From: Planctomycetota bacterium
Lineage (GTDB): Bacteria > Planctomycetota > GCA-002687715 > CAIWVZ01
NCBI GenBank assembly: GCA_044222185.1
Contig: JBGANV010000011.1
Location: 32,001-96,000 of the forward strand
DNA: 64,000 bases
Reading direction: 5' to 3'
Part shown: positions 1 to 64,000 of the stretch, in pieces
Layout of the letters: every line of letters starts with the position of its first letter
How positions within the stretch are numbered: the first letter of the stretch is position 1
Program-made: the position numbers and the translations under genes
The notes under the pieces: generated by a model
What the model saw: only the letters and a program-made list of their open reading frames with translations
Database searches by the model: none
What the model was told of the DNA's origin: nothing

Positions 1-918
1 CAGATGCGCTGCGGCGGCGCAGTCGCGTACCTCCCGGTCGGTCGCGCCGGGCCACGGCGGCTCTCCGGTCAGAATCTCGCACAGGATCGCCCCCAGTTGG
101 AAAACGTCCGTCCGCCGATCGATGCGCGCAACCTCACCGCGCGCCTGTTCCGGAGCCATGTACGCCGGAGTCCCCATCACGGACCCAGGCAGAGAGTGCG
201 CCCGATGCGGGTGAGGCGGTCGGCTTGACGTCGGTTCGGTTTGAGGATGGTCGGGGACCGCGGCGGATTCGAACCCGCCAACCACCTTGGCCAGCCCCCA
301 ATCCATCACCTGAACCTCGCCGAATTCCCCCACCATCACATTCGCGGGTTTGAGATCGCGGTGGACGATCCCTCTCGAATGGGCGTAGGCGACGGCCTGG
401 CAGATCCGGTCGAAGATGGACATGTGCCGCCGCCGATCCTCCGTCGGCATCGAGCGGCGCCGCAGGAGTCTCGAGAACGTCTGTCCTTCCACGAGTTTCA
501 TCGCGATAAACGCGCGCCCATCGCGGAGTGTGCCGCAATCATGGATTGGCACGCAGGCGGGATGCTGCAAGCGACCCGCGATGCGCGCCTCATACAGGAA
601 CCGCTGCACGCGCTCCGGCTCGGCATCGGGTCGCGGGGCGAGCACCTTCAATGCAACCACCCGATCGAGGAGGTCGTCATGCGCACGCCAGACTTCTCCC
701 ATTCCACCGCGTCCCAGTTGCTCGACGATCCGGTACCGCTCGTTTCGGTCAGCCTGATCGAATGGTCTGGACAGGCGATCGAGGACGCGCCGTACGAGCC
801 CATCCTCGCTGGGTGCGGCGCGCAAAGCCTGGTTGCGAAGTGCGTTCGACAGCAAAGCGTCAAGAACAGGATCGTCGCCTCGCCCGTCTTCCATGCCTCC
901 AAGAACCTCGTCGCTCAT
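1..918 (-). CDS. Hanks-type Ser/Thr protein kinase, N-terminal part (runs off the window edge)
   Basis: Not in the ORF track; translated by hand from ATG at 918 (GGAGG upstream). Reads MSDEVLGG...YRIVEQLGRGGMGEVW, VALKVL, HRDLKPANVM, MDWGLAK, GTPAYMAPEQ, DVFQLG. Open to position 1. Confidence 0.93.
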   Translation of the reverse strand, partial: MSDEVLGGMEDGRGDDPVLDALLSNALRNQALRAAPSEDGLVRRVLDRLSRPFDQADRNERYRIVEQLGRGGMGEVWRAHDDLLDRVVALKVLAPRPDAEPERVQRFLYEARIAGRLQHPACVPIHDCGTLRDGRAFIAMKLVEGQTFSRLLRRRSMPTEDRRRHMSIFDRICQAVAYAHSRGIVHRDLKPANVMVGEFGEVQVMDWGLAKVVGGFESAAVPDHPQTEPTSSRPPHPHRAHSLPGSVMGTPAYMAPEQARGEVARIDRRTDVFQLGAILCEILTGEPPWPGATDREVRDCAAAAHL

Positions 919-1010
919 CGAACGCTCGCCTCCAGTGACCGTCCTCTCTCTATCCAGCGTCGATCTCGTTTTCGCCCTGCATCACGCGTGCGCTCGACAG
1001 CGGACAGCGC

Positions 1011-1706
1011 TCACACCGGGTCCCCCCGGACCAGTCGGAGGAGTTCTTCGAACACCTTGCTTGGTTCAGTCCGAGGTTCGGTCCCGTGCCGGGCGAGTAC
1101 CCGCAGCAGCACGTCCTTGAATTCCTTGCGGGCCCGGGCGTACTCGTGATGAATAAGCGCGGCATCGGCCGACCACCGAGCCGCGATCGCGCGAATCGGC
1201 TGTTCGTCGTAGAAGCGCAATCGCAGGATTTCGACCCGCCGCTCGGCGGTGGAACCCTTGGCCGTGGCTTCCCGGTTGAATTCGTCGAGCGCCGTCTGAA
1301 GGATCATCGTCGCCCATGCACGATCGAACACGGCTGAGACACGGTCGTCGCTCCGGTTCAGGTCGTCGGCGTCGAGCGCGGCCGGGAACTGACCCTCCCG
1401 CGGGGCGCGAAGCCGGCTCTCGTAGCGCAGCGCCACGATCCGTGACACTCCGTAGATGAAGGACTTGAACGTGGTGGCGCGGGCCCGCTCGGCGCACGCC
1501 AGTGCGCCGCCGTCGCGAAGGCAGTCGAGCAAGACGTCCTGCACCGCATCCTCGACGTGCTGCGAGTACCGCGGACTACTCCATCGAGATCGGAAGACGG
1601 ATCGGATCACGGGTGCATAGCGTCGAACGAACTCCTCGCGTTCCTGCGCTCTCCCAGCAGCCGCGCCCTCGATCATGGTCCAACATGTGGTCTCCAGAGG
1701 AATCAC
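1011..1706 (-). CDS. ECF RNA polymerase sigma factor (kinase-associated type)
   Basis: Region 2 (EEFVRRYAPVIR...VEDAVQDV...FKSFI) and region 4 HTH (EILRLRFYDEQPIRAIAARW). Lies directly upstream of a Ser/Thr kinase. GTG start. Confidence 0.88.
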   Translation of the reverse strand: MIPLETTCWTMIEGAAAGRAQEREEFVRRYAPVIRSVFRSRWSSPRYSQHVEDAVQDVLLDCLRDGGALACAERARATTFKSFIYGVSRIVALRYESRLRAPREGQFPAALDADDLNRSDDRVSAVFDRAWATMILQTALDEFNREATAKGSTAERRVEILRLRFYDEQPIRAIAARWSADAALIHHEYARARKEFKDVLLRVLARHGTEPRTEPSKVFEELLRLVRGDPV

Positions 1707-1718
1707 GCGGGCATCCTA
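1707..1718 (-). promoter_or_regulatory. -10 box TAGGAT plus GCCCGC, 6 nt before the GTG start (probable leaderless transcript)
   Basis: Minus strand reads TAGGAT-GCCCGC-GTG with no SD. The same motif recurs before other genes. Confidence 0.5.
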
Positions 1719-1919
1719 TTGCCGGTCGCGGCGGTCGTGGTCGTCCGGCCGGAAATTGCACGCAGCGCCTCACCGAGCGTGTGCCCCCTACCAACGGAAA
1801 GGGAACCCTCAGCCCAAGAGATGCCACATCGGACCCAGACGTTCCCATCGACTGCAACCCCGCTCGCCTGTACGATCCCGGCTCCGCCCGGCCGGATACC
1901 GGGTGGGAGGGAGCTCCGC

Positions 1920-3983
1920 ATGAGACAGGCACGCAGCGTCGCCGCGTGGGTCGCGCTTCTGGCGGCCGGCGTCGTAGCCCAGGCACCTTCCGCCAAGGAT
2001 CTGCGATCCCTGCTTTGCGCCGACGTGAAGACGTGGGAGGCATCGGGCCGGCTGGTCGCAAGCTGGCCCATGACCGCGCGCGGCGAGTTGGCATCGTTCG
2101 AGACCTACCCGGAGGGTGAGCCCAAGGTCGCCGAAACGGGCACCGTGATCCGCAACGGCAAGGAGAACGTCGGCTTCATCCGCTTCAAGGAGCTTCACTT
2201 CACCGAGCCGTGCAGGATCAGCGCCGACATGCAGGTCGAGACCGAGTCGACCGGCTTCCTCGTCGAAGTCGCGGACTCCAACGATCAGCTGAAGCGCATC
2301 ATGGCGGGCGCGAACGTCCACATCTTCTCCGATTCGGCGCGCCGGGCCGACTTCCTCGGCATCTCGGAGAACGGCAAGCCCGTGGGCAAGCCGTCCTATC
2401 AGAACACTTCCGTCATCGCGAAGCGCGTCGTGCCGGTGAGTCTGGACGTGCGCAACCAGACGCTCACGTTCTCGGTCGGCAGCACGAAGGTCGGACCGTT
2501 CACCACGCTCGTGCCCAAGTCGTTCTCGATCCACTTCGTCGCGCAAGGGGGAACGGCGACGATCAAGAACGTGGCCATCGACGGCCGGGTCGTCCCCGAG
2601 ACGATGCGCAAGCTGGTCGGGTCGCTCGCCGCGCACGAGAAGGCGGGCGCTGCGATCGTCGCCGAAAAGACCGGCGAGCTCGCGTCGATCGCCGTCGAGC
2701 GCGAGATGGCGAAGGCGCCGCCGTGCCCTGCCCTGGGGGAAGAATTCGACAAGCTCGCCTCGTCGCTCCAGGAACAGGCGAGGCGCGGCATGGACGCGCT
2801 GGACCACGGGCGACTCGCCGAAGGACTCGACGTCCTGAAGCAGTGCGCGTTCTCCGCCGACAAGAACGCTGCGATCGAGTTCCTGTATGGCCAGGCGCTC
2901 GTCGTCGCGGGCATCGCCGACGAGGCTCGAACGCACCTGGAAACGGCGACCGCGGCGCGATGGGACTTGAGCGACGCATGGATCACGCTCGCCGGAGTTC
3001 ACGCACGGGACGGGAACACGGATCAGGCGTTGGCGAGCCTGGACAAGGCCGCGAAGGCCGCGCCGAAGAATCCGTGGGTGTTCGTCGTGCGCGCCCGAAC
3101 GCTCCTCGACGATGGCCGCGCGGCGGAGGCGGCCGCCGCGCTCAAGATCGCAGCCGAGCTCAACCCCGAGTCCAAGGGCATCGCGTTGTTCGCCAAGGAC
3201 GTGGCGCGCCTGCAGAGCCGACCCCAGTGGAAGACGCCGTTCTCGAGCCCTCGCAAGAACTACGTCGTCGAGTGCGGAATCTCGCCCAAGTACGCCGCCG
3301 ACCTGGCGTCGAAGCTCACGGTCTATCGCGGGTTCCTCGAGAAGGCGTTCCCCCTCGGCATCGAGCAGAAGACGCCGTCGCGCGTCTGGGTGTTCGACTC
3401 GCAGGAGGAGTACATGCTGTTCAGCAGCACGCTCTCCCATCGCATGGAACACACGGCAGGTCTCTATCACCCGTCGATCAAGACGCTCCTCCTCATCGCC
3501 AACGTGGACGCGGAGGCCACGCGGCAGACGCTCTTCCACGAGGCGTTCCACCAATACCTGGACGTCGCCGTGAACCGTCCGCCGATCTGGTTCAACGAAG
3601 GGCTGGCCGAGTACTTCGGATCGACGTCGTTCGACGTCTCGAATCGGCCCACGGAGGCCCAGATCCTCCGCGAGCGGTTGTTCTCGCTGAAGGGCCGCGA
3701 GATGTTCCCGTTCTCGCGACTCATGACGCTGACGCCCGGTGCGTTCATGAACGAGAAGATCGTCTCCCAGTGCTACGCCCAGTCGTGGGCCATGGTCCAC
3801 TTCTTCAAGCGCGGGCCGAGCACGGATGCCGCCGCCCTGTTCTCCGAGTACACGCGTGCGATCCTCTCGAAGAAGTCCGGCGCCGATGCGTACGCCGAGA
3901 CTTTCGGAGCCAAACCGGCCCAACTGAGCCTCATCGAGGCGGCGTTCGCCGAGTACGTGAAGAACCTCATCGACCACATGTGA
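1920..3983 (+). CDS. Secreted TPR protein with C-terminal DUF1570-like gluzincin (HExxH) domain
   Basis: ATG at 1920 after GGGAGGGAG. Signal peptide (VAAWVALLAAGVVAQA), TPR-like helices, then LFHEAFHQY...PIWFNEGLAEYF and YAQSWAMVHFF. Confidence 0.85.
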   Translation: MRQARSVAAWVALLAAGVVAQAPSAKDLRSLLCADVKTWEASGRLVASWPMTARGELASFETYPEGEPKVAETGTVIRNGKENVGFIRFKELHFTEPCRISADMQVETESTGFLVEVADSNDQLKRIMAGANVHIFSDSARRADFLGISENGKPVGKPSYQNTSVIAKRVVPVSLDVRNQTLTFSVGSTKVGPFTTLVPKSFSIHFVAQGGTATIKNVAIDGRVVPETMRKLVGSLAAHEKAGAAIVAEKTGELASIAVEREMAKAPPCPALGEEFDKLASSLQEQARRGMDALDHGRLAEGLDVLKQCAFSADKNAAIEFLYGQALVVAGIADEARTHLETATAARWDLSDAWITLAGVHARDGNTDQALASLDKAAKAAPKNPWVFVVRARTLLDDGRAAEAAAALKIAAELNPESKGIALFAKDVARLQSRPQWKTPFSSPRKNYVVECGISPKYAADLASKLTVYRGFLEKAFPLGIEQKTPSRVWVFDSQEEYMLFSSTLSHRMEHTAGLYHPSIKTLLLIANVDAEATRQTLFHEAFHQYLDVAVNRPPIWFNEGLAEYFGSTSFDVSNRPTEAQILRERLFSLKGREMFPFSRLMTLTPGAFMNEKIVSQCYAQSWAMVHFFKRGPSTDAAALFSEYTRAILSKKSGADAYAETFGAKPAQLSLIEAAFAEYVKNLIDHM

Positions 3984-4053
3984 CGGGTCCGAGGTGGATT
4001 CGTATCGGCCGCCCGTGCGGCCCGCGCCGAATCCTCAGTAGAGTGCCCGCTCC

Positions 4054-5982
4054 ATGGCGCTCCTCACCGTCTCGAACGTTCATCTCGCCTACGAGGATCG
4101 TCACCTCCTTCGCGGGGTCGCGCTGTCGATCGACGAGGGCGAACGCGTGGGACTCCTCGGCCAGAACGGCTCGGGAAAGTCGTCGCTGCTGTCGATCCTC
4201 GCTGGGATCAAGCAGCCCGACGAAGGCGAGCGCACGACGCGCCGCAACCTCCGCATCGGGTTTCTCCAGCAGGAGCCGCCGCTCGATCCGTCGCTGAAGA
4301 TCCGTGACGCCGTGCGACTCGGCATCGAGGGTCGTGAGGAAGTGCTGGAGGCGCTCGAGAAACTCCACGCGGCCTTCGAAGATCCCACGCTCTCCCCCGA
4401 TCGGCTCGAATCCCTCCTCGCCAAGCAGGCCCAGCTGGAAGACCGGCTCGAACATCTGGGCGGACACGACATCGAGCATCGGGTCGAGACCATGGTCCAC
4501 CACCTGGGATTGCGCGACGCCGACGCGCCGTGTGCGAACCTCTCCGGCGGCGAGCGGCGCCGCGTGGCTCTCGCCCGGCTGCTCTTGAGCGAGCCGGACC
4601 TCCTCCTCCTCGACGAGCCCACCAACCATCTCGACGCCGTCGTCACGGACTGGCTGGAGGATTGGCTCCTCGACACCCAAGTGCCGCTCTTGATGGTCAC
4701 CCACGATCGTTACTTCCTCGATCGCATCGCCGATCGGATCGTCGAGCTCGACCGCGGCAAGCTCTACTCCTACGACGGCAACTACTCGGACTACCTGGTC
4801 TCGCGCGCCGAACGCGACGACGTCGAGCGCCACATGGATCAGGTCCGCAAGAACACCCTGCGCCGCGAGACGGCGTGGATTCGCCGCGGTCCACCCGCGC
4901 AGCGCAAGAAGTCGAAGGCGCGCCTCGCCCATTATTCGAATCTCGTCGAGTCGAAGCCCGAGGGCCCGAACGCGACGTTGGAATTCGAGATCCCGCCCGG
5001 CCCGCGCCTGGGTACGCGCGTCATCCGACTGAAAGGCGTCAGCAAGTCGTTTGGCGATCGGGTGATCGTCCCCCCGACGGATCTGGAGATAGGCCCCGGC
5101 GAGTGCATCGGCGTCGTGGGTCCCAACGGCGCCGGCAAGAGCACGTTCTTGAAGCTCTGTACGGGTGTGCTCGCGCCGGACACGGGCGAAGTGCTGATCG
5201 CGGATTCGGTCCGCATCGCCGCCATCGATCAACAGCGCAGCGAGCTCGATCCCGAGCGCACCGTGCTCGAGGAAGTGGCCGGCAAGAGCAGCTACGTGCA
5301 GGTCGGCGATCGCCAGGTGCGCGTCGAGACCTTCCTCGAGCAGTTCCTCTTCCCCGGCGATCGCAAGCACCAGCGAATTTCCAAGCTCTCCGGTGGCGAG
5401 CGCAACCGCATCCTTCTCGCCAAGCTCCTGGGCAAGGGCGGCAACGTGCTCGTCCTCGACGAGCCGACGAACGATCTGGACGTGTCCACCCTGCGCGTGC
5501 TCGAAGAGGCCGTCGCCGGTTTCGTCGGCACGACGCTCGTCGTCAGCCACGATCGCTGGTTCCTCGACCGCGTCGCGAAGCGCATCGTGTTCTTCGACGG
5601 CGAGGGCGGCATGCGGATCCACGAAGGATCGCTGACGCTCCTGCTCGAACGCGTCGCCGCGGAGCGCCTCGCGGCGGAGGCCGAGGAGAAGGAACGGGAG
5701 CGGGCCCGGCAGAAGCGGGGCACGGCCAAACCGGCAGCACCGCCGGTCCCCAAGCTCAGTCACAACGAGCGCAAGGAGCTCGATGGACTGCCGGATCGCA
5801 TCACGGCCGCCGAGGGCCGCGTCGCCAGCCTCGACGCCAGGCTCTCCGATCCGGGCTTCTACTCGTCGCCGCGCGCGGATCAGGACCGCGTCATCGCCGA
5901 CCGCAAGGCCGCGGCCGACGCAGTCCAAGCGCTCTACGCGCGATGGGAAGAGCTGGACGCCCTGTCGCGCACGACGGCGTAG
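4054..5982 (+). CDS. uup: ABC-F family ATPase (Uup-like)
   Basis: Two ABC cassettes (GQNGSGKS/LSGGE/LLLDEPTNHLD and GPNGAGKS/LSGGE/LDEPTNDLD), no TM segments, C-terminal coiled coil (KLSHNERKELDGLPDRI). Confidence 0.9.
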   Translation: MALLTVSNVHLAYEDRHLLRGVALSIDEGERVGLLGQNGSGKSSLLSILAGIKQPDEGERTTRRNLRIGFLQQEPPLDPSLKIRDAVRLGIEGREEVLEALEKLHAAFEDPTLSPDRLESLLAKQAQLEDRLEHLGGHDIEHRVETMVHHLGLRDADAPCANLSGGERRRVALARLLLSEPDLLLLDEPTNHLDAVVTDWLEDWLLDTQVPLLMVTHDRYFLDRIADRIVELDRGKLYSYDGNYSDYLVSRAERDDVERHMDQVRKNTLRRETAWIRRGPPAQRKKSKARLAHYSNLVESKPEGPNATLEFEIPPGPRLGTRVIRLKGVSKSFGDRVIVPPTDLEIGPGECIGVVGPNGAGKSTFLKLCTGVLAPDTGEVLIADSVRIAAIDQQRSELDPERTVLEEVAGKSSYVQVGDRQVRVETFLEQFLFPGDRKHQRISKLSGGERNRILLAKLLGKGGNVLVLDEPTNDLDVSTLRVLEEAVAGFVGTTLVVSHDRWFLDRVAKRIVFFDGEGGMRIHEGSLTLLLERVAAERLAAEAEEKERERARQKRGTAKPAAPPVPKLSHNERKELDGLPDRITAAEGRVASLDARLSDPGFYSSPRADQDRVIADRKAAADAVQALYARWEELDALSRTTA

Positions 5983-6001
5983 TCGCACGCGACGCGCGAC
6001 G

Positions 6002-8467
6002 TCACCGCGGCTCGCTCGGACGCGACGTCGCCGCCTGACGCGTCGCGATCATGCGCCCGCCGATGCGCTCGAGCGCGTCCGAGGCCGCGGCACTCACCGA
6101 CGGGTCCTGGTCCTGGACCAGCTCGAGCAACGAGCCGACGGCCGTTGCATCTCCGAGCGCGCCGAAGGCGAACGCCGCGGCGCGACGCTCGATGGGCTTC
6201 TCGCTCTTCAGCAGCTTCTGGGCCGCATCGAGCGCGGCGCCACGCGCGTCGCCGCCGTCCGCGCCGAATTCGTCCTTCAAGCGGCGCCGCTCGCGGAGCT
6301 TCGTCAGCGCATCTTGAGCCGTCGCCTGGATGCCCGGGTCCTGATCATCGAGCAACGCCACGAGGCGAGGGGCCGCGGCGAAGACACACCGTTCTCCAGC
6401 GAACCGCGCGATGGCTGACAACATCCGGCGATCGGCCGCTTCGAGCGCCACGACGGTGGCGGCGGCCGCATCGGCAGGGCTCACCTCGTAGAACCGCTCC
6501 AGGAAGCGCGCATCGATGAGCCGCTTCGGCACGCGCGCAACGAACGCGCGCATCACGCTGCCATCCAGCTTCTGGTCTGCGCCGGCCCGTCCCCCAACCA
6601 TCGCCCACGGCACCGACGCGGCGCCCGCGCTCTCGGCCATGCGCACGAGATCCTCCACGGCTCCATCTCCGATACGAGTGACCATCGCGGCCGCGATGAC
6701 CGCGAAGGGCGGATCTCCCTTCTTCGCTCGCGACTTCGCGACGAACGCTCGGACGTCCGGCAACACCGTCGCACCGGCGATCTCGACCATGAGCGCCAGG
6801 TCGTGCGCACGGTCGCCGTCGTCTTGCGGTTTACGCGCGCGCAGCGCCGGAATGAGCGCCGGGTCCCGAACGTGGTCCGCGAACTCGTGCGCCCGACTCG
6901 CCAGCTCCAGATCCAACGACGCCAGGTCCTCCAAGAGAAACCGCGGAAGCGGCTGAGGTGTCGTCAATCCTGCCCCCCGATTGGCGGCGCCGTACGCCGC
7001 CATGCGAACCTTCGGATCGGACTCCTCGAGAAGCCGCACGCGGATCGCATCGCTCGCGCGGTCCTGGCCGAGCACCGCATGGGCCAGGGCGGCGCGGCAC
7101 TGCCCTGGAGCCAGACTGGGGAGAAGCTCGAGCACCCACCGCTCGAACTCTTCGGGTTTGAGATTCCGCGCGACGATCTGCGTCATGGACTGCACCATCG
7201 AACCGATCCCCCCGCGGACCCGTTCCTCGGTGGACGGCGCGATTGCGCTCGCTGTGGCCTTCAGCCATCCGGCCATCTGCTCCGGCGAGAGCGTGCGAGT
7301 CGCCCGGGTGTTCCACGCGACGCGATATTCCGTTTCGCCGCGCAGCCAGGTATCCACGCCGTCCTTCAACGACCGAAGCCCGCCCTGATGAACGAGGTCC
7401 GCCACGTCCTGCGGCCAGGATCGCGGGTATTGCCCGAACACACCGGCGGCCTCCATGCGCACCGACCGGTCATCGTTGTCGAGGAGGACGGCCGCGTGGC
7501 GAAGCGCTGAGTCCTCGATCGTCGGCGTGACGTCCGGCCCTCCCATCGCGGCGCGCGCCGCGTGGAGCGCCAGCGTGCGCTCGGCGATCTCCGCGGAGTT
7601 CAACGCGGCGAGGATCGAGGTCTCGACCGTCGACGTGGGGATGCGAAAGCTCCGATCGCCAATCCATGCGAGCGCGCGCTGCCGAACGGATCCGGTGCGA
7701 TGCGTCAGAGCCATCGCTGCGAGCTCCGCGACCCGGGACTCGAGGGACTTCCGCTGCGTCGTCCTGCTCTCCGCGAGCACATCGCACGCCATGCCGTTGA
7801 TCCGCGGATCGACGTGCCGCAATCCTGCCTCGATGATGGCGAATCGCGCGTCCGTTTCCGTCGTCAGCCGCCGTGCGGAGATCAGCGCAGCCTCGGCGAC
7901 GCCCAGGCGCGGGTCGGAGGCCATCGCGACCAATTCCGCCAGCGAAGCCGGCGTCTGCTGTTCGGCGTAGACGGAGGCGATCTTGCGTGCCAGCTCGGCC
8001 GTCGCGTGCTCGATCAACGGTTTCAGGTGCGGCAGGGCGCGGTCCTGGAGCGCCACGAGCTCGAGCTTGGCGGATGGCTCGGGCATGCGGTTGAGTAGTG
8101 CAGTGATCAGCATCGCGGTCGCGTCTGCCGGCCGTGACTCGAGCTCGGCCATCGTCGATCGCACGCTCGGGTCGTCGGGAAATCTATTCCCGAGGTCCTT
8201 CACGGCGTCGCGCGCCTCCGCCTCGCGGCCCAGTGCCATCAAGCAGTGGATGCGGCCCACGCCCGCCTTCGCCGCGATGTCCCCCTTCTGCTCCTTCTCC
8301 GCCTCCGCCGCCGCTTCGGCGTACAGTTTCTCCGCCTTGGCGAAGTCGCGCGTGCTCTTCTCTTCGAAGAAGCCGCGCACGTATGCGTCCTCCGCTTTCG
8401 ACTGCGCGAGGAGCGGAGCCGTCAGAACGAGCACGAGGGCCAATGACGTCGAGATGGTGCGATGCAT
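6002..8467 (-). CDS. Secreted/periplasmic HEAT-repeat protein with N-terminal TPR-like segment
   Basis: Signal peptide (LALVLVLTAPLLAQ) and HEAT/PBS-lyase-like repeats (ERRAAAFAFGALGD...LLELVQDQDPSVSAAASDAL). GGGAG SD. Co-oriented downstream of the two-component genes. Confidence 0.8.
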   Translation of the reverse strand: MHRTISTSLALVLVLTAPLLAQSKAEDAYVRGFFEEKSTRDFAKAEKLYAEAAAEAEKEQKGDIAAKAGVGRIHCLMALGREAEARDAVKDLGNRFPDDPSVRSTMAELESRPADATAMLITALLNRMPEPSAKLELVALQDRALPHLKPLIEHATAELARKIASVYAEQQTPASLAELVAMASDPRLGVAEAALISARRLTTETDARFAIIEAGLRHVDPRINGMACDVLAESRTTQRKSLESRVAELAAMALTHRTGSVRQRALAWIGDRSFRIPTSTVETSILAALNSAEIAERTLALHAARAAMGGPDVTPTIEDSALRHAAVLLDNDDRSVRMEAAGVFGQYPRSWPQDVADLVHQGGLRSLKDGVDTWLRGETEYRVAWNTRATRTLSPEQMAGWLKATASAIAPSTEERVRGGIGSMVQSMTQIVARNLKPEEFERWVLELLPSLAPGQCRAALAHAVLGQDRASDAIRVRLLEESDPKVRMAAYGAANRGAGLTTPQPLPRFLLEDLASLDLELASRAHEFADHVRDPALIPALRARKPQDDGDRAHDLALMVEIAGATVLPDVRAFVAKSRAKKGDPPFAVIAAAMVTRIGDGAVEDLVRMAESAGAASVPWAMVGGRAGADQKLDGSVMRAFVARVPKRLIDARFLERFYEVSPADAAAATVVALEAADRRMLSAIARFAGERCVFAAAPRLVALLDDQDPGIQATAQDALTKLRERRRLKDEFGADGGDARGAALDAAQKLLKSEKPIERRAAAFAFGALGDATAVGSLLELVQDQDPSVSAAASDALERIGGRMIATRQAATSRPSEPR

Positions 8468-8517
8468 GGTGTGTCTCCCGTGACGTCCTCATTCGACCAT
8501 CGCGGGACCCAAAACCC

Positions 8518-8534
8518 CGTCCCGGAGTTGTCAC
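8518..8534 (-). promoter_or_regulatory. Candidate OmpR/PhoB-type tandem half-sites (GTGACA-N5-GGGACG, 11-bp period)
   Basis: Lies between the response regulator and the HEAT gene. Similar 11-bp-spaced sites occur at 11059-11086. Confidence 0.4.
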
Positions 8535-9226
8535 GAACCTCTGGCGTCGAGGTCCAGCCGGTAGCCGTGGCCGTGCACGGTGACGAGGAAGCGGGGTGCG
8601 GCCGGATCGGCCTCGATCTTTCGGCGCAACCGCGCGATGTGGTTGTCGAGCGTGCGGGTCTCCGCGGCGCGGGATACGCCCCACAAATCGCGGAGGATCT
8701 GCGCCCGGTCGACGGCATGGCCGGGCCTGGCGGCGAGATAACGCAGAAGATCCGTTTCGATCCCCGTCAGCTCCTCCGTGCGGTCGCCGTGATTCGCCGT
8801 TCGGGCACCAAGGTCGACGTGCACCCGACCCAACGTGAGGACGTCCCGCGGCACGGCCGTGCCGGTGCGCCGAAGCACGGCCTGGATGCGGGCGACCAGT
8901 TCGGCGATGCCAAACGGCTTCGTGACGTAATCGTCGGCGCCGAGCTGGAGCCCCATGACCTTGTCGGTCTCGGAGCCGCGAGCGGTCAGGCAGATGACGG
9001 CCGTGGTGGCACCGCGCGCCCGAAGCGTCGTCAACACCTCCGTGCCGTCCACGTCTGGAAGCGACAGGTCGAGGATCACGAGATCGAACGCGGATGCGGA
9101 TGCCCCATCCATCGCCGCGCGCCCCTGATCGACCCACGTGACGGTGAAGCCCTCACGTTCCAGGTTGAACTGGAGGCCGCGCGCCAGATTGGCGTCATCC
9201 TCCACGAGCAGGATGCGGGCCTTCAC
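8531..9226 (-). CDS. OmpR/PhoB-family response regulator
   Basis: ILLVEDD, DLVILDLSLP, GADDYVTKPF and winged-helix end (RTLDNHIARLRRKIE...TVHGHGYR). Confidence 0.96.
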   Translation of the reverse strand: MKARILLVEDDANLARGLQFNLEREGFTVTWVDQGRAAMDGASASAFDLVILDLSLPDVDGTEVLTTLRARGATTAVICLTARGSETDKVMGLQLGADDYVTKPFGIAELVARIQAVLRRTGTAVPRDVLTLGRVHVDLGARTANHGDRTEELTGIETDLLRYLAARPGHAVDRAQILRDLWGVSRAAETRTLDNHIARLRRKIEADPAAPRFLVTVHGHGYRLDLDARGS

Positions 9227-11034
9227 GTCGCGCCTCCTCGATCCTCGGGCCCGAGCGGCAACGTGACGACGACCTGCGCTCCGCCGCCGGGACGAGCCTC
9301 GGCACGGACCTCGCCGCCATGCGCCACGACCACCTCGCGAACGAGTGCGAGCCCGAGCCCCGCGCCGCGCGTGCGCACGCCGGGTCCGCGAACGAAGCGC
9401 TGGAAGATGGCGTCGCCGAGTGCCGCAGGGAGTCCGGGGCCGCGGTCGCCGACGGTCACCGTGACGAGTGGAGCCTCCGCCACCACGCTCACGTCGAGCG
9501 TGCGGCCCGTCGCCGCGTGGTTGATGACGTTCTCCACCAGATTCATGAAGACGCCGCGCAGGGCATCGGGATTCCCGCGGACGGTGGCGGCGTGCGTCAT
9601 CGCGTTCGCGTTCACGGCGATGCCGTGCTCCATGAGCAGGGGCCGGCTGCTCGCGAGCACGTCGTCGAGGAGCGTGCGGACGTCGATGGGTTGTCGCCGC
9701 GCGGCGACCTCGCCCGAATCCAATCGGCCGAGGTCGAGGACGGAGTCGACGAGTCCGGAGAGCCTCACTGCTTCCTGTTCGATGGTCGTCGCGAACTCGG
9801 TGGTTTCGGCGGCCGTACGCGTGCGACCGCGGGCGATGGTCTCCGCGTACATGCGGATCACCGTCAACGGGGTGCGCAGATCGTGCCCCACCTTGGAGAC
9901 GAATGCGGACCGCGCCCGCGCCGCCGCGTCCGTCGCGCGCGCCGCACTCCAGGTCAAGACGACGGCCGCGCCGCCGCCGAGCAGCAGCAGCACGAGCGCG
10001 CCGAACACCACGAGGACGTTGCGGCGCCCCTCGGAGACGACGGCGGAGCGATCCGCGTCCGCCACGATGCGCACGCCCGGGAGGCGGGCCGAGATCGCTC
10101 GCGACTCGCGGATCCAGGCGTCCGTCGCGGCGTCGAGCAGGCTGGTTTCATCCGCGATGCGTGTCCCGCTCGGCAGATCCCCGATTTCGCCTTCCAGGAG
10201 GCCCACGTCGCCGGTCTCCAATCGACGCCACGCGCGCAGGCGATCGCCATCGATCTCCGCGCCGGCGTCCGGAGCAAAGCCTCGGGCCACGCGCGGTGCG
10301 AGGCGTGCGATGGTTGCGACCTCCGCGCGCCGGTTCGCGAGCGTCGGCGGATCGTCGCCGAGGCGTCGCAAGAGTTCCGTGGCGATGCCGTCGTCGGGTC
10401 CGCCCACGCAGGCAAGGATGTCGGATCGCAGGTCCGCGTCGGGTCGTCCGAGTTCCAGTCGTCCCTGGAGGCCCTCGAACGTGCGCCGCTCGGCTCCGCC
10501 CAGTTCAGCGACGAATTCGGCGAGGCGCGAGCCTGCGGGCGCGCGGCCCGCACGGCGGTCGATCGCGAGGAGGTGCCAGCGCGCCAGCGCACGACAGCGC
10601 GGATCCCGCTCCGAAGCCGCAGCGGCGCGATAGAGGATCTGGGCCCGCTCGATGCCGTTCGCCGACGCGTCGCCCGAGGCGGCTTCCGCCGCGGCTCCTT
10701 CACGGAGGTAGAAGTGCCCCTGGGGATCCGCGCTCTCAGACAGCGTCAGGACCGCGAGCGCCTCAGGCTGTTTGGGGCTGAGGAAGGTTCCGTCCGCCGC
10801 GACCACCATTCGCCGACCTCGATCGCCGAGTCCCGCCTCCAACTCCGCCAGACGCGACGCGACGACGGCCGCCCCCTCGCCGATCCTCGCCGCCAGTCGC
10901 GCCCGCGCCTCGTTCTCCGCGAGCACCGGTCCCGCCGCCGCCGTCCGGAGCCCGTGAACCAAGAGCCCGACCGCCGCGAGCCCCAGCAGGGTCGCCGGCA
11001 GCCACGGTCGAAGGGCTCGTTCCGGTCTCGACAT
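9223..11034 (-). CDS. Membrane sensor histidine kinase
   Basis: Two TM segments, H-box GHDLRTPL, N-box NLVENVINHA, DRGPG and GAGLGL. 4-nt overlap with the regulator. Start is ATG 11034 or GTG 11064. Confidence 0.93.
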   Translation of the reverse strand: MSRPERALRPWLPATLLGLAAVGLLVHGLRTAAAGPVLAENEARARLAARIGEGAAVVASRLAELEAGLGDRGRRMVVAADGTFLSPKQPEALAVLTLSESADPQGHFYLREGAAAEAASGDASANGIERAQILYRAAAASERDPRCRALARWHLLAIDRRAGRAPAGSRLAEFVAELGGAERRTFEGLQGRLELGRPDADLRSDILACVGGPDDGIATELLRRLGDDPPTLANRRAEVATIARLAPRVARGFAPDAGAEIDGDRLRAWRRLETGDVGLLEGEIGDLPSGTRIADETSLLDAATDAWIRESRAISARLPGVRIVADADRSAVVSEGRRNVLVVFGALVLLLLGGGAAVVLTWSAARATDAAARARSAFVSKVGHDLRTPLTVIRMYAETIARGRTRTAAETTEFATTIEQEAVRLSGLVDSVLDLGRLDSGEVAARRQPIDVRTLLDDVLASSRPLLMEHGIAVNANAMTHAATVRGNPDALRGVFMNLVENVINHAATGRTLDVSVVAEAPLVTVTVGDRGPGLPAALGDAIFQRFVRGPGVRTRGAGLGLALVREVVVAHGGEVRAEARPGGGAQVVVTLPLGPEDRGGAT

Positions 11035-11058
11035 CGGCGCCGATTGTAGGTCGCCGCG

Positions 11059-11086
11059 CGTCACTCAGTTCTCCCGAACTTGTAAC
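11059..11086 (-). promoter_or_regulatory. Candidate triple tandem half-site (GTTACA/GGGAGA/GTGACG, 11-bp period) upstream of the histidine kinase
   Basis: Hexamers at 11081-11086, 11070-11075 and 11059-11064. Confidence 0.35.
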
Positions 11087-11248
11087 GGGGGTGGCGGAGC
11101 CGGAAGGGGCACGACAACAGCCCCAGTTCCCGCCGGCACGTGCCAGGCTCATAGGCGCCCGGCGCGGAACGCACTCCTATTGCGCCGGGATCGCCGCCGC
11201 GCGAGTAGAATCCCCGCCTGCTCATGATCGATGCCGCCGAGGGAGTCC

Positions 11249-14200
11249 ATGGCCGAGAGTGATTCGAACAAGCCGGTCATCGCCCGGCCGCGAAGTCTGT
11301 TCATCGCGTATGACACGACCGTCGACTATTTGAAGGACTGTCTGGGCGTCCTCGTCGACTCGGGCGAGCGGATCCGCGACATGCAACCGGTCGTGCTCGC
11401 CCGCACACCGGGTCAGGGCAGCATTCCGGAGAGAGTGCTCACGGGGATCCGTGAAGCGGATGCGTTCCTCGGAGTTCTCGACCGACCGAATGCGAACGTC
11501 GGCTTCGAACTCGGATACGCGTTGGGCAACGACAAGCCGTCGTGGTTGATGCGATTCGAGGACCGCGCGCACGGATGGCTCAAGGCGCCGCCGCTCGCTG
11601 AACTCGGCGTGCCCTCGTTCACCAACACGGAGGAGCTGCGCAATCAGGTCGGCCAGACGGAGGCGCTACGGCCGCCCGGCGCACCTGCGACCGGCGGATC
11701 GGAGGTCCTGTTCCTTTGCCCCACGAGCGGGCGCGGAGCGACTCTGCGCGAGAAGGTCAAAACCAGTGCGAAGGGTTGGACGGCATTCGATCACGCAGCC
11801 TGGAGCCTGACCGACCTTCCGAAACGTCTCGATCGCGTCGGCACTGTGGTCTGGGCGTACGTTCCGCCGGACCCAAACAAGGAATCAGCTGAACGCGACG
11901 GCATCGAGAACGCGATCCTCGCGATCCTCGCCGGCTACGCGCGCGGCAGCGGTCGCAGCCTCAAGTTCTGGCACTACGGCGACCTCACGAAGACCCGGAC
12001 GCTGGTCGACGTCTCCGACTCGTGGCGCGAGATCAAGAACTTCGATGCGATCCCGGCTGCGATCCTGGATGTGGAGCACGACCGCGCGGCGAACGAATAC
12101 CGCGCTGCCGTCGAGGACTATCGAACGCGTGCAGCCGATGCATTCCGCACGTTCCGACCGCTGGGGTTCGAGGGGCGCTTCCGGATCGACGTGCGACTCG
12201 ACGAGTTGTTCTTCGAAATGGCGTGCCGTCATCGGATATCCCGTGCGAGCGGTCGCGATGGGCTCGGTGAAATGGAACGCCACGGCGGCATTCCGCTCAC
12301 GAAGTCGTTCGACCCGATCGGAACTGACGACGCGCCGGACGGAGTCCTACTCCTCGGTGAACCCGGAGCGGGCAAGACGACGCAACTGCGCCGGCTCCTC
12401 CGCTGGGTTGCGCCAGCCAGGTCTGCGGACGCGCGGGGCGCACTCGACGGCGCCGTCCCGTTCCTCGTCAGCCTGCGCGACATCAACCCGGCCCAGCCGG
12501 AGGCAGAACTGACGCCGGAGGCCATCGCAAAGCGAGCGATCCGCGCGGCCGGAGCGCAAGCCGCGGCAGGGCGCGTGCGCGACATCCTCGAACGCGAGAA
12601 GCCACTCTTTCTCCTCGACGGGCTCGACGAGATCCGCGACTCGAATCAACGGGCAGCCGTCGCCAAGGCGGTCGTCAAGCTCTCCAAGACTGCGCGCGTC
12701 ATCGCGACGTGCCGGTTCGCGGGCTACGACGCGGTCAAGAGCACGTTCGAAAACCGTTTCCTCCTGCTCGAGGTTCCGTCACTGACGAAAGACCAGGCCG
12801 AGGCGTTCGTCCTCCGCTGGTATCAGGCGGTCGAGACGGCAGGAGACATCGACGATCGCGAGAAGCGCCTCGCCGACGCCGCCCAAAAGGCCGCCGAGCT
12901 CAACGCAAGCATCGCCGCCGAGAACATCATCACGTCGAAGCGCCTCCAAGACCTGTCCGGCAATCCGCTGCTTCTCACAGCCGTCTGCCTCGTGCATCGG
13001 GACCTGCAGCGCCTGCCCATTGGCCGCGGCGAGCTCTACGAGCTTTGCGTCAAGGCGCTCATCGAGCTTTGGACGCGTAACAAGGAAGTGAAGCTCGACC
13101 TCGACGCGGCGAAGGCGCAGCTTGCGTTGCAGCGCATGGCGTTGTGGCTTCACCAGGAGACGGATCGGCAGTCGGCCACAGTCGATCAGCTCCGGGCGGA
13201 GATCGAGCCGACGCTGCGCCGCCACGGTTGGCGGACTGGGCTCGCCAACTTCCTCGCACACATCCGCGACGAGACGGGTCTCTTGACGGATGCTGTCGGT
13301 GGCGGGTTCAAGTTTCTGCATCTCTGCTTCCAGGAGTACCTCGCGGCATGTGAGATCCAGCGACGCGCCATCGACGAGCCGGAACGCATCGACAGCCTCG
13401 CGTCGCACTTCGGCGAGAGCTGGTGGCAGGAGGTCGCCGGCATCCTCGTGGCGCTGAAGGGGTCCGACTGTTTCCATCGCTATTTCCGCTCGGTCGTCCG
13501 GAACCCGAGCTTCGGCGACACGGCGCACACGGAGGTGGCTCGCTCCTGCGTTCGCGATGCACGCGATCCGACGCCCGAGCCCTTCGTGGACTGCCTGCTC
13601 GGTGAGGAACCGACGAACGACGGCGCCATGCGGTGCCACATCGCCGCCGCCACGATCGTCGTGGATCGATTCCCCGACGAAGTGCCCGTGATTCGCGAGC
13701 GCTTCGTGGAGACACCGCACAAGAGCGACTACGTGCTGGAGCTCTTCGGCGTCGCGGCTCGGACACCGCTCGTAACGGTCTCGGCGCCCGAGGTTTTCAT
13801 CACCCCCAACGGTGGCTGCGAACTCGTTCGCATCCCCGCCGGCACTTTCCTCATGGGCTCACCCGAATCGGAGGCAAATCGCCAGGGAAACGAAGGCCCG
13901 CAACACCGAGTCACGTTGACACGAGACTTCTACATAGGACGCTTCCCCGTCACGAACGCGCAATACGCCCTGTTTCTCCGGTCGCATGAGAAGCCGGACG
14001 TGGTGGAGGAACCGAGCCATTGGCGAAGTCAGCGGTTCAACGAACCTGATCAGCCCGTCGTTGGCGTCAGCTGGGACGACGCGACCGCGTTCTGCGTCTG
14101 GGCGGGAACGAACACGCTCGCACCGCTCGAAGGTCGGCTGCCGACGGAGGCGCAGTGGGAGTACGCGTGTCGGGCTGGGACAGAGACGCCATACTGGTCC

Positions 14201-14584
14201 GGAAACGACGTCGGCGCGCTAGACCAGGTCGGGTGGTTCGACAAGAACACGCTCGGCAGGACCAAGCCCGTGGGTCTAAAGCCCGCGAACCGGTTCGGTC
14301 TCCATGACACGCATGGGAGCGTGTGGGAGTGGTGTGCCGACCCATTCGGGCCATACGGTGAAGAAGAAGTAGTTGACCCATCGTGCGGCGACAGCGTCGC
14401 GGCGGCCCACTACGCCCAAGTCGAGGCGCTGTGGGTCGACGGGGCCGCGCGCGTGCTCCGCGGCGGATCGTGGGGGGTTGGTGCTGCGAGGTGCCGTTCC
14501 GCCGCCCGGTTTTGGAGCCGCCCCGACTTCAGGTTCGACGTGTTCGGCTTCCGCCTGGCTCTGTCCGTCATTCAACCTCGGTAA
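11249..14584 (+). CDS. NLR-like protein: tandem NDT/TIR-like domains + NACHT NTPase + FGE-sulfatase/C-type lectin domain (paralog A)
   Basis: ADAFLGVLDRPNANVGFELGYA (NDT/TIR-like), Walker A GEPGAGKT, Walker B LFLLDGLDE, GNPLLL, FLHLCFQEYLAA, then FLMGS...RLPTEAQWEYACRAG...RVLRGGSW...GFR. ATG 11249 after GGGAG; TAGAAT at 11206. Confidence 0.92.
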   Translation: MAESDSNKPVIARPRSLFIAYDTTVDYLKDCLGVLVDSGERIRDMQPVVLARTPGQGSIPERVLTGIREADAFLGVLDRPNANVGFELGYALGNDKPSWLMRFEDRAHGWLKAPPLAELGVPSFTNTEELRNQVGQTEALRPPGAPATGGSEVLFLCPTSGRGATLREKVKTSAKGWTAFDHAAWSLTDLPKRLDRVGTVVWAYVPPDPNKESAERDGIENAILAILAGYARGSGRSLKFWHYGDLTKTRTLVDVSDSWREIKNFDAIPAAILDVEHDRAANEYRAAVEDYRTRAADAFRTFRPLGFEGRFRIDVRLDELFFEMACRHRISRASGRDGLGEMERHGGIPLTKSFDPIGTDDAPDGVLLLGEPGAGKTTQLRRLLRWVAPARSADARGALDGAVPFLVSLRDINPAQPEAELTPEAIAKRAIRAAGAQAAAGRVRDILEREKPLFLLDGLDEIRDSNQRAAVAKAVVKLSKTARVIATCRFAGYDAVKSTFENRFLLLEVPSLTKDQAEAFVLRWYQAVETAGDIDDREKRLADAAQKAAELNASIAAENIITSKRLQDLSGNPLLLTAVCLVHRDLQRLPIGRGELYELCVKALIELWTRNKEVKLDLDAAKAQLALQRMALWLHQETDRQSATVDQLRAEIEPTLRRHGWRTGLANFLAHIRDETGLLTDAVGGGFKFLHLCFQEYLAACEIQRRAIDEPERIDSLASHFGESWWQEVAGILVALKGSDCFHRYFRSVVRNPSFGDTAHTEVARSCVRDARDPTPEPFVDCLLGEEPTNDGAMRCHIAAATIVVDRFPDEVPVIRERFVETPHKSDYVLELFGVAARTPLVTVSAPEVFITPNGGCELVRIPAGTFLMGSPESEANRQGNEGPQHRVTLTRDFYIGRFPVTNAQYALFLRSHEKPDVVEEPSHWRSQRFNEPDQPVVGVSWDDATAFCVWAGTNTLAPLEGRLPTEAQWEYACRAGTETPYWSGNDVGALDQVGWFDKNTLGRTKPVGLKPANRFGLHDTHGSVWEWCADPFGPYGEEEVVDPSCGDSVAAAHYAQVEALWVDGAARVLRGGSWGVGAARCRSAARFWSRPDFRFDVFGFRLALSVIQPR
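14450..14584 (+). repeat. Candidate DGR variable region (VR-A)
   Basis: Collinear with 14939-15073 (-), 45 codons each including the stop. Between RVLRGG and GFR the amino-acid differences are confined to canonical CLec variable positions. Confidence 0.6.
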
Positions 14585-14854
14585 AGCCTCGACGTTCGAT
14601 CGTCGGGTTGCGTCGAGCTCGAGCGACAGCGTCGGTAGGAAGTGGACTCCGTCGTGCCCGACCGAGGGACGCCCGTGCCACCGGCATCTCACCGAATGAT
14701 GCGCTGCTGCCCCCTGGGCGCCCGGAACGGCGGCTCGTAGCCCCGTTGCGGCCCGTCGCGGATCACCGGGGGTCAGGTAGCGGGTCGGCTTCCCGGAGAA
14801 TGCGTCAGGCTGGCGATGTCGCCGGAGCGACCGCCATGTCACGTCAGCGGCAAA

Positions 14855-14938
14855 GCACCTCGGGTAGCCGGCGGAATCCGCGGGTCGGAGGTGCCACCGC
14901 CGGATTCAACCACACACCAAAGATCGAACATCGAACAT
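14855..14938 (-). other. Heptad repeats and inverted repeats immediately 3' of paralog B (candidate DGR homing/cruciform element or terminator)
   Basis: After TAG: ATGTTCG ATGTTCG ATCTTTG GTGTGTG. Inverted repeats GCACCTC (14855-61)/GAGGTGC (14888-94) and CCGGCGG (14868-74)/CCGCCGG (14897-903). Confidence 0.5.
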
Positions 14939-15073
14939 CTATCGAGCTCGGGGGAGGGACAGGACGAAGCGGAAGCCGATGAAGACGAGCCGGCCGTCCG
15001 GGAGGCTCCCGAACCGCGCGGCGGAGCGGCACCTCGCGGCGCCGCTCCCCCACGAGCCGCCGCGCAGCACGCG
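14939..15073 (-). repeat. Candidate DGR variable region (VR-B)
   Basis: Variable-position codons AGC GGC, TTC GGG AGC CTC, GGC, CTC GTC TTC ATC can all be derived from AAC/AGG/ATC by changing adenines only. Confidence 0.7.
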
Positions 15074-18000
15074 GGCGGCGGACCGGTCGTTGCCTTTCGG
15101 GTCTTGTTGTGGGTCGGCTGAATAGGCGCTGAACCCGTCGGCACACCACTCCCACACGTTGCCGTGCATGTCGTACAGGCCGAAGCCGTTCGGCCGTTTC
15201 TCACGAACCTCAGGCGGGCGCCCGCCTGAGGTTCCGGAGAACCACCCCACCGCGCTGAGAGCCGCGGGGTCGTCGCCAGACCAATACGCCGAAGACGTCC
15301 CGGCTCGACACGCGTACTCCCACTGTGCTTCGGTCGGCAATGCGCCGATGAAACCCGTTGGTGCCGCCCTTCCGGCCCAATCGCAGAACGCCTTGGCATC
15401 GTGCCAGGACACGCCGACGACGGGTTGCAGGGAGCTGTTGAATCGCTTGTCGCGCCAATATGCGGGCTCACTCACCGACGTGGGCTTGTCGGTGGACTTC
15501 AGAAACTCGGCGTACTGCTCATTCGTGACGGGAGACCGTCCAATGTAAAACTCGCGCGTCAGTGTCACGGAATGCTGGGGGCCCTCGGAGTCCCTGCGGC
15601 CAGGCTCCCCCTCGCGCGACCCCATCATGAACGTGCCGCAAGGGATCAGCGCCAACTCCAAGCGGGCTCTTCCGAGCACGAGAGTCAGGGGTTCTGCCGG
15701 AGTGGTTCGGACCGCTGGCGTCTCCGCCACTAACAAGCGCTGGCTCTTCGCGGCTCCGCGTGCGACCCGCTTGGTGAGCGTCTTCTGTATAGGGAGCTCA
15801 AGCGCCTCCTGAATCGCGCGATACGGGTGAGGCTTCTTCGCGAACCGCTCTTTCAACCCGCGAAGTTCTTCGGGCCATCTCCATTTGAGGAGTTCGAGAG
15901 CGGCCAGTTGTCGAGGCCATTCGCTCCGACGCGTCGATGGCCGCGCCTGGAGAGTCTTGAGGAAAGGATCCGGCGACGGCTTCGTTGCGTCCTGAACGGC
16001 ATCCTTCAGGAACGTCAGGTTCGCCGCGTCACCAAACGCCGGCAATTTCGCTGCGGCCTCGAAGTACGACCGAAATGGCGTCGATTGTTTCTGGGCCAGG
16101 AGAAGCGCCGTCACTTCCTGCCACCAGCTCTCGTGGAGCCGTGCGGCCAGGTTCGGAATGGCCTTCCGGTCATCGAACGCTTGCTGATGCAGCTCGCACG
16201 CCGCGAGGAACTCCTGAAAGCACAGGTGGAGGAACTTGAACCCACCCCCGATGGCGTCGGTGACGAGCCCCGTCTCGTCGCGGATGTGTTCGAGGAACGG
16301 TGCTACGCCCTTGTCCCATCGCAGGCGCCGCAGAGGCTGATCGAGAACCGGCTCGAGATCCTCGGTCGTCGCCGACTGCCGCCCCTGCTCCTGGTGAAGC
16401 CAGAGCGCCAGTTGCTGGAGAATCGACTGAGCATCGGCCGTCGACATGTCGAGGCCGGACTTCTTGTCGCGCGTCCACTGCTCGAGAAGGATCCGAACGC
16501 AGAGCTCGTAGAGCTCGGCGCGACCATTCGGCAGGCGCTTGACGTCGCGGTGCACGAGACACACGGCCGTGAGCAGGAGCGGATTGCCCGTGAGGTCACG
16601 AAGCCCCTTCGCGCGGTTACCAGCGGCGATCTCGGCGTTCAGGCGCGCGGCGGTGTCGCGAGCGCCGGTCACGGCCTTCGCACGGTCAGGCACCTCCCCC
16701 GCCGTCTCCACGGCCTCGTACCAGCGCACGACGAACGCGTCGGCCTGTTCGGCGTTGAGAGCCGGGACTTCGAGCACGAGGAATCCGTCTTCGAAGCTCG
16801 ACTTCACGGCTTCGTAGCCGGCGTAGCGGCACGTCGCCGCCACTCGATGCTTCTCAGCCAGCGCGACGACGGCCTTCGCGGCGGAGACGCGCTGCTTGGG
16901 ATCGCGGATTTCGTCGAGACCATCGAGCAGCAGGAGGAGGTTCTCCGACCGCACGATCTCGTCCACATCCTTCGAGGACGGCTGAATGCCCACAGCCTTG
17001 ATGGCGCGTGTGACGAGCGCCTTCGCGGTCAGCTGATCGCCTGCGTGCTTCGGATCGATGTCTCTCAGGCTGACGAAGATCGGAAGCAGCCCGTCGAGGG
17101 CGCTGCCACTTTCGGTCCTCTGCCTCGAAGCCACCCAGCGAAGCAGGCGACGAAGTTGCGTCGTCTTGCCCGCGCCGGGCTCGCCGAGCAGGATGACCCC
17201 GCGGCACGCCGCCAGCTTCCCGATCCGGTCGAAGGCCTTCGCCAGGGGAATACCGCGGCCGTCGAGATCGCGATCGCCGACGGCGCGATGCCGGCAGTTC
17301 ATATCGAAGAACAGCTCGTCGAACCCGATCTCGACACGGAAGCGCCCCTCGAATCCGAGCGGGCGGAACGTTCGAAACGCCTCCGCCGCCCGCTTGCGGT
17401 AATCCTCGACGGCGGCGGTGTACTCGTCCTTGCCCCGCATCGCCTCGACGGTGGCGACCTCCTTTTTCACGGCCTTGAAGTCGGGAAGCAGGCGGCGGAT
17501 TCCGGACAGATCGGCGAGCAGACGATCCTCGCCCAGCACGCCGTAGTGCCAGAACTTCAATCCAAGCCCCCGGCCATGGGCGTAACCGGCGAGGACGGCG
17601 AGCGCAGCATTCTCGTCGCCGTCGCGGACGTCCGCCGGGGTCGGCGGGACGTAGGCCCACACGACCGTGCCCACGCCGTCGAGCAGCCGCGGCATGTCTG
17701 ACAGCGACCATTCGTCCTCATCGAACGGAACCCACCGGGGGGCATCCCCGCGAAGGCGCTCGCGGAGGTCTTGACCGGCGCCGGTCGTCGGACAGAGCAG
17801 CAGGAGCTTCGGTCCGCGCGGCGGCGGCGACGCGAGCTTTGGAAGCGGGTCCTGCGCCTCGACGATCTCCCGCAACTCACTCGCACTCGTGAACGGCGGA
17901 ATGAGTTGCGTCCTCAACGGGACCTTCTCGAGAAACGGTTCACGCCCTTTCGCGAAGGAGGCGAGCCAGGTGGGCTTGTCGAAGGCGAGCGCATAGCCGA

Positions 18001-18262
18001 GTTCGAACCCGACGTTGGCATTGGGCCGATCGAGGACGGCGACGAACCCGTCAGCCTCGCGGATCGGTCCGAGCACGTGCTCATCCGGTATGTTCCCTTG
18101 GGCGCCCGCCAAGCCCGGGACGATCGCGCGCATGTCCCGCACGCGCTTCTCAGGATCGGCCACATTGCTGAGGAGGTCTTTGATGCGCCTGACCGACATG
18201 TCGTAGGCGATGAACAGCCGCGGACCGGTCACGACGGCCGGCGCGGGGTCAGGTGCGGGCAT
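14939..18262 (-). CDS. NLR-like protein: tandem NDT/TIR-like domains + NACHT NTPase + FGE-sulfatase/C-type lectin domain (paralog B)
   Basis: Same motif order as paralog A (DRPNANVGFELGYA, GEPGAGKT, LLLLDGLDE, GNPLLL, FLHLCFQEFLAA, LPTEAQWEYACRAG, DMHGNVWEWC, RVLRGGSW). True start ATG 18262 (GGAGA SD, TACAAT upstream), not 18661. Confidence 0.92.
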   Translation of the reverse strand: MPAPDPAPAVVTGPRLFIAYDMSVRRIKDLLSNVADPEKRVRDMRAIVPGLAGAQGNIPDEHVLGPIREADGFVAVLDRPNANVGFELGYALAFDKPTWLASFAKGREPFLEKVPLRTQLIPPFTSASELREIVEAQDPLPKLASPPPRGPKLLLLCPTTGAGQDLRERLRGDAPRWVPFDEDEWSLSDMPRLLDGVGTVVWAYVPPTPADVRDGDENAALAVLAGYAHGRGLGLKFWHYGVLGEDRLLADLSGIRRLLPDFKAVKKEVATVEAMRGKDEYTAAVEDYRKRAAEAFRTFRPLGFEGRFRVEIGFDELFFDMNCRHRAVGDRDLDGRGIPLAKAFDRIGKLAACRGVILLGEPGAGKTTQLRRLLRWVASRQRTESGSALDGLLPIFVSLRDIDPKHAGDQLTAKALVTRAIKAVGIQPSSKDVDEIVRSENLLLLLDGLDEIRDPKQRVSAAKAVVALAEKHRVAATCRYAGYEAVKSSFEDGFLVLEVPALNAEQADAFVVRWYEAVETAGEVPDRAKAVTGARDTAARLNAEIAAGNRAKGLRDLTGNPLLLTAVCLVHRDVKRLPNGRAELYELCVRILLEQWTRDKKSGLDMSTADAQSILQQLALWLHQEQGRQSATTEDLEPVLDQPLRRLRWDKGVAPFLEHIRDETGLVTDAIGGGFKFLHLCFQEFLAACELHQQAFDDRKAIPNLAARLHESWWQEVTALLLAQKQSTPFRSYFEAAAKLPAFGDAANLTFLKDAVQDATKPSPDPFLKTLQARPSTRRSEWPRQLAALELLKWRWPEELRGLKERFAKKPHPYRAIQEALELPIQKTLTKRVARGAAKSQRLLVAETPAVRTTPAEPLTLVLGRARLELALIPCGTFMMGSREGEPGRRDSEGPQHSVTLTREFYIGRSPVTNEQYAEFLKSTDKPTSVSEPAYWRDKRFNSSLQPVVGVSWHDAKAFCDWAGRAAPTGFIGALPTEAQWEYACRAGTSSAYWSGDDPAALSAVGWFSGTSGGRPPEVREKRPNGFGLYDMHGNVWEWCADGFSAYSADPQQDPKGNDRSAARVLRGGSWGSGAARCRSAARFGSLPDGRLVFIGFRFVLSLPRAR

Positions 18263-18565
18263 GAAATCTCTCCACGTCCATGGGATGTGGGCGGGATTGT
18301 ACTCAGGGTCGCCGGCTCGCCCGGCGAGCGCGCCGCACGGACGCCTGACGCTGCGCACGAGGTGCCGCGCCGTCGTACATGCGCCCGGACTGGCCTCCGG
18401 AACAGACCGCGAGAACGCTGAGAGGCGGGTCCCTCTCTCCGTAGCCGAAGCTACTGCCGACGAACCGAGCAGGCTACGAACTCGAGCTAATGTCGCCGAA
18501 GGACGTAGATCGGGATAAGTGCGCTCCGGCGTTCGAATCCGTCCCACTTCACCAAGCGAGATGCC

Positions 18566-19513
18566 ATGCGGCCGAAGCCCACTCGTTTCCTGTTGCCACT
18601 TGCCGCGCTTTCCGTGCTGATCGCGGCCAGCGTCGTCCCACGCAGCGCGAATGAAAATCAACCGAATGCACCCACCGCCCGACCCGCGAAAGATGGCGTG
18701 ACCATCGCGCTGGCCGACTGGCCGGCGTCACAGGCCGCTCGCCGCGGCCGGGTGGTTTACGAGGAGAACTGCATCGGGTGCCACGGTCAGGAAGGCAAGG
18801 GCGACGGCCCCGCATCCCTCAACCTGAATCCCGTGCCGCGCAACTTCCAGAAGGCCAAGTTCAAGTTCCGCTCGTCCGAGTCGGGACAGCTGCCCTTCGA
18901 AGAGGACCTGCTGCGAACCGTCGAATGCGGCCTGCCGGGCTCGTCGATGCCGGGCTTCCCGCTGCTGCCTCAGCAACAGCGCAAGGATGTGGTCGCCTAC
19001 GTCCTCGACGTGGCCGTCTTCGGACGAGCCAAGGTCCTGGCGGAGGCACAGGCTCAGGATGAAGGCCTCACCCGCGAGCAACTCGTGGCGAAGATGCCCG
19101 AGCTCGCTGAGAAGACCCGCGCGAGTCAGCTCGGCGGGCGCAAGAAGGTGATCGTTCCGCCGGCCGTGCCGGCGACGCCCGAGCTCATCGAGCGCGGTCG
19201 CCAGCTGTATGCGAAGCAGTGCGCATCCTGCCACGGAGACACGGGTCGCGGCGACGGCACGTCAGCCTTCGCACTCCGCGACTGGTCGGACGCGGAGATC
19301 CGCCCGCGTGACTTCACGACCGGCGTGTTCCGCGCGGGCAGCACCGCACAGGACCTGTTCCTGCGCATGCGCACCGGGCTCAACGGAACACCCATGCCCG
19401 CGTCCAACGAGAACGACGAGACCGTGTGGTCCATCGTTCATTACATCCTCAGCCTCAAGACCCCAGGCACCATCCCGAACACGCGACGGATGGGCTGCGA
19501 CCGCGGGAACTGA
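18566..19513 (+). CDS. Diheme cytochrome c associated with cbb3 oxidase
   Basis: Signal/anchor, two CxxCH motifs (CIGCH, CASCH), each followed by PRNF/PRDF and a distal Met (SSMPGF, TPMPA). Confidence 0.9.
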   Translation: MRPKPTRFLLPLAALSVLIAASVVPRSANENQPNAPTARPAKDGVTIALADWPASQAARRGRVVYEENCIGCHGQEGKGDGPASLNLNPVPRNFQKAKFKFRSSESGQLPFEEDLLRTVECGLPGSSMPGFPLLPQQQRKDVVAYVLDVAVFGRAKVLAEAQAQDEGLTREQLVAKMPELAEKTRASQLGGRKKVIVPPAVPATPELIERGRQLYAKQCASCHGDTGRGDGTSAFALRDWSDAEIRPRDFTTGVFRAGSTAQDLFLRMRTGLNGTPMPASNENDETVWSIVHYILSLKTPGTIPNTRRMGCDRGN

Positions 19514-19515
19514 CC

Positions 19516-20967
19516 ATGACATCCATAGCTGCAACACTCGAATCTGCTGGGGCCGTGGATCAGCCCCTCGTTCACAAGAAACTGGTCCAGTGGCACCTCA
19601 TCTGCGGCTTGTTCTTCTTCCTCACGTCCGTCGTGTGGGGAGCGCTGTTCTCGCTGCAGTTCCTCGACCTCTACCCGCTCCAGGGCATCTCGTTCTTCAG
19701 CCCGGGCCGCGTGCGCCTCTTGCACACGAACGAAGTGGCCTACGGGTTCCTCGTGAACGGCTTCCTCGGAATCCTCTACTACGTGATTCCCCGCCTGACG
19801 GGCCGCCCGGTCCTGAGCGAAAAGCTCGGGTGGCTCATCCTCGTCGTCTGGCAGACCGTGACGCTGCTGACCTCCATCGGCCAGTTGCTCGGGTTCACCC
19901 AGGCCATCGAGTGGGGTGAGACGCCGACGGGATTCCGCCCGGGCTCGTGGGACCTGAACTACGTCCCGGTGGACTTCCTCATCGAGCTGGGAGCGATCCT
20001 GGTCGCGCTCCAGTTCCTCACTCCGATCTTCAAGTCCGTCCACCAGCGCATGTACGTGTCGCTCTGGTACTACTCGTCGGGAATCGTGTGGCTCATCCTC
20101 ACCTACGTGATGGGCAACACGCTCGGCGAGTGGGTCTTCGCCGGCAGCTCGGGCGCGGCGACGGGAGGACTGTTCATTCACGACCTCGTCGGGCTGTTCG
20201 TGACGCCGATGGGTTGGGGATCGATGTACTTCTTCGTGCCGATCATCCTGCGCAAGCCCATCTGGAGCCATGCGCTGTCGGTCATCGGATTCTGGGCGCT
20301 CGCGTTCTTCTATCCGTTGAACGGCGTGCACCACTTCCTCCTGTCATCGATCCCCATGTCGGTGCAGTACGGCGCGGTCATCTCCACGATGGCCGTCGAG
20401 ATCGTCGTCACCACCGTGATCGTCAACTTCTTCGGCACCATGTGGGGAAGCGGCCACGCGCTGCGCAGCAACCTCCCCATCCGCTGGTTCTACACGGGCA
20501 TGGTCCTCTACTTCATCACGTGTCTGCAGTGCGCCTTCCAGACGACGCTGACGTTGCAGGAGATCATCCACTTCACGGACTGGGTCCCGGGACACGCGCA
20601 CCTCGTCATGCTCGGCGTGTTCGCGTTCTGGATCATCGGCGTGACGACGTGGCTGTGGCCGCGCCTCACCGGCAACGAGTGGTACAGCCGGCACCTGAAC
20701 GGTTGGCACTACTGGCTGTCGACGATCGGGCTCTTGATCATGTTCCTCGATCTGCTCTCGGCAGGTCTCGTGGCGGGCTACATGCAGAAGAACCTCTCGC
20801 CGTGGCTGCAGATCCTGTCCGCGCTCAAGCCGTTCTGGTGGATCCGCGGATTCGCGGGCGCCATGATCGTCGCGGGCCAGTTCATCTTCGCCTGGAACCT
20901 CTACAAGACTGCGCGGACGCCGAAGCCGTACGACTACCGCGTCGACCTCGTGTCGGGAGCTGCGTGA
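19516..20967 (+). CDS. ccoN: cbb3-type (C-family) heme-copper oxidase subunit I
   Basis: Polytopic membrane protein with RLLHTN, IHDLVG, FYPLNGVHHF and TDWVPGHAH histidine ligands. Followed by ccoO. ATG 19516. Confidence 0.92.
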   Translation: MTSIAATLESAGAVDQPLVHKKLVQWHLICGLFFFLTSVVWGALFSLQFLDLYPLQGISFFSPGRVRLLHTNEVAYGFLVNGFLGILYYVIPRLTGRPVLSEKLGWLILVVWQTVTLLTSIGQLLGFTQAIEWGETPTGFRPGSWDLNYVPVDFLIELGAILVALQFLTPIFKSVHQRMYVSLWYYSSGIVWLILTYVMGNTLGEWVFAGSSGAATGGLFIHDLVGLFVTPMGWGSMYFFVPIILRKPIWSHALSVIGFWALAFFYPLNGVHHFLLSSIPMSVQYGAVISTMAVEIVVTTVIVNFFGTMWGSGHALRSNLPIRWFYTGMVLYFITCLQCAFQTTLTLQEIIHFTDWVPGHAHLVMLGVFAFWIIGVTTWLWPRLTGNEWYSRHLNGWHYWLSTIGLLIMFLDLLSAGLVAGYMQKNLSPWLQILSALKPFWWIRGFAGAMIVAGQFIFAWNLYKTARTPKPYDYRVDLVSGAA

Positions 20968-20968
20968 T

Positions 20969-21835
20969 ATGGACCGCCTCAACCAGATCCTTCTCGTAGC
21001 CGGTCTCGGCTGTTTCGTCTTCGCCTTCCTGCTGTCGGGGCTCTACCCCTACATGATCACGGACGGCAAGACTCCGGAGGCGACGTACGCGCAGGTCGCG
21101 CAGGTCGTCTCGCCTGACTTCAAGGACCTGAAGGACGCCTTCCCGAACGATTTCACGAAGGCGTTCCAGGGTGCGGAAGCAGCGATGACGCCCCGCGAAC
21201 TCGCCACGATCCCCGCCAACGACCCGCGCCGCGCAGGCAGCGAGGACGCGTGGCGCAAGATCTACGCGACGGCGCTCCGTGACGGCCGCGACCTCTACAT
21301 CGCCGAAGCCTGCTGGCACTGCCACAGCCAGTACGTCCGTGCCGTCTCCAACGAGGACGTGCGCTGGGGTCCGCCCAGCACGAGCGAGCAGGACAACAAC
21401 GCCCTGCAGCGCCCCGTGCTGTGGGGCACTCGTCGCGTCGGTCCGGACCTCACCTATGAAGGCGGCGTCCGGTCGAACGACTGGCACATCGCCCACTTCC
21501 TCGATCCGAAGAGCACGTCGCCCGGTTCGGTCATGCCGGCCTACACGTGGTATTTCGCCTCGGGTTTCGAGGTCCGCCGCAAGGTGGCACCCGACATCGC
21601 CGAACGCGAAGGCATCGCACCGGACAAGAGCTACAGCTACCCCGGCATCTACGACACCAGGCAGGAGGCCGAGCGAGCGATGGAGCAGATCCGCACCTCG
21701 CTGCCGAACACGCTTGCCGGCGAGCGAGATCGCCTGTTCGTCGCGGAGGCCCAGCGGCCGACCGCCAAGCTCCTCTCCCTGATCGCGTACCTCCAGTGGC
21801 TGGGCACGTGGCAGCCGCAGAAGGCGGAGCGCTGA
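20969..21835 (+). CDS. ccoO: cbb3-type oxidase subunit II (monoheme)
   Basis: GRDLYIAEACWHCHSQYVR, LWGTRRVGPDL, SPGSVMPAY. Confidence 0.92.
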   Translation: MDRLNQILLVAGLGCFVFAFLLSGLYPYMITDGKTPEATYAQVAQVVSPDFKDLKDAFPNDFTKAFQGAEAAMTPRELATIPANDPRRAGSEDAWRKIYATALRDGRDLYIAEACWHCHSQYVRAVSNEDVRWGPPSTSEQDNNALQRPVLWGTRRVGPDLTYEGGVRSNDWHIAHFLDPKSTSPGSVMPAYTWYFASGFEVRRKVAPDIAEREGIAPDKSYSYPGIYDTRQEAERAMEQIRTSLPNTLAGERDRLFVAEAQRPTAKLLSLIAYLQWLGTWQPQKAER

Positions 21836-21837
21836 AC

Positions 21838-22152
21838 ATGGACCGACCCATCGAGACCTCCCGTCAGAGTGTTCGCCGTCGATGGATCCTCAGGGTCTTC
21901 CTCGTCGGAGCGATCCTCTCCGGCGTCGGATTCGCGGTGAAGATCTTCGAGTTCCTGCAGGACCTGCTGAACTCGAACGGCCTTCACTTCGCCGGCGCCC
22001 ACCTCGCCGTCTACGCCTTCGTCGCGGGCGGCTTCCTTCTGCTCTTGACCTACGGGTTCCTGAAGGGCCACTTCTCCGACATTGAAAAACCGAAGTTCGA
22101 CATGCTCGAACGGGAGATCACCAATGACCGACAAGAGTTCGGGCGATCTTGA
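21838..22152 (+). CDS. Small membrane protein, CcoS/FixS-like C-terminus
   Basis: Two TM helices followed by KGHFSDIEKPKFDML, resembling the FixS GQFDD motif. Located within the cco operon. Confidence 0.7.
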   Translation: MDRPIETSRQSVRRRWILRVFLVGAILSGVGFAVKIFEFLQDLLNSNGLHFAGAHLAVYAFVAGGFLLLLTYGFLKGHFSDIEKPKFDMLEREITNDRQEFGRS

Positions 22153-22312
22153 GGCCGCGGCCGGCAGCGATCAGAAGGAGTACCCGTTCGGGTACGGCCA
22201 CGGACGCATGCCGTTCTTCATGAAGGTCGTGTGGGTTGCCTTCCTGGCCTTCTGCACCTGGTACATCGTTCAATACCTGTTGACCGCCGTTGGCAAGGAA
22301 CTCGCGAAGTGA
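22124..22312 (+). CDS. Small single-TM cbb3 accessory protein (CcoQ- or CcoP-N-terminus-like)
   Basis: 62 aa: EYPFGYGHGRMPFFMKVVWVAFLAFCTWYIVQY. Overlaps both neighbours. Confidence 0.6.
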   Translation: MTDKSSGDLEAAAGSDQKEYPFGYGHGRMPFFMKVVWVAFLAFCTWYIVQYLLTAVGKELAK

Positions 22313-24476
22313 ACCGCACGACGAACGATTCCACTCGCAAGCGGAGTCGTTCGTCTGCACGCACTGCGGACTGGAGATACCGGTCCGCAGTCGCAGCGTG
22401 GCGCCCACGCCCGGGCAGCCGCTTTTTTGCTGCGTAGGCTGTCGCCTCGCCGCGGCCGTCGGCGGTCGCACGGACGGTGTCCGCAAGTTCCTCGAGGCGC
22501 GCCTCCTCCTTTCCGCGTTCCTCTCCATGGGCGTCATGGAGTTCACGCTCGTTCTTTACGGCGAGGGGTTCTACGACGTGGCCTCGGATCCGTCGGCGGC
22601 ACTCTTCCGGCGCCTGGGGCAGTTCGGCATCGCCGCCTTCGCGTTCCCTGTGATGCTGCTGCTCGGCGTGCCGCTCATGCGCGGCGCGTGGGCCGATCTG
22701 CGCCAAGGCCTGGTGCGCATGGACGGACTCATCGTCATCGGCACCGTTGCCGCGTTCGCGCTCTCGGTCTACCACACGATCATCGGCGTCGGCCAGGTGT
22801 ACTACGAGACGGCGACCATGGTCCTCGTGCTCGTGATGTTCGGGCGGCGGCTCGAGGCGCACGCTCGGTCGCAAGGGCGCGAGGCCGCGAAGGCCCTTCG
22901 ACTCGCGCTTCCCGAACGCGCACACCGCGTGACGTCCGCCTCCGAGACGGCTGACGTGGATGCGGATGCACTCGTCGCGGGCGACCGGATCCGGATCCTT
23001 CCCGGGGAGAACATCCCGGCCGACGTGCGGATCGACGCAGGGTCGAGCGCCGTCGTCGCCAGCCACCTGACGGGCGAGGAACGGCCCGTCGACGTGACCA
23101 CCGGAGCGGACGTCCCCGCTGGCGCGATCAACGGATTCGGTGCGCTCGATGCCACCGTCGTGCGACCGTGGCGCGACGGGGGTCTCGGGCGGATCCTCGC
23201 GCACCTGGACTCCCCTCTCCCGCCGACGCGACTGAGCCGGCTCGTGGATCGCATCGCGACGCACCTCGTGTGGATCTCGTTGGCGCTGGCGATCGTCGGC
23301 GGAATCCGCTCCGGCTTGCTCGGCGGCGCGGGCGCCGGACTGCGAACGGCCCTCTCCGTGCTCGTGGTCGCCTGCCCATGCGCCCTCGGGCTCGCGACGC
23401 CGCTGGCGTTTCGGGCCACGCGCGCCTCACTCGCGCGGCGGGGCGTACTCGTTCGCGATCCGGTGGCGATGGAGGTTGCGCCATCCATCGGCGCCGTCCT
23501 CCTCGACAAGACCGGCACGCTGACGTCGCCCGCGCCCAAGTTGCGCGCGACCGCCGCCAGTGATCCGGCCGCGTTCGCATGTCTGCGGACGCTCGTCAGC
23601 CACTCGGGACACGCGCTCGGCGCCGGACTCGACCGCTCCGGTGCGGCACCGGCGCAGCTTCGAGTCGTTCCGGGGTGCGGCGTCGAAGGCGTCGTCGACG
23701 GAGTGTTCGGCCGTGCCGGCAGTCCGCGCTGGCTCCAATCCCTCGGGGCGACGGCGTCCGCGGCGTTGGGGGCCGAACTCGCGGAGATCCAGGCGAGTGG
23801 CGACTCGGCGATCGCGTTCGCCTCCGACGGCACCGTCCGCGCCGTCGCGGCCGTCGCACACGAGATCCGCCCCGGCGCGCGGGAGATGGTCAACGCGTTC
23901 CGCCAGCGCGGGATCCAAGTGGAGATCGCATCCGGCGATCGCAAATCCGCCGTCGCGGACGTCGCCGCCAGTCTCGGGATCGGCTTTCTCGCCGAGCTCG
24001 CTCCGGATCAGAAGCTCGCGCGGCTCGAAGCGATTCGGGCGAGCGGGTTGCGCGTCATGTCGGTGGGTGACGGCGTCAACGACGCCCCCATTCTTCGCGC
24101 GGCCGACGTGGGCGTGGCGGTGGCGACCGGGACGGCGGTTGCGCGCTCGCAGGCCCAGGTCGAGATCGTTGGCGACGACCTGCGAGGTCTGTGGCGGTTC
24201 CACCAGTCATCCGTCACGTTGAAGCGGACGGTCTACGGCAACATCGCGTGGTCGCTCATCTACAACGGCGCGGCGCTGGCGTTCGCGACCATGGGCCGCC
24301 TCCATCCGGCGGTCGCCGCGGCGGCCATGGTGATCTCGAGCGTCGTCGTGAGCGTACGCTCCTACCGGTTGATGGAGCCCGCGCCGGCACCGGTGAATCC
24401 AGCGCCGGCATCGGAGCACGGCCGCCAGTCTGTACCGCCGCAGCCATCCGCCCTGGCGACGGGGGCGACACCATGA
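22290..24476 (+). CDS. ccoI: P1B-type heavy-metal (Cu) ATPase, CcoI/FixI-like
   Basis: N-terminal CTHC...FCCVGC, LTGE, ACPCALGLATP, DKTGT, GDGVNDAP. TTG start. Confidence 0.88.
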   Translation: MARNSRSEPHDERFHSQAESFVCTHCGLEIPVRSRSVAPTPGQPLFCCVGCRLAAAVGGRTDGVRKFLEARLLLSAFLSMGVMEFTLVLYGEGFYDVASDPSAALFRRLGQFGIAAFAFPVMLLLGVPLMRGAWADLRQGLVRMDGLIVIGTVAAFALSVYHTIIGVGQVYYETATMVLVLVMFGRRLEAHARSQGREAAKALRLALPERAHRVTSASETADVDADALVAGDRIRILPGENIPADVRIDAGSSAVVASHLTGEERPVDVTTGADVPAGAINGFGALDATVVRPWRDGGLGRILAHLDSPLPPTRLSRLVDRIATHLVWISLALAIVGGIRSGLLGGAGAGLRTALSVLVVACPCALGLATPLAFRATRASLARRGVLVRDPVAMEVAPSIGAVLLDKTGTLTSPAPKLRATAASDPAAFACLRTLVSHSGHALGAGLDRSGAAPAQLRVVPGCGVEGVVDGVFGRAGSPRWLQSLGATASAALGAELAEIQASGDSAIAFASDGTVRAVAAVAHEIRPGAREMVNAFRQRGIQVEIASGDRKSAVADVAASLGIGFLAELAPDQKLARLEAIRASGLRVMSVGDGVNDAPILRAADVGVAVATGTAVARSQAQVEIVGDDLRGLWRFHQSSVTLKRTVYGNIAWSLIYNGAALAFATMGRLHPAVAAAAMVISSVVVSVRSYRLMEPAPAPVNPAPASEHGRQSVPPQPSALATGATP

Positions 24477-25147
24477 CCGTCGCTGCCGCACTCGTCACGG
24501 GGTTCCTCTTCGCGCTCGTGAACGCGGCGCACTGTGCCGGCATGTGTGGCGCGTTCGCGCTGCGGACCACGGCGTCGCCGCCGGCGTTCGCGCGGTTCTC
24601 GCTCTATGGCGCGGGCAAGCTCTTCACGTACATGTTCCTCGGATCGCTCGCGGGATTCCTCGGCGCCTCCGTCCTCAAATTCGGGGGACGCGCGCAGGTC
24701 GTGCTCGGGGTGGCCGTCGGCGCATGGCTCGCGCTCGCGGGAATCCGACTCCTCCGCAATCGGGCCGGCGCAACGGCCGGAGGTGCGGCGCTCGGTCAGT
24801 TTCTGCAACCGATCCTCGGAGGCATCAGGGAGGGCGAACTCCCCGGCGGCACGTTCGCCCTCGGTGCACTGACGAGCCTCCTCCCATGCGGTGTCGTGTA
24901 CGCGGCCGCGCTGCAAGCGGCGGCCACCGGAAATGTGCTGAGTGCCGTCGCGCTCATGTTCGGCTTCGGCGCGGGAACGTTGCCCGCCCTGGCTGGTGTC
25001 GCGTGGGTGGGTCGGGGATTCTCACGCCGGATCCCGGCCGCGGCATTTCGCCTGTTCGCCGGATCGATCATCCTTCTCATGGCTGCCGTGACGATCACTC
25101 GAGCGGTCATGCCACTTTTCACGAAGACAGGGTCATGCTGCCACTGA
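24473..25147 (+). CDS. DsbD_2/TauE-like membrane protein of cbb3 assembly clusters
   Basis: HCAGMCG and LLPCGVVY motifs, FGAGTLP. ATGA overlap with ccoI. Confidence 0.88.
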   Translation: MTVAAALVTGFLFALVNAAHCAGMCGAFALRTTASPPAFARFSLYGAGKLFTYMFLGSLAGFLGASVLKFGGRAQVVLGVAVGAWLALAGIRLLRNRAGATAGGAALGQFLQPILGGIREGELPGGTFALGALTSLLPCGVVYAAALQAAATGNVLSAVALMFGFGAGTLPALAGVAWVGRGFSRRIPAAAFRLFAGSIILLMAAVTITRAVMPLFTKTGSCCH

Positions 25148-26127
25148 AGGACGTGGACCGCGTTCGCGTGCTCTCCGCCGTCGCCAAGCGTGGGGCCGTG
25201 TTTCAGGTCGTGCGGATCGCCGTCATCACGGCGTCCCTCGCGATCCTGCTCGCGATCCCCCTCTGCGAGCTGGTACGCATCGATCTCTGGCGCGGCCACC
25301 ACATCCTCCTCGGCCGCCAGGTCGACATCATCGCGGGGCTCAAGGGGTTCTGCGTCGCCATGGCGGTGCTCTACGGCCTGACGTTCCTGACGAACATGGT
25401 CGTCGGTCGGTTCTTCTGCGGATGGGGGTGCCCCGTCGGATACGTGAGCCGGCTCGGTGAGGACGTGGACCTGAAGAAGGGCAAGCGCCGCCGAGTGCTC
25501 AAGCATCTCGCCGGCGCGGGATTCGTCGCGACGTTCGTGGCGGCGGTCATGCTGTGGTGGGTCGATCCGCGCGTCATGGTCGACGGCTCGATGACGGCGC
25601 GGCTCGTCACAGCGGGCGTGTTCGTCGCTCTGTGGGCTGGTGGGTTCCTCCACGCGTTCGTCTGGCGGTTCGGGTTCTGCCGCAGTGTCTGCCCCATCGG
25701 GATCTACTACCAGTACGTCACCTCGAAGGCGCCCATCGGCATCGTGTTCGAGGAGGTGCCCAATCCCTGCATCCACTGCGGCGCGTGTGAGAAGGTCTGC
25801 CCCGTCGACCTGGATCCAAAGGCGCTCGGACATGAGATCCCCGACTCGGTGATCGAGACCGTCGACTCGGAGCCCGTCCGCTACGGCGACGCCGAGTGCC
25901 TGCGCTGCGGCGACTGCATCGAGGCCTGCAAGATGGTGTTTGCGAAGGACGAGACGGCCATCCCGCCGCTGCGGTTCGGGAAACTTCACGACGAGATCGG
26001 CAAGCCGCCCGAGGGTGGTGCCTGCCCGACGTCGAGCGCGCCGCGCAAGGCGATCGGAACGAGGCCGAAGACCGCGGAACGGCATCCGACCGCGCCGGTG
26101 AGCGACGAGATCAGCAGGCCTCGCTGA
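25135..26127 (+). CDS. ccoG: Membrane 4Fe-4S protein, CcoG/FixG-like
   Basis: GRFFCGWGCP, FCRSVCP, CIHCGACEKVCP, CLRCGDCIEAC. Confidence 0.82.
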   Translation: MLPLKDVDRVRVLSAVAKRGAVFQVVRIAVITASLAILLAIPLCELVRIDLWRGHHILLGRQVDIIAGLKGFCVAMAVLYGLTFLTNMVVGRFFCGWGCPVGYVSRLGEDVDLKKGKRRRVLKHLAGAGFVATFVAAVMLWWVDPRVMVDGSMTARLVTAGVFVALWAGGFLHAFVWRFGFCRSVCPIGIYYQYVTSKAPIGIVFEEVPNPCIHCGACEKVCPVDLDPKALGHEIPDSVIETVDSEPVRYGDAECLRCGDCIEACKMVFAKDETAIPPLRFGKLHDEIGKPPEGGACPTSSAPRKAIGTRPKTAERHPTAPVSDEISRPR

Positions 26128-26722
26128 ACGCCCCACCGGCCCGGCGCGGCGGGACACCAGGCCGCCGACCGGGACTGCAACACGCCCGGGTTTCGTGGCG
26201 AGCGAATGGGCAGCCTCGCCACGGACCGCGGCGACCTCGAAACGAAGGGCCGGAGACACGATCGCCGCCCGAGCTGCGACGCCGACGACCCGACCCGGCA
26301 TCCCGGACGGCTGCGGCCGCCACCCGACGGCGCCGCTCCGTCCGTGCGGATCGCTTCGGGCACCGGGGCCATTCTGCGCCGCGATCTCACCCTCGTGGCG
26401 CTCGTCCCGATCGTCTCAGGCTTGAGCGACGCCGGGCCCCTGGCCGGCCCAACGGACCTGCCGCCGATGCCCGCGGTTCAACCCGGGCGCGTGCGAGCCC
26501 GGGAGTGCGGGCAGCGGAGGCTCGGTCGCGCCCGATCGTCCAGATCGTTGCAACTCTGGCGCGGCCGGCGGCAACCCCAGAGGGCAACCCGTCGTCGTGC
26601 GCCCTCTCACCGGAACGGAAACGGGGAGTCCTGGTTGATGCGACGGGCACCCACCCTGACGATGCCCGCCGACCCGACGGCGCAGCGGGCGCGTCAGTTC
26701 AACGTCCAACGGAGTCCCGACC

Positions 26723-29392
26723 ATGCGAAACGACCGTGTCCACGACGGCGCCCGGCGGCGGATCCTGACACTGGGAGTGCTCATCGTCGCTGCCTGGAGT
26801 GCGGCGCCGGCATGCAATGCGCAAGTCAACCAGGGAATCATCGAAGCCGCCGTCGTCGTCGGTGGCGTCGACACGGACTTCCGTGCGCTCTCGGACCTCG
26901 ACGGCGATGGACTGAAGGAGGCGGTCAGCGTCGCCTTCCCTGGAACGAACCTCGTGGTGCAGGCCTGGCGCTTCGGCGTGACGCAGCCCACGATCGCGTG
27001 GCAAGTGACGTACCCGAACGTCGCGAACCCGGCCCCGTCGCGCGTGGCCGCGGGCGACTTCGACGGCGACGGACGCGAGGATTTCGCGCTCTCGATCGAC
27101 GGCACCGTGGGATGGTGGCTGTCGAACGGCACCGCCGCGCCCCCGTCGATTCCGTGGATCGTCGTGGCCGGGGGAAGCGTCGTCGGCCTCATCGCCGCCG
27201 ACTTCAACGACGATGGACGCGCCGATCTTGCCGTGCAGACGTCATCCTCGGTCTCGATCTACACCACGCAGGCCGTGGGACCGCCGATCCTCACCGGGAC
27301 GACGGGCGTGCCCGTCATCATCGGGGCGACGCACATGTTCCTGGCGGAGGCGAACACCGATCGGACTCCGGACCTCGCGCTCACGCTCGCGTCCGGCGGC
27401 GTGCAGGTGCGATTGCACGCGGTGACGAATGGCGTGATCGGAAACCCGCAGGTCCTCGGCCCCGTCATCGTGACGAGCCAGGCTCCCACGGGCGCCAGCG
27501 GGGACATCGACGGAGATGGCGATTCGGACATCGTCGTCTTCGCGAACAACTCCCGATCCGTGCTACGCCGAGTCGGACCGACGACCTACTCGATCGAAGC
27601 GTCGCAACCGGCCGGCGCTGCGAGCCTGCTCGCCGACATCGATGGCGACGGAACTCTCGATGGCGTCGGTTACGCGACGACGGCCCCCGCCGGTGCGGCG
27701 ACGACGACGACCGGCGCGCGCTTCGCGCTCCAGCTCAACGCGGGTGGCGGCGCGCTCGGGTTCCCGTTCTCCATCGCAGCGGTCGGTGGAAACACGCTCG
27801 CGGGCGCCACCGACCTGGATGGCGACGGCGACATCGATCTCGTGGGCGGTCGCTGTGTCGACTGGACCGCGCCCGGGTTCCCACAGCCGCCGCACGCGAT
27901 CGGGCTCACCGTCGAGCCGGGAACGATTCCGTTCGACTTCGATCGGGACGGCGACCCGGATCTCGGGTTCGGGTTCACGAACGTCGTGCGGAACGAGGGT
28001 GACAGCACGTTCGTGACGCTCTCCCCGACCATCGCACCGTTGACGCTTCCATCCGGAGGCGCCCTCGCTGGGACCGGCCTCGCCGGAGATTTCGACGGTG
28101 ACGGCGCCGCCGACATCCTCGTCCGGCGCCTGATCACCGGTCCGCCTCCCCGCCTGCTGCGCAATTCGGGCGGCGGCGGACTCGTCGATGGTGGCGATGC
28201 ATCGGCTCCCGGCACGTCTCCGTTCGAACTCGTTCTGCCCACGTCGCTCACGATCCAGATCCAGGCGACACCGCAAAACGGTCTCGTCGCCGACGTGGAC
28301 GGAGATGGCGACCAGGACATCGTGGTCCGATTCCTCCCGACGACGTCGGTGCCGTCGACCGTCTGCCGTGTGTGGCTGAACGACGGCAACGGGTTCTTCG
28401 CGCCCGGGGTCCAACTCAACGGCGAGTACCCGCTCGCAGCGGCCGACCTGGACGGGGATTCGATCATCGACCTGGTCGTCGCGTCCCAGACGACGGGAAC
28501 GATCTCGGGAGCGCTCCGCTTCCTCCACGGACTCGGCGGAGGCGCATTCGGCGGCGCGACGACGATCGAGCCTGCGTTCGATCTGCGCTCGACGATCGCC
28601 GTCGGCGACGTGGATGGCGACGGCGATCTGGACCTCGGCGTCTCGGCCGCGACGACACTCTCCGTGCGCCTGAACGGCGGCAGCGGAAACTTCACGACGG
28701 CGCTCCTCGGCACCGCCGAGGCACCTTCGGGTACGCCGTTCGGGTCGCCGACGGAGCCGATCCACCGCGCGTTCTTCGCCGACATGAACGGCGATGGGTC
28801 GTTGGATTTCGTCGGCGGCCCGGTCGCTTCGGCCGGCGCGGCGTACGCCTTCGTTCCGGCGACGGCGCCCGGCGTGTTCGGGACGCCCATCGTCCAACCG
28901 CTCGACGTCCGGATCGTCGCGGACTTCGATGGTGACGGCGACGTCGACGTCGCAACCGGAGACCAGGTCGGTCTCAATGCGCGATACGTCCACGGATTGG
29001 GTGGCGTGCGGTCGCAGCATGGTTCCGCCCTCGCGGGAAGCGCTGGATTCGTGCCCGTTCTCGGGGACGTGGGCCCGTTCCGCGTCGGGACGTCCGGCGC
29101 GATCCGAATCACGAACGGATTGGGTGGCGCCCAGGGCTGGCTCGTGCTCGGACTCGCCGAGGTCTCCGTCCCCATTGCCGGTGGAATCCTCCAGGTCTCG
29201 CCCGACATTCTGCTCCCGATCCAACTCGACCATGCAGCTGGCGGCGCGGGTCGAGGGAGTCTGTCGATCCCCTGGACGCTGCCGGCATCGATCGCGGGAT
29301 GGACGCTCCATCACCAGGTGGCGTTGAGTGACGCGGCCGCCCCGTTCGGCGTCTCGTTCACGCGCGTGTTGTCCGTCAACGTGGGGCTCTGA
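26723..29392 (+). CDS. Secreted FG-GAP/VCBS repeat protein with C-terminal beta-rich module
   Basis: Signal peptide, more than 10 D-x-D-G-D-G-x-x-D repeats, C-terminal ...GWTLHHQVALSD...GVSFTRVLSV. Confidence 0.88.
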   Translation: MRNDRVHDGARRRILTLGVLIVAAWSAAPACNAQVNQGIIEAAVVVGGVDTDFRALSDLDGDGLKEAVSVAFPGTNLVVQAWRFGVTQPTIAWQVTYPNVANPAPSRVAAGDFDGDGREDFALSIDGTVGWWLSNGTAAPPSIPWIVVAGGSVVGLIAADFNDDGRADLAVQTSSSVSIYTTQAVGPPILTGTTGVPVIIGATHMFLAEANTDRTPDLALTLASGGVQVRLHAVTNGVIGNPQVLGPVIVTSQAPTGASGDIDGDGDSDIVVFANNSRSVLRRVGPTTYSIEASQPAGAASLLADIDGDGTLDGVGYATTAPAGAATTTTGARFALQLNAGGGALGFPFSIAAVGGNTLAGATDLDGDGDIDLVGGRCVDWTAPGFPQPPHAIGLTVEPGTIPFDFDRDGDPDLGFGFTNVVRNEGDSTFVTLSPTIAPLTLPSGGALAGTGLAGDFDGDGAADILVRRLITGPPPRLLRNSGGGGLVDGGDASAPGTSPFELVLPTSLTIQIQATPQNGLVADVDGDGDQDIVVRFLPTTSVPSTVCRVWLNDGNGFFAPGVQLNGEYPLAAADLDGDSIIDLVVASQTTGTISGALRFLHGLGGGAFGGATTIEPAFDLRSTIAVGDVDGDGDLDLGVSAATTLSVRLNGGSGNFTTALLGTAEAPSGTPFGSPTEPIHRAFFADMNGDGSLDFVGGPVASAGAAYAFVPATAPGVFGTPIVQPLDVRIVADFDGDGDVDVATGDQVGLNARYVHGLGGVRSQHGSALAGSAGFVPVLGDVGPFRVGTSGAIRITNGLGGAQGWLVLGLAEVSVPIAGGILQVSPDILLPIQLDHAAGGAGRGSLSIPWTLPASIAGWTLHHQVALSDAAAPFGVSFTRVLSVNVGL

Positions 29393-29475
29393 GGCCGGAG
29401 TTTCGATCGCACGAAAAGCGCGCGCCGCATCGCCGGCCGCGCACGGATGCGTTGCTTCGAAGGAAGGACCGAATC

Positions 29476-32196
29476 ATGAAGAACCTGATCCGCGCAAGCG
29501 TCCCGAAGGGCACCCGCTCGAGGGCCGGCGTCGCGTTCCTGTTCGCGGGCCTCGTCGTCGTTGGCGCCACCGCCCAGGAGTCCAGAGCGATCTTCGACCT
29601 GCCCATCGCCGTCGCGCCCCCGTCGACCGATTTCCGCGCGCTGGCGGACTGCGACGGTGATGGACGGAAGGAAGCCATCAGCGTCAACTTCCCCAACGCG
29701 TCGACGATCGTCGTGCAGGCTTGGCGCTTTGGAACGGCGGCACCGAGCCTCGGCTGGCAGGCGACGTACTCGGGTTTCACACCGGGCAGTGCGCTCGCGA
29801 CGACGATCGCCGTGGGAGACTTCAACGCGGACGGCCGCGACGACTTCGCGCTATCCGTCGACAACGCCATCGGTTGGTGGTTCTCGAACGGCGCAACGAC
29901 TTCGCCCACCGTTTCGTGGGTGCTGACGCGTCCCTCGAGCATCCGCAGCATGGTCGCTGCCGACTTCGATGGCGACGGACGGGACGACCTCGTGACGCTC
30001 GACGCGACGGACATCGAGTTGTTCGTCACGCCGTCGATCGGGATACCGACCGTGACGACCTCCACGCTGGGCCCGCCCAGCCCGAGCGTCAGCGCGACGC
30101 TGTTCCGCGTCGACGCGAACGGCGACGCGAGTCCCGACTTTGGAATCAGCTACGTCGCGCCCTTCACCAGCACCGTGACCGTGAAGCTCTACCCGGTCAC
30201 CGGCGGCATCATCGGTGCACCGGCGACGATCGCCTCGATCGCGATCCTGGGCTCGGTGCCGGTCCCGGTCCCGGGTGACCTCGATGGCGATGGCGACGAG
30301 GACATCACGATCTTCTCCGTGACGTCGCACGCGACGCTCCGCCGGACGAGTCCGACGTCGTTCACCGTCGAGCCGACCGTCCCAGGCAAGACGGCGTCGG
30401 CCCTGGCAGATGTCGACGGTGACGGACACCGGGACGCCGTCGGGTATCTGGGCACGAACCTCGGTCTGCCTGGTTCCGTGAACGGCGGCACACCGGGGTC
30501 CATCTTCATCCACCGGAACGATGGGGCCGGCAACCTCCTGCCGCCCGAGACCATCGAAGCCATCGGGTGGGCGACGCTCGCGGGAGTCGCCGATCTGGAT
30601 GGCGACGGCGATCAGGACATCGTGGCCGGGCGTTGCGTCCGGTGGACGACGGGCGGTCGCCCGACCCGATCGGACATCAGCGCGTCCGTCACGCAGTATC
30701 CCTGGGTCGTCGACGACGTCGATCGCGACGGCGATCCGGACCTGGGGGTCCGCGTCGAGTTCGGCGGGACCCCAGCCGTCACGACGACGTCGATCGTCCG
30801 CAACGAAGGCGACGGCACCTTCGTCACGGCGGCGGTCACCGCCATCGGAACGACGTCCGGCGTCTACAACGGGCCGGGAATCCAAGGTGACTTCGACGGC
30901 GATGGCGCGGTCGACGTGCTCATCGCCAACGCGGCATCGATCACGGCACCGACCTCGGTCGCGCACCTGCTGCGAAACCTCGGCGGAGGATCGTTCGTCG
31001 ACGTGGGACCTGCAGCGCCTGGGCCCCAGTACCCCTGGCAGGCATTCCAAGTCAACCACTACTACTACGCCCACCGCCTGACGGCCGTCGTCGCGGACGT
31101 CGACCTGGACGGCGACTTGGACGTCGTGCATCGCACCTGGGTCGGCGCGGGCGGGTTCACCGATCCCGAGAGCGTCGTCTGGCTCAACTCCGGCACCGGG
31201 TTCTTCACCACGCTCTCGCCGATCGCAGGTGTCGAGGTGTTGGAGATCGCCGACTTCGACGGCGACCACGTGCCGGATGCGCTCGCCGCCCGCGGCCTCG
31301 GCGGCACGGCGGCGCAGTTGGCGATTCTCCACGGCTACGGGAACGGCACGTTTGCGGCGCCAACGCCATTGCCCATCGGATTCGACACGCGTTTTCGCGT
31401 GGGTGTGGCGGACGTCGACGGCGACGGGGACATGGACGTCGGGGTCGCCAACCCGCTGATGCTCCTTCGCAACCAGGGCAACGGCACGTTCCAGCAGACG
31501 ACGCTCGCGGCGACGCTGGCCGTCCCGCCGTCGAGCACGAACTACTCGCTTCCGCCGGTGACGCTGAACCAGGCGTTCTTCATCGACGCGAACGGTGACG
31601 GAATGCTCGACCTCGTCGGAGGTCCGCTGGCCGAAGCGCCCGGCGCCATGGGGATCTGCCTCGCGACGGCGCCGGGCAACTTCGCACCGCCGATCATTCA
31701 GCCCGTCATCGCCACGTCCTTCGCCGACATCGACGGCGACGGAGACCTCGATGCGATCACCGTCAACGGCGCCATCATGGGGAACGCCTTCCGTGGACCG
31801 GCTGCGGGACGACGGACTCAGCACGGCGTCGGTCTGGCAGGAACCGCGGGCATCGAGCCCGTGATCGGCGACGAAGGGCCATTCCGGACTGGAATCAACG
31901 GGGCCGTTCGGATCACGAACGGGCTCGGCGGCGCCGCGGGCTGGTTCATCCTCTCGACGGCGACTGCATCCGTGCCCGTTCTCGGCGGACTCTTGCAGGT
32001 CGCGCCCGACGTACTCTTGCCGATCCAACTCGGCGGTATTCCGTGGAGCGCCGGCACGGGATCACTGACGCTGCCGTGGACGATGCCGCCGGGCTTCGAG
32101 GGCTTGACGCTGCATCACCAGGCCGCGCTCCTCGATCCGGGCGCTCCGCAGGGCCTGTCCTTCACGCGCGTCCTCTCGGTCACGATCGGTTCCTGA
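29476..32196 (+). CDS. Secreted FG-GAP/VCBS repeat protein, tandem paralog of 26723-29392
   Basis: ATG 29476 after AGGAAGGA. Collinear with the upstream gene (TDFRAL.D.DGDG.KEA.SV.FP, VQAWRFG, VRNEGD.TFVT, SFTRVLSV). Confidence 0.88.
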   Translation: MKNLIRASVPKGTRSRAGVAFLFAGLVVVGATAQESRAIFDLPIAVAPPSTDFRALADCDGDGRKEAISVNFPNASTIVVQAWRFGTAAPSLGWQATYSGFTPGSALATTIAVGDFNADGRDDFALSVDNAIGWWFSNGATTSPTVSWVLTRPSSIRSMVAADFDGDGRDDLVTLDATDIELFVTPSIGIPTVTTSTLGPPSPSVSATLFRVDANGDASPDFGISYVAPFTSTVTVKLYPVTGGIIGAPATIASIAILGSVPVPVPGDLDGDGDEDITIFSVTSHATLRRTSPTSFTVEPTVPGKTASALADVDGDGHRDAVGYLGTNLGLPGSVNGGTPGSIFIHRNDGAGNLLPPETIEAIGWATLAGVADLDGDGDQDIVAGRCVRWTTGGRPTRSDISASVTQYPWVVDDVDRDGDPDLGVRVEFGGTPAVTTTSIVRNEGDGTFVTAAVTAIGTTSGVYNGPGIQGDFDGDGAVDVLIANAASITAPTSVAHLLRNLGGGSFVDVGPAAPGPQYPWQAFQVNHYYYAHRLTAVVADVDLDGDLDVVHRTWVGAGGFTDPESVVWLNSGTGFFTTLSPIAGVEVLEIADFDGDHVPDALAARGLGGTAAQLAILHGYGNGTFAAPTPLPIGFDTRFRVGVADVDGDGDMDVGVANPLMLLRNQGNGTFQQTTLAATLAVPPSSTNYSLPPVTLNQAFFIDANGDGMLDLVGGPLAEAPGAMGICLATAPGNFAPPIIQPVIATSFADIDGDGDLDAITVNGAIMGNAFRGPAAGRRTQHGVGLAGTAGIEPVIGDEGPFRTGINGAVRITNGLGGAAGWFILSTATASVPVLGGLLQVAPDVLLPIQLGGIPWSAGTGSLTLPWTMPPGFEGLTLHHQAALLDPGAPQGLSFTRVLSVTIGS

Positions 32197-32209
32197 CGCG
32201 CACGACGAA

Positions 32210-32235
32210 CTGCGGGAGCCCGGGGGCTCCCGCAG
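32210..32235. terminator. Perfect 11-bp GC hairpin between convergent genes
   Basis: CTGCGGGAGCC-CGGG-GGCTCCCGCAG. No clear U-tract. Confidence 0.6.
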
Positions 32236-32242
32236 GAGGCGT

Positions 32243-34240
32243 TCAGTAGACCGTGTACTTCACGTGGATCTCCGCGCCCACGTAGGCGCGATGATCCAGC
32301 CAGAACTGGATTCCGCTGGCGGGACCGAAGGGCTTCCACGAGCCGTCGAATTCCAGGTCGACGCCGTTCGACGCCTTGAACGGATCGAGCGGCATCAGCA
32401 CCGGGTCATACATCCACACCTGGAAGTAGGCCCGCATGCCGTGCCACGACGGATCGTTCGGAACCGGGACGATCGTCGCACCGCTCCCGTCCATGGGGAG
32501 GATCGCGATCGGGTTCACGAGCAGGATGTCGTTCGTCGTGACCAGCTGCGCCATCGCCTGGAACCCACCGAGCAGGAAGAACTCGGGGGAACCACCCTGC
32601 AGCGTGAGGTCGTACAGGATCGGCGACGTGTTCTGCGCCACGCTGCGGAACAGCGTCGCGCGGACTTCGGCGAAGCGGCCCTGCACGGCGGCGAAGGCAA
32701 CGTTGTTCGTCACGGCCACGAACGGCTGGAGCGGGAGGCCGAGCAGCGTGTCCGCCGCCCGCACTTCCACGGTGACGCCCGTGCCGAGTGGCTCGTTGCT
32801 CGTCCACCACGCCTTCGTCCAGCTGACGGCGGGCCGTCCACCATCCTGGACGACGGTGAAGGTTCCTTGCGGCGAGGTGCTGCCGATGGCGACGAATCCC
32901 GTCATGTCGCTGTAGTTGTACGGGGCTGCGCCCGCCCCGAGATCGACCACGAGGTCGACGGCACCCACGGGGTAGCCGCCGGTCCCGATCGGACCCGCCG
33001 TGGGATCGATCCGCATGGCGTTGCTCGTGTTGTAGTTCGTGACCCAGACCTTCCCGTTCGAGTCGACGGCGACGCCAGTCGGCCCATCGCCACCCGGCAG
33101 CGCGACGTTGCCGATGAACGTCCCGTCCGTGCGGAGGTGTCCGACCGTGTTGCGATACAGCGAGTGCGCGACCCAGACGTTGCCCAGGCTGTCCACCGCC
33201 ACGCCCTGCGCGTAGTAGTCGCCGTGCGCATAGGTGTTGAGGAGAGTGCCGTCCGGGGCGAGCTCACGAATCACGTTGCCCGACAGGCTCGTCGACCAGA
33301 TGTGAGCCGTCGCCGGGTCGATGCCGAGGCCGTAGTTGTCGGGGTAGTAGAAGCAGTTCGACGTCGTGGTGGCGGTGTCGTAGCGAAGGAGGTTGTTTCC
33401 GTTCGTTCGCGCTGACCACAGCACGCCGCTGCCATCGATCAGTCCGCCGTAGCCGCCGCAGCCCACGTTGAACTGCGTGCCCGGGATCGGGGCGCCGGTG
33501 ACTCCGCTGAGCTTCTCATGGCTCTGGTTTCCGAGGCCACCCACCCACAGGTCGTTGTTGGCATCCACGGCGACCGTGCGCGTGTTCGTACCGCTGACGC
33601 GCGAGTAGATCGTGATCGCCTCGTCTTCCGCCGTCGTCACGCCGCCATGCGTGTCGGCGCCAGCCGCGTTCGTCCACGGCAGGATGTCTGCCAACCCGCG
33701 CGACGTCTTGATGAGCCCGTCGCTGTTGCGGTCGATGCACGTGTTGTAGATGAACGGCGGCGCCAGGTACTGCCCCGCGGGATCAGGCGTGCCGTTCACG
33801 TCGACACGGGTGCCACCGATCACCACTCCGATCCGGATCACGGATCCCTTGGGAACTCCCGCAGAGAACCCGGACTCGTCGCGGTTGGCGACCCAGCAGT
33901 TGCCGAACTTGTCGACCGTCGTGCGCGAAGGGTTGCGCGCCATGCCGGCGGGTGCCGTGAGGTACTCGCCGAGGATCGCACCCGTGTTCACGTCGATGCG
34001 GACGGCAGTACCGCGCGCTGAGCACGCGACGTAGACGAAAGGCAACGGCGTGGTCGCCTGGTTGAGCTGAAGTTGGTCCCCGTTCGGGGAGTCGTGGTTG
34101 ACGTTCAACAACGTCCCTTGATCGAAGTCGGCGTTCGACGTCCAGGTGCGAACGATCGATTGACCGCTCGCAACCGCCGACCCGAAGACCGCGGCAATGG
34201 CGAACGCCGCCGCGAGGCGTGAAAGACTCCTGGTAGACAT
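32243..34240 (-). CDS. Secreted beta-propeller protein (Vgb/NHL-like repeats) with C-terminal beta-rich module
   Basis: ATG 34240 after AAGGAG, signal peptide, repeats GVAVDSLGNVWV/GVAVDSNGKVWV, and NPSRTTVD and YNYSDMTG motifs. Confidence 0.85.
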   Translation of the reverse strand: MSTRSLSRLAAAFAIAAVFGSAVASGQSIVRTWTSNADFDQGTLLNVNHDSPNGDQLQLNQATTPLPFVYVACSARGTAVRIDVNTGAILGEYLTAPAGMARNPSRTTVDKFGNCWVANRDESGFSAGVPKGSVIRIGVVIGGTRVDVNGTPDPAGQYLAPPFIYNTCIDRNSDGLIKTSRGLADILPWTNAAGADTHGGVTTAEDEAITIYSRVSGTNTRTVAVDANNDLWVGGLGNQSHEKLSGVTGAPIPGTQFNVGCGGYGGLIDGSGVLWSARTNGNNLLRYDTATTTSNCFYYPDNYGLGIDPATAHIWSTSLSGNVIRELAPDGTLLNTYAHGDYYAQGVAVDSLGNVWVAHSLYRNTVGHLRTDGTFIGNVALPGGDGPTGVAVDSNGKVWVTNYNTSNAMRIDPTAGPIGTGGYPVGAVDLVVDLGAGAAPYNYSDMTGFVAIGSTSPQGTFTVVQDGGRPAVSWTKAWWTSNEPLGTGVTVEVRAADTLLGLPLQPFVAVTNNVAFAAVQGRFAEVRATLFRSVAQNTSPILYDLTLQGGSPEFFLLGGFQAMAQLVTTNDILLVNPIAILPMDGSGATIVPVPNDPSWHGMRAYFQVWMYDPVLMPLDPFKASNGVDLEFDGSWKPFGPASGIQFWLDHRAYVGAEIHVKYTVY

Positions 34241-34561
34241 GATGGACTCCTTCTGCATCGGCCGGACAGGTCGCCGGCGTCCACGCAAGTGCCACGCGCG
34301 ACGTTCCCACTCTGGCCGCACGGAACATCGCATTCCGACGACCACTTCAAACTGGGCCGAAGGGAGTGGACCCACGCGACGGGAACGCAGGGGCGGCTGG
34401 AAAGCCGGAGTTTCCGACGTCGACCATCTGGAGGCCACGAAACAAAACGTGACGCCTACGCCCCCGTGCGAGTTCACGGCTCCGCGCGTCGGTTTCCGGG
34501 TCGGAGCAGGTCGTCGATCGACGACTCGACCCGCAACAGTCCATCGACACGGTTGGAGTGC

Positions 34562-34603
34562 ACTCTCGCGATCGTCGTGACGCGATCGTCGTGACGCGAG
34601 AGT
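34562..34603. repeat. 14-bp tandem repeat nested in a 9-bp inverted repeat
   Basis: CGCGATCGTCGTGA x2 (34567-34594), bounded by ACTCTCGCG/CGCGAGAGT. Confidence 0.7.
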
Positions 34604-34731
34604 CGCCACGTGGGATCGCCCACGGTCGCGCTCGGGTGCGCGTCAGGACGTGCGCGTCGAAGTCACCTTGACGCGCAAGAAGGCTCGGAGTCCAATCGAC
34701 GTCCGAAAGCACAGGTCTCGGACGAAGCGAC

Positions 34732-35238
34732 ATGACGGAACTCATCCCCATCGGCCGCGACACATCCGGTCATCGCCCGTACTTCGTCCTTGCTGCGGAG
34801 TCTGCGGCACGGCTCCCGCGTCGGATCTTGCTCCCAGGCGGAAGGTTCGACTGCCTGCTCGCGTGGGACGCGACGCATGAGCCCGTGGACGTGATCGCCG
34901 ACCTTGCGCAGCGGATCCTCGAGGCCGGGGCCGAGAGTGTTTGCGCCTGGGGTCCTGACTGCGAGCGCGTCCACGACGTCATCGACGAGGTGATCGTCGG
35001 GGACGGTTCCGGCGCGGGAGCGTGGAGCAAGGACGTCGTGACGACGTGGCATGCTGACGAGGCGCTGTCGGCAGTGATCGATTCCCTCCTGTTCTGGAGC
35101 CCCGCGGCGACGCGAAAGCCGGATCGAGCGCGGTCGGTGTTGGGTGTCGTCATCGGGTCGACGACGTGGCGTGACGAAGTCGTGGACGCATTCTCGGACC
35201 CCGAGGCGTTCGCGGAGCGGATGGCGGGGGACGAGTGA
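34732..35238 (+). CDS. Conserved hypothetical protein
   Basis: Protein-like composition with a motif-like core CAWGPDCERVHDVIDE...VVTTWHADEAL. Function unknown. Confidence 0.75.
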   Translation: MTELIPIGRDTSGHRPYFVLAAESAARLPRRILLPGGRFDCLLAWDATHEPVDVIADLAQRILEAGAESVCAWGPDCERVHDVIDEVIVGDGSGAGAWSKDVVTTWHADEALSAVIDSLLFWSPAATRKPDRARSVLGVVIGSTTWRDEVVDAFSDPEAFAERMAGDE

Positions 35239-35374
35239 ACCGCCCCACGGCGGGCCGCCGCGATGCGTCGATTCGGCGAGCGGCCCAGGGCGCCGGTCGT
35301 CTCGCTCCGATCGTCGACCTTCCAGGCTCGGCGGTCGCGCGGTGCGGAGAATCGCACCGGGCGCGCGGCGCCCG

Positions 35375-36682
35375 TCAGTCGACGTGCGAGAGCTTCGTGA
35401 TGCGACCGGCCGACAGCCAGTCCATCACGTAGATGTTCCCGGCGCCATCGAACGCGGCGGCGTGCGGCGAGATGAACTCGCCATCCCGCCACTCGGAGGG
35501 CGGCACGCCGTTCTGGGCGCGCTTCGCCGGGTCGGGCTGATCGCCCAGGTGGCAGATCACCTTGCCATCGGCTCCGAGGATCGAGACGCGACCGGCGAGA
35601 TCGGCGACGACCAGCTCGGTGCCTCGCGCGCTCATCTTGCACGGGCGGCGAAGCTCCGCCGGCAGGACCGCGATCGGCTTCCCATCGAGAGTGAACGACT
35701 GGATCCGGTGGTTCTCGCGATCGGCGACGAGAAGCACGGGCTCCTTCCCTCGCGTGTCGACGAGGAGACCGTGGGGAGTCTGGAACTTGCCCGGCTCGGA
35801 ACCGGGTCCGCCGAAGCTCGACAGGTACTTGCCCGCCTTGTCGAACCGGTGCACCCAGGACTGTCCATAGCCGTCGGCGACGAAGATCGTGCCGTCCGGT
35901 CCCACGGCGACGCTCGTCGGCCGGAACGTCTCCGCCGACTTGTAGATCTTCGACTCCTGCGGCCAGTCGATGGTGAGGAGGACCTTGCCGTCGAGGGTCG
36001 CCTTGTAGGCCTGATGCCTGCCGTGATGGGCGAGGTACATGACCTCCTGCTCACCTTCGCGAACGATGACCATGCCGTGCAGGCCGCCGGCGAACTCCTT
36101 GCCGAATCCACGCACGAACGTCCCGTCGGGTTTGAACACGAGGATCGCGTTCTCGCCATCGGTGTTGACGTAGACGTTGCCAGCCCCGTCGAACGCGATC
36201 GCACCGTGGGTGTTGCCGTACTTCAACCCCTCCGGAAGGCGCCCCCACCCGGTGACCCAGGTGTAGCGGTGCGTGCCCTCACCGAGCGTGACCGGCGCGG
36301 CCGGCTTCGAATCCTGCGGCGCGAGCCCCTCGAGTTGGGAGAGCATGGTGGCGAGCCGCGCCGTGTCGCTGCCGGCGGCCGCTCGCGCCGCCCGCTCCGC
36401 CTCCGCGACCCAGTACGCGGTCGCCGACCAGGCGCGACGCGCGTTGCAGATCCGCGCCATGGCCCACAGCCGATCGAACCGATCCAGCGGATCCTCCCCC
36501 GCGCCGTGCGGATCGGCGGCCTCGATCTCGACCATCGCCTCCTCGAGATCGGAGCGTGAAAGCGCCGCGATCCCCCGAGCGAGATGGATGGCTTCCTCGC
36601 CGTGATGGTGTGGCGCGGCGGGCCGAGGCGAGAGCACGAGGAGGGAGACGATCGTCAGGACGACGGGCGAGGTGGGACTCAT
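35375..36682 (-). CDS. Secreted NHL-repeat beta-propeller (PAL/amidating lyase-like) with helical N-terminal extension
   Basis: PTSVAVGPDGTIFVADGYG, FQTPHG, VADRENHRIQ, FISPHAAAFDGAGNIYV. Signal peptide. Confidence 0.87.
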   Translation of the reverse strand: MSPTSPVVLTIVSLLVLSPRPAAPHHHGEEAIHLARGIAALSRSDLEEAMVEIEAADPHGAGEDPLDRFDRLWAMARICNARRAWSATAYWVAEAERAARAAAGSDTARLATMLSQLEGLAPQDSKPAAPVTLGEGTHRYTWVTGWGRLPEGLKYGNTHGAIAFDGAGNVYVNTDGENAILVFKPDGTFVRGFGKEFAGGLHGMVIVREGEQEVMYLAHHGRHQAYKATLDGKVLLTIDWPQESKIYKSAETFRPTSVAVGPDGTIFVADGYGQSWVHRFDKAGKYLSSFGGPGSEPGKFQTPHGLLVDTRGKEPVLLVADRENHRIQSFTLDGKPIAVLPAELRRPCKMSARGTELVVADLAGRVSILGADGKVICHLGDQPDPAKRAQNGVPPSEWRDGEFISPHAAAFDGAGNIYVMDWLSAGRITKLSHVD

Positions 36683-36736
36683 GGGCGGGATTATGCACCA
36701 ACCGCCGCCGCGCGGCTCACCCCCGTGAAATGGCGC

Positions 36737-37777
36737 CTATTTCGGCTTCGCGACGCGCGGCCACCGGACCTCGGATTGCAGGCTCGTCTTGCGATCCGAA
36801 CCCGAGCGCGCCTCCAGCGCGAACAGGCCTTGCCCGAAGAGATCCGGGAGTGAACCCTGCCTTGCCGCACCGCGCCCCCGCGGCGGAAGGACGAACGGCT
36901 GTGCCGACAGATCGGTCGTCACCCGCAAGCGCGCACCGGGCTTCACCGTGATCGCCTCCGGCGCCTCGTCGGGCTTGCACGCCCGAAGCGCGCCGTTCTC
37001 GAAGGCGAGCCGAAGCACGGCGACCCCGTCTGGCTTCGACGACGCCTCGACGACGAGCGGTTGGGCGATCACGAGATCCTTGTCCGTCGGATTGATCCAC
37101 TCGACCGTGACGGGGTAGGGCTCGCCGGCCACGACCTGCGGAGGGGCCGTGAGGACGAGCGCCGGATCGAGGTGAACCACGTTCGTGCTGTTCGCCACGA
37201 GTTCGATCGACCCCGTCCACAGGCCGTCGACCTCGCGGGTTTCCACGTCGAACGCCTTCGCCCGGAATTGCACGGTCCGGTCGGGCCTCTTGTAGCGACA
37301 CACGAGCGTGTACTCGCCGACGGGGAGTCGATCCGTCTCGTCGCGCTGACTCTTGTCCGCGTTCGAACGGATGGGAGCGAAGAGCCGGCACTTGTCCGTC
37401 CAAGCCCGTCGCTCGCCGGGGGCGAGCGTGACGAGCTGCCCGACGGGCCCCTTCGCCCACATCGTCTGGACGGGCCTGTGCGCTGGGGCGAACTCGACCC
37501 CGTCCTTCCGCCGCATCACCCATCCCGAGAACGACGGGTCGGATTCGGACTCGATCCAGACCGTCAGCGGCCCAGCGGATTCGTTCACGAACGTCACCTT
37601 CAGGTCGAACTCCCGCCCGAAGCCGATCGTTCCGGCGACGGGACTCACCTCCATGCGAAGGCCGTTGGAACCATCGGCAGCGACCGGGTCCTTGAGGTCC
37701 TGGGCGACGGCCGAAGACGTGGCGACGACCGCCACCAGCCAACCGAGGAATGCCCGACGAGACGAGTTTGAATGCAT
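36737..37777 (-). CDS. Hypothetical exported protein, probable Tat signal, two beta-rich domains
   Basis: SRRAFLG plus hydrophobic stretch plus AVA. AAGGAG SD. Repeated pattern V.F/W.N......L and TL/VKPGE/AR. Confidence 0.72.
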   Translation of the reverse strand: MHSNSSRRAFLGWLVAVVATSSAVAQDLKDPVAADGSNGLRMEVSPVAGTIGFGREFDLKVTFVNESAGPLTVWIESESDPSFSGWVMRRKDGVEFAPAHRPVQTMWAKGPVGQLVTLAPGERRAWTDKCRLFAPIRSNADKSQRDETDRLPVGEYTLVCRYKRPDRTVQFRAKAFDVETREVDGLWTGSIELVANSTNVVHLDPALVLTAPPQVVAGEPYPVTVEWINPTDKDLVIAQPLVVEASSKPDGVAVLRLAFENGALRACKPDEAPEAITVKPGARLRVTTDLSAQPFVLPPRGRGAARQGSLPDLFGQGLFALEARSGSDRKTSLQSEVRWPRVAKPK

Positions 37778-37881
37778 GAGCCGGTTCTCCTTGCGGGACT
37801 CTACGCGCGCTCGCTCCGTTCGGCTCCCGGCCGTTACACACCGGTTACCCGCGGCCGATCCGCGCGTAGACTTGCGCCACG

Positions 37882-40800
37882 ATGGCGCCCGAGCCCTCCA
37901 GACCAGGCGAACGCCCCGCCGAACCGGACGGAGATTTCCTCCGCACGCAATGGATCCGCACTCTCGGCGAGGGCACGAACCCGCGCACCGCGTCCCCGAG
38001 CCTCAGCTATCGACCTCGGCGGACGAACACGCCCGGCGGGGTCACGTCGACTCCGGGAAGCGCGTCGTCCCTGGGACTCCGCCCGCCGCGCGCGGCGCCG
38101 AGCGGCGCTGGCCCCACGCTCTCGAAGCTTCGCGTCGACGCACGACTCGTCCCCGGCTTCGAGCTCCTCGACGAGATCGGCCGAGGCGGGATGGGGGTCG
38201 TCTACCGCGCACTTCAACAGAGCCTCGACCGCGAGGTCGCGCTCAAGATGATCATCGACCCGGCAGCCCGGGACGCGACGGCCGAACGGTTCTTCACCGA
38301 GGCGATGATCACGGGATTCCTGGAGCACCCGAACATCGTCCCGGTCTACGACGTGGGCGAGACCCGCGACGGGCGCTGCTATCTCGCGATGAAACTCGTG
38401 GAGGGCCGATCCTGGCGGCAGGCCCTACGGGCGCGCGAGGTGCCCGAGACGCTCGTCACGCCGATCGGCGACGACGAGTCGATCACGACGCACGATGGCG
38501 ACGAACCCCGTCAGCCGCGACTGCTGCCGGCACCACCCCCGGCGGACCTGGACCGCAATCTGCGGATCCTGCTCGACGTCTGCGACGCCGTAGCCTTCGC
38601 GCACAGCCGCGGAGTCATCCACCGCGATCTCAAACCGTCGAACGTCATGGTGGGTGAGTTCGGCGAGGTCCTCCTCATGGATTGGGGGATCGCCATGCCG
38701 TCGGTGGGCAACCGGACGCTCGAGGATCTGGACTCGTGCGAGCCCACGTTCGAGTCGCCGTCGGGCACGCCCGTCTACATGGCTCCCGAGCTGGCGCTCG
38801 GCCAGGTCCACCTCATGGGCCCGTGGACGGACGTCTATCTCCTCGGCGCGATCCTGTACGAACTCCTGACGGGACGGCCGCCGCACGATCATCCCACGCT
38901 CCCGGATGCCGTGGATGCCGCAGCTCGCAGTGACCCGCCGCGCTTCGACCCCGTCGTGCCGAAGGAGCTGGCGGCCCTGGTCGAGGCCTCCATGACGCGG
39001 CGTCCCCAGGACCGCATCACGAGCGTCGAGGAATTCCGGCACCGACTGGATGCGCACCTGAAGCACCGCGAGAGCATCCTGATTGCCGAGCCAGCCGCGA
39101 ACGCCCTGCGCCGCGCGACCTCGGCGGCGGCGCAGCGAAGTGCGGCCGGTCGTGGATCCGGACGTGCGCCCTTCCACGAGCCGTTCGCCGAGGCGATCGC
39201 CGGGTTCACTCAAGCGTTGACGCTCTGGCCGGAGAATCCTGCCGCAAAGTGTGGCCTCGCCGACGCACGCGTGGCGTTCGCGGAGGCGGCGCTGAACCAC
39301 GGCGATCTGGGCCTCGCCGAAGCCCAGACCGCGGTCGTGGAAGATCCGGCGCGACGCGCAACGCTCGAGAGCGCCGTCGCGCGCGCGCGCACGGCGGCTG
39401 CACGGCGCGCGCGAACGGAATACTGGCTGCGGCGCGCACTGGCCGGTGCCGTGCTCTCGATCGTCATCGGCCTCACGGTGGGCATCGTCCTCCTCGCGCG
39501 AGAACAGGACGCCACGCGCGACGCGCTCGAACGAGAGACGACGGAGCACGGCCGCGCGGAAGCGCGCTTCAACGACATCCGTGGGCTCGCCAAGTCCTTG
39601 CTGTTCGAGATTCACGACGCCGTGGAGAAGCTCCCGGGTGCGACTCCCGCACGTGAACTCATCGTTCAGCGCGCGCTCGAGTACCTCGACCGTTTGAACC
39701 AGAGCACGGGCGATGACGAGCGCCTTCTCGCGGAGATGGCCACGGCGTACGAGCGAGTGGCCGGCGTGCAGGCCCTGTATCTCGTGGGGAACCTGGGACA
39801 CTCGGAGGCGGCGCTGGAGTCCCTCGAGCGGTCGCAGAGGATCCGGAAGCGGATCGTCGAGCTGACGCACGGATCGGCCGACGCCCAGGGCGCGCTCGCG
39901 GCCGGTCGCACGAAGACGGCCGAGATCCTCCTGCGCCTCGGGAAACTGACGGAGGCCCGCCACGAGCTGGATCTGGCCATCCTCGAACTCGAAGCGACCA
40001 GGGAAACGAGAACCGATCACGCACAGGCCCTCAGCGACCTCGCCCGCGCGTATGCGCGACACTCCGCCCTGGAACGAGACACGGGTGCCATGGCGCGGGC
40101 AGTCGCCGATCAGCGACACGCCGTCGCATTGCACGCGGAGCTCTCCCGCTTCCTGGCGAAGACCGCGGACGTCGACACCGAGCGCGACGAGATCGAAGCC
40201 ATCGCTGCGCTGGCAGAGCTGCTTCGCAGGTCCGGCGACGCCCAGGGATCGTGGACGGAACTCAAGCGCGCGATCGAGATGGCTCGCTCGCTGGTCACGC
40301 GATCCCCGAACGATGCGGCCGCACAACGCACGCTTGCGGGCGTGCTGGAATCGGCCGAGCGCACGGCGAGGCAGGCGGCGGACCGAACGGCGGGCATCGC
40401 CTACCAGATCGAGGCGCTCGCGATCCGAGAACGCCTGCGCGAAATGGATCCGCGCAACGTCCAGGCGATGGCCGACCTCGGTGGTGCGTTGGCAGCGCTC
40501 GGCGACGCCCACGCGGCGAACGGCGACGACCAGGCTGCGCTCGACGTCCACAAGCGCTGGCTCGCCGCGGCGACCGCGTGGCTCGAGGCCGATCCGGGCA
40601 ACGTCGGCGCGACTCGTGACGTGCGCCTCGCCTACGAGCGGATCGGCAACGACTACCTCGGACTGGGTCGCATCGACGAGGCCGTTGCGACGTACCGGGA
40701 GCAGATCGCGAACGCCGAGCGACGCGCGCAGGCCGCGCCGGGCGATGCGCGCGCGCAGTTCGATCTCGCGAACGGGCTGACGCATCTCGGCACGGCCCTG

Positions 40801-41529
40801 CGCGTGAACGAGCGCGTCGACGAGGCCGCGGCCGCCATGGAGCGTGCCGATGGCCTGTGGAGTGCGATCGTCGCCGCCGATCCGACCCACGGCGAGGCCC
40901 GCCACGCGCACACCGTGTGCGTGAGCGACCTCGCGGAGATTCGCTACGCCCAGGATCGTTTCGCGGACGCCATCGCCGGCTACACGAAGGCCATCTCGGT
41001 GGCGGCTGCGGGCGCGGCAGCTGCGCCCACGGACGGTCGCTGGTTGCGGTCCCTCCTCATCGCACGAGTCGGCCTGTCGAAATCCTGCCTGGCGTCCGGC
41101 AAGGTCGACGAGGCGGTCGAGGCCGGCGCGGCCGCCATGAAGGATGCGGAGCGGTTCCTCGGCGTCGTGCCGGAGAACGCCGACACGCTCGCCGGCGCCC
41201 ACCGTGCCGTCTCCGCGTGGGGCATGGCGCTCGCCAAAGCCGACCGGGCCGAGGAGGCCGTCGGACCGATCAAGGCGCGCATCGATCACGTCGACGCGAT
41301 CGCGGCGAAGTTCACGGGCGACGCGAAGATGCAGCGGCTGCGTGCCGTGGTACGCCTCGACTATGCGGAGACTCTCCGCAACGCCGACCGGGCCGCGGCG
41401 GCCCGCGACGTCGTCACGGAAGCGCTGGGGATCCTCCGCGCGATCGAGAAGGATCCGCAAGCTGACGCGCTGAAGCTCCCGCTCCTGATCAAGGCCGCCG
41501 AGAGCATGCTCGGCGAGGATCCGGAGTAG
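37882..41529 (+). CDS. Membrane Ser/Thr kinase with C-terminal TPR array
   Basis: IGRGGMGVVY, VALK, HRDLKPSN, MDWG, GTPVYMAPE. TM segment (AVLSIVIGLTVGIVLL), then TPR helices. Confidence 0.93.
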   Translation: MAPEPSRPGERPAEPDGDFLRTQWIRTLGEGTNPRTASPSLSYRPRRTNTPGGVTSTPGSASSLGLRPPRAAPSGAGPTLSKLRVDARLVPGFELLDEIGRGGMGVVYRALQQSLDREVALKMIIDPAARDATAERFFTEAMITGFLEHPNIVPVYDVGETRDGRCYLAMKLVEGRSWRQALRAREVPETLVTPIGDDESITTHDGDEPRQPRLLPAPPPADLDRNLRILLDVCDAVAFAHSRGVIHRDLKPSNVMVGEFGEVLLMDWGIAMPSVGNRTLEDLDSCEPTFESPSGTPVYMAPELALGQVHLMGPWTDVYLLGAILYELLTGRPPHDHPTLPDAVDAAARSDPPRFDPVVPKELAALVEASMTRRPQDRITSVEEFRHRLDAHLKHRESILIAEPAANALRRATSAAAQRSAAGRGSGRAPFHEPFAEAIAGFTQALTLWPENPAAKCGLADARVAFAEAALNHGDLGLAEAQTAVVEDPARRATLESAVARARTAAARRARTEYWLRRALAGAVLSIVIGLTVGIVLLAREQDATRDALERETTEHGRAEARFNDIRGLAKSLLFEIHDAVEKLPGATPARELIVQRALEYLDRLNQSTGDDERLLAEMATAYERVAGVQALYLVGNLGHSEAALESLERSQRIRKRIVELTHGSADAQGALAAGRTKTAEILLRLGKLTEARHELDLAILELEATRETRTDHAQALSDLARAYARHSALERDTGAMARAVADQRHAVALHAELSRFLAKTADVDTERDEIEAIAALAELLRRSGDAQGSWTELKRAIEMARSLVTRSPNDAAAQRTLAGVLESAERTARQAADRTAGIAYQIEALAIRERLREMDPRNVQAMADLGGALAALGDAHAANGDDQAALDVHKRWLAAATAWLEADPGNVGATRDVRLAYERIGNDYLGLGRIDEAVATYREQIANAERRAQAAPGDARAQFDLANGLTHLGTALRVNERVDEAAAAMERADGLWSAIVAADPTHGEARHAHTVCVSDLAEIRYAQDRFADAIAGYTKAISVAAAGAAAAPTDGRWLRSLLIARVGLSKSCLASGKVDEAVEAGAAAMKDAERFLGVVPENADTLAGAHRAVSAWGMALAKADRAEEAVGPIKARIDHVDAIAAKFTGDAKMQRLRAVVRLDYAETLRNADRAAAARDVVTEALGILRAIEKDPQADALKLPLLIKAAESMLGEDPE

Positions 41530-41531
41530 TT

Positions 41532-42875
41532 TCAGCGCTCCACCGAGAATGCCCGCCGCCACTCCCGCTCCAGTCCGGCGAGATCGAGGCCGATGACGGC
41601 CTTCATGACGGCGGACTGAGCGTCGGTGTCCGCCGGACTCGTCCCCAGGGCTCGAATGAGTCGGTCGAACCGTGGCGCGTAGCGCGGGTCGTCATGGAGG
41701 AAGCCGATGATCGCCGAGGCCTGCCGGTACAGGGCGCAGGGGCAATGGTCGGGGCCGTCACCCTGGGCGAGGCATCCGAGCCCTGCGAACCGCTCGAGGG
41801 AGAGTGCCGTCCCCCGCCCGATGGCGTCCCGCGACCACTCGTCGCGGGACGCGCGCGGCGTGCACATGAACTCGGCGCAGCCTTCGTGGAGCCACGATGC
41901 GCCGCGCGCGAGAAACAGTCGGTTCTCGAGGAGCTGGTGCGTGGCCTCGTGGATGTGCGTTCCCGAGTCGGGATCCTCGTCGCTCGTCGCGTAATAGTCG
42001 AAGAGCGCGTGGCCGGCGATGACGCTGGCCGGGGCGTCGGGAACCCCCTTCTGGCGTTTGTAGAACGCCGCGTGCTCGTCCGGCGATGCAAAGAGGAACA
42101 CCGGCAGCAGCCGGCGCTCGGCGACTTCGGGAAACGGGAACACCTCGCGGATGCGCGCATGGTTCGCCTCGATCACGTCGGCGAACGTGCGTCCGTGGTC
42201 GCCGTTCGTCAGCACGATGTAGTGAGGCGTGCGAATGGGTGGTTTCATCGGCGTCGTGGTGACGAGCCCGGGTCCCGCGGCCCATCGGTCACGGGCCTCC
42301 GCATCCGACCAACGCGGGTCGCGAACCGGTCCGGAATAGCGAACGCCCTCGCGAAGGAACGTCCGGATGCGATCCCGCTCCCCGTCGTCGAGCTTCCCGT
42401 AGCAATCCACCGCCACGTAGAAGCACGCGTCGCGCAGCAGGCCGCAGAGGATGTATCCCTCGCGTCCTTCGGATTCGTGGCGCAGTTCGGCCAGTGCCGC
42501 GTACGGCGCGAAACCGTAGGGGCCGGGCACGAGCTCGCGCGCATCGACGTGATATCCCTTCCAGACCGAGAGCACGCGCCCCACGAGCCCGTCCGGTTCG
42601 TCGATGCCGAGAACCGACCGGCGCATGACGGAGAGCGTCACGTAGCAGCGGGCCGCCGAGAACCTGCCGAGCCACTCCCCCACGACCTGCGCGTTCTCGG
42701 GCGGCGCGATGGTGAGTGGCGGCAGCCTCTCGAAGTCGAGCGTGATTCCGTTGTCGAACGTCTTCCTTGCCGGAGCCTGCGCGATCGCTCCCACAGTGAA
42801 CAGGAACGTCACCGCGAGGATGGACCAGCCCCCTCGTCCGCGAAGACGGTTGATTGACGACTTTCGGTGATTCAC
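41532..42875 (-). CDS. Secreted DUF1570-like gluzincin protein
   Basis: Signal peptide, HIHEATHQ...WLHEGCAEF, LYRQASAIIGFL. Confidence 0.78.
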   Translation of the reverse strand: MNHRKSSINRLRGRGGWSILAVTFLFTVGAIAQAPARKTFDNGITLDFERLPPLTIAPPENAQVVGEWLGRFSAARCYVTLSVMRRSVLGIDEPDGLVGRVLSVWKGYHVDARELVPGPYGFAPYAALAELRHESEGREGYILCGLLRDACFYVAVDCYGKLDDGERDRIRTFLREGVRYSGPVRDPRWSDAEARDRWAAGPGLVTTTPMKPPIRTPHYIVLTNGDHGRTFADVIEANHARIREVFPFPEVAERRLLPVFLFASPDEHAAFYKRQKGVPDAPASVIAGHALFDYYATSDEDPDSGTHIHEATHQLLENRLFLARGASWLHEGCAEFMCTPRASRDEWSRDAIGRGTALSLERFAGLGCLAQGDGPDHCPCALYRQASAIIGFLHDDPRYAPRFDRLIRALGTSPADTDAQSAVMKAVIGLDLAGLEREWRRAFSVER

Positions 42876-43024
42876 GCCTGAGCGGCCGCGCTGGGGCCGC
42901 TCTCATGCATCGGAAGTCCGATGCCATCGCGTTGAAGCGCGCTCACGAAGGCGGTGATCCGGCGGCTTCGGGAACGTTCACTCGCCCGCCGGGTTGACGT
43001 CACGCTCGGATGAGCGAGCGCATG

Positions 43025-44419
43025 TCATCCGCGATCGGTGGCGGCGAAACGGCGATTGAAGAAGATGACCGCGAGCGAACATTCGACGACGGCGACGGCC
43101 ACGAGCACGCCCACGGGCAGAAGGATCTCGCTCAGCGGGCTTCGATGCGCGAGGACTCCCATGTATCCGTCCATCGCCCACGCGTTCAGCGTGAAGTGGC
43201 CGACGGTCTGCATCCACTTGGGCATGATGAAGAGCGGGAACCACGAGCCGCCCGTCGCGGACATGAGGAGGATGACGAGCGTCGCGATGCCGTCGATCTG
43301 CTTGGACGACCGCCCGATCGTCGCGAGCAGGACGCCGAATCCCGTGGATGCAGCGACGGTCGCGGCCGACACGAGAACGACGCCGTGCAGGTGCCGCATG
43401 ACCGGCAAGCCGAACGCGACGGCGCCGAAGGCGAACATGACGGCAAGTTGTCCGAGGCCGATGACGAACGTCATCAAGAATTTGCCGGCGATGATCGCGC
43501 CACGAGGCGCCGGCGTCACGAGCAGGCGGCGCAACGTGCCCGCGTCGCGTTCGTCGAGCAGCGTGCGCCCGCAGGCCGAGAGGCCGAAGAGGAGCATCAT
43601 CACCGCCGTTCCCGCGACGGCTTGAGCGAGCATGGCGGCCCGCTGCGCCTGGGCCTTGTCGCTGGTTTCGGCGCCGACGACGGTCTCCTTCAGCCCCATG
43701 AACGAGCCCATGCCGGTGATTCCGGAGACGCCCGCATCCTTCTTCTTGCCGGTGTCCTTTGCCGGCTTCGTCTCGGACTTGCGCGAGTCGGCCTTGTTCC
43801 ACTCGATCGCGCGCTCGAAGGCATCGAAGAACGTCGACGCGGCGATGTCCAGGAGCGAGGTCTGGGTGTTGCCGAGGACGCCCTCCGACTGAAGCTCGCG
43901 GAGCCCGCGCGTGACCATGGAACGCGCGAGCTTCCCACTCGTCGCCGTCATCAGCGCCGGCATCATGGCCTGCGACGCAAGCTGGAATTCCATCTCCTTG
44001 GCGGGATCGCGGACGATCTCGATCCCGGACGGCGTTCCCGCCTCGATCCGCTTCTCGAACCCCGCCTCGATGACGACGCCGAGCGGGAAGCGGCTGTGAC
44101 GGATTCCCTCGAGCAGCGACTCGCGCGTCCACGGCTTCCCGGCGGATTCCTCCAAGGAGGCTTCGGCCAGTCCCGTGACCGCGAGGGCCTCGACGAACCG
44201 GCGGCTCGCGTCCGTCCGATCCAGGTCGGCCACTCGCAGCGAGAGCTTCGGCATGCCTCCATCGTCGTCGCCGCCGAGAAAGCCGAACACGCTCGCCATG
44301 ATGGCGACGAGTCCCACGGGCAGTAGGAACCCGAGCGCGAGTCCGACCTTGTCGCGGCAGTAGATCCGAAGGTCCTTCAGAGCGACCGTCCACGACAGCC
44401 TGAACGCATCCATGAACAT
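43025..44419 (-). CDS. ABC-2 type exporter permease
   Basis: N-terminal TM, large extracytoplasmic loop, ERDAGTLRRLLVTP, GGSWFP...MPKWMQ, six TM segments. Confidence 0.92.
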   Translation of the reverse strand: MFMDAFRLSWTVALKDLRIYCRDKVGLALGFLLPVGLVAIMASVFGFLGGDDDGGMPKLSLRVADLDRTDASRRFVEALAVTGLAEASLEESAGKPWTRESLLEGIRHSRFPLGVVIEAGFEKRIEAGTPSGIEIVRDPAKEMEFQLASQAMMPALMTATSGKLARSMVTRGLRELQSEGVLGNTQTSLLDIAASTFFDAFERAIEWNKADSRKSETKPAKDTGKKKDAGVSGITGMGSFMGLKETVVGAETSDKAQAQRAAMLAQAVAGTAVMMLLFGLSACGRTLLDERDAGTLRRLLVTPAPRGAIIAGKFLMTFVIGLGQLAVMFAFGAVAFGLPVMRHLHGVVLVSAATVAASTGFGVLLATIGRSSKQIDGIATLVILLMSATGGSWFPLFIMPKWMQTVGHFTLNAWAMDGYMGVLAHRSPLSEILLPVGVLVAVAVVECSLAVIFFNRRFAATDRG

Positions 44420-44423
44420 CGGC

Positions 44424-45365
44424 TCAGTCCCTCAGCGCGCGGCCCGTGAGAGCCAGAAAGACGGTTTCCAGGTCGGGCTTGCGGAGCGTCACCGCCTGCG
44501 GCCTCACACCGCCGGCGGCGAATCGGTCGAGCACTTTCATGAGCGTCGCCACGCCTTCGACCGGCAACGTGATGGTGTTCTCGTGGATGGCGGTCGCATA
44601 CCCGGCGAGCGCCGAGGCGACGGCCGGGCCGTCCGGCGCGACACCATCCGGCAAGGTGAGCTCCAGTTGCTCGCGCGCGCCGATCTTCGCCAGGAGTTCG
44701 TCGCGCGTGCCGACGGCGACGATCTTCCCGTGGTCCATGATCCCGATGCGGTCGCACAGCCGTTCGGCCTCTTCCATGTAGTGCGTGGTGTAGACGAGAG
44801 TCACGCCCTTCCTCTTCAGCGCCTGGACCATGTCGAAGAGGTGGTTGCGCGATTGCGGATCCACGCCGACCGTCGGTTCGTCGAGGAGGACGAGTGACGG
44901 TTCGTGGACCAGGCCTGCGGCCAGGTTGAGCCGACGCTTCATGCCGCCCGAGAACGTGTCGACGCGGTCGGCGGCCCGATCGACGAGTCCGGCGATGTCG
45001 AGCGCGGCGTCGACCCTGGGCCTGAGGTTCGAGCTCGGAATGCCGAAGAGACGCCCGAAGAACTCCAGGTTCTCGCGGGCGGTCAATTCGGAGTAGAGGG
45101 AGAGTTCCTGGGGGACGTAGCCCAGGACTCGGCGCACCGCCGAGGGGTCGACGGCGACGTCGTGACCGCCCACCGTCACCCTCCCCGACTCGGGCCGGAT
45201 GAGCGTCGACACCATGGAGAGCGTCGTGGTCTTTCCAGCTCCGTTGGGGCCCAGGAGCCCGAAACACTCTCCGACCCGCACCTCGAACGAAACCCCGTCC
45301 ACGGCCGTGGTCGCGCCGTACCGCTTCCGTACGTCCGCGACCGATAGCGCTATCTGATCCGTCAT
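44424..45365 (-). CDS. ABC exporter ATP-binding subunit
   Basis: GPNGAGKT, FSGGMKRR, LDEPTVGVDPQSR, TTHYMEEAE. Start ATG 45365. Confidence 0.95.
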   Translation of the reverse strand: MTDQIALSVADVRKRYGATTAVDGVSFEVRVGECFGLLGPNGAGKTTTLSMVSTLIRPESGRVTVGGHDVAVDPSAVRRVLGYVPQELSLYSELTARENLEFFGRLFGIPSSNLRPRVDAALDIAGLVDRAADRVDTFSGGMKRRLNLAAGLVHEPSLVLLDEPTVGVDPQSRNHLFDMVQALKRKGVTLVYTTHYMEEAERLCDRIGIMDHGKIVAVGTRDELLAKIGAREQLELTLPDGVAPDGPAVASALAGYATAIHENTITLPVEGVATLMKVLDRFAAGGVRPQAVTLRKPDLETVFLALTGRALRD

Positions 45366-45633
45366 TTGAAGTTGATCCGCATTCGGATGTCCGGCGGGAT
45401 CTTCATACCACGCCTTCGTCGCGGCGAGTCGAGCCGTGGAGGGAGTCACCGTCGTGCTCAGAACCGACACCGCGCCGGTCGATCCGCGAGCAGCGGGGGT
45501 CCCCGCCGACCGTTCACGCGAGCGCCTGCTGGCATTCCCGGTACGGCTTGTGCTTGATGACTTCCCGATCGGGTCCCGCCATCGGTGGAATTCTCCGCCC
45601 GCGGCCGGGGTTCGAGATCGAGAATTGCACGAC

Positions 45634-46701
45634 ATGATCTCGCCCATCCGTGGATCCGCTCACCTGGCCGCCGTGGCTTCCGCGGTGCCCCCATTCGTGG
45701 TCGGCGTCGATGAAACGGTTGCACGCCTCCATGCACTATTTCCTGACGAGGACCCGGCGTTCGTCCGGGGGATCGTCGAGCGCTCAGGTGTGGAGCAGCG
45801 ACACATCTCCCTCCCCGTGGAGGAGGCCGTACGGCCGCGCTCCTTCACGGACCGCAACAACCACTACCACCGGATCGCCGCCGATCTGGCCGAGCAGGCC
45901 TGTCGACGCGCGCTGCGGCAGGCCGACGTGGCGGCGGACGAGATCGACGTGGTGATCGACGTGTCCTGCACGGGAATCGCGATCCCAGCGCTGGATACGG
46001 TCCTCAGTGCCAGGCTGGGACTGAGACCGGACGTCAAACGGATTCCCATCACGGAGGCTGGATGCGCCGCCGGCACGCTCGCGCTCGGCCTCGCCGCGTC
46101 GCTCGCCGAGCTGGGGCGGCGATCCCTCGTCGTCGCCGTCGAGCTGTGCTCGCTCACCCTCGTCCAGGGAGACCGCACGCGGACCAATCTCGTCGCGTCC
46201 GTGCTCTTCGGCGACGGCGCGGCCGCGGCGGTCGTGACTCCGTCCGGGCCCGGGCCGCGCTTCGAAGCCGTCGGCTCGCACCTGTTCCGCGACAGCCGCG
46301 GAGCCATGGGGTTCGACGTGGGCGAACACGGGCTGCGCCTCGTGCTGCAGCGCGAGCTCCCCCGCATCCTGGAGAATCACCTGAAGCCGGCCATCGATGG
46401 CTTCCTCGACCGGCACGGCAGGAGCATGGCCGACGTGAACCTCCACCTCGTACATCCGGGCGGTCGCCGAGTCCTCGAGACCTACCAGGAGATGTACGGC
46501 CTCTCGCCCGAGGACCTGGAATGCTCGTACACCTCGTTGCGGCGCTTCGGCAACCTCTCGTCGGCGGCGATCCTGACGGTGCTGGAGCTCGCGCTCTCCC
46601 GCCACGTGCCGGGCTCGAGACGGGCGCGCGCATTCATGATCAGCTTCGGGCCCGGCCTCTCGGCGGAGATGGCGATGCTCGATTGGACGGCGGGAGGTTG
46701 A
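45634..46701 (+). CDS. Type III polyketide synthase (chalcone/alkylresorcinol synthase family)
   Basis: Catalytic Cys-His-Asn triad (AGCAAG, VHPGG, FGNLSS), plus VELCS, LFGDG and SFGPG. Start ATG 45634 is approximate. Confidence 0.94.
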   Translation: MISPIRGSAHLAAVASAVPPFVVGVDETVARLHALFPDEDPAFVRGIVERSGVEQRHISLPVEEAVRPRSFTDRNNHYHRIAADLAEQACRRALRQADVAADEIDVVIDVSCTGIAIPALDTVLSARLGLRPDVKRIPITEAGCAAGTLALGLAASLAELGRRSLVVAVELCSLTLVQGDRTRTNLVASVLFGDGAAAAVVTPSGPGPRFEAVGSHLFRDSRGAMGFDVGEHGLRLVLQRELPRILENHLKPAIDGFLDRHGRSMADVNLHLVHPGGRRVLETYQEMYGLSPEDLECSYTSLRRFGNLSSAAILTVLELALSRHVPGSRRARAFMISFGPGLSAEMAMLDWTAGG

Positions 46702-46705
46702 CGTC

Positions 46706-48025
46706 ATGAACCACGGCACGTCCGTCCGACCCTCGTTCGCGAACATCCTTCGCGCTGCAACCATGATCGGGACGCTGATCGCCGTCGCGCCGGCACAAGC
46801 CGCTCCGACAGCACCTGCACCGTTTGGTTTTCGTCGCTTCACCGTCGCGTCGCAGTCGAGCCAGGCCGGTTTCGACGGGTCTTCCAGCCTCCACGACTTC
46901 TCCGGCAAGACGAAGAAGGTCGACGGCGAGATCCACTTCGACGAGCGCGTGCTGGAGCAGACCGCCGGCGGCCTCGTCGGCATCGACGCCGCATCGCTGG
47001 ACACGGGCGAGAAGGACCGGGACGCGGAGATGCGCAAGCGCCTCGCGACGGACCGGTTTCCCAAGATCACGTTCGGCCTCGATCACATCACCGGGTCGCT
47101 CGTGAATCTCTCCGGCACGGTGAAGGCGCGCGGGAAGTTCACGATCCACGGCGTGCCGCGCGAGCGGACGTTCGACGTCACGTTCGAAGCGACGGACGGC
47201 GGGTTCCGCGTGAAGGGCAGCTGCAAGTTCAAGATGACGGATCACGGCATCGAGCCGCCCGTGGCCTTCGTCGTGACGACGAGCGACGAGGTGAAGGTGT
47301 GGTTCGACGTCCTGTTCGTCCCAGTCGCCTCCGACACCGTGGTGGCGAAGGCCTGGGACGCGGACGTGACGGAAACCCTCACGCCCGCGCTCGGCGATCC
47401 GACCACCTCCCAAAGACGCGACCAGATCCTCGCCTTCGGTGATCGGCTCGTCTGGTATCGACCGGAGACCGGCACTGCCGCACAGCTCCAAGGCGAAACG
47501 CTCACGCGGCTCGATCTGCGGGCGGCGGCGACTTCCGGCCCGCCGGACGCGTGCGACTCCCAGTTCGGCGAAGCGCGGGGCCGCCTCGAGGGAATGAAGG
47601 CCAAGATCGCGGCGCTTCCCGAGGAGAAACGCGCAGCCCTCCTGGGCAAGGTCCAGGACACGATCAAGCGACTCGAAACCGCCATCGCACTCGCGCCGGA
47701 GGCGGGCGATGCCGTCGTCACGACCACCGAGGCGGCGTCCACGCTGAAGCTCGGCACGACCACCTGGCTCTCGTTCGAAGCCGCGGCCGGTGACGCCCGC
47801 CTCGGCACGATGCTCGGGGCGCTCGACGGACAACCTCGCGCCGTGCGCGCCGCGCTGCCGCGCCTCGTCGGAGTCCCGAGGACGCTGTCGCTCCGGACGG
47901 TCGCGCCAGCGGGAACGAGGACCGTGCGTTGGACCATCCAGCCGGTTGCGGACGTGGCCGTCCCGAAATGGATGGACGACCTCTCGAGCTGGACTCACGC
48001 CGCAGAACAAGGAGTCTCGTGGTGA
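46706..48025 (+). CDS. Secreted YceI (lipid/polyisoprenoid-binding) protein with additional C-terminal domain
   Basis: Signal peptide and YceI motifs (SLDTGEKDRDAEM, FPKITF, GKFTIHGV.R, MTDHGIEPP). C-terminal half has a short coiled coil. Confidence 0.85.
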   Translation: MNHGTSVRPSFANILRAATMIGTLIAVAPAQAAPTAPAPFGFRRFTVASQSSQAGFDGSSSLHDFSGKTKKVDGEIHFDERVLEQTAGGLVGIDAASLDTGEKDRDAEMRKRLATDRFPKITFGLDHITGSLVNLSGTVKARGKFTIHGVPRERTFDVTFEATDGGFRVKGSCKFKMTDHGIEPPVAFVVTTSDEVKVWFDVLFVPVASDTVVAKAWDADVTETLTPALGDPTTSQRRDQILAFGDRLVWYRPETGTAAQLQGETLTRLDLRAAATSGPPDACDSQFGEARGRLEGMKAKIAALPEEKRAALLGKVQDTIKRLETAIALAPEAGDAVVTTTEAASTLKLGTTTWLSFEAAAGDARLGTMLGALDGQPRAVRAALPRLVGVPRTLSLRTVAPAGTRTVRWTIQPVADVAVPKWMDDLSSWTHAAEQGVSW

Positions 48026-48552
48026 CCAGAACGCAACGCTCGGCCCTGGGGCTCGCCGTCCTCGCGGTGGCTGCGGGAGTGGTGATCTGCGTCGTCACGG
48101 GAGCATGCGCGGCCCCGAAGCCCGAGCTGCGCCAGGTCACGCTGGGCGAGGTTCAATCACCAACGGACGAGAAGGGACCCGCCGCCGACATGCTCGGCGG
48201 CACTCCCGCGTCGTTCCTCGTCGGCGGGAACGCCGACGTGGACGTGCTCATGGCCGAGCGCAAACGGCTCCATGGGATCTACCCCGCGGCGAAGCTCGGC
48301 GTCGTCATCGACGGCTCGGGGCTCGATGCACTGAAGTCCACGGCGCTCGGTGATCGCCTCGTCGAAGCCATGCTCGATGAGGGCGCGACCTTGCTCGTCG
48401 ACCGGACCGGAGCAACGGCACGCAGCCTCCGCGACGGCGCCATGGGGGTCCACCTCGTGCACGTGAACGCCGAATCACGCGTCGATGCGTCGGCGAAGCT
48501 CCCCGGCGCGTCCGCCGACGTGGAACGCGCCGCGATGGGATTGGTCCCATGA
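48022..48552 (+). CDS. Hypothetical membrane-anchored protein or lipoprotein
   Basis: GTGA overlap with the yceI-like gene and ATGA overlap with the next gene. N-terminal hydrophobic helix ending ...TGAC. Confidence 0.7.
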   Translation: MTRTQRSALGLAVLAVAAGVVICVVTGACAAPKPELRQVTLGEVQSPTDEKGPAADMLGGTPASFLVGGNADVDVLMAERKRLHGIYPAAKLGVVIDGSGLDALKSTALGDRLVEAMLDEGATLLVDRTGATARSLRDGAMGVHLVHVNAESRVDASAKLPGASADVERAAMGLVP

Positions 48553-49670
48553 CGTCCGCGGCGTTCGACCTCGCGGTGATCGGCGGCGGCCCCGGCGGTG
48601 CGAGCGCCGCGCTCTGCGCCGCGAAGATCGGCCTGCGTGTCGCGCTCTTCGATCCGGCCGATGCCTCCGCTGACAAGCCTTGCGGAGAGGGTCTCATGCC
48701 CGAGGGCGTCGATGTCCTCGAGTACATGGGACTGACGGATGTGCTCGCCCGCGCCCGCCCATTCGCGGGCCTTCGCTACGTCATTCCCAGGACGCTGCCG
48801 CTCGACGTCCCATTCGCGGCAGCCGGCCGATCGATCACGCGGCCCGACCTGCAGGCGGCGATCGACGCCGCCATCGACCGCGCGCCGACCATCGTCCGGT
48901 TTCGCGAAGCCGCGTCCGTCGGGCGCACGGGCGGGCGCTTCGACGTCCGCGGGTCCGAGGGGGCACACATCGACAGTTCCACCCTCGCGGTCGCCGACGG
49001 ATCCAGCGGCCACGCCGCAGAATGGCTGGGCCGGCGAGCTCGACGTCGGCGGACGCGCATCGGGATTCGCACGCGGTTCGAGGCACACTCGCCACTCGAC
49101 CGCGTGGAGATCCACATGGGGCACGCCTGTGAGGTCTACCTGACTCCGCTCCCCGATGGGCTGGTCAACGCGGCCATCCTGGTGGACGCCACTGCCGTGG
49201 AGCACAGGGACGTCGATGCGCTCGTCCTGTGGGCACTGGATCGCAACCCGCCGGCGCGCGCACGCCTGGGCCCATGCGTCACGAGGCCCGAGGCCCGCAC
49301 GCTTCACTCCTATCGCGCTCGAGAGCTGTCGGACGGACGCGCGTTTCTCGTGGGCGATGCGGGATGGGAGGTCGATCCGATCGTCGGATGCGGCGTGACG
49401 CTCGCGCTCCAATCGGGCCGTCTCGCCGCCGAGTGCGCCGCACGAACGCTGGGTGGAGTTGCCCCGCAGGAGATCGCCCGTCACTACGCCCGCAAGTATC
49501 ACCGCGTCGCCGAGCCGCGCGATCGCCTCGCGCGGCTTCTGCAATTCCTCTCGGACCACGCACGAGCAGCGAGCTGCGCCGCGTTCGTGCTGGCCCGCAT
49601 GCCGCGCCTGCTGGCTTTTCTCGCCAACAAGGCGGCGGGCGCGCGCGTCGGAACGCTCAACCGGTCGTGA
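48549..49670 (+). CDS. FAD-dependent oxidoreductase/monooxygenase (geranylgeranyl reductase-like)
   Basis: VIGGGPGG, DKPCGEGL, VADG, LVGDA...DPIVGCG. Confidence 0.9.
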   Translation: MTSAAFDLAVIGGGPGGASAALCAAKIGLRVALFDPADASADKPCGEGLMPEGVDVLEYMGLTDVLARARPFAGLRYVIPRTLPLDVPFAAAGRSITRPDLQAAIDAAIDRAPTIVRFREAASVGRTGGRFDVRGSEGAHIDSSTLAVADGSSGHAAEWLGRRARRRRTRIGIRTRFEAHSPLDRVEIHMGHACEVYLTPLPDGLVNAAILVDATAVEHRDVDALVLWALDRNPPARARLGPCVTRPEARTLHSYRARELSDGRAFLVGDAGWEVDPIVGCGVTLALQSGRLAAECAARTLGGVAPQEIARHYARKYHRVAEPRDRLARLLQFLSDHARAASCAAFVLARMPRLLAFLANKAAGARVGTLNRS

Positions 49671-50250
49671 CGGTGGCCTTCAGGATCAGCAGGGGTTCGG
49701 AGGGCGTCCCCGATCCGGACCCGCAACGTTCCAGTTCCTTCAGGACGTCCATGCCGCCCGTGATCTCGCCGTAGATCGTGTGCTTGCCGTCGAGGTGCGG
49801 CGTCGGAACGAACGTGAGGAAGAACTGGCTTCCGTCCGTTCCCGGACCGGCGTTGGCCATGCTCAACAGACCCGGACGATCGTGACGCACCTTGGGGCTG
49901 AACTCGCCGTCGAAGCGGTATCCAGGTCCGCCGCGCCCCGACCCCTCGGGGCACCCGCCCTGTGCCATGAATCGCGAGATCACACGGTGGAAGATGAGTC
50001 CGTCGTAGAACCCGAGCCGGCTCAAGTAGATCGTGCTCGTCACGTGCATGGGCGCCACGTCCGGCATCAGCCGCACGGTGATCACGCCCTTGTTCGTCTC
50101 GAGGTTCCAGAAGTACTTGCAGCCCGCGTCGAACGCGACCTGGGTCGGCTTCGGAAGGCTCGTGCGCCAGCCTCGGGCATTCTTGTCGATCTTCTTCGAC
50201 GCGATGAACGCGTCGACCGCGGCGAACGCAGCGTTGGTGTTCTCGGTCAT
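49657..50250 (-). CDS. Cyclophilin-type peptidyl-prolyl isomerase
   Basis: FYDGLIFHRVI.RFMAQGG, LSMANAGPGTDGSQFF, HLDGKHTIYG. Start ATG 50250. Confidence 0.96.
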   Translation of the reverse strand: MTENTNAAFAAVDAFIASKKIDKNARGWRTSLPKPTQVAFDAGCKYFWNLETNKGVITVRLMPDVAPMHVTSTIYLSRLGFYDGLIFHRVISRFMAQGGCPEGSGRGGPGYRFDGEFSPKVRHDRPGLLSMANAGPGTDGSQFFLTFVPTPHLDGKHTIYGEITGGMDVLKELERCGSGSGTPSEPLLILKATVTTG

Positions 50251-50380
50251 GCGATTGAGCTCCGTTGGGGTCGGCGATGGTAGACGGCCCGAGGGCCGCA
50301 TTCGAGTGCGCACCCGGCGGAGCGGCGTGGCCTGACGCCAGTCGGTGGAGGGAAAAGGGGGCCTCGCAGCGAAGCCCACC

Positions 50381-50391
50381 TATAATCCCGC
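50381..50391 (+). promoter_or_regulatory. Consensus -10 box TATAAT plus CCCGC, 8 nt before the kinase ATG (probable leaderless promoter)
   Basis: TATAATCCCGCGCC-ATG with no SD. Confidence 0.6.
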
Positions 50392-50394
50392 GCC

Positions 50395-53300
50395 ATGTCC
50401 ACGTCGTCCGCCTCCTCCGGCCCCGGCTCGCCGCTGGATCCGTCCCTCATGACGGTCGGCCACTACCGGGTCATTCGTGAGATCGGACGCGGTGGTCAGG
50501 GGACGGTCTACCTCGCCGAAGACACGCGACTCAGCCGCCGCGTCGCACTGAAGGTCGTCTCTCACGCCGTGCTCGGTGACCCGGCCGTCCTGCTGAGGTT
50601 CCAGCGCGAGGCCGCCGTCACCGCCAAGCTCGACCACCCGTCGATCTGCACGGTCTACGACGCCGGGCAGTCCGATGGGCTGTGGTACATCGCCATGCGG
50701 TACGTCGAAGGCGAGACCCTCGCGGGTCGAATCAACGCCGCCCGTCGAGGGCCCGACAGCGGAGGTCGCCTCGAGATCCGCTTCGATTCGACGACGAAGG
50801 ATCAGTCTCTCGGTGCCCGGTCCGTGAGCACGACGATCATCGAGCATCCTCGCAAGGAGGTCGGCAAGTCGGACACCACCGGCCCCACGACTCGGGGGGC
50901 GCTGCACGAGATCCTCGGACTGATGGAGAGGGTCGCCCGTGCCCTTCACGTGGCGCACGAAGTCGGCGTCATCCACCGCGACATCAAGCCGAACAACATC
51001 ATGTTGTCCGGCGAGGATCCGGTGATCCTCGACTTCGGACTCGCCCGTGACCTTTCGAGCTCGACGCTGTCGGTCGCCGACTCGGGCGCGCTCGTCGGGA
51101 CGCCCGCGTACATGTCCCCCGAACAGATCGCCGGCGACCGCGCAGCCGTCGACCGGCGAACCGACGTCTATTCGCTCGGGGTGACGATGTACGAATGCCT
51201 CACGCTCCGCCGGCCATTCGACGAAGCGACCCGGGATGCGCTCTACCAGGCGATCCTCCGCGGCGATCCGCCGGACCCGCGACGTCTGAACCGGGCGATC
51301 ACCGCCGAGATGGCCGTCGTCCTCGGCACGGCGATCGAGCGCGACCAGAATCGCAGGTACCAGTCGGCGCTCGCGCTCGCAGAGGACCTGCGTCGCATCC
51401 GTGCCGACGAGCCGATTCTCGCGCGGCCGCCGTCGATTCCCACGCGCATCGTGAAGTTCATCCGGCGCAACAAGACACCGTCGTCGGTGGCTGCGGCCCT
51501 TCTGCTCGTCGTGATCGCGCTCGCGACGGTGTGGTGGTTCAACCCCGGTGTGATCGCGGTCACGGTACGCGACCGCTCGGCACAGGTGCGCATCGACGAC
51601 GGCGCGGCGGTCGAGGTTCCCGCCAACGGCACGCACCGCTTCACCGTGTCGGCCGGACCCCACGCGGTCGAGATCATCGCCGTCGCACCGAAGACGGCAC
51701 GCACGTCGGCGTCCCACGACGAAGTCCACGTCCCTCGCGGCGGCGGCGTCATCAGCATCGAGCGGTTCGTGCCATCCGCCGATGGCGTGATCCAGCTCGA
51801 GTCGACGCCGCCCGGCGCGCACGTCGTCATCGTGACGGAGTGGGGCGAGACGATCGACGTGGCCCAGCCCACGCCGACGATGTTCAGCGTGCTGGCCGGG
51901 CGACATTCCGTTCGGTTCACGCTCGAGGGTTTTCCTCCGGGCGAGCAACCTCTGGATCTGACGCCGGGGGCCCGCGGCGTCTCGTGTCACCACACCTGGG
52001 CCACGGGGTCGCTGGCACTCTCGACAGACCAGGATGGCACCCAGGTCGAGGTCCTCGCCGCAAGAGGCCCGTCGAACGGTCCGTCGATCCGCACGATCAC
52101 GCTCCCCCACCCCGAGCCGATCGCGCTCCCCGCGGGCCGCTACACCCTTCGCACGCGCCTCGCCGAGCATGAGACGCAGTCGATCGATGGTGACGACGCG
52201 ATCGAGATCCGTCCCGGAGAGGTCAGCCGCAAGTTCGTCTGGCTCGAACCCTGGACCCGGACCGTCGACACGTCGGTCGCGGAGGGCGAGATGTTCGCGG
52301 TCATCGACCTGGACGGCGACGGCGTCTTCGAGCTCATCGCAGGCGGCGCGCACGGGGTCGTCGCGCTCTCGCTCCAAGGTGCGAAGCGATTCGACGTGGC
52401 GACGCAGACGGCCGTGACCTCGCTGGCGGAAGTCGACGTGGAGGATGCGGGCGCGTCGGACGTCGTCGTGACCACCATGGGAGGGGACGTGATCCTTCTG
52501 CGCGGCGACGGGACGCGGCGTTGGACCCGGACGTTCACCGCGCCCGACGCGCCGGTCGCGACCGACGTCCACCGCGTGGCCGTCGCGGATCTGAACGGTG
52601 ACGGTCGACCGGAAGTGATCGTGGGCCTGCTTTCCGGACGGATCGAGATCCTGGATGCGGTGAGCGGAACGACGACGGCGGCGACTCCCCTCGAGGATCC
52701 GCTGCGCGAGTTCATCGTCACCGACGTCAGCGGCGACAAGAACCCGGAGATCGTCGCGCACGTGATCACTCGCACGCCGACCTTCGCCGTGCTCCCCAAC
52801 TCGCGCATCGTCACCATCGGCGCGGACGGCCGGATCTCCAAGACGGTGCCGGTGAGCGTCCGAGTCGAGCGTCTCGTGGCCCTGGACGCCAGAAACACGA
52901 GCGACGCGCGGTTCGCGCTCGTCCTCTCCACGGGCAGGATTCTCGGCATGGGCGCTGGAGACGGGGCCCTCTTCGAGCTCCGTACGCCGTCGCGGGCGTT
53001 CGAGATCGACGGGTTCGCGTCGAGCGTCCGCACTCGCGACCACGCGCCCGTGATCGCCGCGTGCTCTCGAGACGGGGTCCTGGCGATCGCGCGCCCACCC
53101 GGAGGTTTCCGAACCTCCATGAAGATGACGGAAGCGGCGAGCCGTCTGACCTTCACCGATCTGGACGCCGACGGCGAAGACGAACTCGTCGCCGGTTCAG
53201 CGGACGGAGACCTCATCGTGTTCGGCTCCGATGGCAGCCGCAGGTTCGCCTCCCGCGTGGACGGGCGCGTCACGGCGGTCGCTCGCTGCCAGGGGCTTGC

Positions 53301-55356
53301 ACGCGCCGGGTTCGCCGTCGCCACGGAGACCGGCGAGCTCACGGTCTTCACGGCAGACGGCCGCAAGCGCATGGAAGCTCACGTGCGCCGACCGGGACAG
53401 CTCGCCTACGAAGACCTGGATGCCGACGGCGAACCCGAGCTGATCGTCTCCAGCAGCGGTGGTCGACTCACGGTGTTCGCACACGATCGCAGCCGGCGGC
53501 AGGTCCTCCGCACGCGGGGGCAGATCGCCTGCATCACGGGTGCGCAGATCGACGGCCGAGACGAGCTCGTCTGCGGCGGTCGATTCGGCGTGCAGCGTTT
53601 CGACCGTGCGGGAGCGACTCTGGCGACCATCCCGACCGCGGCGGGCGTGGACGAAGTGCTTGCGACCGATCTGGACGACGACGGAAAAACGGACTTCGTC
53701 ATCCGTTCGACGCAGGGGAACCTGGACGTCCTCCGCCCCGATGGCAACCCTCGCGCACGCTTCCGGACGAGCTCACCAGAGGCGATCGTCGCAGCGAATC
53801 TGGGACCCGATCGGCGCAAGTCGCTCCTGTACTCGACGCTCGCCGGCGATCTCCAACTCGCCTTCGCCGACGGCACGACGCGCGAGGTCCACCGCGGCAT
53901 CGGCTTCATCAGCGCGCTCGCGGTCGGTGACATCGACGGCGACGGCAAGCCCGAAATCGTCAGCAGCCTCGCTGCCGGACGCTTCCCCTACGGCCTCGCG
54001 GCCTTCCGAGTGGATGGGACGGTCCTGTTTTCGCAGCAGCGGCTCGGGGCGCCCATCCGCATCGAATTGCGCGACGTCGACGGGGATCAACGACCGGAGA
54101 TCGTCGCCTGGACGCACGGGCGCGCGAGTCCGATCACGCAGAGGAACGAGGCGCCGAAGCCGGGGCGGCTTTCGATCCTCCGCGGCGACGGCACGGCGGT
54201 CCTCGACATCACCCAACTGGACGAAGAGTCGCCCGCATCGCGGATCGTCGATCTGAACGGTGACGGCATCGCCGAGGTCGTCGCGGGCGTGCGCGTCGCC
54301 GGGCTCGAACACGGGATCGCCATCGTCGCGCTCCCCGGGCGGCGATTGGCGCAGTGGCGCATCGACGGGTCGTTGACGGCGATGGACCTCGCGGACGTGG
54401 ACGGCGACGCGGCGCCGGACGTCGTCGCCGTGAGCGGGGCCGGATTCGTGCAGGCGAACCGCGTGGACGGAACGCCGATCTTTCGCACGCGCGTTCCGGG
54501 CGCTCCGGACCACGTTCGCATCGTCGACTTCATCGGCGATGCGTCCCCCGAAATCGTCACATGGTCCGATCGGCGCGGGGCGACCGTCCTCGATCGCCTG
54601 GGGAGGCTCCTCTTCACGACACCATCGGACAATCCGACGACCGTCTGCGCCCTCGTCGAGGCCCCCGGACGCAAACGAGGGGATCTCGTGACGGGAGACG
54701 GGCTCGGCAACATCTCGCTGTGGAGCGTCAGTCGGCCGGATGAGCGGCTCCGCATGCGCGATGACCTGGAGACCGCCATCGCCGCTGCGCGTCACGGTGA
54801 TGAGGCTCGGGCGGCTCCCGCGTTCTCCACCGCGAGCCTCGCCTGGGTCGCGATCGATCCCGACAACGCATGGCTCACTCGCCTTCGCCTGGAGGCGGCG
54901 GCCATGACGTCGCCATCGGCGCGCCGGCTGGCAGCCAGATGGGATCACGCGGAGCCCGATTGGGTGGCCGGCATCCTGGCGAACGCGCGGTGGATCGCCG
55001 ACTCTCCGGCACTCTCGGTCACGCTGCGAACGATCGCGGGTGCCGAGGAGAGCGCGGTGGATACCGTGGCCGCGTCCGGCGACACCGGCTGGGTCGCCGT
55101 CGCGATCGCGAAACTCGCCGAACGCGCCGTGGAGGCTGCACGCCGGCGCGACCCGCACGCCCTCGCGACTCTCGCCGTGGCTCTGTGGTACGCCGACCGG
55201 GAGGCTGACGCCGATCGCGTGGCGACCGAGGCTCGGACGCGCGCGCTGGAACTGGGCGGCCGCGCGCGGGACGAGATCGATCTCGCGCTGAAGCAGCTCC
55301 GTGACTTTCCATCCGTGCCTCGGCCCGAGAGCCGCGGGACGCGCTCACCGCGCTGA
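50395..55356 (+). CDS. Receptor-like Ser/Thr kinase: kinase-TM-PEGA-like-FG-GAP propellers-helical tail
   Basis: IGRGGQGTVY, HRDIKPNN, DFGLA, GTPAYMSPEQ. TM segment, PEGA-like LESTPPGAHV, and about 10 DLDGDG..E repeats. Confidence 0.93.
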   Translation: MSTSSASSGPGSPLDPSLMTVGHYRVIREIGRGGQGTVYLAEDTRLSRRVALKVVSHAVLGDPAVLLRFQREAAVTAKLDHPSICTVYDAGQSDGLWYIAMRYVEGETLAGRINAARRGPDSGGRLEIRFDSTTKDQSLGARSVSTTIIEHPRKEVGKSDTTGPTTRGALHEILGLMERVARALHVAHEVGVIHRDIKPNNIMLSGEDPVILDFGLARDLSSSTLSVADSGALVGTPAYMSPEQIAGDRAAVDRRTDVYSLGVTMYECLTLRRPFDEATRDALYQAILRGDPPDPRRLNRAITAEMAVVLGTAIERDQNRRYQSALALAEDLRRIRADEPILARPPSIPTRIVKFIRRNKTPSSVAAALLLVVIALATVWWFNPGVIAVTVRDRSAQVRIDDGAAVEVPANGTHRFTVSAGPHAVEIIAVAPKTARTSASHDEVHVPRGGGVISIERFVPSADGVIQLESTPPGAHVVIVTEWGETIDVAQPTPTMFSVLAGRHSVRFTLEGFPPGEQPLDLTPGARGVSCHHTWATGSLALSTDQDGTQVEVLAARGPSNGPSIRTITLPHPEPIALPAGRYTLRTRLAEHETQSIDGDDAIEIRPGEVSRKFVWLEPWTRTVDTSVAEGEMFAVIDLDGDGVFELIAGGAHGVVALSLQGAKRFDVATQTAVTSLAEVDVEDAGASDVVVTTMGGDVILLRGDGTRRWTRTFTAPDAPVATDVHRVAVADLNGDGRPEVIVGLLSGRIEILDAVSGTTTAATPLEDPLREFIVTDVSGDKNPEIVAHVITRTPTFAVLPNSRIVTIGADGRISKTVPVSVRVERLVALDARNTSDARFALVLSTGRILGMGAGDGALFELRTPSRAFEIDGFASSVRTRDHAPVIAACSRDGVLAIARPPGGFRTSMKMTEAASRLTFTDLDADGEDELVAGSADGDLIVFGSDGSRRFASRVDGRVTAVARCQGLARAGFAVATETGELTVFTADGRKRMEAHVRRPGQLAYEDLDADGEPELIVSSSGGRLTVFAHDRSRRQVLRTRGQIACITGAQIDGRDELVCGGRFGVQRFDRAGATLATIPTAAGVDEVLATDLDDDGKTDFVIRSTQGNLDVLRPDGNPRARFRTSSPEAIVAANLGPDRRKSLLYSTLAGDLQLAFADGTTREVHRGIGFISALAVGDIDGDGKPEIVSSLAAGRFPYGLAAFRVDGTVLFSQQRLGAPIRIELRDVDGDQRPEIVAWTHGRASPITQRNEAPKPGRLSILRGDGTAVLDITQLDEESPASRIVDLNGDGIAEVVAGVRVAGLEHGIAIVALPGRRLAQWRIDGSLTAMDLADVDGDAAPDVVAVSGAGFVQANRVDGTPIFRTRVPGAPDHVRIVDFIGDASPEIVTWSDRRGATVLDRLGRLLFTTPSDNPTTVCALVEAPGRKRGDLVTGDGLGNISLWSVSRPDERLRMRDDLETAIAAARHGDEARAAPAFSTASLAWVAIDPDNAWLTRLRLEAAAMTSPSARRLAARWDHAEPDWVAGILANARWIADSPALSVTLRTIAGAEESAVDTVAASGDTGWVAVAIAKLAERAVEAARRRDPHALATLAVALWYADREADADRVATEARTRALELGGRARDEIDLALKQLRDFPSVPRPESRGTRSPR

Positions 55357-55367
55357 CCGCCGGCGAC

Positions 55368-56897
55368 TCAGTACCACTCGGTCGTGTACACGTTCTGCGT
55401 GATGCCCACGAGCGAGATGTTCGCGGCGACCGTCGCCGTGGTGAGGTCGAAGATCACGAGACGCGCCGGGCTCAGCGCCGTGAAGCAGCAGAACCGGGCG
55501 TCCGGCGAGATCGACGGCCCGTTGGCGCTCACGAGGAGCGGTGAACCCGCCAGGTACGGGGTGAGCACGTAACCCGGGCTCGCGGTCGGCGTGAAGTCCA
55601 CGCGGACGAGGGGCCCACCGCTCACCTGGTCCGTCGCGACGATGAACGATCCGTCGCGCGACTGGGCCATGCGGTTCATCACCTGCTGCGGCATCTGGAT
55701 GTGTTGGACTCCAGGCGTGATGACGTCGAAGTCGACCCACGCGAGCGTGGGCACGTGGAACCGCCCGACCTGCTGCGCGCCCAGACCACCGAACGCGATC
55801 GTCACCCACTCGTCATCGGGCGTCACGGCGACGGAGCTGGCCAGCACGAGCCCGCTGATGGAAGGACACGGGGTCGAGACGATCACCTGCATGTAGTTGG
55901 GACTCGTGGGATCGGTGTCGACGAGCTTGAGCGGGCCTGGCGAGAGGTAGACGCCGGGGACCGCCGCGATCCGCCCACTTGGCGACAAGGCCCACCGCTC
56001 GAGCCCGAACCCGCCGGCAAGTCCGGTGGTCGTGGCGAGTTGCTGGCCGTAGGTCGCGCTCGCGGGATCGGCGTCGATGGCCACGAGTTCGCGGAAGTTC
56101 GCCTGGTTGCCCGTGGTTCCGGGAGGGACGACACCCGTGAGAGTGTAGAGGCGCTTGAAGTTCGGGTCGTAGCCCAGGCCATAGGTTGCGCCCGGGCCCG
56201 TGTAGACCGTCGACCAGGTCGTGGGCGACGTGCTCCGGTCGCCATGCGATACCGAATTCGTGATGCTGCTCGCGACGAAGAGATCGAGACCGCCGCGGGC
56301 GAACACCGCATCCGTGACGTTGTTCGTGAAGTTGTTGCCTCCCGTTTCGACGACGGTGTTCGTCACCGGGCTCACGACGTTGTAGGGATCCAGACTGCCA
56401 CCGACGGACGTGCCGACGAAGATCTGGGGCGGCATCGTGATCTCTGCCCGCAGCCCGGCGCTCGCCGCCAGGTTCCCTGGGTTGGTCGGGTCGTCGACGA
56501 ACACCTGTGCATAGTCGACGAAGCCCGCGAAGGCGGGGTTCATGAACGTCAAAGGCAGCGGGAAGAACGCCGACCCGGCGGCAACCGAGCCGGGCACGCC
56601 GCCGAGCGTGATCGGGATCAGCAGGATCAGGTCACTCGGAGTCGGGCTGATGAGCACGTTCACGTTCGCGAATGAGAACGAGGCGGGCTGGAGCGAGATG
56701 CCGAGCAGGGCATTCCCGCCACCGACGCCGTTGGCGATCGAGTAGCCGAACGACGCGTTCCCCATCCATGCCTGCGGGCAAGTCAACGTGGGCACGATGC
56801 CTCCGGGCCCGGGCGATCCGACGCCGTAGGAATCCTGCGCCGATGCGGCACCACAGAGGACAAGAAGCAGCACGCTCGCATTCAATCTTCGATTCAT
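55368..56897 (-). CDS. Secreted beta-propeller protein with N-terminal copy of the shared beta-rich module
   Basis: ATG 56897 after GGAGAG/GAGG, signal peptide ending ASA-Q, propeller-like repeats (ALSPSGR, AVTPDDE, SISPDAR). Confidence 0.82.
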   Translation of the reverse strand: MNRRLNASVLLLVLCGAASAQDSYGVGSPGPGGIVPTLTCPQAWMGNASFGYSIANGVGGGNALLGISLQPASFSFANVNVLISPTPSDLILLIPITLGGVPGSVAAGSAFFPLPLTFMNPAFAGFVDYAQVFVDDPTNPGNLAASAGLRAEITMPPQIFVGTSVGGSLDPYNVVSPVTNTVVETGGNNFTNNVTDAVFARGGLDLFVASSITNSVSHGDRSTSPTTWSTVYTGPGATYGLGYDPNFKRLYTLTGVVPPGTTGNQANFRELVAIDADPASATYGQQLATTTGLAGGFGLERWALSPSGRIAAVPGVYLSPGPLKLVDTDPTSPNYMQVIVSTPCPSISGLVLASSVAVTPDDEWVTIAFGGLGAQQVGRFHVPTLAWVDFDVITPGVQHIQMPQQVMNRMAQSRDGSFIVATDQVSGGPLVRVDFTPTASPGYVLTPYLAGSPLLVSANGPSISPDARFCCFTALSPARLVIFDLTTATVAANISLVGITQNVYTTEWY

Positions 56898-56949
56898 CCT
56901 CGTCTCTCCATCGAACGACGTCGTCGGCACTGTCGTGCGACGCGCGCCG

Positions 56950-59900
56950 TCACTCGGGCCCCATCGGAGCCACCACCACCGTCCATTGGCGATCGCCGGG
57001 CTGCATGGGCTCAGCCTGAACGACCTTGAATCGCTTCACTCCGGCCTGGTTGCCGCTGCCGTACCGTTCGATGACGTGAACGACGTACGGTCGTTCCGCA
57101 TCGACGCTCGCCGTGAACTCGCCGCGGGCATCCGTGCGAGCACGCGTCCCGCAGAGCAGTCGGACCTGCTCCATGAGGCGGGGTCGGGTCCGATCGACGG
57201 TCATCGGCGCAGCCATGGCCTCGAACGCGGCGACGTCGTCGGCAGTCGCGCGCTGCGGAACGAGGAGGATGCTCGCCGCATCGAGCACGCCTCCGTCCTG
57301 CATGCGAACGACGCCGCGGATCGCGTGCAGGCGCTGCATCGCGATGGCGATCTCCTGCGCGTGCGTGGGATCGACGTTGACGGCTGACAGGAGCGCGCGC
57401 GGCGGCACCAGGTCCAACGCACGGACGCTCTCGACGGCGATGCGGGCCGGACCGGGCGGGAGCGACCAGATGGTGACTCGACCCGCAGCATCCGTGCGAC
57501 CCTCGTGATCGCCGCAAACCCGGAAGCCCCGGAGCGCACCTCCGCCGTAGGCTTTCACGCCGACCCCGGAGAGCGGCGCACCCGATGGATCCGTGACCTT
57601 CACGATCAGCGGTTCGCCAACGGGCAGAGTGATCGCGCCGACGTCCGCCTGGACGCCAGGGTCGAGACGCATCGCCGGAAGTTTGATCGTCGCATGCTCG
57701 GGCATGGCCACGAGCAATGAGACGTCGAGCGTGCTGGGCACGCCCGTGAGCGTGAACCGTCCGTCCCCGTCTGTCCGAGCGACCTTCGCACGAGACGCAT
57801 CACCGATCTCCGACGGCCACGATGCGACGGCGTCCAGGTCCTCGCGCCACGACACCGAGGCGCCGGGAAGCGGCACGCCGGCCGGATCGACGACGCGCCC
57901 CGCCACCGACGCGCGGTGAACGACGGGAATGACCAGAGCCGGCGGCGTGTAATCGCGAGTCGCGAGGATCCGCAAGCGGAGTTCGTCGCCTCGTCGGCGA
58001 ACGACGGGGTCGGGGGAACCGCGGCGCGACTCCGTGGCCGTCTCGAGCGGAAGTGCCGCCGTCTCGGGACCGGCGATGGCGATCCAGTCCGGCGCAGTGA
58101 CGCCGAACTCGCTCCACCCGTCGATGAGCGACGTGAGCACGAACGTCCCGTCCGGCGCGGTCCTCGTCCGCGAGACCGTCGATTGCGCCGCGACGTAGTT
58201 CGGCCGCGGGAACGCCGCGACGTCCACATCGCCGACGCCCTCCCCCGTTTCCGCGTCGATCACGATGCCGCGCGCGCTGCCGCCTCGGTGGATCGGGACC
58301 CGCACGGTCGCATCCGTGGCGGCCGGCACATCGAACGTCGCTCCGCAGAACGCGGGGTCGCGGTTGTGCATGGCGGACGTCCGTTCGGCGACCCAACCCG
58401 GCGTGTCGAGGACGACCTTGAGGACCTCGTCCTCCGGCACGTCGGCGACCATCGCATGGCCCGACTCGTCGGACACGACGACCTTCTCCCAGCCCAGGCG
58501 GCCGACACGAAGCATGAATCGGATCGGGGGCGGTGCACCGTCGCCGCTGCGCGGCTCGAAGGCGAGCGTGATCCGCCGTCCGCGCTTCATGGTCAGGATC
58601 GCGCGGCCCTGCTCGTCGAACGGTCGTTGCATCAGGAATGCACTCACGACGTCGGCAAATCCCGGCTTGCGCAGGCTGACTCGCTGGCGGGTGGGCAGGC
58701 GGCCGCCGCTGAATCGGTCGAGAAGCAGAAGGCGCGCGTCCGAGACGTATCCGGCCTGCAGGTCCAGGTCGAAGGTCCCGTCGGGCCCCGTCACCGAGTG
58801 ATCGGTCCACGGCGCGTCGAACGCATAGTCGCCGGCGCCGTTGCTGTGAATCGCCACGTGGACTCCCCCGAGCGGCTGCGCGTCGTCGTCGAGCACGATG
58901 CAGGGCACGGTGTCGGTCCGGTCGAGTTTCAGATCCACGGGTGCAAGGGCGGCACCGGCCACCACGCGGACGTCGCGCATCCCGATGGAGTACCCGAGAA
59001 GCCGCGCGACGATGCGGTGACGACCTGTCGGAACCCGCGCGAGGCTGAAGGCGCCATCGCCATCCGTCGACGTTTCGGCCAGCGCAGTCGGCGCGACGAA
59101 CGTCCGTTCGGCGTTCGCGAACCAGTCGTCGCGCGCCCGGCGCGCGTCGCCGGCCTCGGCGACGAGGACGCGCACTCCGAGCAGCGGCGTTCCCGCCGCG
59201 GTCGTCACGTGGCCGGTGATCGTCGTCGTGCGGGTTTCGCCGGCGACCTCCGCCCCGTCGGCCCGCCGCGAATCAGGGGCCTGGGGAGAGACGACTGCCG
59301 TGGACGGGTCGACCTGCAGGCCAGGCGATGACGTCGCCGGGCGCGCCGCGGCCGTGGGCGTCGGCGACGTCGGCGGAACGCTCATCGGGTCGATCGCCTG
59401 CATGGCCAGCCACGCCGTAGCGAGTCCGATCAAGAGCCACCCGCCGATCCCGAGCAGGGTCGCGCCGGCGACGGAAGCGGCGCTCACGGGAGCCGACGCA
59501 GGCAGCGCGAGCGGCAGCATCGCCAGGCTCCACGTCCGCCGGTCGCCGAATTCGGCATCGAAGCGCTCGCGCAGTTGGGCCAGGGCGCGGCTCAGCCGGT
59601 TGCGAACCGTCGTGACCGGAAGGGAGAGCCGCGCCGCGATCTCGCGAGGCGCCAGATCTTCGAAGTAGCGAAGCCCGACGACGGTTCGATACGGTGTGTC
59701 GAGCGCCGCGACCGCTTCCACGAGGCGGCGATGGAGTTCCAGCCGGTGAGCGATCTCGTCCGCGGCCCGCTCGGACTCGGCGCGCGCGACGACTGGTTCG
59801 GCGCGGCGACGGCGCACCGCCTTGCGGGCCGACTCGAAGGCGAAGTGACGGGCGACCTGGCGCAGCCAGCCTTTGGGCGACTCGAGACCCTCGGGCCGGG

Positions 59901-60033
59901 TGCGCAACGCCGCGAGCCAGGTCTGCTGAACGACGTCGTCGACCTGGTGCGGGTCGAAGACGAGACCGCGTACGACGCGGCGAACCCACTCGCCGTGAGT
60001 CAGGAGATCGTTCAATTCGAGGGACTTGGCCAT
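56950..60033 (-). CDS. ECF sigma factor fused to a TM helix and carboxypeptidase-regulatory-like (Ig/prealbumin) repeats
   Basis: Start ATG 60033. VDDVVQQTW, WLRQVAR, LRYFEDL.PREIA...TVRNRLSRAL, TM segment, then repeats G.V.D..G.P..G..V...TD.DG.F.L. Confidence 0.9.
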   Translation of the reverse strand: MAKSLELNDLLTHGEWVRRVVRGLVFDPHQVDDVVQQTWLAALRTRPEGLESPKGWLRQVARHFAFESARKAVRRRRAEPVVARAESERAADEIAHRLELHRRLVEAVAALDTPYRTVVGLRYFEDLAPREIAARLSLPVTTVRNRLSRALAQLRERFDAEFGDRRTWSLAMLPLALPASAPVSAASVAGATLLGIGGWLLIGLATAWLAMQAIDPMSVPPTSPTPTAAARPATSSPGLQVDPSTAVVSPQAPDSRRADGAEVAGETRTTTITGHVTTAAGTPLLGVRVLVAEAGDARRARDDWFANAERTFVAPTALAETSTDGDGAFSLARVPTGRHRIVARLLGYSIGMRDVRVVAGAALAPVDLKLDRTDTVPCIVLDDDAQPLGGVHVAIHSNGAGDYAFDAPWTDHSVTGPDGTFDLDLQAGYVSDARLLLLDRFSGGRLPTRQRVSLRKPGFADVVSAFLMQRPFDEQGRAILTMKRGRRITLAFEPRSGDGAPPPIRFMLRVGRLGWEKVVVSDESGHAMVADVPEDEVLKVVLDTPGWVAERTSAMHNRDPAFCGATFDVPAATDATVRVPIHRGGSARGIVIDAETGEGVGDVDVAAFPRPNYVAAQSTVSRTRTAPDGTFVLTSLIDGWSEFGVTAPDWIAIAGPETAALPLETATESRRGSPDPVVRRRGDELRLRILATRDYTPPALVIPVVHRASVAGRVVDPAGVPLPGASVSWREDLDAVASWPSEIGDASRAKVARTDGDGRFTLTGVPSTLDVSLLVAMPEHATIKLPAMRLDPGVQADVGAITLPVGEPLIVKVTDPSGAPLSGVGVKAYGGGALRGFRVCGDHEGRTDAAGRVTIWSLPPGPARIAVESVRALDLVPPRALLSAVNVDPTHAQEIAIAMQRLHAIRGVVRMQDGGVLDAASILLVPQRATADDVAAFEAMAAPMTVDRTRPRLMEQVRLLCGTRARTDARGEFTASVDAERPYVVHVIERYGSGNQAGVKRFKVVQAEPMQPGDRQWTVVVAPMGPE

Positions 60034-60491
60034 GTCGTGCTCGGCGTACCGTCGACAGGATGCCGCAGGATCCCGATCATCTGGCCGTTTTTTTCGAAGG
60101 TCGGGGTTGCGATTGGCACGCCGCCGCGGGGCTTTGGCGCCACGGGTCGGCGGCGACGACGGCGCACCGGGGCCGGGCCGACCTGTCGAGGGCGGCGGCG
60201 GGGGGCCGGTTCCGCCGCATGCCGGCGGGATTGACGGGAGGCGGGCGCCGAAGGAGGCCGTCAGCGGAGCACCGGCGCTCGCACGCCCCCGGCGGGGCCG
60301 GTGGACGGTCCGCGCCCGGCCGCCTGGGCTCACGCCGCAAGCGAGCGCGGAGGAAGCGTGGGGGCAAAAAAAGACCGTCGCGCCAACTCGAGGGTGGGCT
60401 CGAGGCTGGCGCGACGGAAGCACGATATTGCGGCTACGCCTTCCACCCCGTGCCGTTGAACGGGGCCGTCGGCGAGCCGCGGGCACTCACA

Positions 60492-62573
60492 TCAGGGCAC
60501 CAATTCGAGGCGAGTGACGTCGCTGGCGAACGATGGCTGCCCGAAGCCGTCGATCGTCGCGAAGGCATGGTGGAGAACGATGCCCGCAAGACCGGGGATG
60601 CCTGCGGGAACCGTCAACGTCGCAACCGATCGCCCGAATCCATCCAGCGTCGAGAACGTGTTGCCGAACGGCGGCAAGTTGGCGAACTGGATCGTCAGCT
60701 GGAAGTAAGGATCGATGTTCAGCGGAATGGTGAACGCCCCGACCTGGAAGCCGGGTTGGGTTCCGCTGGCCGTTCCAGCGAGCACGTACAAAGCGCCGGC
60801 GCGGGGAACGCCCGCGTCGAGATACATGGTGTGAACGCCGCCAGCCGCCGCGGAGATGTGCGACGGGACGCCGGAGATCGAGCCGAGGCGGATCGTGACG
60901 ATCGCCCCGCCACCGCCGCTCGTCGTCGGGAAGTTCACAGCCGAGCAGATCGTCCCGTCGGCGTTGAAGCTCAGCGGGTTCGCGGCTCCGTTGTTGAACT
61001 GGATGCCCGAACCGAACGAGCCGATGTTCTTGGTCGTGTTGTCCGGAAGCGTGATCACGTCGTTGCCGCGAGCGACCAACTGCAGGCCGACGATGGGATC
61101 GTAGGCATAGGTAGCGTTGCCGTTGCCGCTCACGGGGACGACGTCGCCTCCGACGAGCGATGCGCTGAAGACGATCTGGCCGCGCTCGTTCATGATCATG
61201 AAGAGGCCGGTCTGGTTGCCGAACACGGCACCCGCCGTACCCGGGGCCGGGTCGCCCTCCTGCATGATCTTCACGAAGTTGTTGGCCGTCCCCTTCCAGA
61301 TGCCGGTGTCGTTCGTCGTCGTCGTGCCGCCGCCCAGGAGCGATGCCTCGAAGGCGATCTCGTCGCCGTTGTTGATGTTGAGGCTGGCGTTGCTCACGAC
61401 GTCGAACGTGGCGCCACCGGTGCCCGGCGCGACGTCGCCGCGGCGCATGGCCATGGTCCAGCCACTGATGCCGCCGATGTACAGCGCGCGATCCGTGAGC
61501 CCGGCAACCACGTTGCCGCCGGAGATGTCAGCGGAGATCACCGTGTTCCCGTTGTTGTTGAACGTGTTCGATCCGGTGTTCACCGTCCAGCCGTTGCTGG
61601 CGAGGCTGAAGGTGCCGCCGCCGGTGCCCGGGGCCGGATCACCTTCGCGCAGGATCAGCGTGTTGCCCACGCCCTGGTTGTAGATCCAAAGCGTCTTGTC
61701 GTTCGCGGCCGTCGCTGGCGTGGTGCCGAGCGACGTCGAGAGCGTCTCGTCGTGGAGGACCTGGCCGAGGGAGTTCATCTGGCTGATGAACCCCAGTGCG
61801 CTGATGCCGACGGTGCCACCGAGGACGAGGTCGCCCTTGCGTTGCATGAGTTGGAGGTTGCCGGGAAGGCCGGTGAACCACCCCGAGTTGTTCGCGGTCG
61901 TGCCCGAGGTGATCGTGTCACCGCCGGCGGTCGCGCTCTGGAACAGGATGTATCCGCTCTCGTTGCACCCTGTCGACTGCTGGCTCATGCTCGAGAAGCT
62001 CGACGAAAGCGTGGCGCCGGCCGTGCCCGGAGCCGGATCGCCTTCGCGGAAGAACGGCGCGAGGCTGCCTGGGAGGCCACCGAAGAACGCCGAGTCGTTC
62101 GAGGTCGTGAGGCCCGTCCCCGACATCGCGGAGGCGAACATCATGATGCCGGTGCTGGACATGCGAACGGTCCCGTTGAGTCCCTGGGCCGTCGCCGTAT
62201 TCAGCGTGATGCCAGCCGGGAGGCCAGGAGCCGCGTCGCCGCCACGAATGACCATCTGCAGGTCAGCGGCCGTGTGCCCGCGGAAGAGCGCGCGCTCGTT
62301 CGTCGTCGCGATGTTCCCTGTCATGCGACTGCGGAAGAAAACCTCGCCGTTCGCGTTGATCACGGGGCTGTCGAATGGCGACGGCGGGTTGGGATTGGAG
62401 CCGGTCTGGCTCGGTGCGGCAAGCACCGCGCTCGCCGCCGTGCCGGGCGCGAACATGCCGGAATACGCGACGAAGTTTGCGCGGGTCTGGACGAGGCTCG
62501 GGCTCGCCACCTGCGCGAGCGCCGGCATCGCCAGCGCCAGGACGACCAACAGCAAAGGATTCGATCTGCTCAT
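60492..62573 (-). CDS. Secreted NxxGxxxF tandem-repeat protein with C-terminal beta-rich module
   Basis: Start ATG 62573, signal peptide, repeats INANGEVFF/INNGDEIAF/MNERGQIVF alternating with REGDPAPGT. Confidence 0.85.
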   Translation of the reverse strand: MSRSNPLLLVVLALAMPALAQVASPSLVQTRANFVAYSGMFAPGTAASAVLAAPSQTGSNPNPPSPFDSPVINANGEVFFRSRMTGNIATTNERALFRGHTAADLQMVIRGGDAAPGLPAGITLNTATAQGLNGTVRMSSTGIMMFASAMSGTGLTTSNDSAFFGGLPGSLAPFFREGDPAPGTAGATLSSSFSSMSQQSTGCNESGYILFQSATAGGDTITSGTTANNSGWFTGLPGNLQLMQRKGDLVLGGTVGISALGFISQMNSLGQVLHDETLSTSLGTTPATAANDKTLWIYNQGVGNTLILREGDPAPGTGGGTFSLASNGWTVNTGSNTFNNNGNTVISADISGGNVVAGLTDRALYIGGISGWTMAMRRGDVAPGTGGATFDVVSNASLNINNGDEIAFEASLLGGGTTTTNDTGIWKGTANNFVKIMQEGDPAPGTAGAVFGNQTGLFMIMNERGQIVFSASLVGGDVVPVSGNGNATYAYDPIVGLQLVARGNDVITLPDNTTKNIGSFGSGIQFNNGAANPLSFNADGTICSAVNFPTTSGGGGAIVTIRLGSISGVPSHISAAAGGVHTMYLDAGVPRAGALYVLAGTASGTQPGFQVGAFTIPLNIDPYFQLTIQFANLPPFGNTFSTLDGFGRSVATLTVPAGIPGLAGIVLHHAFATIDGFGQPSFASDVTRLELVP

Positions 62574-63040
62574 CTCACACGTCCTCATGGCTGAGTGCGA
62601 GCAAACTCGACGGGCATCGACCGGGGCGTCGGCGCCCCGAGGTCCGGGGCAGGTCGACCCCTGGGCCGGGCCGCAGCACGTTCCGAACCCATTTCCGCCG
62701 ACGACGCCACCTCGCGCGACGCCATCGACCGCGCTCGCCTCAGCACTGATCTCGATCTGGTTGGGGGGCAATGGACCGAACCGGTCGCCGGCGCGGTCCG
62801 GGTCCACGTCGCGCAGGGCGCAAGCCCTCGGCGCGGGACCCTCCAGTTCCCTTTAGGTCGCCGTGGGATTTTCTAGCGGGGGACATAACGAGGACGCCGC
62901 ATTTCTTGGCTGCTGCGGCTGAGACTCAGTCCTCGCACCATCCGATTCCGCGCGCCTCGCCGCGGTTCGACTCGGCATGGGACCGGGTGCGGCCTTCTGG
63001 TCGGGTCGCCCAACCGCCGGACGCGCGGCCGCCCGGCCGA

Positions 63041-64000
63041 CTAACGCGTCTCGGGGCGAGCCGTCACGGGGCGCGTCGCCGACCGGGTTCCCAGGCGGGC
63101 GACGCGAGCGAGAAGGTCGGTCCATGCCGCGGACTCGGCCATTGGCAGCCGATCTCGCTGGCTCGCGTCGCCGACCCCCGCAAAGCCGGGGTCCTCGAGG
63201 ATCCGGCGCGAGAGCGCCGCGCCCTCTTTCGCGCCGCCGTCGTTGCCGACTTCCGCCTCGGCGGCGCTGACGATCGGCGTCAGCCACGCGAGCGCCTTGC
63301 CCCGCCATTCCGCCGCATCCGCCGGGTCCACCCGTTCATTGCCGCCGCCCGTTCCGGCCGACGCCGCAGCCCTCGCGGCGAATTCCCGGAACGACTGCGG
63401 GATCGCCATCCCCGGCGGAGCCCGTCCGAGCAACTCGACGGAGAAGCGCGCCGCACTGACGTGCCGCCCCATGTACCAGGAGGCCCTGGCCAGGAACGCG
63501 AGCTGGTCCATCCCGCGGGCCAGGAGGTCGTCCATCGTTTCCTCGCGCAAGTCATCGGCGGCCGCCGCGAGGGCATCGGCCTCGGCAACCCATTCGGCCG
63601 ACGGGAACTTCCACGAAGCCCCGCGCGCCGACCCGAGCTGGTGTCCGCGGCGAAGCAACTCGCACCCTTCCCTGAATTCGCCTGCGCGAACCAACGCCTG
63701 CCCCAGATCGCAGAGGATCTCGGGCGATCGCGGGTCGCGCTCGAGGGCCTCGCGGAACGCCGTCAACGCCTCCGTAGGCCGCACGTTCGTCAACTGCACG
63801 GCCAGGGCGTGCCACACGTTCGCAGCGTCCGGCGCCAGTTCCGTCATCTTGCGCAGGAGCGGCAACGCCTCCCCCACGCGATCGTCGGCCACGAGGATCT
63901 CGGCGAGAGCCGCCACGAGATCGACCTTGTCCGGCCAGGTCGAAAGAGCCTTCCGGACGGTCTCCTCCGCATCGCGCGCCCGGCCGCTCTCCCGAAGGAC
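63041..64000 (-). CDS. C-terminal TPR region of a larger protein (probably a Ser/Thr kinase-TPR protein), 5' truncated
   Basis: Frame is open to the window edge (VLRESGRARDAEETVRKAL...). TPR helices and GHQLGS...WKFPSAEWV motif. Confidence 0.75.
   Translation of the reverse strand, partial: VLRESGRARDAEETVRKALSTWPDKVDLVAALAEILVADDRVGEALPLLRKMTELAPDAANVWHALAVQLTNVRPTEALTAFREALERDPRSPEILCDLGQALVRAGEFREGCELLRRGHQLGSARGASWKFPSAEWVAEADALAAAADDLREETMDDLLARGMDQLAFLARASWYMGRHVSAARFSVELLGRAPPGMAIPQSFREFAARAAASAGTGGGNERVDPADAAEWRGKALAWLTPIVSAAEAEVGNDGGAKEGAALSRRILEDPGFAGVGDASQRDRLPMAESAAWTDLLARVARLGTRSATRPVTARPETR

Follow-up and report, generated by a model that had tools for sequence, protein, structure and literature searches.

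Two convergent genes of a Planctomycetota bacterium, here A and B, encode NACHT-lectin-fold receptors, and we somewhat favour the reading that their N-terminal twin NDT/TIR module forms one composite-site nucleotide N-glycosidase, likely an NADase, and that the two genes most likely once belonged to a diversity-generating retroelement (DGR). Receptors of this class have already been described by genomics; their paired twin N-terminus is unnamed. In the available text of Dore et al. (2024, PMC10907252), DGR-diversified NACHT-CLec receptors are proposed as a bacterial adaptive immunity in which many N-termini are unexplained. One such N-terminus is identified here, with predictions at the level of residues (E87, D254, G93/G233 and R131/E168), and if the module is an NADase, loss of NAD+ would be a simple readout for what the variable tips sense.

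Architecture of the Gene Pair

A and B are paralogs (55% identical) with 354 bp between their stop codons (Table 1), and each open frame has a GGAG close upstream of its ATG. Promoter and terminator scans gave signals at chance level only. Contigs from the likely source run span the whole stretch with 0 differences, which is not independent support. Around the pair, the window (the whole 64,000-nucleotide stretch that was analysed) contains housekeeping genes, a two-component system and a cbb3 oxidase operon, and no defence island. PADLOC, which the first-pass annotation had proposed as a check, returned no meaningful family match for A or B.

The NACHT and FGE-type CLec domains that this annotation had placed after the N-terminal domains are matched above the Pfam cut-offs in both proteins (NACHT, PF05729, E 4e-12 in A and 2e-11 in B; FGE-sulfatase, PF03781, E 3e-56 and 8e-55). 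The NACHT motifs are complete, the sensor Arg being kept. A membrane helix is not predicted (hydropathy maximum over 19 residues, 1.21), in keeping with a cytoplasmic FGS/CLec protein. FGE enzymes are expected to carry a CxxC or CxxxxC motif for activity; neither is present, ruling out an active FGE enzyme.

Table 1. Features of the gene pair (positions in the window; residues in the encoded protein).
Feature	Position	Strand	Description
Gene A	11249..14584	+	1111 aa; twin NDT/TIR module, NACHT, helical region, FGE/CLec
A domain 1, residues 15-136	11291..11656	+	NDT/DrHyd-like fold; D22, D78, N81, N83, E87
A E87 codon	11507-11509	+	predicted catalytic
A domain 2, residues 150-283	11696..12097	+	fold of domain 1; Leu227 in the Glu column
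A D254 codon	12008-12010	+	
A NACHT NTPase core	12344..12826	+	Walker A GEPGAGKT (K376), Walker B LLDGLDE, sensor ATCR
A FGE-sulfatase/C-type-lectin-fold domain	13820..14560	+	predicted sensor
A variable-repeat-like tip	14453..14566	+	matching template absent from the assembly
Intergenic gap	14585..14938	.	354 bp; site of accessory gene, template and reverse transcriptase in relatives; remnant not found
B 3′ flank motif	14910..14955	-	CCCCCGAGCTC...TTCGATCTTTG..GTGT; like flanks of proven DGR targets
B variable-repeat-like tip	14957..15070	-	
B FGE/CLec domain	14963..15652	-	
B NACHT core	16715..17197	-	Walker A K366
B domain 2	17426..17815	-	L224 in the Glu column; R247, D251
B domain 1	17855..18220	-	E87
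Gene B	14939..18262	-	1107 aa; architecture as in gene A; read 18262-14939

Two NDT/TIR Folds in the N-Terminus

The motifs from which two NDT/TIR-like domains had originally been proposed are found in both proteins: LFIAYD and IREAD.F..VLDRPNANVGFELGYA with E87 in domain 1, and VGTVVWAY...ENA.LA.LAGYA in domain 2, where Leu stands in the Glu column. Pfam NDT (PF05014) matches domain 1 only, at about 21.5-25.9 bits and under its cut-off of 28.8, and Pfam TIR families give 0 matches; for domain 2 there is no Pfam family in gene A, and single weak unrelated matches occur among 42 homologs. By HHalign, domain 1 scores a probability of 97% to NDT profiles, 40% to CAP12-TIR and 0.4% to DUF4062, and domain 1 aligns with domain 2 at 39% (E 3e-4; reversed control, 1%). 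The structure check suggested in the first-pass annotation bore out its expectation: the predicted model has two five-stranded alpha/beta domains (pLDDT 92.9, pTM 0.91; a single-sequence prediction, pLDDT 40, was discarded). Because its structure matches RCL/DNPH1 (Z 10.7, rmsd 2.6, 112 aligned) and the RUN1 TIR (Z 10.6), domain 2 is assigned to the NDT/TIR fold, and domain 1 matches NDT, DNPH1 and MilB (Z 8.2-8.4). Foldseek with the two-domain model returned mostly generic alpha/beta matches, one NDT being at rank 16; no credible PDB sequence match was obtained for domain 2, and the nearest ESM Atlas clusters (0.90-0.92) have no Pfam family in common. On the predicted model, then, both N-terminal domains are NDT/TIR folds within the TIR-DrHyd-SLOG fold class (as defined in PMC9503650).

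That the two domains are a defined pair is supported by the pTM of the model and by inter-domain co-variation, in which 10 pairs exceed z 5 as against 0 in 10 controls (5 random-pairing and 5 neighbour-swap). They include R131-E168 (z 14.3; RE 57, ER 14), G93-G233 at equivalent helix-C positions (z 13.6; GA 118, AG 26, GG 30, AA 7), L116-I226, G85-I226 and A82-V255; N83-D254 is modest (z 4.3, with neighbour swaps at 1.3-2.2 and a gap in 17 of 203 rows). The co-varying pairs map onto two different faces, interface assignments resting on co-variation together with fold topology. Of the partner roles imagined for domain 2 at first, the paired arrangement stands, and an autoinhibitory partner that is released finds no support in the form first stated.

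A Proposed Composite Active Site

How would a half that lacks the catalytic residue serve an enzyme? E87 is kept in 186 of 203 homologs (17 lack it), and with N81, N83 and D22 it belongs to a set present in about 90%; domain 2, family-wide as in A and B, never carries the Glu, column 227 being V, I or L in 183 of 192. E220 was considered as a relocated nucleophile and ruled out, as it is E in just 130 of 192. E87 and N81 of domain 1 align with the nucleophile and the phosphate-binding Ser of DNPH1, whose residue roles and Tyr-Asp-Glu triad are given in PMC10603095. One of the three triad residues is kept, Phe18 replacing Tyr and Val63 replacing the acid Asp, and since domain 1 is without these two, chemistry and substrate are uncertain.

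Domain 2 retains conserved residues of its own (C157-P158, W202, R216-D217-G218, N221, R250 and D254, the last being D in 161 of 192 homologs), among them an Asp at the position from which one subunit of related dimers contributes to the active site of the other: in DNPH1 the third helix forms the dimer contact and the site borrows S128′ of the second subunit (PMC10603095), and bacterial TIR-STING requires D110 of its dimer mate (PMC9402430). Because R216, D217, R250 and D254 are kept and the loop after strand 4 of domain 2 co-varies with residues adjoining E87, a domain 2 that completes the site appears to fit better than one that blocks it.

Judged from sequence and the predicted model, the twin module would be a fused pseudo-heterodimer with a single composite active site, to which domain 1 would bring the predicted nucleophile Glu87. 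From domain 2 would come Asp254, the loop counterpart of the partner-subunit residue in related homodimers. By analogy with STAND proteins, a ligand at the lectin tip may cause NACHT oligomerisation, upon which modules would meet via the second co-evolving face, switching on the enzyme and leading to cell arrest or death. The substrate is predicted to be NAD+, the destruction of which would act as a kill switch.

A rather doubtful alternative is that domain 2 acts allosterically, by sensing nucleotides or by inhibition, its pocket binding substrate, product or messenger and gating a domain 1 that produces or cleaves a nucleotide signal. Between A and B the two domains are equally conserved (52% each), domain 2 has a polar cluster (R216-D217-G218-x-E220-N221) with a co-varying D217-R250 pair (z 10.8), the invariant W110 loop of domain 1 co-varies with W177, W185 and D189 around the domain 2 pocket, and inactive TIR/DrHyd/SLOG domains have been described as nucleotide sensors (PMC9503650). 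However, a Glu confined to domain 1 and a loop Asp confined to domain 2 need no ligand, and allosteric control and a composite site can both hold.

Effector Slot and Distribution of the Twin Module

The NACHTs of A and B nest among 6 DUF4062-bearing NACHTs (support 99/100), pointing to an effector swap in a NACHT clade that otherwise carries DUF4062, itself an NADase (preprint 2026.05.01.722283). The active/inactive twin module occurs in 223 clusters with no Pfam family at cut-off. Its fusion partners further include trypsin, CHAT, kinase, HipA, TIR and thioredoxin domains, a range known from adaptors or signal makers that speaks against the composite-site reading. A stand-alone domain 2 of 62-245 aa was found in 0 of 5171 candidates, a weak negative, and 24 pattern matches on viral contigs gave 0 confirmed cases.

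An unlikely reading is that the twin module serves chiefly as a homotypic adaptor, connecting the sensor by polymerisation with separately encoded effectors, catalysis being secondary. Its fusion both to sensors (NACHT-FGE, TPR and Sel1) and to effectors (trypsin, CHAT, HipA, kinase and TIR) would suit such a role, as would the two co-evolving faces, which permit chains, and a neither-Glu subfamily encoded head-to-head with a stand-alone Glu-bearing tandem at 5 loci; but about 90% of homologs keep E87, N81, N83 and D22, and in 2 proteins the module is joined to an adaptor, EAD1. In this genome, moreover, the module occurs 3 times, always on a NACHT-FGE protein and never on a partner effector.

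Beyond the composite site itself, a more far-reaching and tentative proposal is an asymmetric pre-fused NDT/TIR dimer, in which one half would supply the nucleophile and the other would complete the site and keep a regulatory nucleotide pocket, with head-to-tail polymerisation via the second face upon NLR oligomerisation and doubly dead copies nucleating stand-alone active ones, an undescribed class of immune effector. If true, TIR/NDT enzymes would have a different means of gating, in which the catalytic fold is joined to a non-catalytic twin of itself, and the module with DGR-hypermutated lectin tips would provide a direct readout for bacterial antigen receptors.

A Probable Former DGR Locus

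At 5 loci, relatives of A and B are proven DGR targets. Of 15 tandem-NACHT-FGE loci, 7 have a reverse transcriptase (RT), and in 5 of these 7 the template matches the tandem gene almost only at adenines; the accessory gene, template and RT lie between two convergent targets. The complete genome of the cultured Engelhardtia mirabilis Pla133 (loci L017 and L025) has three targets, template and RT. The first-pass annotation had missed this retroelement link.

That A and B most likely once belonged to a DGR is indicated by the differences between their tips, the 3′ flank of B (the copy in gene A is decayed) and a convergent layout shared with the relatives' loci L009, L014, L017 and L027. The tips differ at 8 amino acids, all within the 17 template-variable codons, and at 0 of the other 17 (p 0.003). 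The variable codons are exposed binding residues too, and the pattern of 8/17 versus 0/17 could arise without a DGR.

The sensor tips look frozen because the pair has no accessory gene, template or RT between the targets. No template turned up in the assembly, whether by adenine-tolerant scan, by blastn or with a template profile, the best non-self match to the tips having 24-26 non-adenine mismatches; as the genome is 93.8% complete, a template might be unassembled. Neither RT, accessory gene nor RT remnant was found on the pair's contig, tblastx of the gap gave low-complexity noise only, and one DGR-type RT, without a template, lies on another contig (C6). No tip variants are listed for A or B in assembled contigs, which drop rare variants, and one contig of another study spans the tip of A with 0 changes.

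A very unlikely reading is that A and B are remnants in decay, left by a DGR that has died, or that they signal for purposes other than infection. In its favour, the cassette is not found here, the genome's other DGR has no template and one of its targets is interrupted by a stop, the neighbours are a two-component system and an oxidase operon, and the available part of PMC10907252 reports no NACHT-CLec phenotype. Against it, neither frame is broken and every motif is present although the proteins have diverged by 45%, and the tips by themselves differ at 9 synonymous codons, which shows long separation without inactivation.

Comparison with Known Systems

The first-pass annotation did not recognise the architecture as a named system; DrHyd+NACHT+FGS receptors with DGRs are, however, described in the available portions of PMC8195603 and PMC10907252, and an 'FGS type' of bNACHT is known (Kibby, 2022, preprint 10.1101/2022.07.19.500537). 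The twin active/inactive module itself was not found in the literature searched: no title or abstract start describes it, and the supplements of PMC13581612 and PMC10907252 gave no match for the terms tried, though bioRxiv supplements could list it.

Among STAND NTPase-FGS conflict systems (Kaur et al., 2021, PMC8195603), as far as the available text goes, the DGR-tied DrHyd+NACHT+FGS type resembles A and B in its N-terminal DrHyd/TIR-class effector, NACHT switch, FGS/CLec sensor, several copies and DGR association, and an active/inactive split is not mentioned there. Source data file 1 lists DrHyd+NACHT 24 times, including one convergent pair, with one DrHyd each (several annotated DUF4062), in contrast to the twin domains of A and B; 'DrHyd+DrHyd' occurs 0 times and 'TIR+DrHyd' 103 times, the latter not compared with the twin module. 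In the available text of Dore et al. (2024), the Clade 5D DGR targets of multicellular bacteria likewise come as two proteins with NACHT or nSTAND1 in the middle and a single CLec, and many of them have uncharacterised N-terminal extensions. Homologs of A and B are DGR targets of this two-target NACHT-CLec layout, whereas A and B have no RT, accessory gene or template nearby.

As enzymes, the N-glycosidases NDT, DNPH1 (RCL) and MilB share with the twin module the fold, the Glu that acts as nucleophile and, as predicted for A and B, a helix-C dimer donating a residue to the partner. They are symmetric homodimers with two sites and the full triad, whereas A and B combine two unequal halves in one chain and keep the Glu only. 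Bacterial TIR-STING (CAP12/Pycsar-type TIR), an NADase, matches the fold (Z 9.2) and has the N-V-x-x-E-x-G motif, a helix-C dimer and a partner-donated loop Asp (E84, D110; PMC9402430), to which the arrangement in A and B is likened; it differs in having one TIR per chain and activation by cyclic dinucleotides, and the profile match is weak. The DUF4062/Swarozyc NADase and the NDT-like effector of retron Ec86 deplete NAD+ and are of the same fold class, but they are single domains, and profile similarity of the twin module to DUF4062 is absent, although DUF4062 occupies its slot on sister NACHTs. The plant RPS4/RRS1 TIR heterodimer, in which an enzymatic TIR pairs with a non-catalytic one via helices A and E, is among the top fold matches (Z 10.3) and, at 10% identity, is an analogy only: RPS4 and RRS1 are two separate eukaryotic proteins, whereas in A and B the two halves are joined in one chain.

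Architecture and Fold of the Twin Module

The paralogous receptors A and B (55% protein identity) are encoded by convergent genes with stops 354 bp apart. NACHT and FGE-sulfatase domains are recognized by Pfam above cut-off in both, the Walker A, Walker B and sensor Arg of NACHT are all intact, and no membrane helix is predicted in either. Ahead of NACHT lies a twin module of two domains, only the first of which is matched by PF05014 (NDT), with a score under cut-off. The first-pass annotation had described a repeated NDT/TIR-like signature, with a catalytic Glu in domain 1 and Leu in its place in domain 2; its motifs are indeed present in A and B, among them Glu87 of domain 1 and the Leu that occupies the equivalent column of domain 2 (residue numbers are those of A).

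A structure predicted for residues 1-284 from 120 aligned rows (pLDDT 92.9, pTM 0.91) comprises two alpha/beta domains of five strands each. Domain 1 matches MilB (Z 8.4), AbTir (8.3) and an NDT (8.2), and domain 2 matches RCL/DNPH1 (Z 10.7, rmsd 2.6, 112 aligned), RUN1 TIR (10.6) and RPS4/RRS1 TIR (10.3); by the Z values of this predicted model, NDT and TIR are tied. In profile comparison, NDT is closest to domain 1 (97%, E 7e-11), followed by CAP12-TIR (40%), and domain 2 reaches 37% to NDT and 39% to domain 1 (reversed control, 1%).

Complementary Residues of the Two Domains

E87 is kept in 186 of 203 homologs, and D22, D78, N81, N83 and W110 of domain 1 are also near-invariant. With residue roles taken from part of a DNPH1 study (PMC10603095), E87 aligns with the nucleophile and N81 with the phosphate-binding Ser, and the triad columns hold Phe18 instead of Tyr and Val63 instead of the acid Asp. 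Thus, domain 1 is not a true NDT.

The Glu column of domain 2 is V, I or L in 183 of 192 rows. Among the residues retained in domain 2 (W202, R216, D217, G218, N221, R250 and D254), D254 lies 27 residues past the dead column, and the equivalent loop of domain 1 has no Asp. This spacing resembles that of bacterial TIR-STING, in which, as far as the consulted part of PMC9402430 goes, the essential D110 is donated by the partner, 26 residues past E84. D254 is likewise comparable to S128' of DNPH1, which, in the same part of PMC10603095, comes from the partner subunit across the helix-3 interface.

Co-variation was analyzed by mean-field DCA on a shallow alignment of 203 sequences (effective 182). 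Ten inter-domain pairs exceed z 5, and none do so in five random-pairing and five neighbour-swap controls; some pairs at z 4-5 may be noise. One set consists of G93-G233 (z 13.6; GA in 118, AG in 26), L116-I226, G85-I226, L116-Y230, A82-V255, P115-W177/W185 and N83-D254 (z 4.3), a pattern that a pseudo-symmetric helix-C dimer, with each loop entering the pocket of the other half, would give. The other, R131-E168 (z 14.3; RE in 57, ER in 14) with the weaker E128-A164, D30-L166 and E128-D266, connects helices A and E on the other side of the NDT/TIR-type fold. As a single pose cannot satisfy both sets, one of the two faces probably lies between chains.

The Twin Module as a Protein Family

Residues 1-284 were searched against 1.84 billion cluster representatives. 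At E<=0.001 there were 223 matching proteins; the top 150 of them were taken, and the repetitive match P0154 was left out. Both domains are carried by 152 of 153 scanned family proteins, the remaining one being a fragment, and 42 run on into NACHT and FGE. Since a two-domain query is biased towards tandems, domain 2 was also searched alone: 8 of 401 genomes from the same phylum gave 18 matches, each with domain 1 immediately upstream, and a profile search with domain 2 added 19 new proteins, all with the same arrangement. Among 125 proteins or regions scanned, a subset of all matches, the module is also fused to TPR, Sel1, trypsin, CHAT, HipA, Ser/Thr kinase, TIR, DUF4062, ParA-like and thioredoxin domains. 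Planctomycetota, to which the host of A and B probably also belongs, account by title for 20 of 38 named genome loci, and the spread is patchy (2 of 40 related genomes).

Several variants were observed. An extra ParA/MinD-like domain or HipA kinase precedes the module on some NACHT-FGE proteins (L002, L019 and P0056). Five loci (L035, L102, L103, L105 and L106) have two tandems arranged head-to-head: one stands alone and bears the Glu, and the other has neither Glu (S-x-S..W-Q/L) and, in the cases scanned, is fused to DUF4476. At L108, L036 and L038, the two domains are in different frames or domain 1 is on its own, which could reflect frameshifts or misassembly instead of natural splits. In two genomes (L076/L088 and L078/L089), two distinct NDT-family genes adjoin each other, both retaining Glu.

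Coordinates of the genes, tracts and loci discussed
Feature	Sequence	Position	Strand	Length
Gene A	window	11249-14584	+	1111 aa
Gene B	window	18262-14939	-	1107 aa
3' flank motif of gene B	window	14910-14955		
Non-receptor tract	window	18566-26127		
Non-receptor tract	window	26723-32196		
Non-receptor tract	window	37882-41529		
Non-receptor tract	window	50395-55356		
Non-receptor tract	window	56950-60486		
Second NACHT-FGE pair	L001 (contig C6, about 199.2-207.8 kb)	7257-15790		
Three targets, one template	L017	9698-20674		
Extra N-terminal domain	L002	8807-13060		
Extra N-terminal domain	L019	4156-8517		
Glu-less tandem locus	L035	2926-5625		
Separate frames or lone domain 1	L108	1743-3844		
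Separate frames or lone domain 1	L036	9605-10342		
Separate frames or lone domain 1	L038	9956-10339		

Retroelement Context

Tandem-NACHT-FGE proteins are encoded at 15 distinct places among the loci examined, seven with a reverse transcriptase (RT) within the DNA fetched. Template and tandem gene tip, the variable-repeat-like end of the FGE domain, mismatch almost only at adenines in five loci (L002, L009, L014, L017/L025 and L027; 0-3 non-adenine mismatches inside the template), marking these homologs as targets of diversity-generating retroelements (DGRs). At L017/L025 (Engelhardtia mirabilis Pla133), a single template serves three targets, one of them a tandem-kinase-FGE gene and the other two tandem-NACHT-FGE genes. 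Four of the eight RT-less places have a convergent NACHT-FGE partner as in the window (L012, L019, L020 and L024).

The contig carrying A and B has no RT, and the genome assembly contains no template for their tips. All eight amino-acid differences between these tips fall within 17 codons variable in templates of relatives, and none in the other 17 (p 0.003), and gene B retains the 3' flank motif of proven DGR targets. The nine synonymous codon differences indicate that the tips have long been unrewritten from a common template; that of A is unchanged in a contig from a separate study, which hints that it is frozen.

Two kinds of 3' flank were noted past the variable repeat: a C-run, GAGCTC or similar, TTCGATC/TTGACC repeats and TTGA..TGTG (L003, L009, L012, L017, L020, L021, L027, L028 and gene B), and CTTCACC repeats (L002, L006, L014, L015, L018, L019 and L024). 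They are possibly two classes of homing signals.

On contig C6 of the same genome lies another DGR, in which a second convergent NACHT-FGE pair surrounds an RT and an HTH-accessory gene that is shortened; it has no template. One gene of the pair begins with DUF4062; the other carries a third copy of the module and is interrupted by an in-frame stop within the FGE domain. Eleven of the 12 base differences between their tips are at codon positions 1-2. The genome has four more RT-like genes, of which that on contig C1 (463 aa) looks by eye like a group II intron maturase, and dozens of further FGE-fold genes over most contigs.

Effector Slot and Putative Mechanism

The convergent partner in related loci begins with DUF4062 in six of seven tested and with TIR_2 in one. 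In a tree of 29 NACHT modules, from which partial genes were excluded, A and B fall within the clade holding all six DUF4062 proteins (99/100), sister to the module of L012 (96/96) and apart from the 20 other tandem carriers. This placement suggests an effector swap, in either direction. DUF4062 is presented as an anti-phage NADase in the consulted part of a preprint (10.64898/2026.05.01.722283). Retron Ec86 has an NDT-like effector that, according to a review, depletes NAD+; by analogy with both, NAD+ would be the most likely substrate of the twin module.

How might these parts cooperate? The lectin tip would bind a ligand, upon which NACHT would oligomerize; twin modules would assemble via the second co-varying face and cut NAD+ or another nucleotide at a composite site of E87 and the domain 2 loop, resulting in abortive infection. 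We somewhat favor this scheme as a whole. Alternatively, domain 2 might contain an allosteric pocket, a reading we consider less likely; the two domains are equally conserved when A is compared with B (52% each). That the module is an adaptor seems unlikely; the adaptor EAD1 is fused to it in two proteins, and E87 is widely kept. A two-component system is encoded next to the pair, as is a cbb3 oxidase operon, and PADLOC has no family matching A or B; both points weigh against a defence role. A relic or non-immune signalling role is improbable in our judgment.

Besides a cbb3-type oxidase operon with a P-type ATPase, the non-receptor tracts of the window encode two proteins with FG-GAP repeats, two Ser/Thr kinases, one of which also has such repeats, and an ECF-type sigma factor to which carboxypeptidase-regulatory repeats are fused.

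Comparison with Described Systems

The consulted parts of PMC8195603, PMC10907252, PMC13581612 and the bNACHT preprint describe STAND-FGS proteins that have DrHyd or TIR effectors and are associated with DGRs. No active/inactive twin is described in those parts, nor in the corresponding parts of PMC9503650 and preprints 2026.09.16.751991, 2026.09.05.749240 and 2026.10.19.760177. The Kaur source data (PMC8195603), as far as consulted, contain no 'DrHyd+DrHyd' entry; their 103 'TIR+DrHyd' entries may include members of the twin family. Within these sources, the receptor class of A and B is already described, and what lacks description is the active/inactive twin, a real feature of both proteins.

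Follow-up and report, generated by a model that had tools for sequence, protein, structure and literature searches.

The two NLR-like genes that meet tail to tail in the stretch of DNA analysed here (64,000 nt of contig JBGANV010000011.1 from a Planctomycetota bacterium, hereafter the window) are most probably old convergent whole-gene paralogs whose C-terminal tails, homologous to the variable regions (VRs) of DGRs, are now orphaned and fixed. We consider the tails of these genes, A and B, to be orphaned and fixed because no matching template repeat (TR) was found, because the genome's only DGR cassette, on contig C6, has neither Avd nor a template, and because the divergence between the tails resembles that of the remaining gene sequence. 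Both products would be three-part STAND proteins, with a tandem TIR/2'-deoxyribosyltransferase-like effector, a NACHT NTPase and an FGE/C-type-lectin-fold sensor, and the eight residues that distinguish their tails, which lie on family-variable loop positions, may either have arisen through ordinary divergence of the paralogs or be frozen relics of DGR activity in the distant past.

Layout and domains of genes A and B

The features of the locus, in window positions, are as follows.

11249-14584, + strand: gene A, 1111 aa, effector-NACHT-FGE/CLec STAND protein (ORF calling and Pfam; ORF open from 11231)
11249-11983, + strand: N-terminal effector-like region of A, ~245 aa, TIR / nucleoside 2'-deoxyribosyltransferase-like, built of two Rossmann-like halves in tandem, motif DRPNANVGFELGYA
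12344-12826, + strand: NACHT NTPase of A, Walker A GEPGAGKT (PF05729, E=4.5e-12, residues 372-532 of P0001)
13820-14560, + strand: FGE-sulfatase / C-type-lectin-fold domain of A, without the catalytic Cys pair (PF03781, E=2.5e-56)
14450-14554, + strand: VR-like tail of A, 35 codons, followed by 9 codons and the stop to 14584
14585-14938, no strand: spacer between the stop codons, 354 nt, with TTCGAT copies near both ends
14939-18262, - strand: gene B, 1107 aa, paralog of A, full-length identity 52%
14969-15073, - strand: VR-like tail of B, 35 codons, followed by 9 codons and the stop down to 14939
14963-15652, - strand: FGE-sulfatase / C-type-lectin-fold domain of B (PF03781, E=1e-54, residues 1004-1233 of P0002)
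16715-17197, - strand: NACHT NTPase of B (PF05729, E=2.5e-11, residues 489-649 of P0002)

A and B are convergent, and the ORF of B is open up to 18661, with the called start (MPAPDP) at 18262. Both share the STAND/NLR-like layout of an N-terminal effector-like fold, a NACHT domain with the P-loop GEPGAGKT and a C-terminal FGE sensor; the initial annotation had called the genes NLR-like, and Pfam and fold matches support that layout. The NACHT and FGE-sulfatase scores are well over the Pfam cut-off in both proteins, and the PF03781 match ends 7-8 residues short of the stop, which makes the VR-like tail the C-terminal tip of the fold.

The N-termini match PF05014 at 23.7 bits (A) and 21.3 bits, both under the 28.8 cut-off. 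An AlphaFold model of the N-terminus of A, made from an alignment of just 3 sequences (pLDDT 72.8, pTM 0.79), was matched by Foldseek to the 2'-deoxyribosyltransferase 7o62_D (prob 0.99, TMt 0.61), to the Bacillus cereus TIR domain 8fz9_A (prob 0.98) and to TIR-STING 7un8, the matches ranging over prob 0.96-0.99 yet TM 0.3-0.6 for a model of that pLDDT. The conserved Glu within the motif of this region is a candidate catalytic residue.

True FGE carries two catalytic cysteines on a C-terminal loop. The corresponding loop of A and B, RGGSWG(V/S)GAARC, holds one Cys and is 3 residues shorter than in true FGE, so the domain does not qualify as a catalytic FGE; for comparison, the loop of the FGE-like protein at C6:759647 of the same genome reads RGGSFLCHDSYC. 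A and B share the FGE-sulfatase fold of SUMF1 (formylglycine-generating enzyme), EgtB and PvdO (E=1e-54 to 1e-56), and the NCBIfam models for PvdO, EgtB and GldK score far under their cut-offs on both. Placed at the C-terminus of a STAND protein, the FGE domain is expected to act in binding rather than in catalysis. We infer a mode of action in which a foreign ligand would be bound by the lectin-fold surface, the NACHT domains would oligomerise, the TIR/NDT-like domains would be activated to degrade NAD+ or nucleotides, and the infected cell would be arrested or killed; the effector activity and the anti-phage role of A and B are presumptive. The genes around the pair are of housekeeping type (histidine kinase, cbb3 oxidase, P-type ATPase).

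Sequence and composition of the tails

The A tail (14450-14584, +) reads RVLRGGSWGVGAARCRSAARFWSRPDFRFDVFGFR followed by LALSVIQPR and the stop, and the B tail (14939-15073, -) reads RVLRGGSWGSGAARCRSAARFGSLPDGRLVFIGFR followed by FVLSLPRAR and the stop. Each counts 45 codons with the stop, Asn is absent from both, and within the 35-codon frame they differ at 8 residues (positions 10, 22, 24, 27 and 29-32). The initial annotation had described these sequences, their common scaffold and the number of differences, all of which we reproduced exactly from the ORFs. The scaffold, R.xRGGS...R.A.R....P.......GFR, is the usual C-terminal motif of FGE-like domains, and the genome has 17 FGE-like tails of 35 residues and 54 FGE-sulfatase matches in total. 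With a tail motif that is family-wide, labelling a gene a remote target from the shape of its tail alone would inflate the antigen-receptor-like class.

Two compositional traits were rejected as evidence for a DGR. Asn makes up 2.6% of A and 1.6% of B, and ~0.3-0.5 of 45-codon stretches are expected to be Asn-free at that composition, which renders its absence uninformative. NNC codons occur at 7 of the 8 variable codons of B and are likewise uninformative, being expected where third positions are 80% G+C; the caveat of the initial annotation that such codons are common is borne out.

Both tails align in a common 35-codon frame with genuine VRs and Asn-rich TRs from the DGR cassettes of relatives, to which they are homologous. 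Beyond them lies the hexamer TTCGAT, at 14595-14600 on the + strand and twice on the - strand (14923-14928 and 14930-14935). It stands 30-40 nt past GFR in 4/4 NACHT-FGE tails of the genome and in 0/15 other FGE-like tails, and it could be a putative retained homing site. Comparison of the 354-nt spacer with cassette interiors by blastn and tblastx gave chance-level matches only, with no remnant of an RT, HTH, Avd or TR.

Search for a template

In the available text of Wu et al. 2018 (PMC5758913) and Doré et al. 2024 (PMC10907252), a remote target is recognised by differences from its template at adenines only. We scanned an assembly of 7.08 Mb in 16 contigs, 93.8% complete, with adenines as wildcards, using 117-nt tail queries on both strands of all 16 contigs. 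The best match of the A tail was B (23 non-A mismatches over 117 nt), followed by background at 35-37, and the best match of the B tail was A (22 non-A mismatches over 117 nt), followed by background at 32-34; neither scan recovered a template. Four 60-nt sub-windows per tail gave nothing under 11-12 non-A mismatches besides the partner gene, and blastn at word size 7 found no further copy of the tail anywhere in the assembly, the window included. As a positive control, tail a of the C6 cassette recovered tail b, the two differing by 5 non-A and 7 A mismatches. At 22-37 non-A mismatches in this 93.8% complete assembly, against 0-3 for nine VRs of relatives, A and B do not behave as DGR targets, which, minor exceptions apart, differ from their template at its adenines only. 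The reading of the tails as DGR-type variable regions therefore stands for their homology in frame to the VRs and TRs of relatives, and falls for an adenine-only template in the assembly.

Two other candidates were discarded. Tail b of the C6 cassette, as a template for A and B, lies at 34-37 non-A mismatches, the background level, and metagenome contig L033, matched by a 23-nt adenine-free stretch of the B tail, has no FGE domain and is a chance match.

DGR cassettes of contig C6 and of relatives

The genome has 6 RVT_1 matches, 0/6 of them on the contig of the window, which together with the lack of a third tail copy confirms that the window holds neither RT nor template. The one DGR-type RT, on C6, has an intact ORF of 335 aa with two genes of the A/B family on its flanks. 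Its best PDB match is 8ub7, a 328-aa reverse transcriptase (E=8e-25), it shares 53-56% identity with the RTs that belong to the intact cassettes of relatives G397 and G196, and it carries IGALTSQ and YVDD, which we take to be DGR hallmarks. Among 199 pattern matches in the contig collection for relatives of this RT, none was confirmed.

G000:C6 about 199256-207790: C6 cassette, decayed, targets convergent

Several parts are missing from this cassette. No bAvd was detected genome-wide with Pfam PF22296 or with the Avd protein of a relative as query, the gap from the HTH_17 accessory gene to the RT is just ~50 nt where relatives hold Avd and the TR, no template repeat was found in the cassette, and an in-frame TAG lies within the FGE domain of one target, the upstream one. 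The initial annotation had expected blastn to uncover a non-coding tail copy beside an RT and avd gene; there is none in the 93.8% complete assembly, whose only DGR cassette is this one. A DGR-type RT and VR-like tails can hence coexist in a genome without a working template.

Four intact cassettes of relatives (G013:C63, two in G397, one in G196) are arranged as target-VR1 > HTH > Avd > Asn-rich TR > RT < VR2-target, and 9/9 of their VRs differ from their own TR by 0-3 non-A and 9-18 A mismatches. The targets of these cassettes, those of C6 included, are 38-41% identical to A (50-54% in the FGE domain). A convergent tail-to-tail layout is common to A/B, the C6 cassette and the four intact cassettes, and 4/4 NACHT-FGE genes of the genome sit in convergent pairs. 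A/B and C6 and the relatives' targets share protein family and 35-codon tail frame as well, along with TTCGAT in C6; the cassette pairs, however, flank HTH-(Avd-TR)-RT, whereas A and B flank 354 nt of unrelated sequence, and the resemblance between cassette partners is confined to the tail, whereas that between A and B extends over the whole length. RT-less pairs are found in the window and at G013:C2, both with 22-23 non-A mismatches between tails.

Between C6 tails a and b, 7 of 12 mismatches fall on the 13 adenines of b (P=2e-5), a pattern compatible with two VRs of a lost template. Tail b was dismissed as the template of its own cassette: by synteny with the four intact cassettes it is the tail of the upstream target (VR1), and it has 1 Asn against 6-8 in the templates of the lineage, which sit between Avd and RT.

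Divergence of A and B and variation among samples

Identity between A and B rises from 53% outside the FGE domain to 60% in the FGE domain without the tail and 70% within the tail itself, while the paired targets of RT-bearing cassettes share 28-33% outside the FGE domain and 68-79% in the tail. Synonymous differences occur at 9 of 27 identical scaffold codons (33%, against 47% gene-wide), and 11% of 35-codon windows are as low in synonymous difference as the tail. The 3' ends after GFR also differ, and these two observations indicate that A and B have no recently shared template.

Variation was compared through assembled contigs. The A tail is covered by a 238-nt contig from run X4, of another study (2020; the source genome is from 2025), which spans 14380-14617 with 0 differences, contigs being of a kind that hides rare variants; no clean contig from another sample covers the B tail. 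In runs X4-X7 most pieces are short, 85-95% alike, from FGE genes of other organisms and placed around 15139-15219, and only few clean pieces come from the organism of A and B. No strain variants of A, B or the C6 target turned up on exact look-up in a collection of 5.8 billion protein clusters. Apart from A and B themselves, the closest of 245 homologs at E<=1e-20 is about 40% identical.

Origin of the differences between the tails

The initial annotation held that all 8 differences fall where DGRs make changes. The positions do coincide, since 8/8 are changed in the nine real VRs of relatives (19 of 35 positions changed there; P=0.003), but 20 positions are variable across the FGE family and against these the coincidence gives P=0.19, so the fall of the differences on DGR-changed positions is not beyond family-wide variability. 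Seven of the 8 are also among the 10 positions at which the two C6 tails disagree (P ~0.01 within the 20 family-variable positions), an overlap that is suggestive only of a DGR origin. The overlap with DGR-changed positions and the NNC codons of B fit past DGR action. At an FGE identity of 60%, ~14 differences would be predicted for 35 codons; the tails have 8, and ordinary divergence suffices to account for them.

One possible origin of the 8 residues, which we regard as rather unlikely, is that A and B were originally the targets on either side of a complete cassette whose interior was deleted, the residues being the last states written by the retroelement, blurred by drift. The convergent layout shared with the C6 cassette and the four intact cassettes speaks for this, as do the occurrence of all four NACHT-FGE genes of the genome in such pairs, the TTCGAT common to the A/B and C6 tails, the match of 7 of the 8 positions with those between the C6 tails, and visible stages of decay, from intact cassettes through C6 (no Avd or TR, a stop in one target) to the RT-less pairs of the window and G013:C2. 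It has to contend, however, with a spacer free of cassette remnants, with whole-gene duplicates that share the same effector and are far more alike outside the FGE domain than cassette partners, with a tail barely more alike than the rest of the FGE domain, and with a number of differences already below that expected from ordinary divergence. At silent sites the tail has diverged to nearly the same extent as the whole gene, which would date any freezing back almost to the duplication itself. This origin is a sub-question of the preferred reading of A and B as old paralogs, as the tails are fixed today in both and only the source of the 8 differences changes.

That a template and RT outside the window still rewrite the A and B tails in living populations, as the initial annotation proposed in calling them remote hypermutation targets, seems to us very improbable. 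Remote targets are documented for cellular DGRs in the available text of Wu et al. 2018 (PMC5758913) and Doré et al. 2024 (PMC10907252), the RT on C6 has an intact ORF, and a template with its RT could lie in the missing 6% of the genome or on an unbinned plasmid or phage. The proposal is nevertheless contradicted by the lack of a template across the assembly and of Avd in the genome, by C6 tails that are at background distance from A and B, by the unchanged A tail in the contig of an independent study and by synonymous differences at 9/27 scaffold codons. The 22-23 non-A mismatches between A and B and their differing 3' ends mean that active targeting would need two separate missing templates. 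The initial annotation had itself named the lack of a TR in the genome and of excess variation among strains as counting against its proposal, and both are what we find as far as the 93.8% assembly and the A-tail contig reach.

Relation to known systems

It has been suggested that NACHT-lectin proteins diversified by DGRs are to bacteria what antigen receptors are to adaptive immunity. Doré et al. 2024 (PNAS, PMC10907252), in the text available, describe DGR-diversified NACHT/STAND-C-type-lectin 'antigen sensor' candidates from Thiohalocapsa PB-PSB1 and other aggregate-forming bacteria, and A and B fall within the kind already published there. As in those sensors, an N-terminal effector (in theirs TIR, metallophosphatase and others) is joined to a NACHT/STAND NTPase and a C-terminal CLec/FGE domain with the VR at its tip. 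A further parallel is that those genomes have several loci each, among them 'degenerate' ones, whose machinery is absent or pseudogenized, and candidate remote targets; one target, that of DGR 1, shows no variability, and for two of their loci structural variants that retain Avd and the TR were found. The remote targets described in that text, unlike A and B, match their template at all non-adenine sites; the assembly with A and B, in contrast, has no template or Avd at all, and A and B are paralogous over their whole length and carry a tandem TIR/NDT-like effector. Bacterial NACHT (NLR-related) anti-phage proteins, as far as described in the part of bioRxiv 10.1101/2022.07.19.500537 available, have the same central NACHT, N-terminal effector and C-terminal sensor, and by analogy a logic of sensing, oligomerisation and triggering of an abortive-infection effector may be presumed for both. 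The sensor of A and B differs in being FGE/CLec, and PADLOC assigned 0 families to A or B, so that they are candidate members of this group.

It is conceivable, if doubtful, that intact cassettes like those of relatives, the C6 cassette and the A/B pair represent successive stages of one process, in which hypermutable NLR-like receptors would become germline-fixed paralog pairs, Avd and the TR being lost first and then the RT, with the TTCGAT past each tail as the surviving cis homing site. Such a series, if true, would provide a model, open to testing, of the way in which families of fixed paralogs arise from hypermutable receptors, and the fixed receptors could perhaps be re-diversified via TTCGAT were a compatible DGR to re-enter the genome. 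In these genomes, the adenine-only criterion sets live targets, at 0-3 non-A mismatches, cleanly apart from orphans at 20 or more.

Genes A and B and their tails

The region singled out by the initial annotation comprises the 3' ends of two convergent NLR-like paralog genes, A and B:

11249-14584, + strand: gene A, called form P0006, 1111 aa (frame open from 11231)
18262 (start) to 14939 (end), - strand: gene B, called form P0007, 1107 aa

The N-terminus of a longer gene B frame, extending to 18661, is implausible. The two proteins are 52% identical over their full length (592/1139) and have the same Pfam domain order, with a central NACHT (E=4.5e-12 in A and 2.5e-11 in B; GEPGAGKT present) and a C-terminal FGE-sulfatase domain (E=2.5e-56 and 1e-54). 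An N-terminal nucleoside 2-deoxyribosyltransferase match was sub-threshold (23.7 bits in A and 21.3 in B, cut-off 28.8). The first 260 residues, modelled with AlphaFold from an alignment of A, B and the C6 paralog, formed two tandem Rossmann-like halves (pLDDT 72.8, pTM 0.79), for which Foldseek returned the 2'-deoxyribosyltransferase 7o62_D (prob 0.99, TMt 0.61), the Bacillus TIR protein 8fz9_A (prob 0.98) and the TIR-STING 7un8. No PADLOC model matched A or B. The genes around the pair are housekeeping ones (histidine kinase, cbb3 oxidase subunits, P-type ATPase). Gene B has an ordinary chromosomal setting, beside a cbb3-type cytochrome oxidase cluster (cytochrome c, COX1, FixO) and a P-type ATPase (18566-21835, 22290-24476), with mobile-element genes absent nearby.

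Each tail consists of 35 codons, from RVLRGG to GFR, followed by nine codons and the stop. Translation reproduced exactly the tail sequences quoted previously, including the absence of Asn from both and the eight residue differences between them (positions 10, 22, 24, 27 and 29-32). The reported lack of a reverse transcriptase (RT) in the window also held, as none of the six RVT_1 matches of the genome lies on the window's contig, where no third copy of the tail was found either. The missing Asn and the NNC codons carry little weight, since Asn content is low (2.6% in A, 1.6% in B) and G+C reaches 80% at third codon positions. The tail scaffold is the usual C-terminal motif of FGE-like domains: the genome contains 54 FGE-sulfatase matches, and 17 real tails have the same 35-residue frame. 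The best of the FGE-sulfatase matches (C6:759647-760561, E=1.2e-82, 414-aa frame) is probably a true formylglycine-generating enzyme, because its tail, RGGSFLCHDSYC, has a cysteine pair absent from A and B.

Search for a template

We searched the whole assembly (16 contigs, 7.08 Mb, 93.8% complete). Short-word blastn with the tail found the partner gene (76% over 140 nt) and two C6 sequences adjoining an RT (61-64%). In an adenine-wildcard scan, which follows the published logic for remote targets, each 117-nt tail was compared with every position on both strands of all contigs, scoring only mismatches at non-A genome bases. As a control, tail a, the end of one of the two NACHT-FGE genes around the C6 RT, recovered b, its partner, at a distance of 5 non-A and 7 A mismatches. 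The best hit of tail A was B, at 23 non-A mismatches, followed by a background of 35-37; that of tail B was A, at 22, followed by 32-34. The C6 sequence stood at background level against both (34-37). With 60-nt sub-windows (four per tail, including the 3' untranslated part), the best matches, partner aside, had 11-12 non-A mismatches. According to Wu et al. (PMC5758913), remote targets differ from their template at adenines only, with minor exceptions, and 11 is the most non-A differences given there for any one surveyed target. A and B miss this adenine-only criterion by a wide margin, and the template expected elsewhere in the genome did not materialize, the best non-self match being the partner at 22-23 non-A mismatches.

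The C6 cassette and its counterparts in relatives

The RT sequences of the genome are located as follows:

C6, about 199256-207790 (locus L007, 5257-13790): decayed cassette of a diversity-generating retroelement (DGR), RT and HTH_17 gene between two convergent NACHT-FGE genes
C1:31856-33247, C10:93716-95419, C7:643300-646341: other RT matches, ORFs of 463, 567 and 1013 aa
C15:27910-28764: other RT match, a frame-broken copy closely like the one on C1

By length and reading, the other matches resemble group II intron-type RTs and a fusion of an RT with a larger protein. The C6 RT has an intact ORF of 335 aa with the motifs IGALTSQ and YVDD, and its best PDB match is 8ub7 (328-aa reverse transcriptase, E=8e-25), which we take to be the Bordetella phage DGR enzyme. 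One flanking gene codes for a DUF4062-NACHT-FGE protein (P0003). The upstream target (P0005) is interrupted by an in-frame TAG within its FGE domain; beyond the TAG the frame runs on to a normal tail. P0094, a 1185-aa protein of another assembly, is built like this target, ends in a closely similar tail (…GFRVAFPAAPSFDT) and lacks the internal stop; its genomic context could reveal an intact form of the C6 cassette.

Tails a and b are identical over about 190 nt apart from 12 mismatches, seven of which fall at one of the 13 adenines in the 117 nt of b (P=2e-5). Tail b was at first favoured as the template, and was dropped because it occupies the place of the first variable region (VR1) in relatives' cassettes. 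Since only about 50 nt separate the HTH_17 accessory gene from the RT, the accessory protein bAvd was not found in the genome by Pfam or by a relative's protein, and b is in the VR1 position, the assembly has an RT without Avd and without a template repeat (TR). The a/b pattern is what two variable regions of a lost template would show.

Of 401 genomes of the phylum, 6 have homologs of the HTH_17 accessory gene. Four cassettes were fully verified (G013:C63, two in G397, one in G196). All have an upstream target ending in VR1, HTH, a bAvd-like gene, an Asn-rich TR (6-8 Asn) and the RT, with a downstream target ending in VR2 facing them. Each of the nine variable regions shows 0-3 non-A and 9-18 A differences from its own TR. 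The genes of a fifth cassette (G013:C50) are arranged likewise; its tails were missed by the search pattern used. At a further locus (L048, G075:C62:1-11000), perhaps also a decayed cassette, an HTH accessory homolog adjoins two FGE-like tails, with RT and Avd not found in the 11 kb retrieved.

A convergent pair with no RT also occurs in G013 (L030, G013:C2:316000-328000):

2503-5811, + strand: TIR_2-NACHT-FGE gene
6228-9233, - strand: DUF4062-NACHT-FGE gene

Its effectors differ, the NACHT-FGE parts are 52-66% alike and the last residues near-identical. The tails have 22 non-A mismatches, and neither of the two DGR templates retrieved from that genome matches the pair.

Origin and present state of the tails

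Several observations point to a DGR past. A and B share with DGR cassettes the convergent tail-to-tail layout, and the genome's four NACHT-FGE genes are all paired in this way; the RT-less G013:C2 pair of a relative, with its 22 non-A mismatches between partners, is a further instance. All eight A/B differences are among the 19 of 35 positions changed by DGRs in the nine variable regions of relatives (P=0.003); when the comparison set is the 20 positions variable across the FGE family, the value is P=0.19. Seven of the eight are among the 10 positions that also differ between the C6 tails (P about 0.01 within the 20). Each of the genome's four NACHT-FGE tails, and both G013:C2 tails, has the hexamer TTCGAT 30-40 nt past GFR; these amount to three pairs rather than six independent cases. 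None of 15 other FGE-like tails has it at that place (about 0.02 expected by chance per 70 nt). Either a cis element or just shared ancestry could account for it.

14595-14600, + strand: TTCGAT past A
14923-14928 and 14930-14935, - strand: TTCGAT past B, in tandem (GTTCGAT GTTCGAT)
also in L007 and L030

The tails are homologous to DGR variable regions.

Variable regions freshly written from one template would match at every non-A position, as those of relatives do. Amino-acid identity between A and B is 77% in the 35-codon frame versus 55% gene-wide, and synonymous differences affect 9 of 27 identical codons of the tail (33%) versus 47% gene-wide, a level as low as that of 11% of 35-codon windows. 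After GFR the ends are unlike (LALSVIQPR in A, FVLSLPRAR in B), and no remnants of RT, HTH, Avd or TR were found in the 354-nt spacer. Identity is 53% outside FGE, 60% in FGE minus the tail and 70% in the tail, whereas partners in RT-bearing cassettes have 28-33%, 38-48% and 68-79%. Cassette partners are different proteins with a common written tail; A and B are whole-gene duplicates, with the tail only slightly better kept than the rest.

Variation in nature was assessed with contigs from four runs of four other studies, which contained a few clean pieces from the same organism, whose genome is of bioreactor or activated-sludge origin. A 238-nt contig from X4 (run 2020, likely source run 2025) covers 14380-14617, all of tail A, with 0 differences, and one from X7 covers 14561-14740, also with 0; clean coverage is of tail A only, not tail B, and contigs mask rare variants. 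This identity counts against turnover of the dominant allele but not against variation altogether. Outside the genome, the best match among the genomes searched is 41% identical, none of 245 homologs at E<=1e-20 exceeds 40% apart from the window's own two proteins, and exact-sequence look-up in the sequence collection gave no match.

By every test available the tails are orphaned and fixed, and we consider it very probable that they are fixed today. The proposal that they are remote targets under hypermutation was not sustained, given no template, an RT cassette without Avd and an unchanged tail A; present hypermutation is highly improbable. If the tails are fixed, the eight differences might be frozen DGR products, a possibility that we hold only tentatively, and the rest of the weight goes to ordinary paralog divergence at the ligand-binding loop.

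Proposed function

Architecture and the literature on this class (Kaur et al. 2020, PMC7159879; Doré et al. 2024) suggest a working model, in which a foreign molecule would be bound by the lectin-fold tip, NACHT oligomerisation would come next, and the TIR/NDT-like domains might then degrade NAD+ or nucleotides. Degenerate loci and a non-variable target have already been published for the same kind of protein (Doré et al. 2024), and A/B are one more case of that kind.
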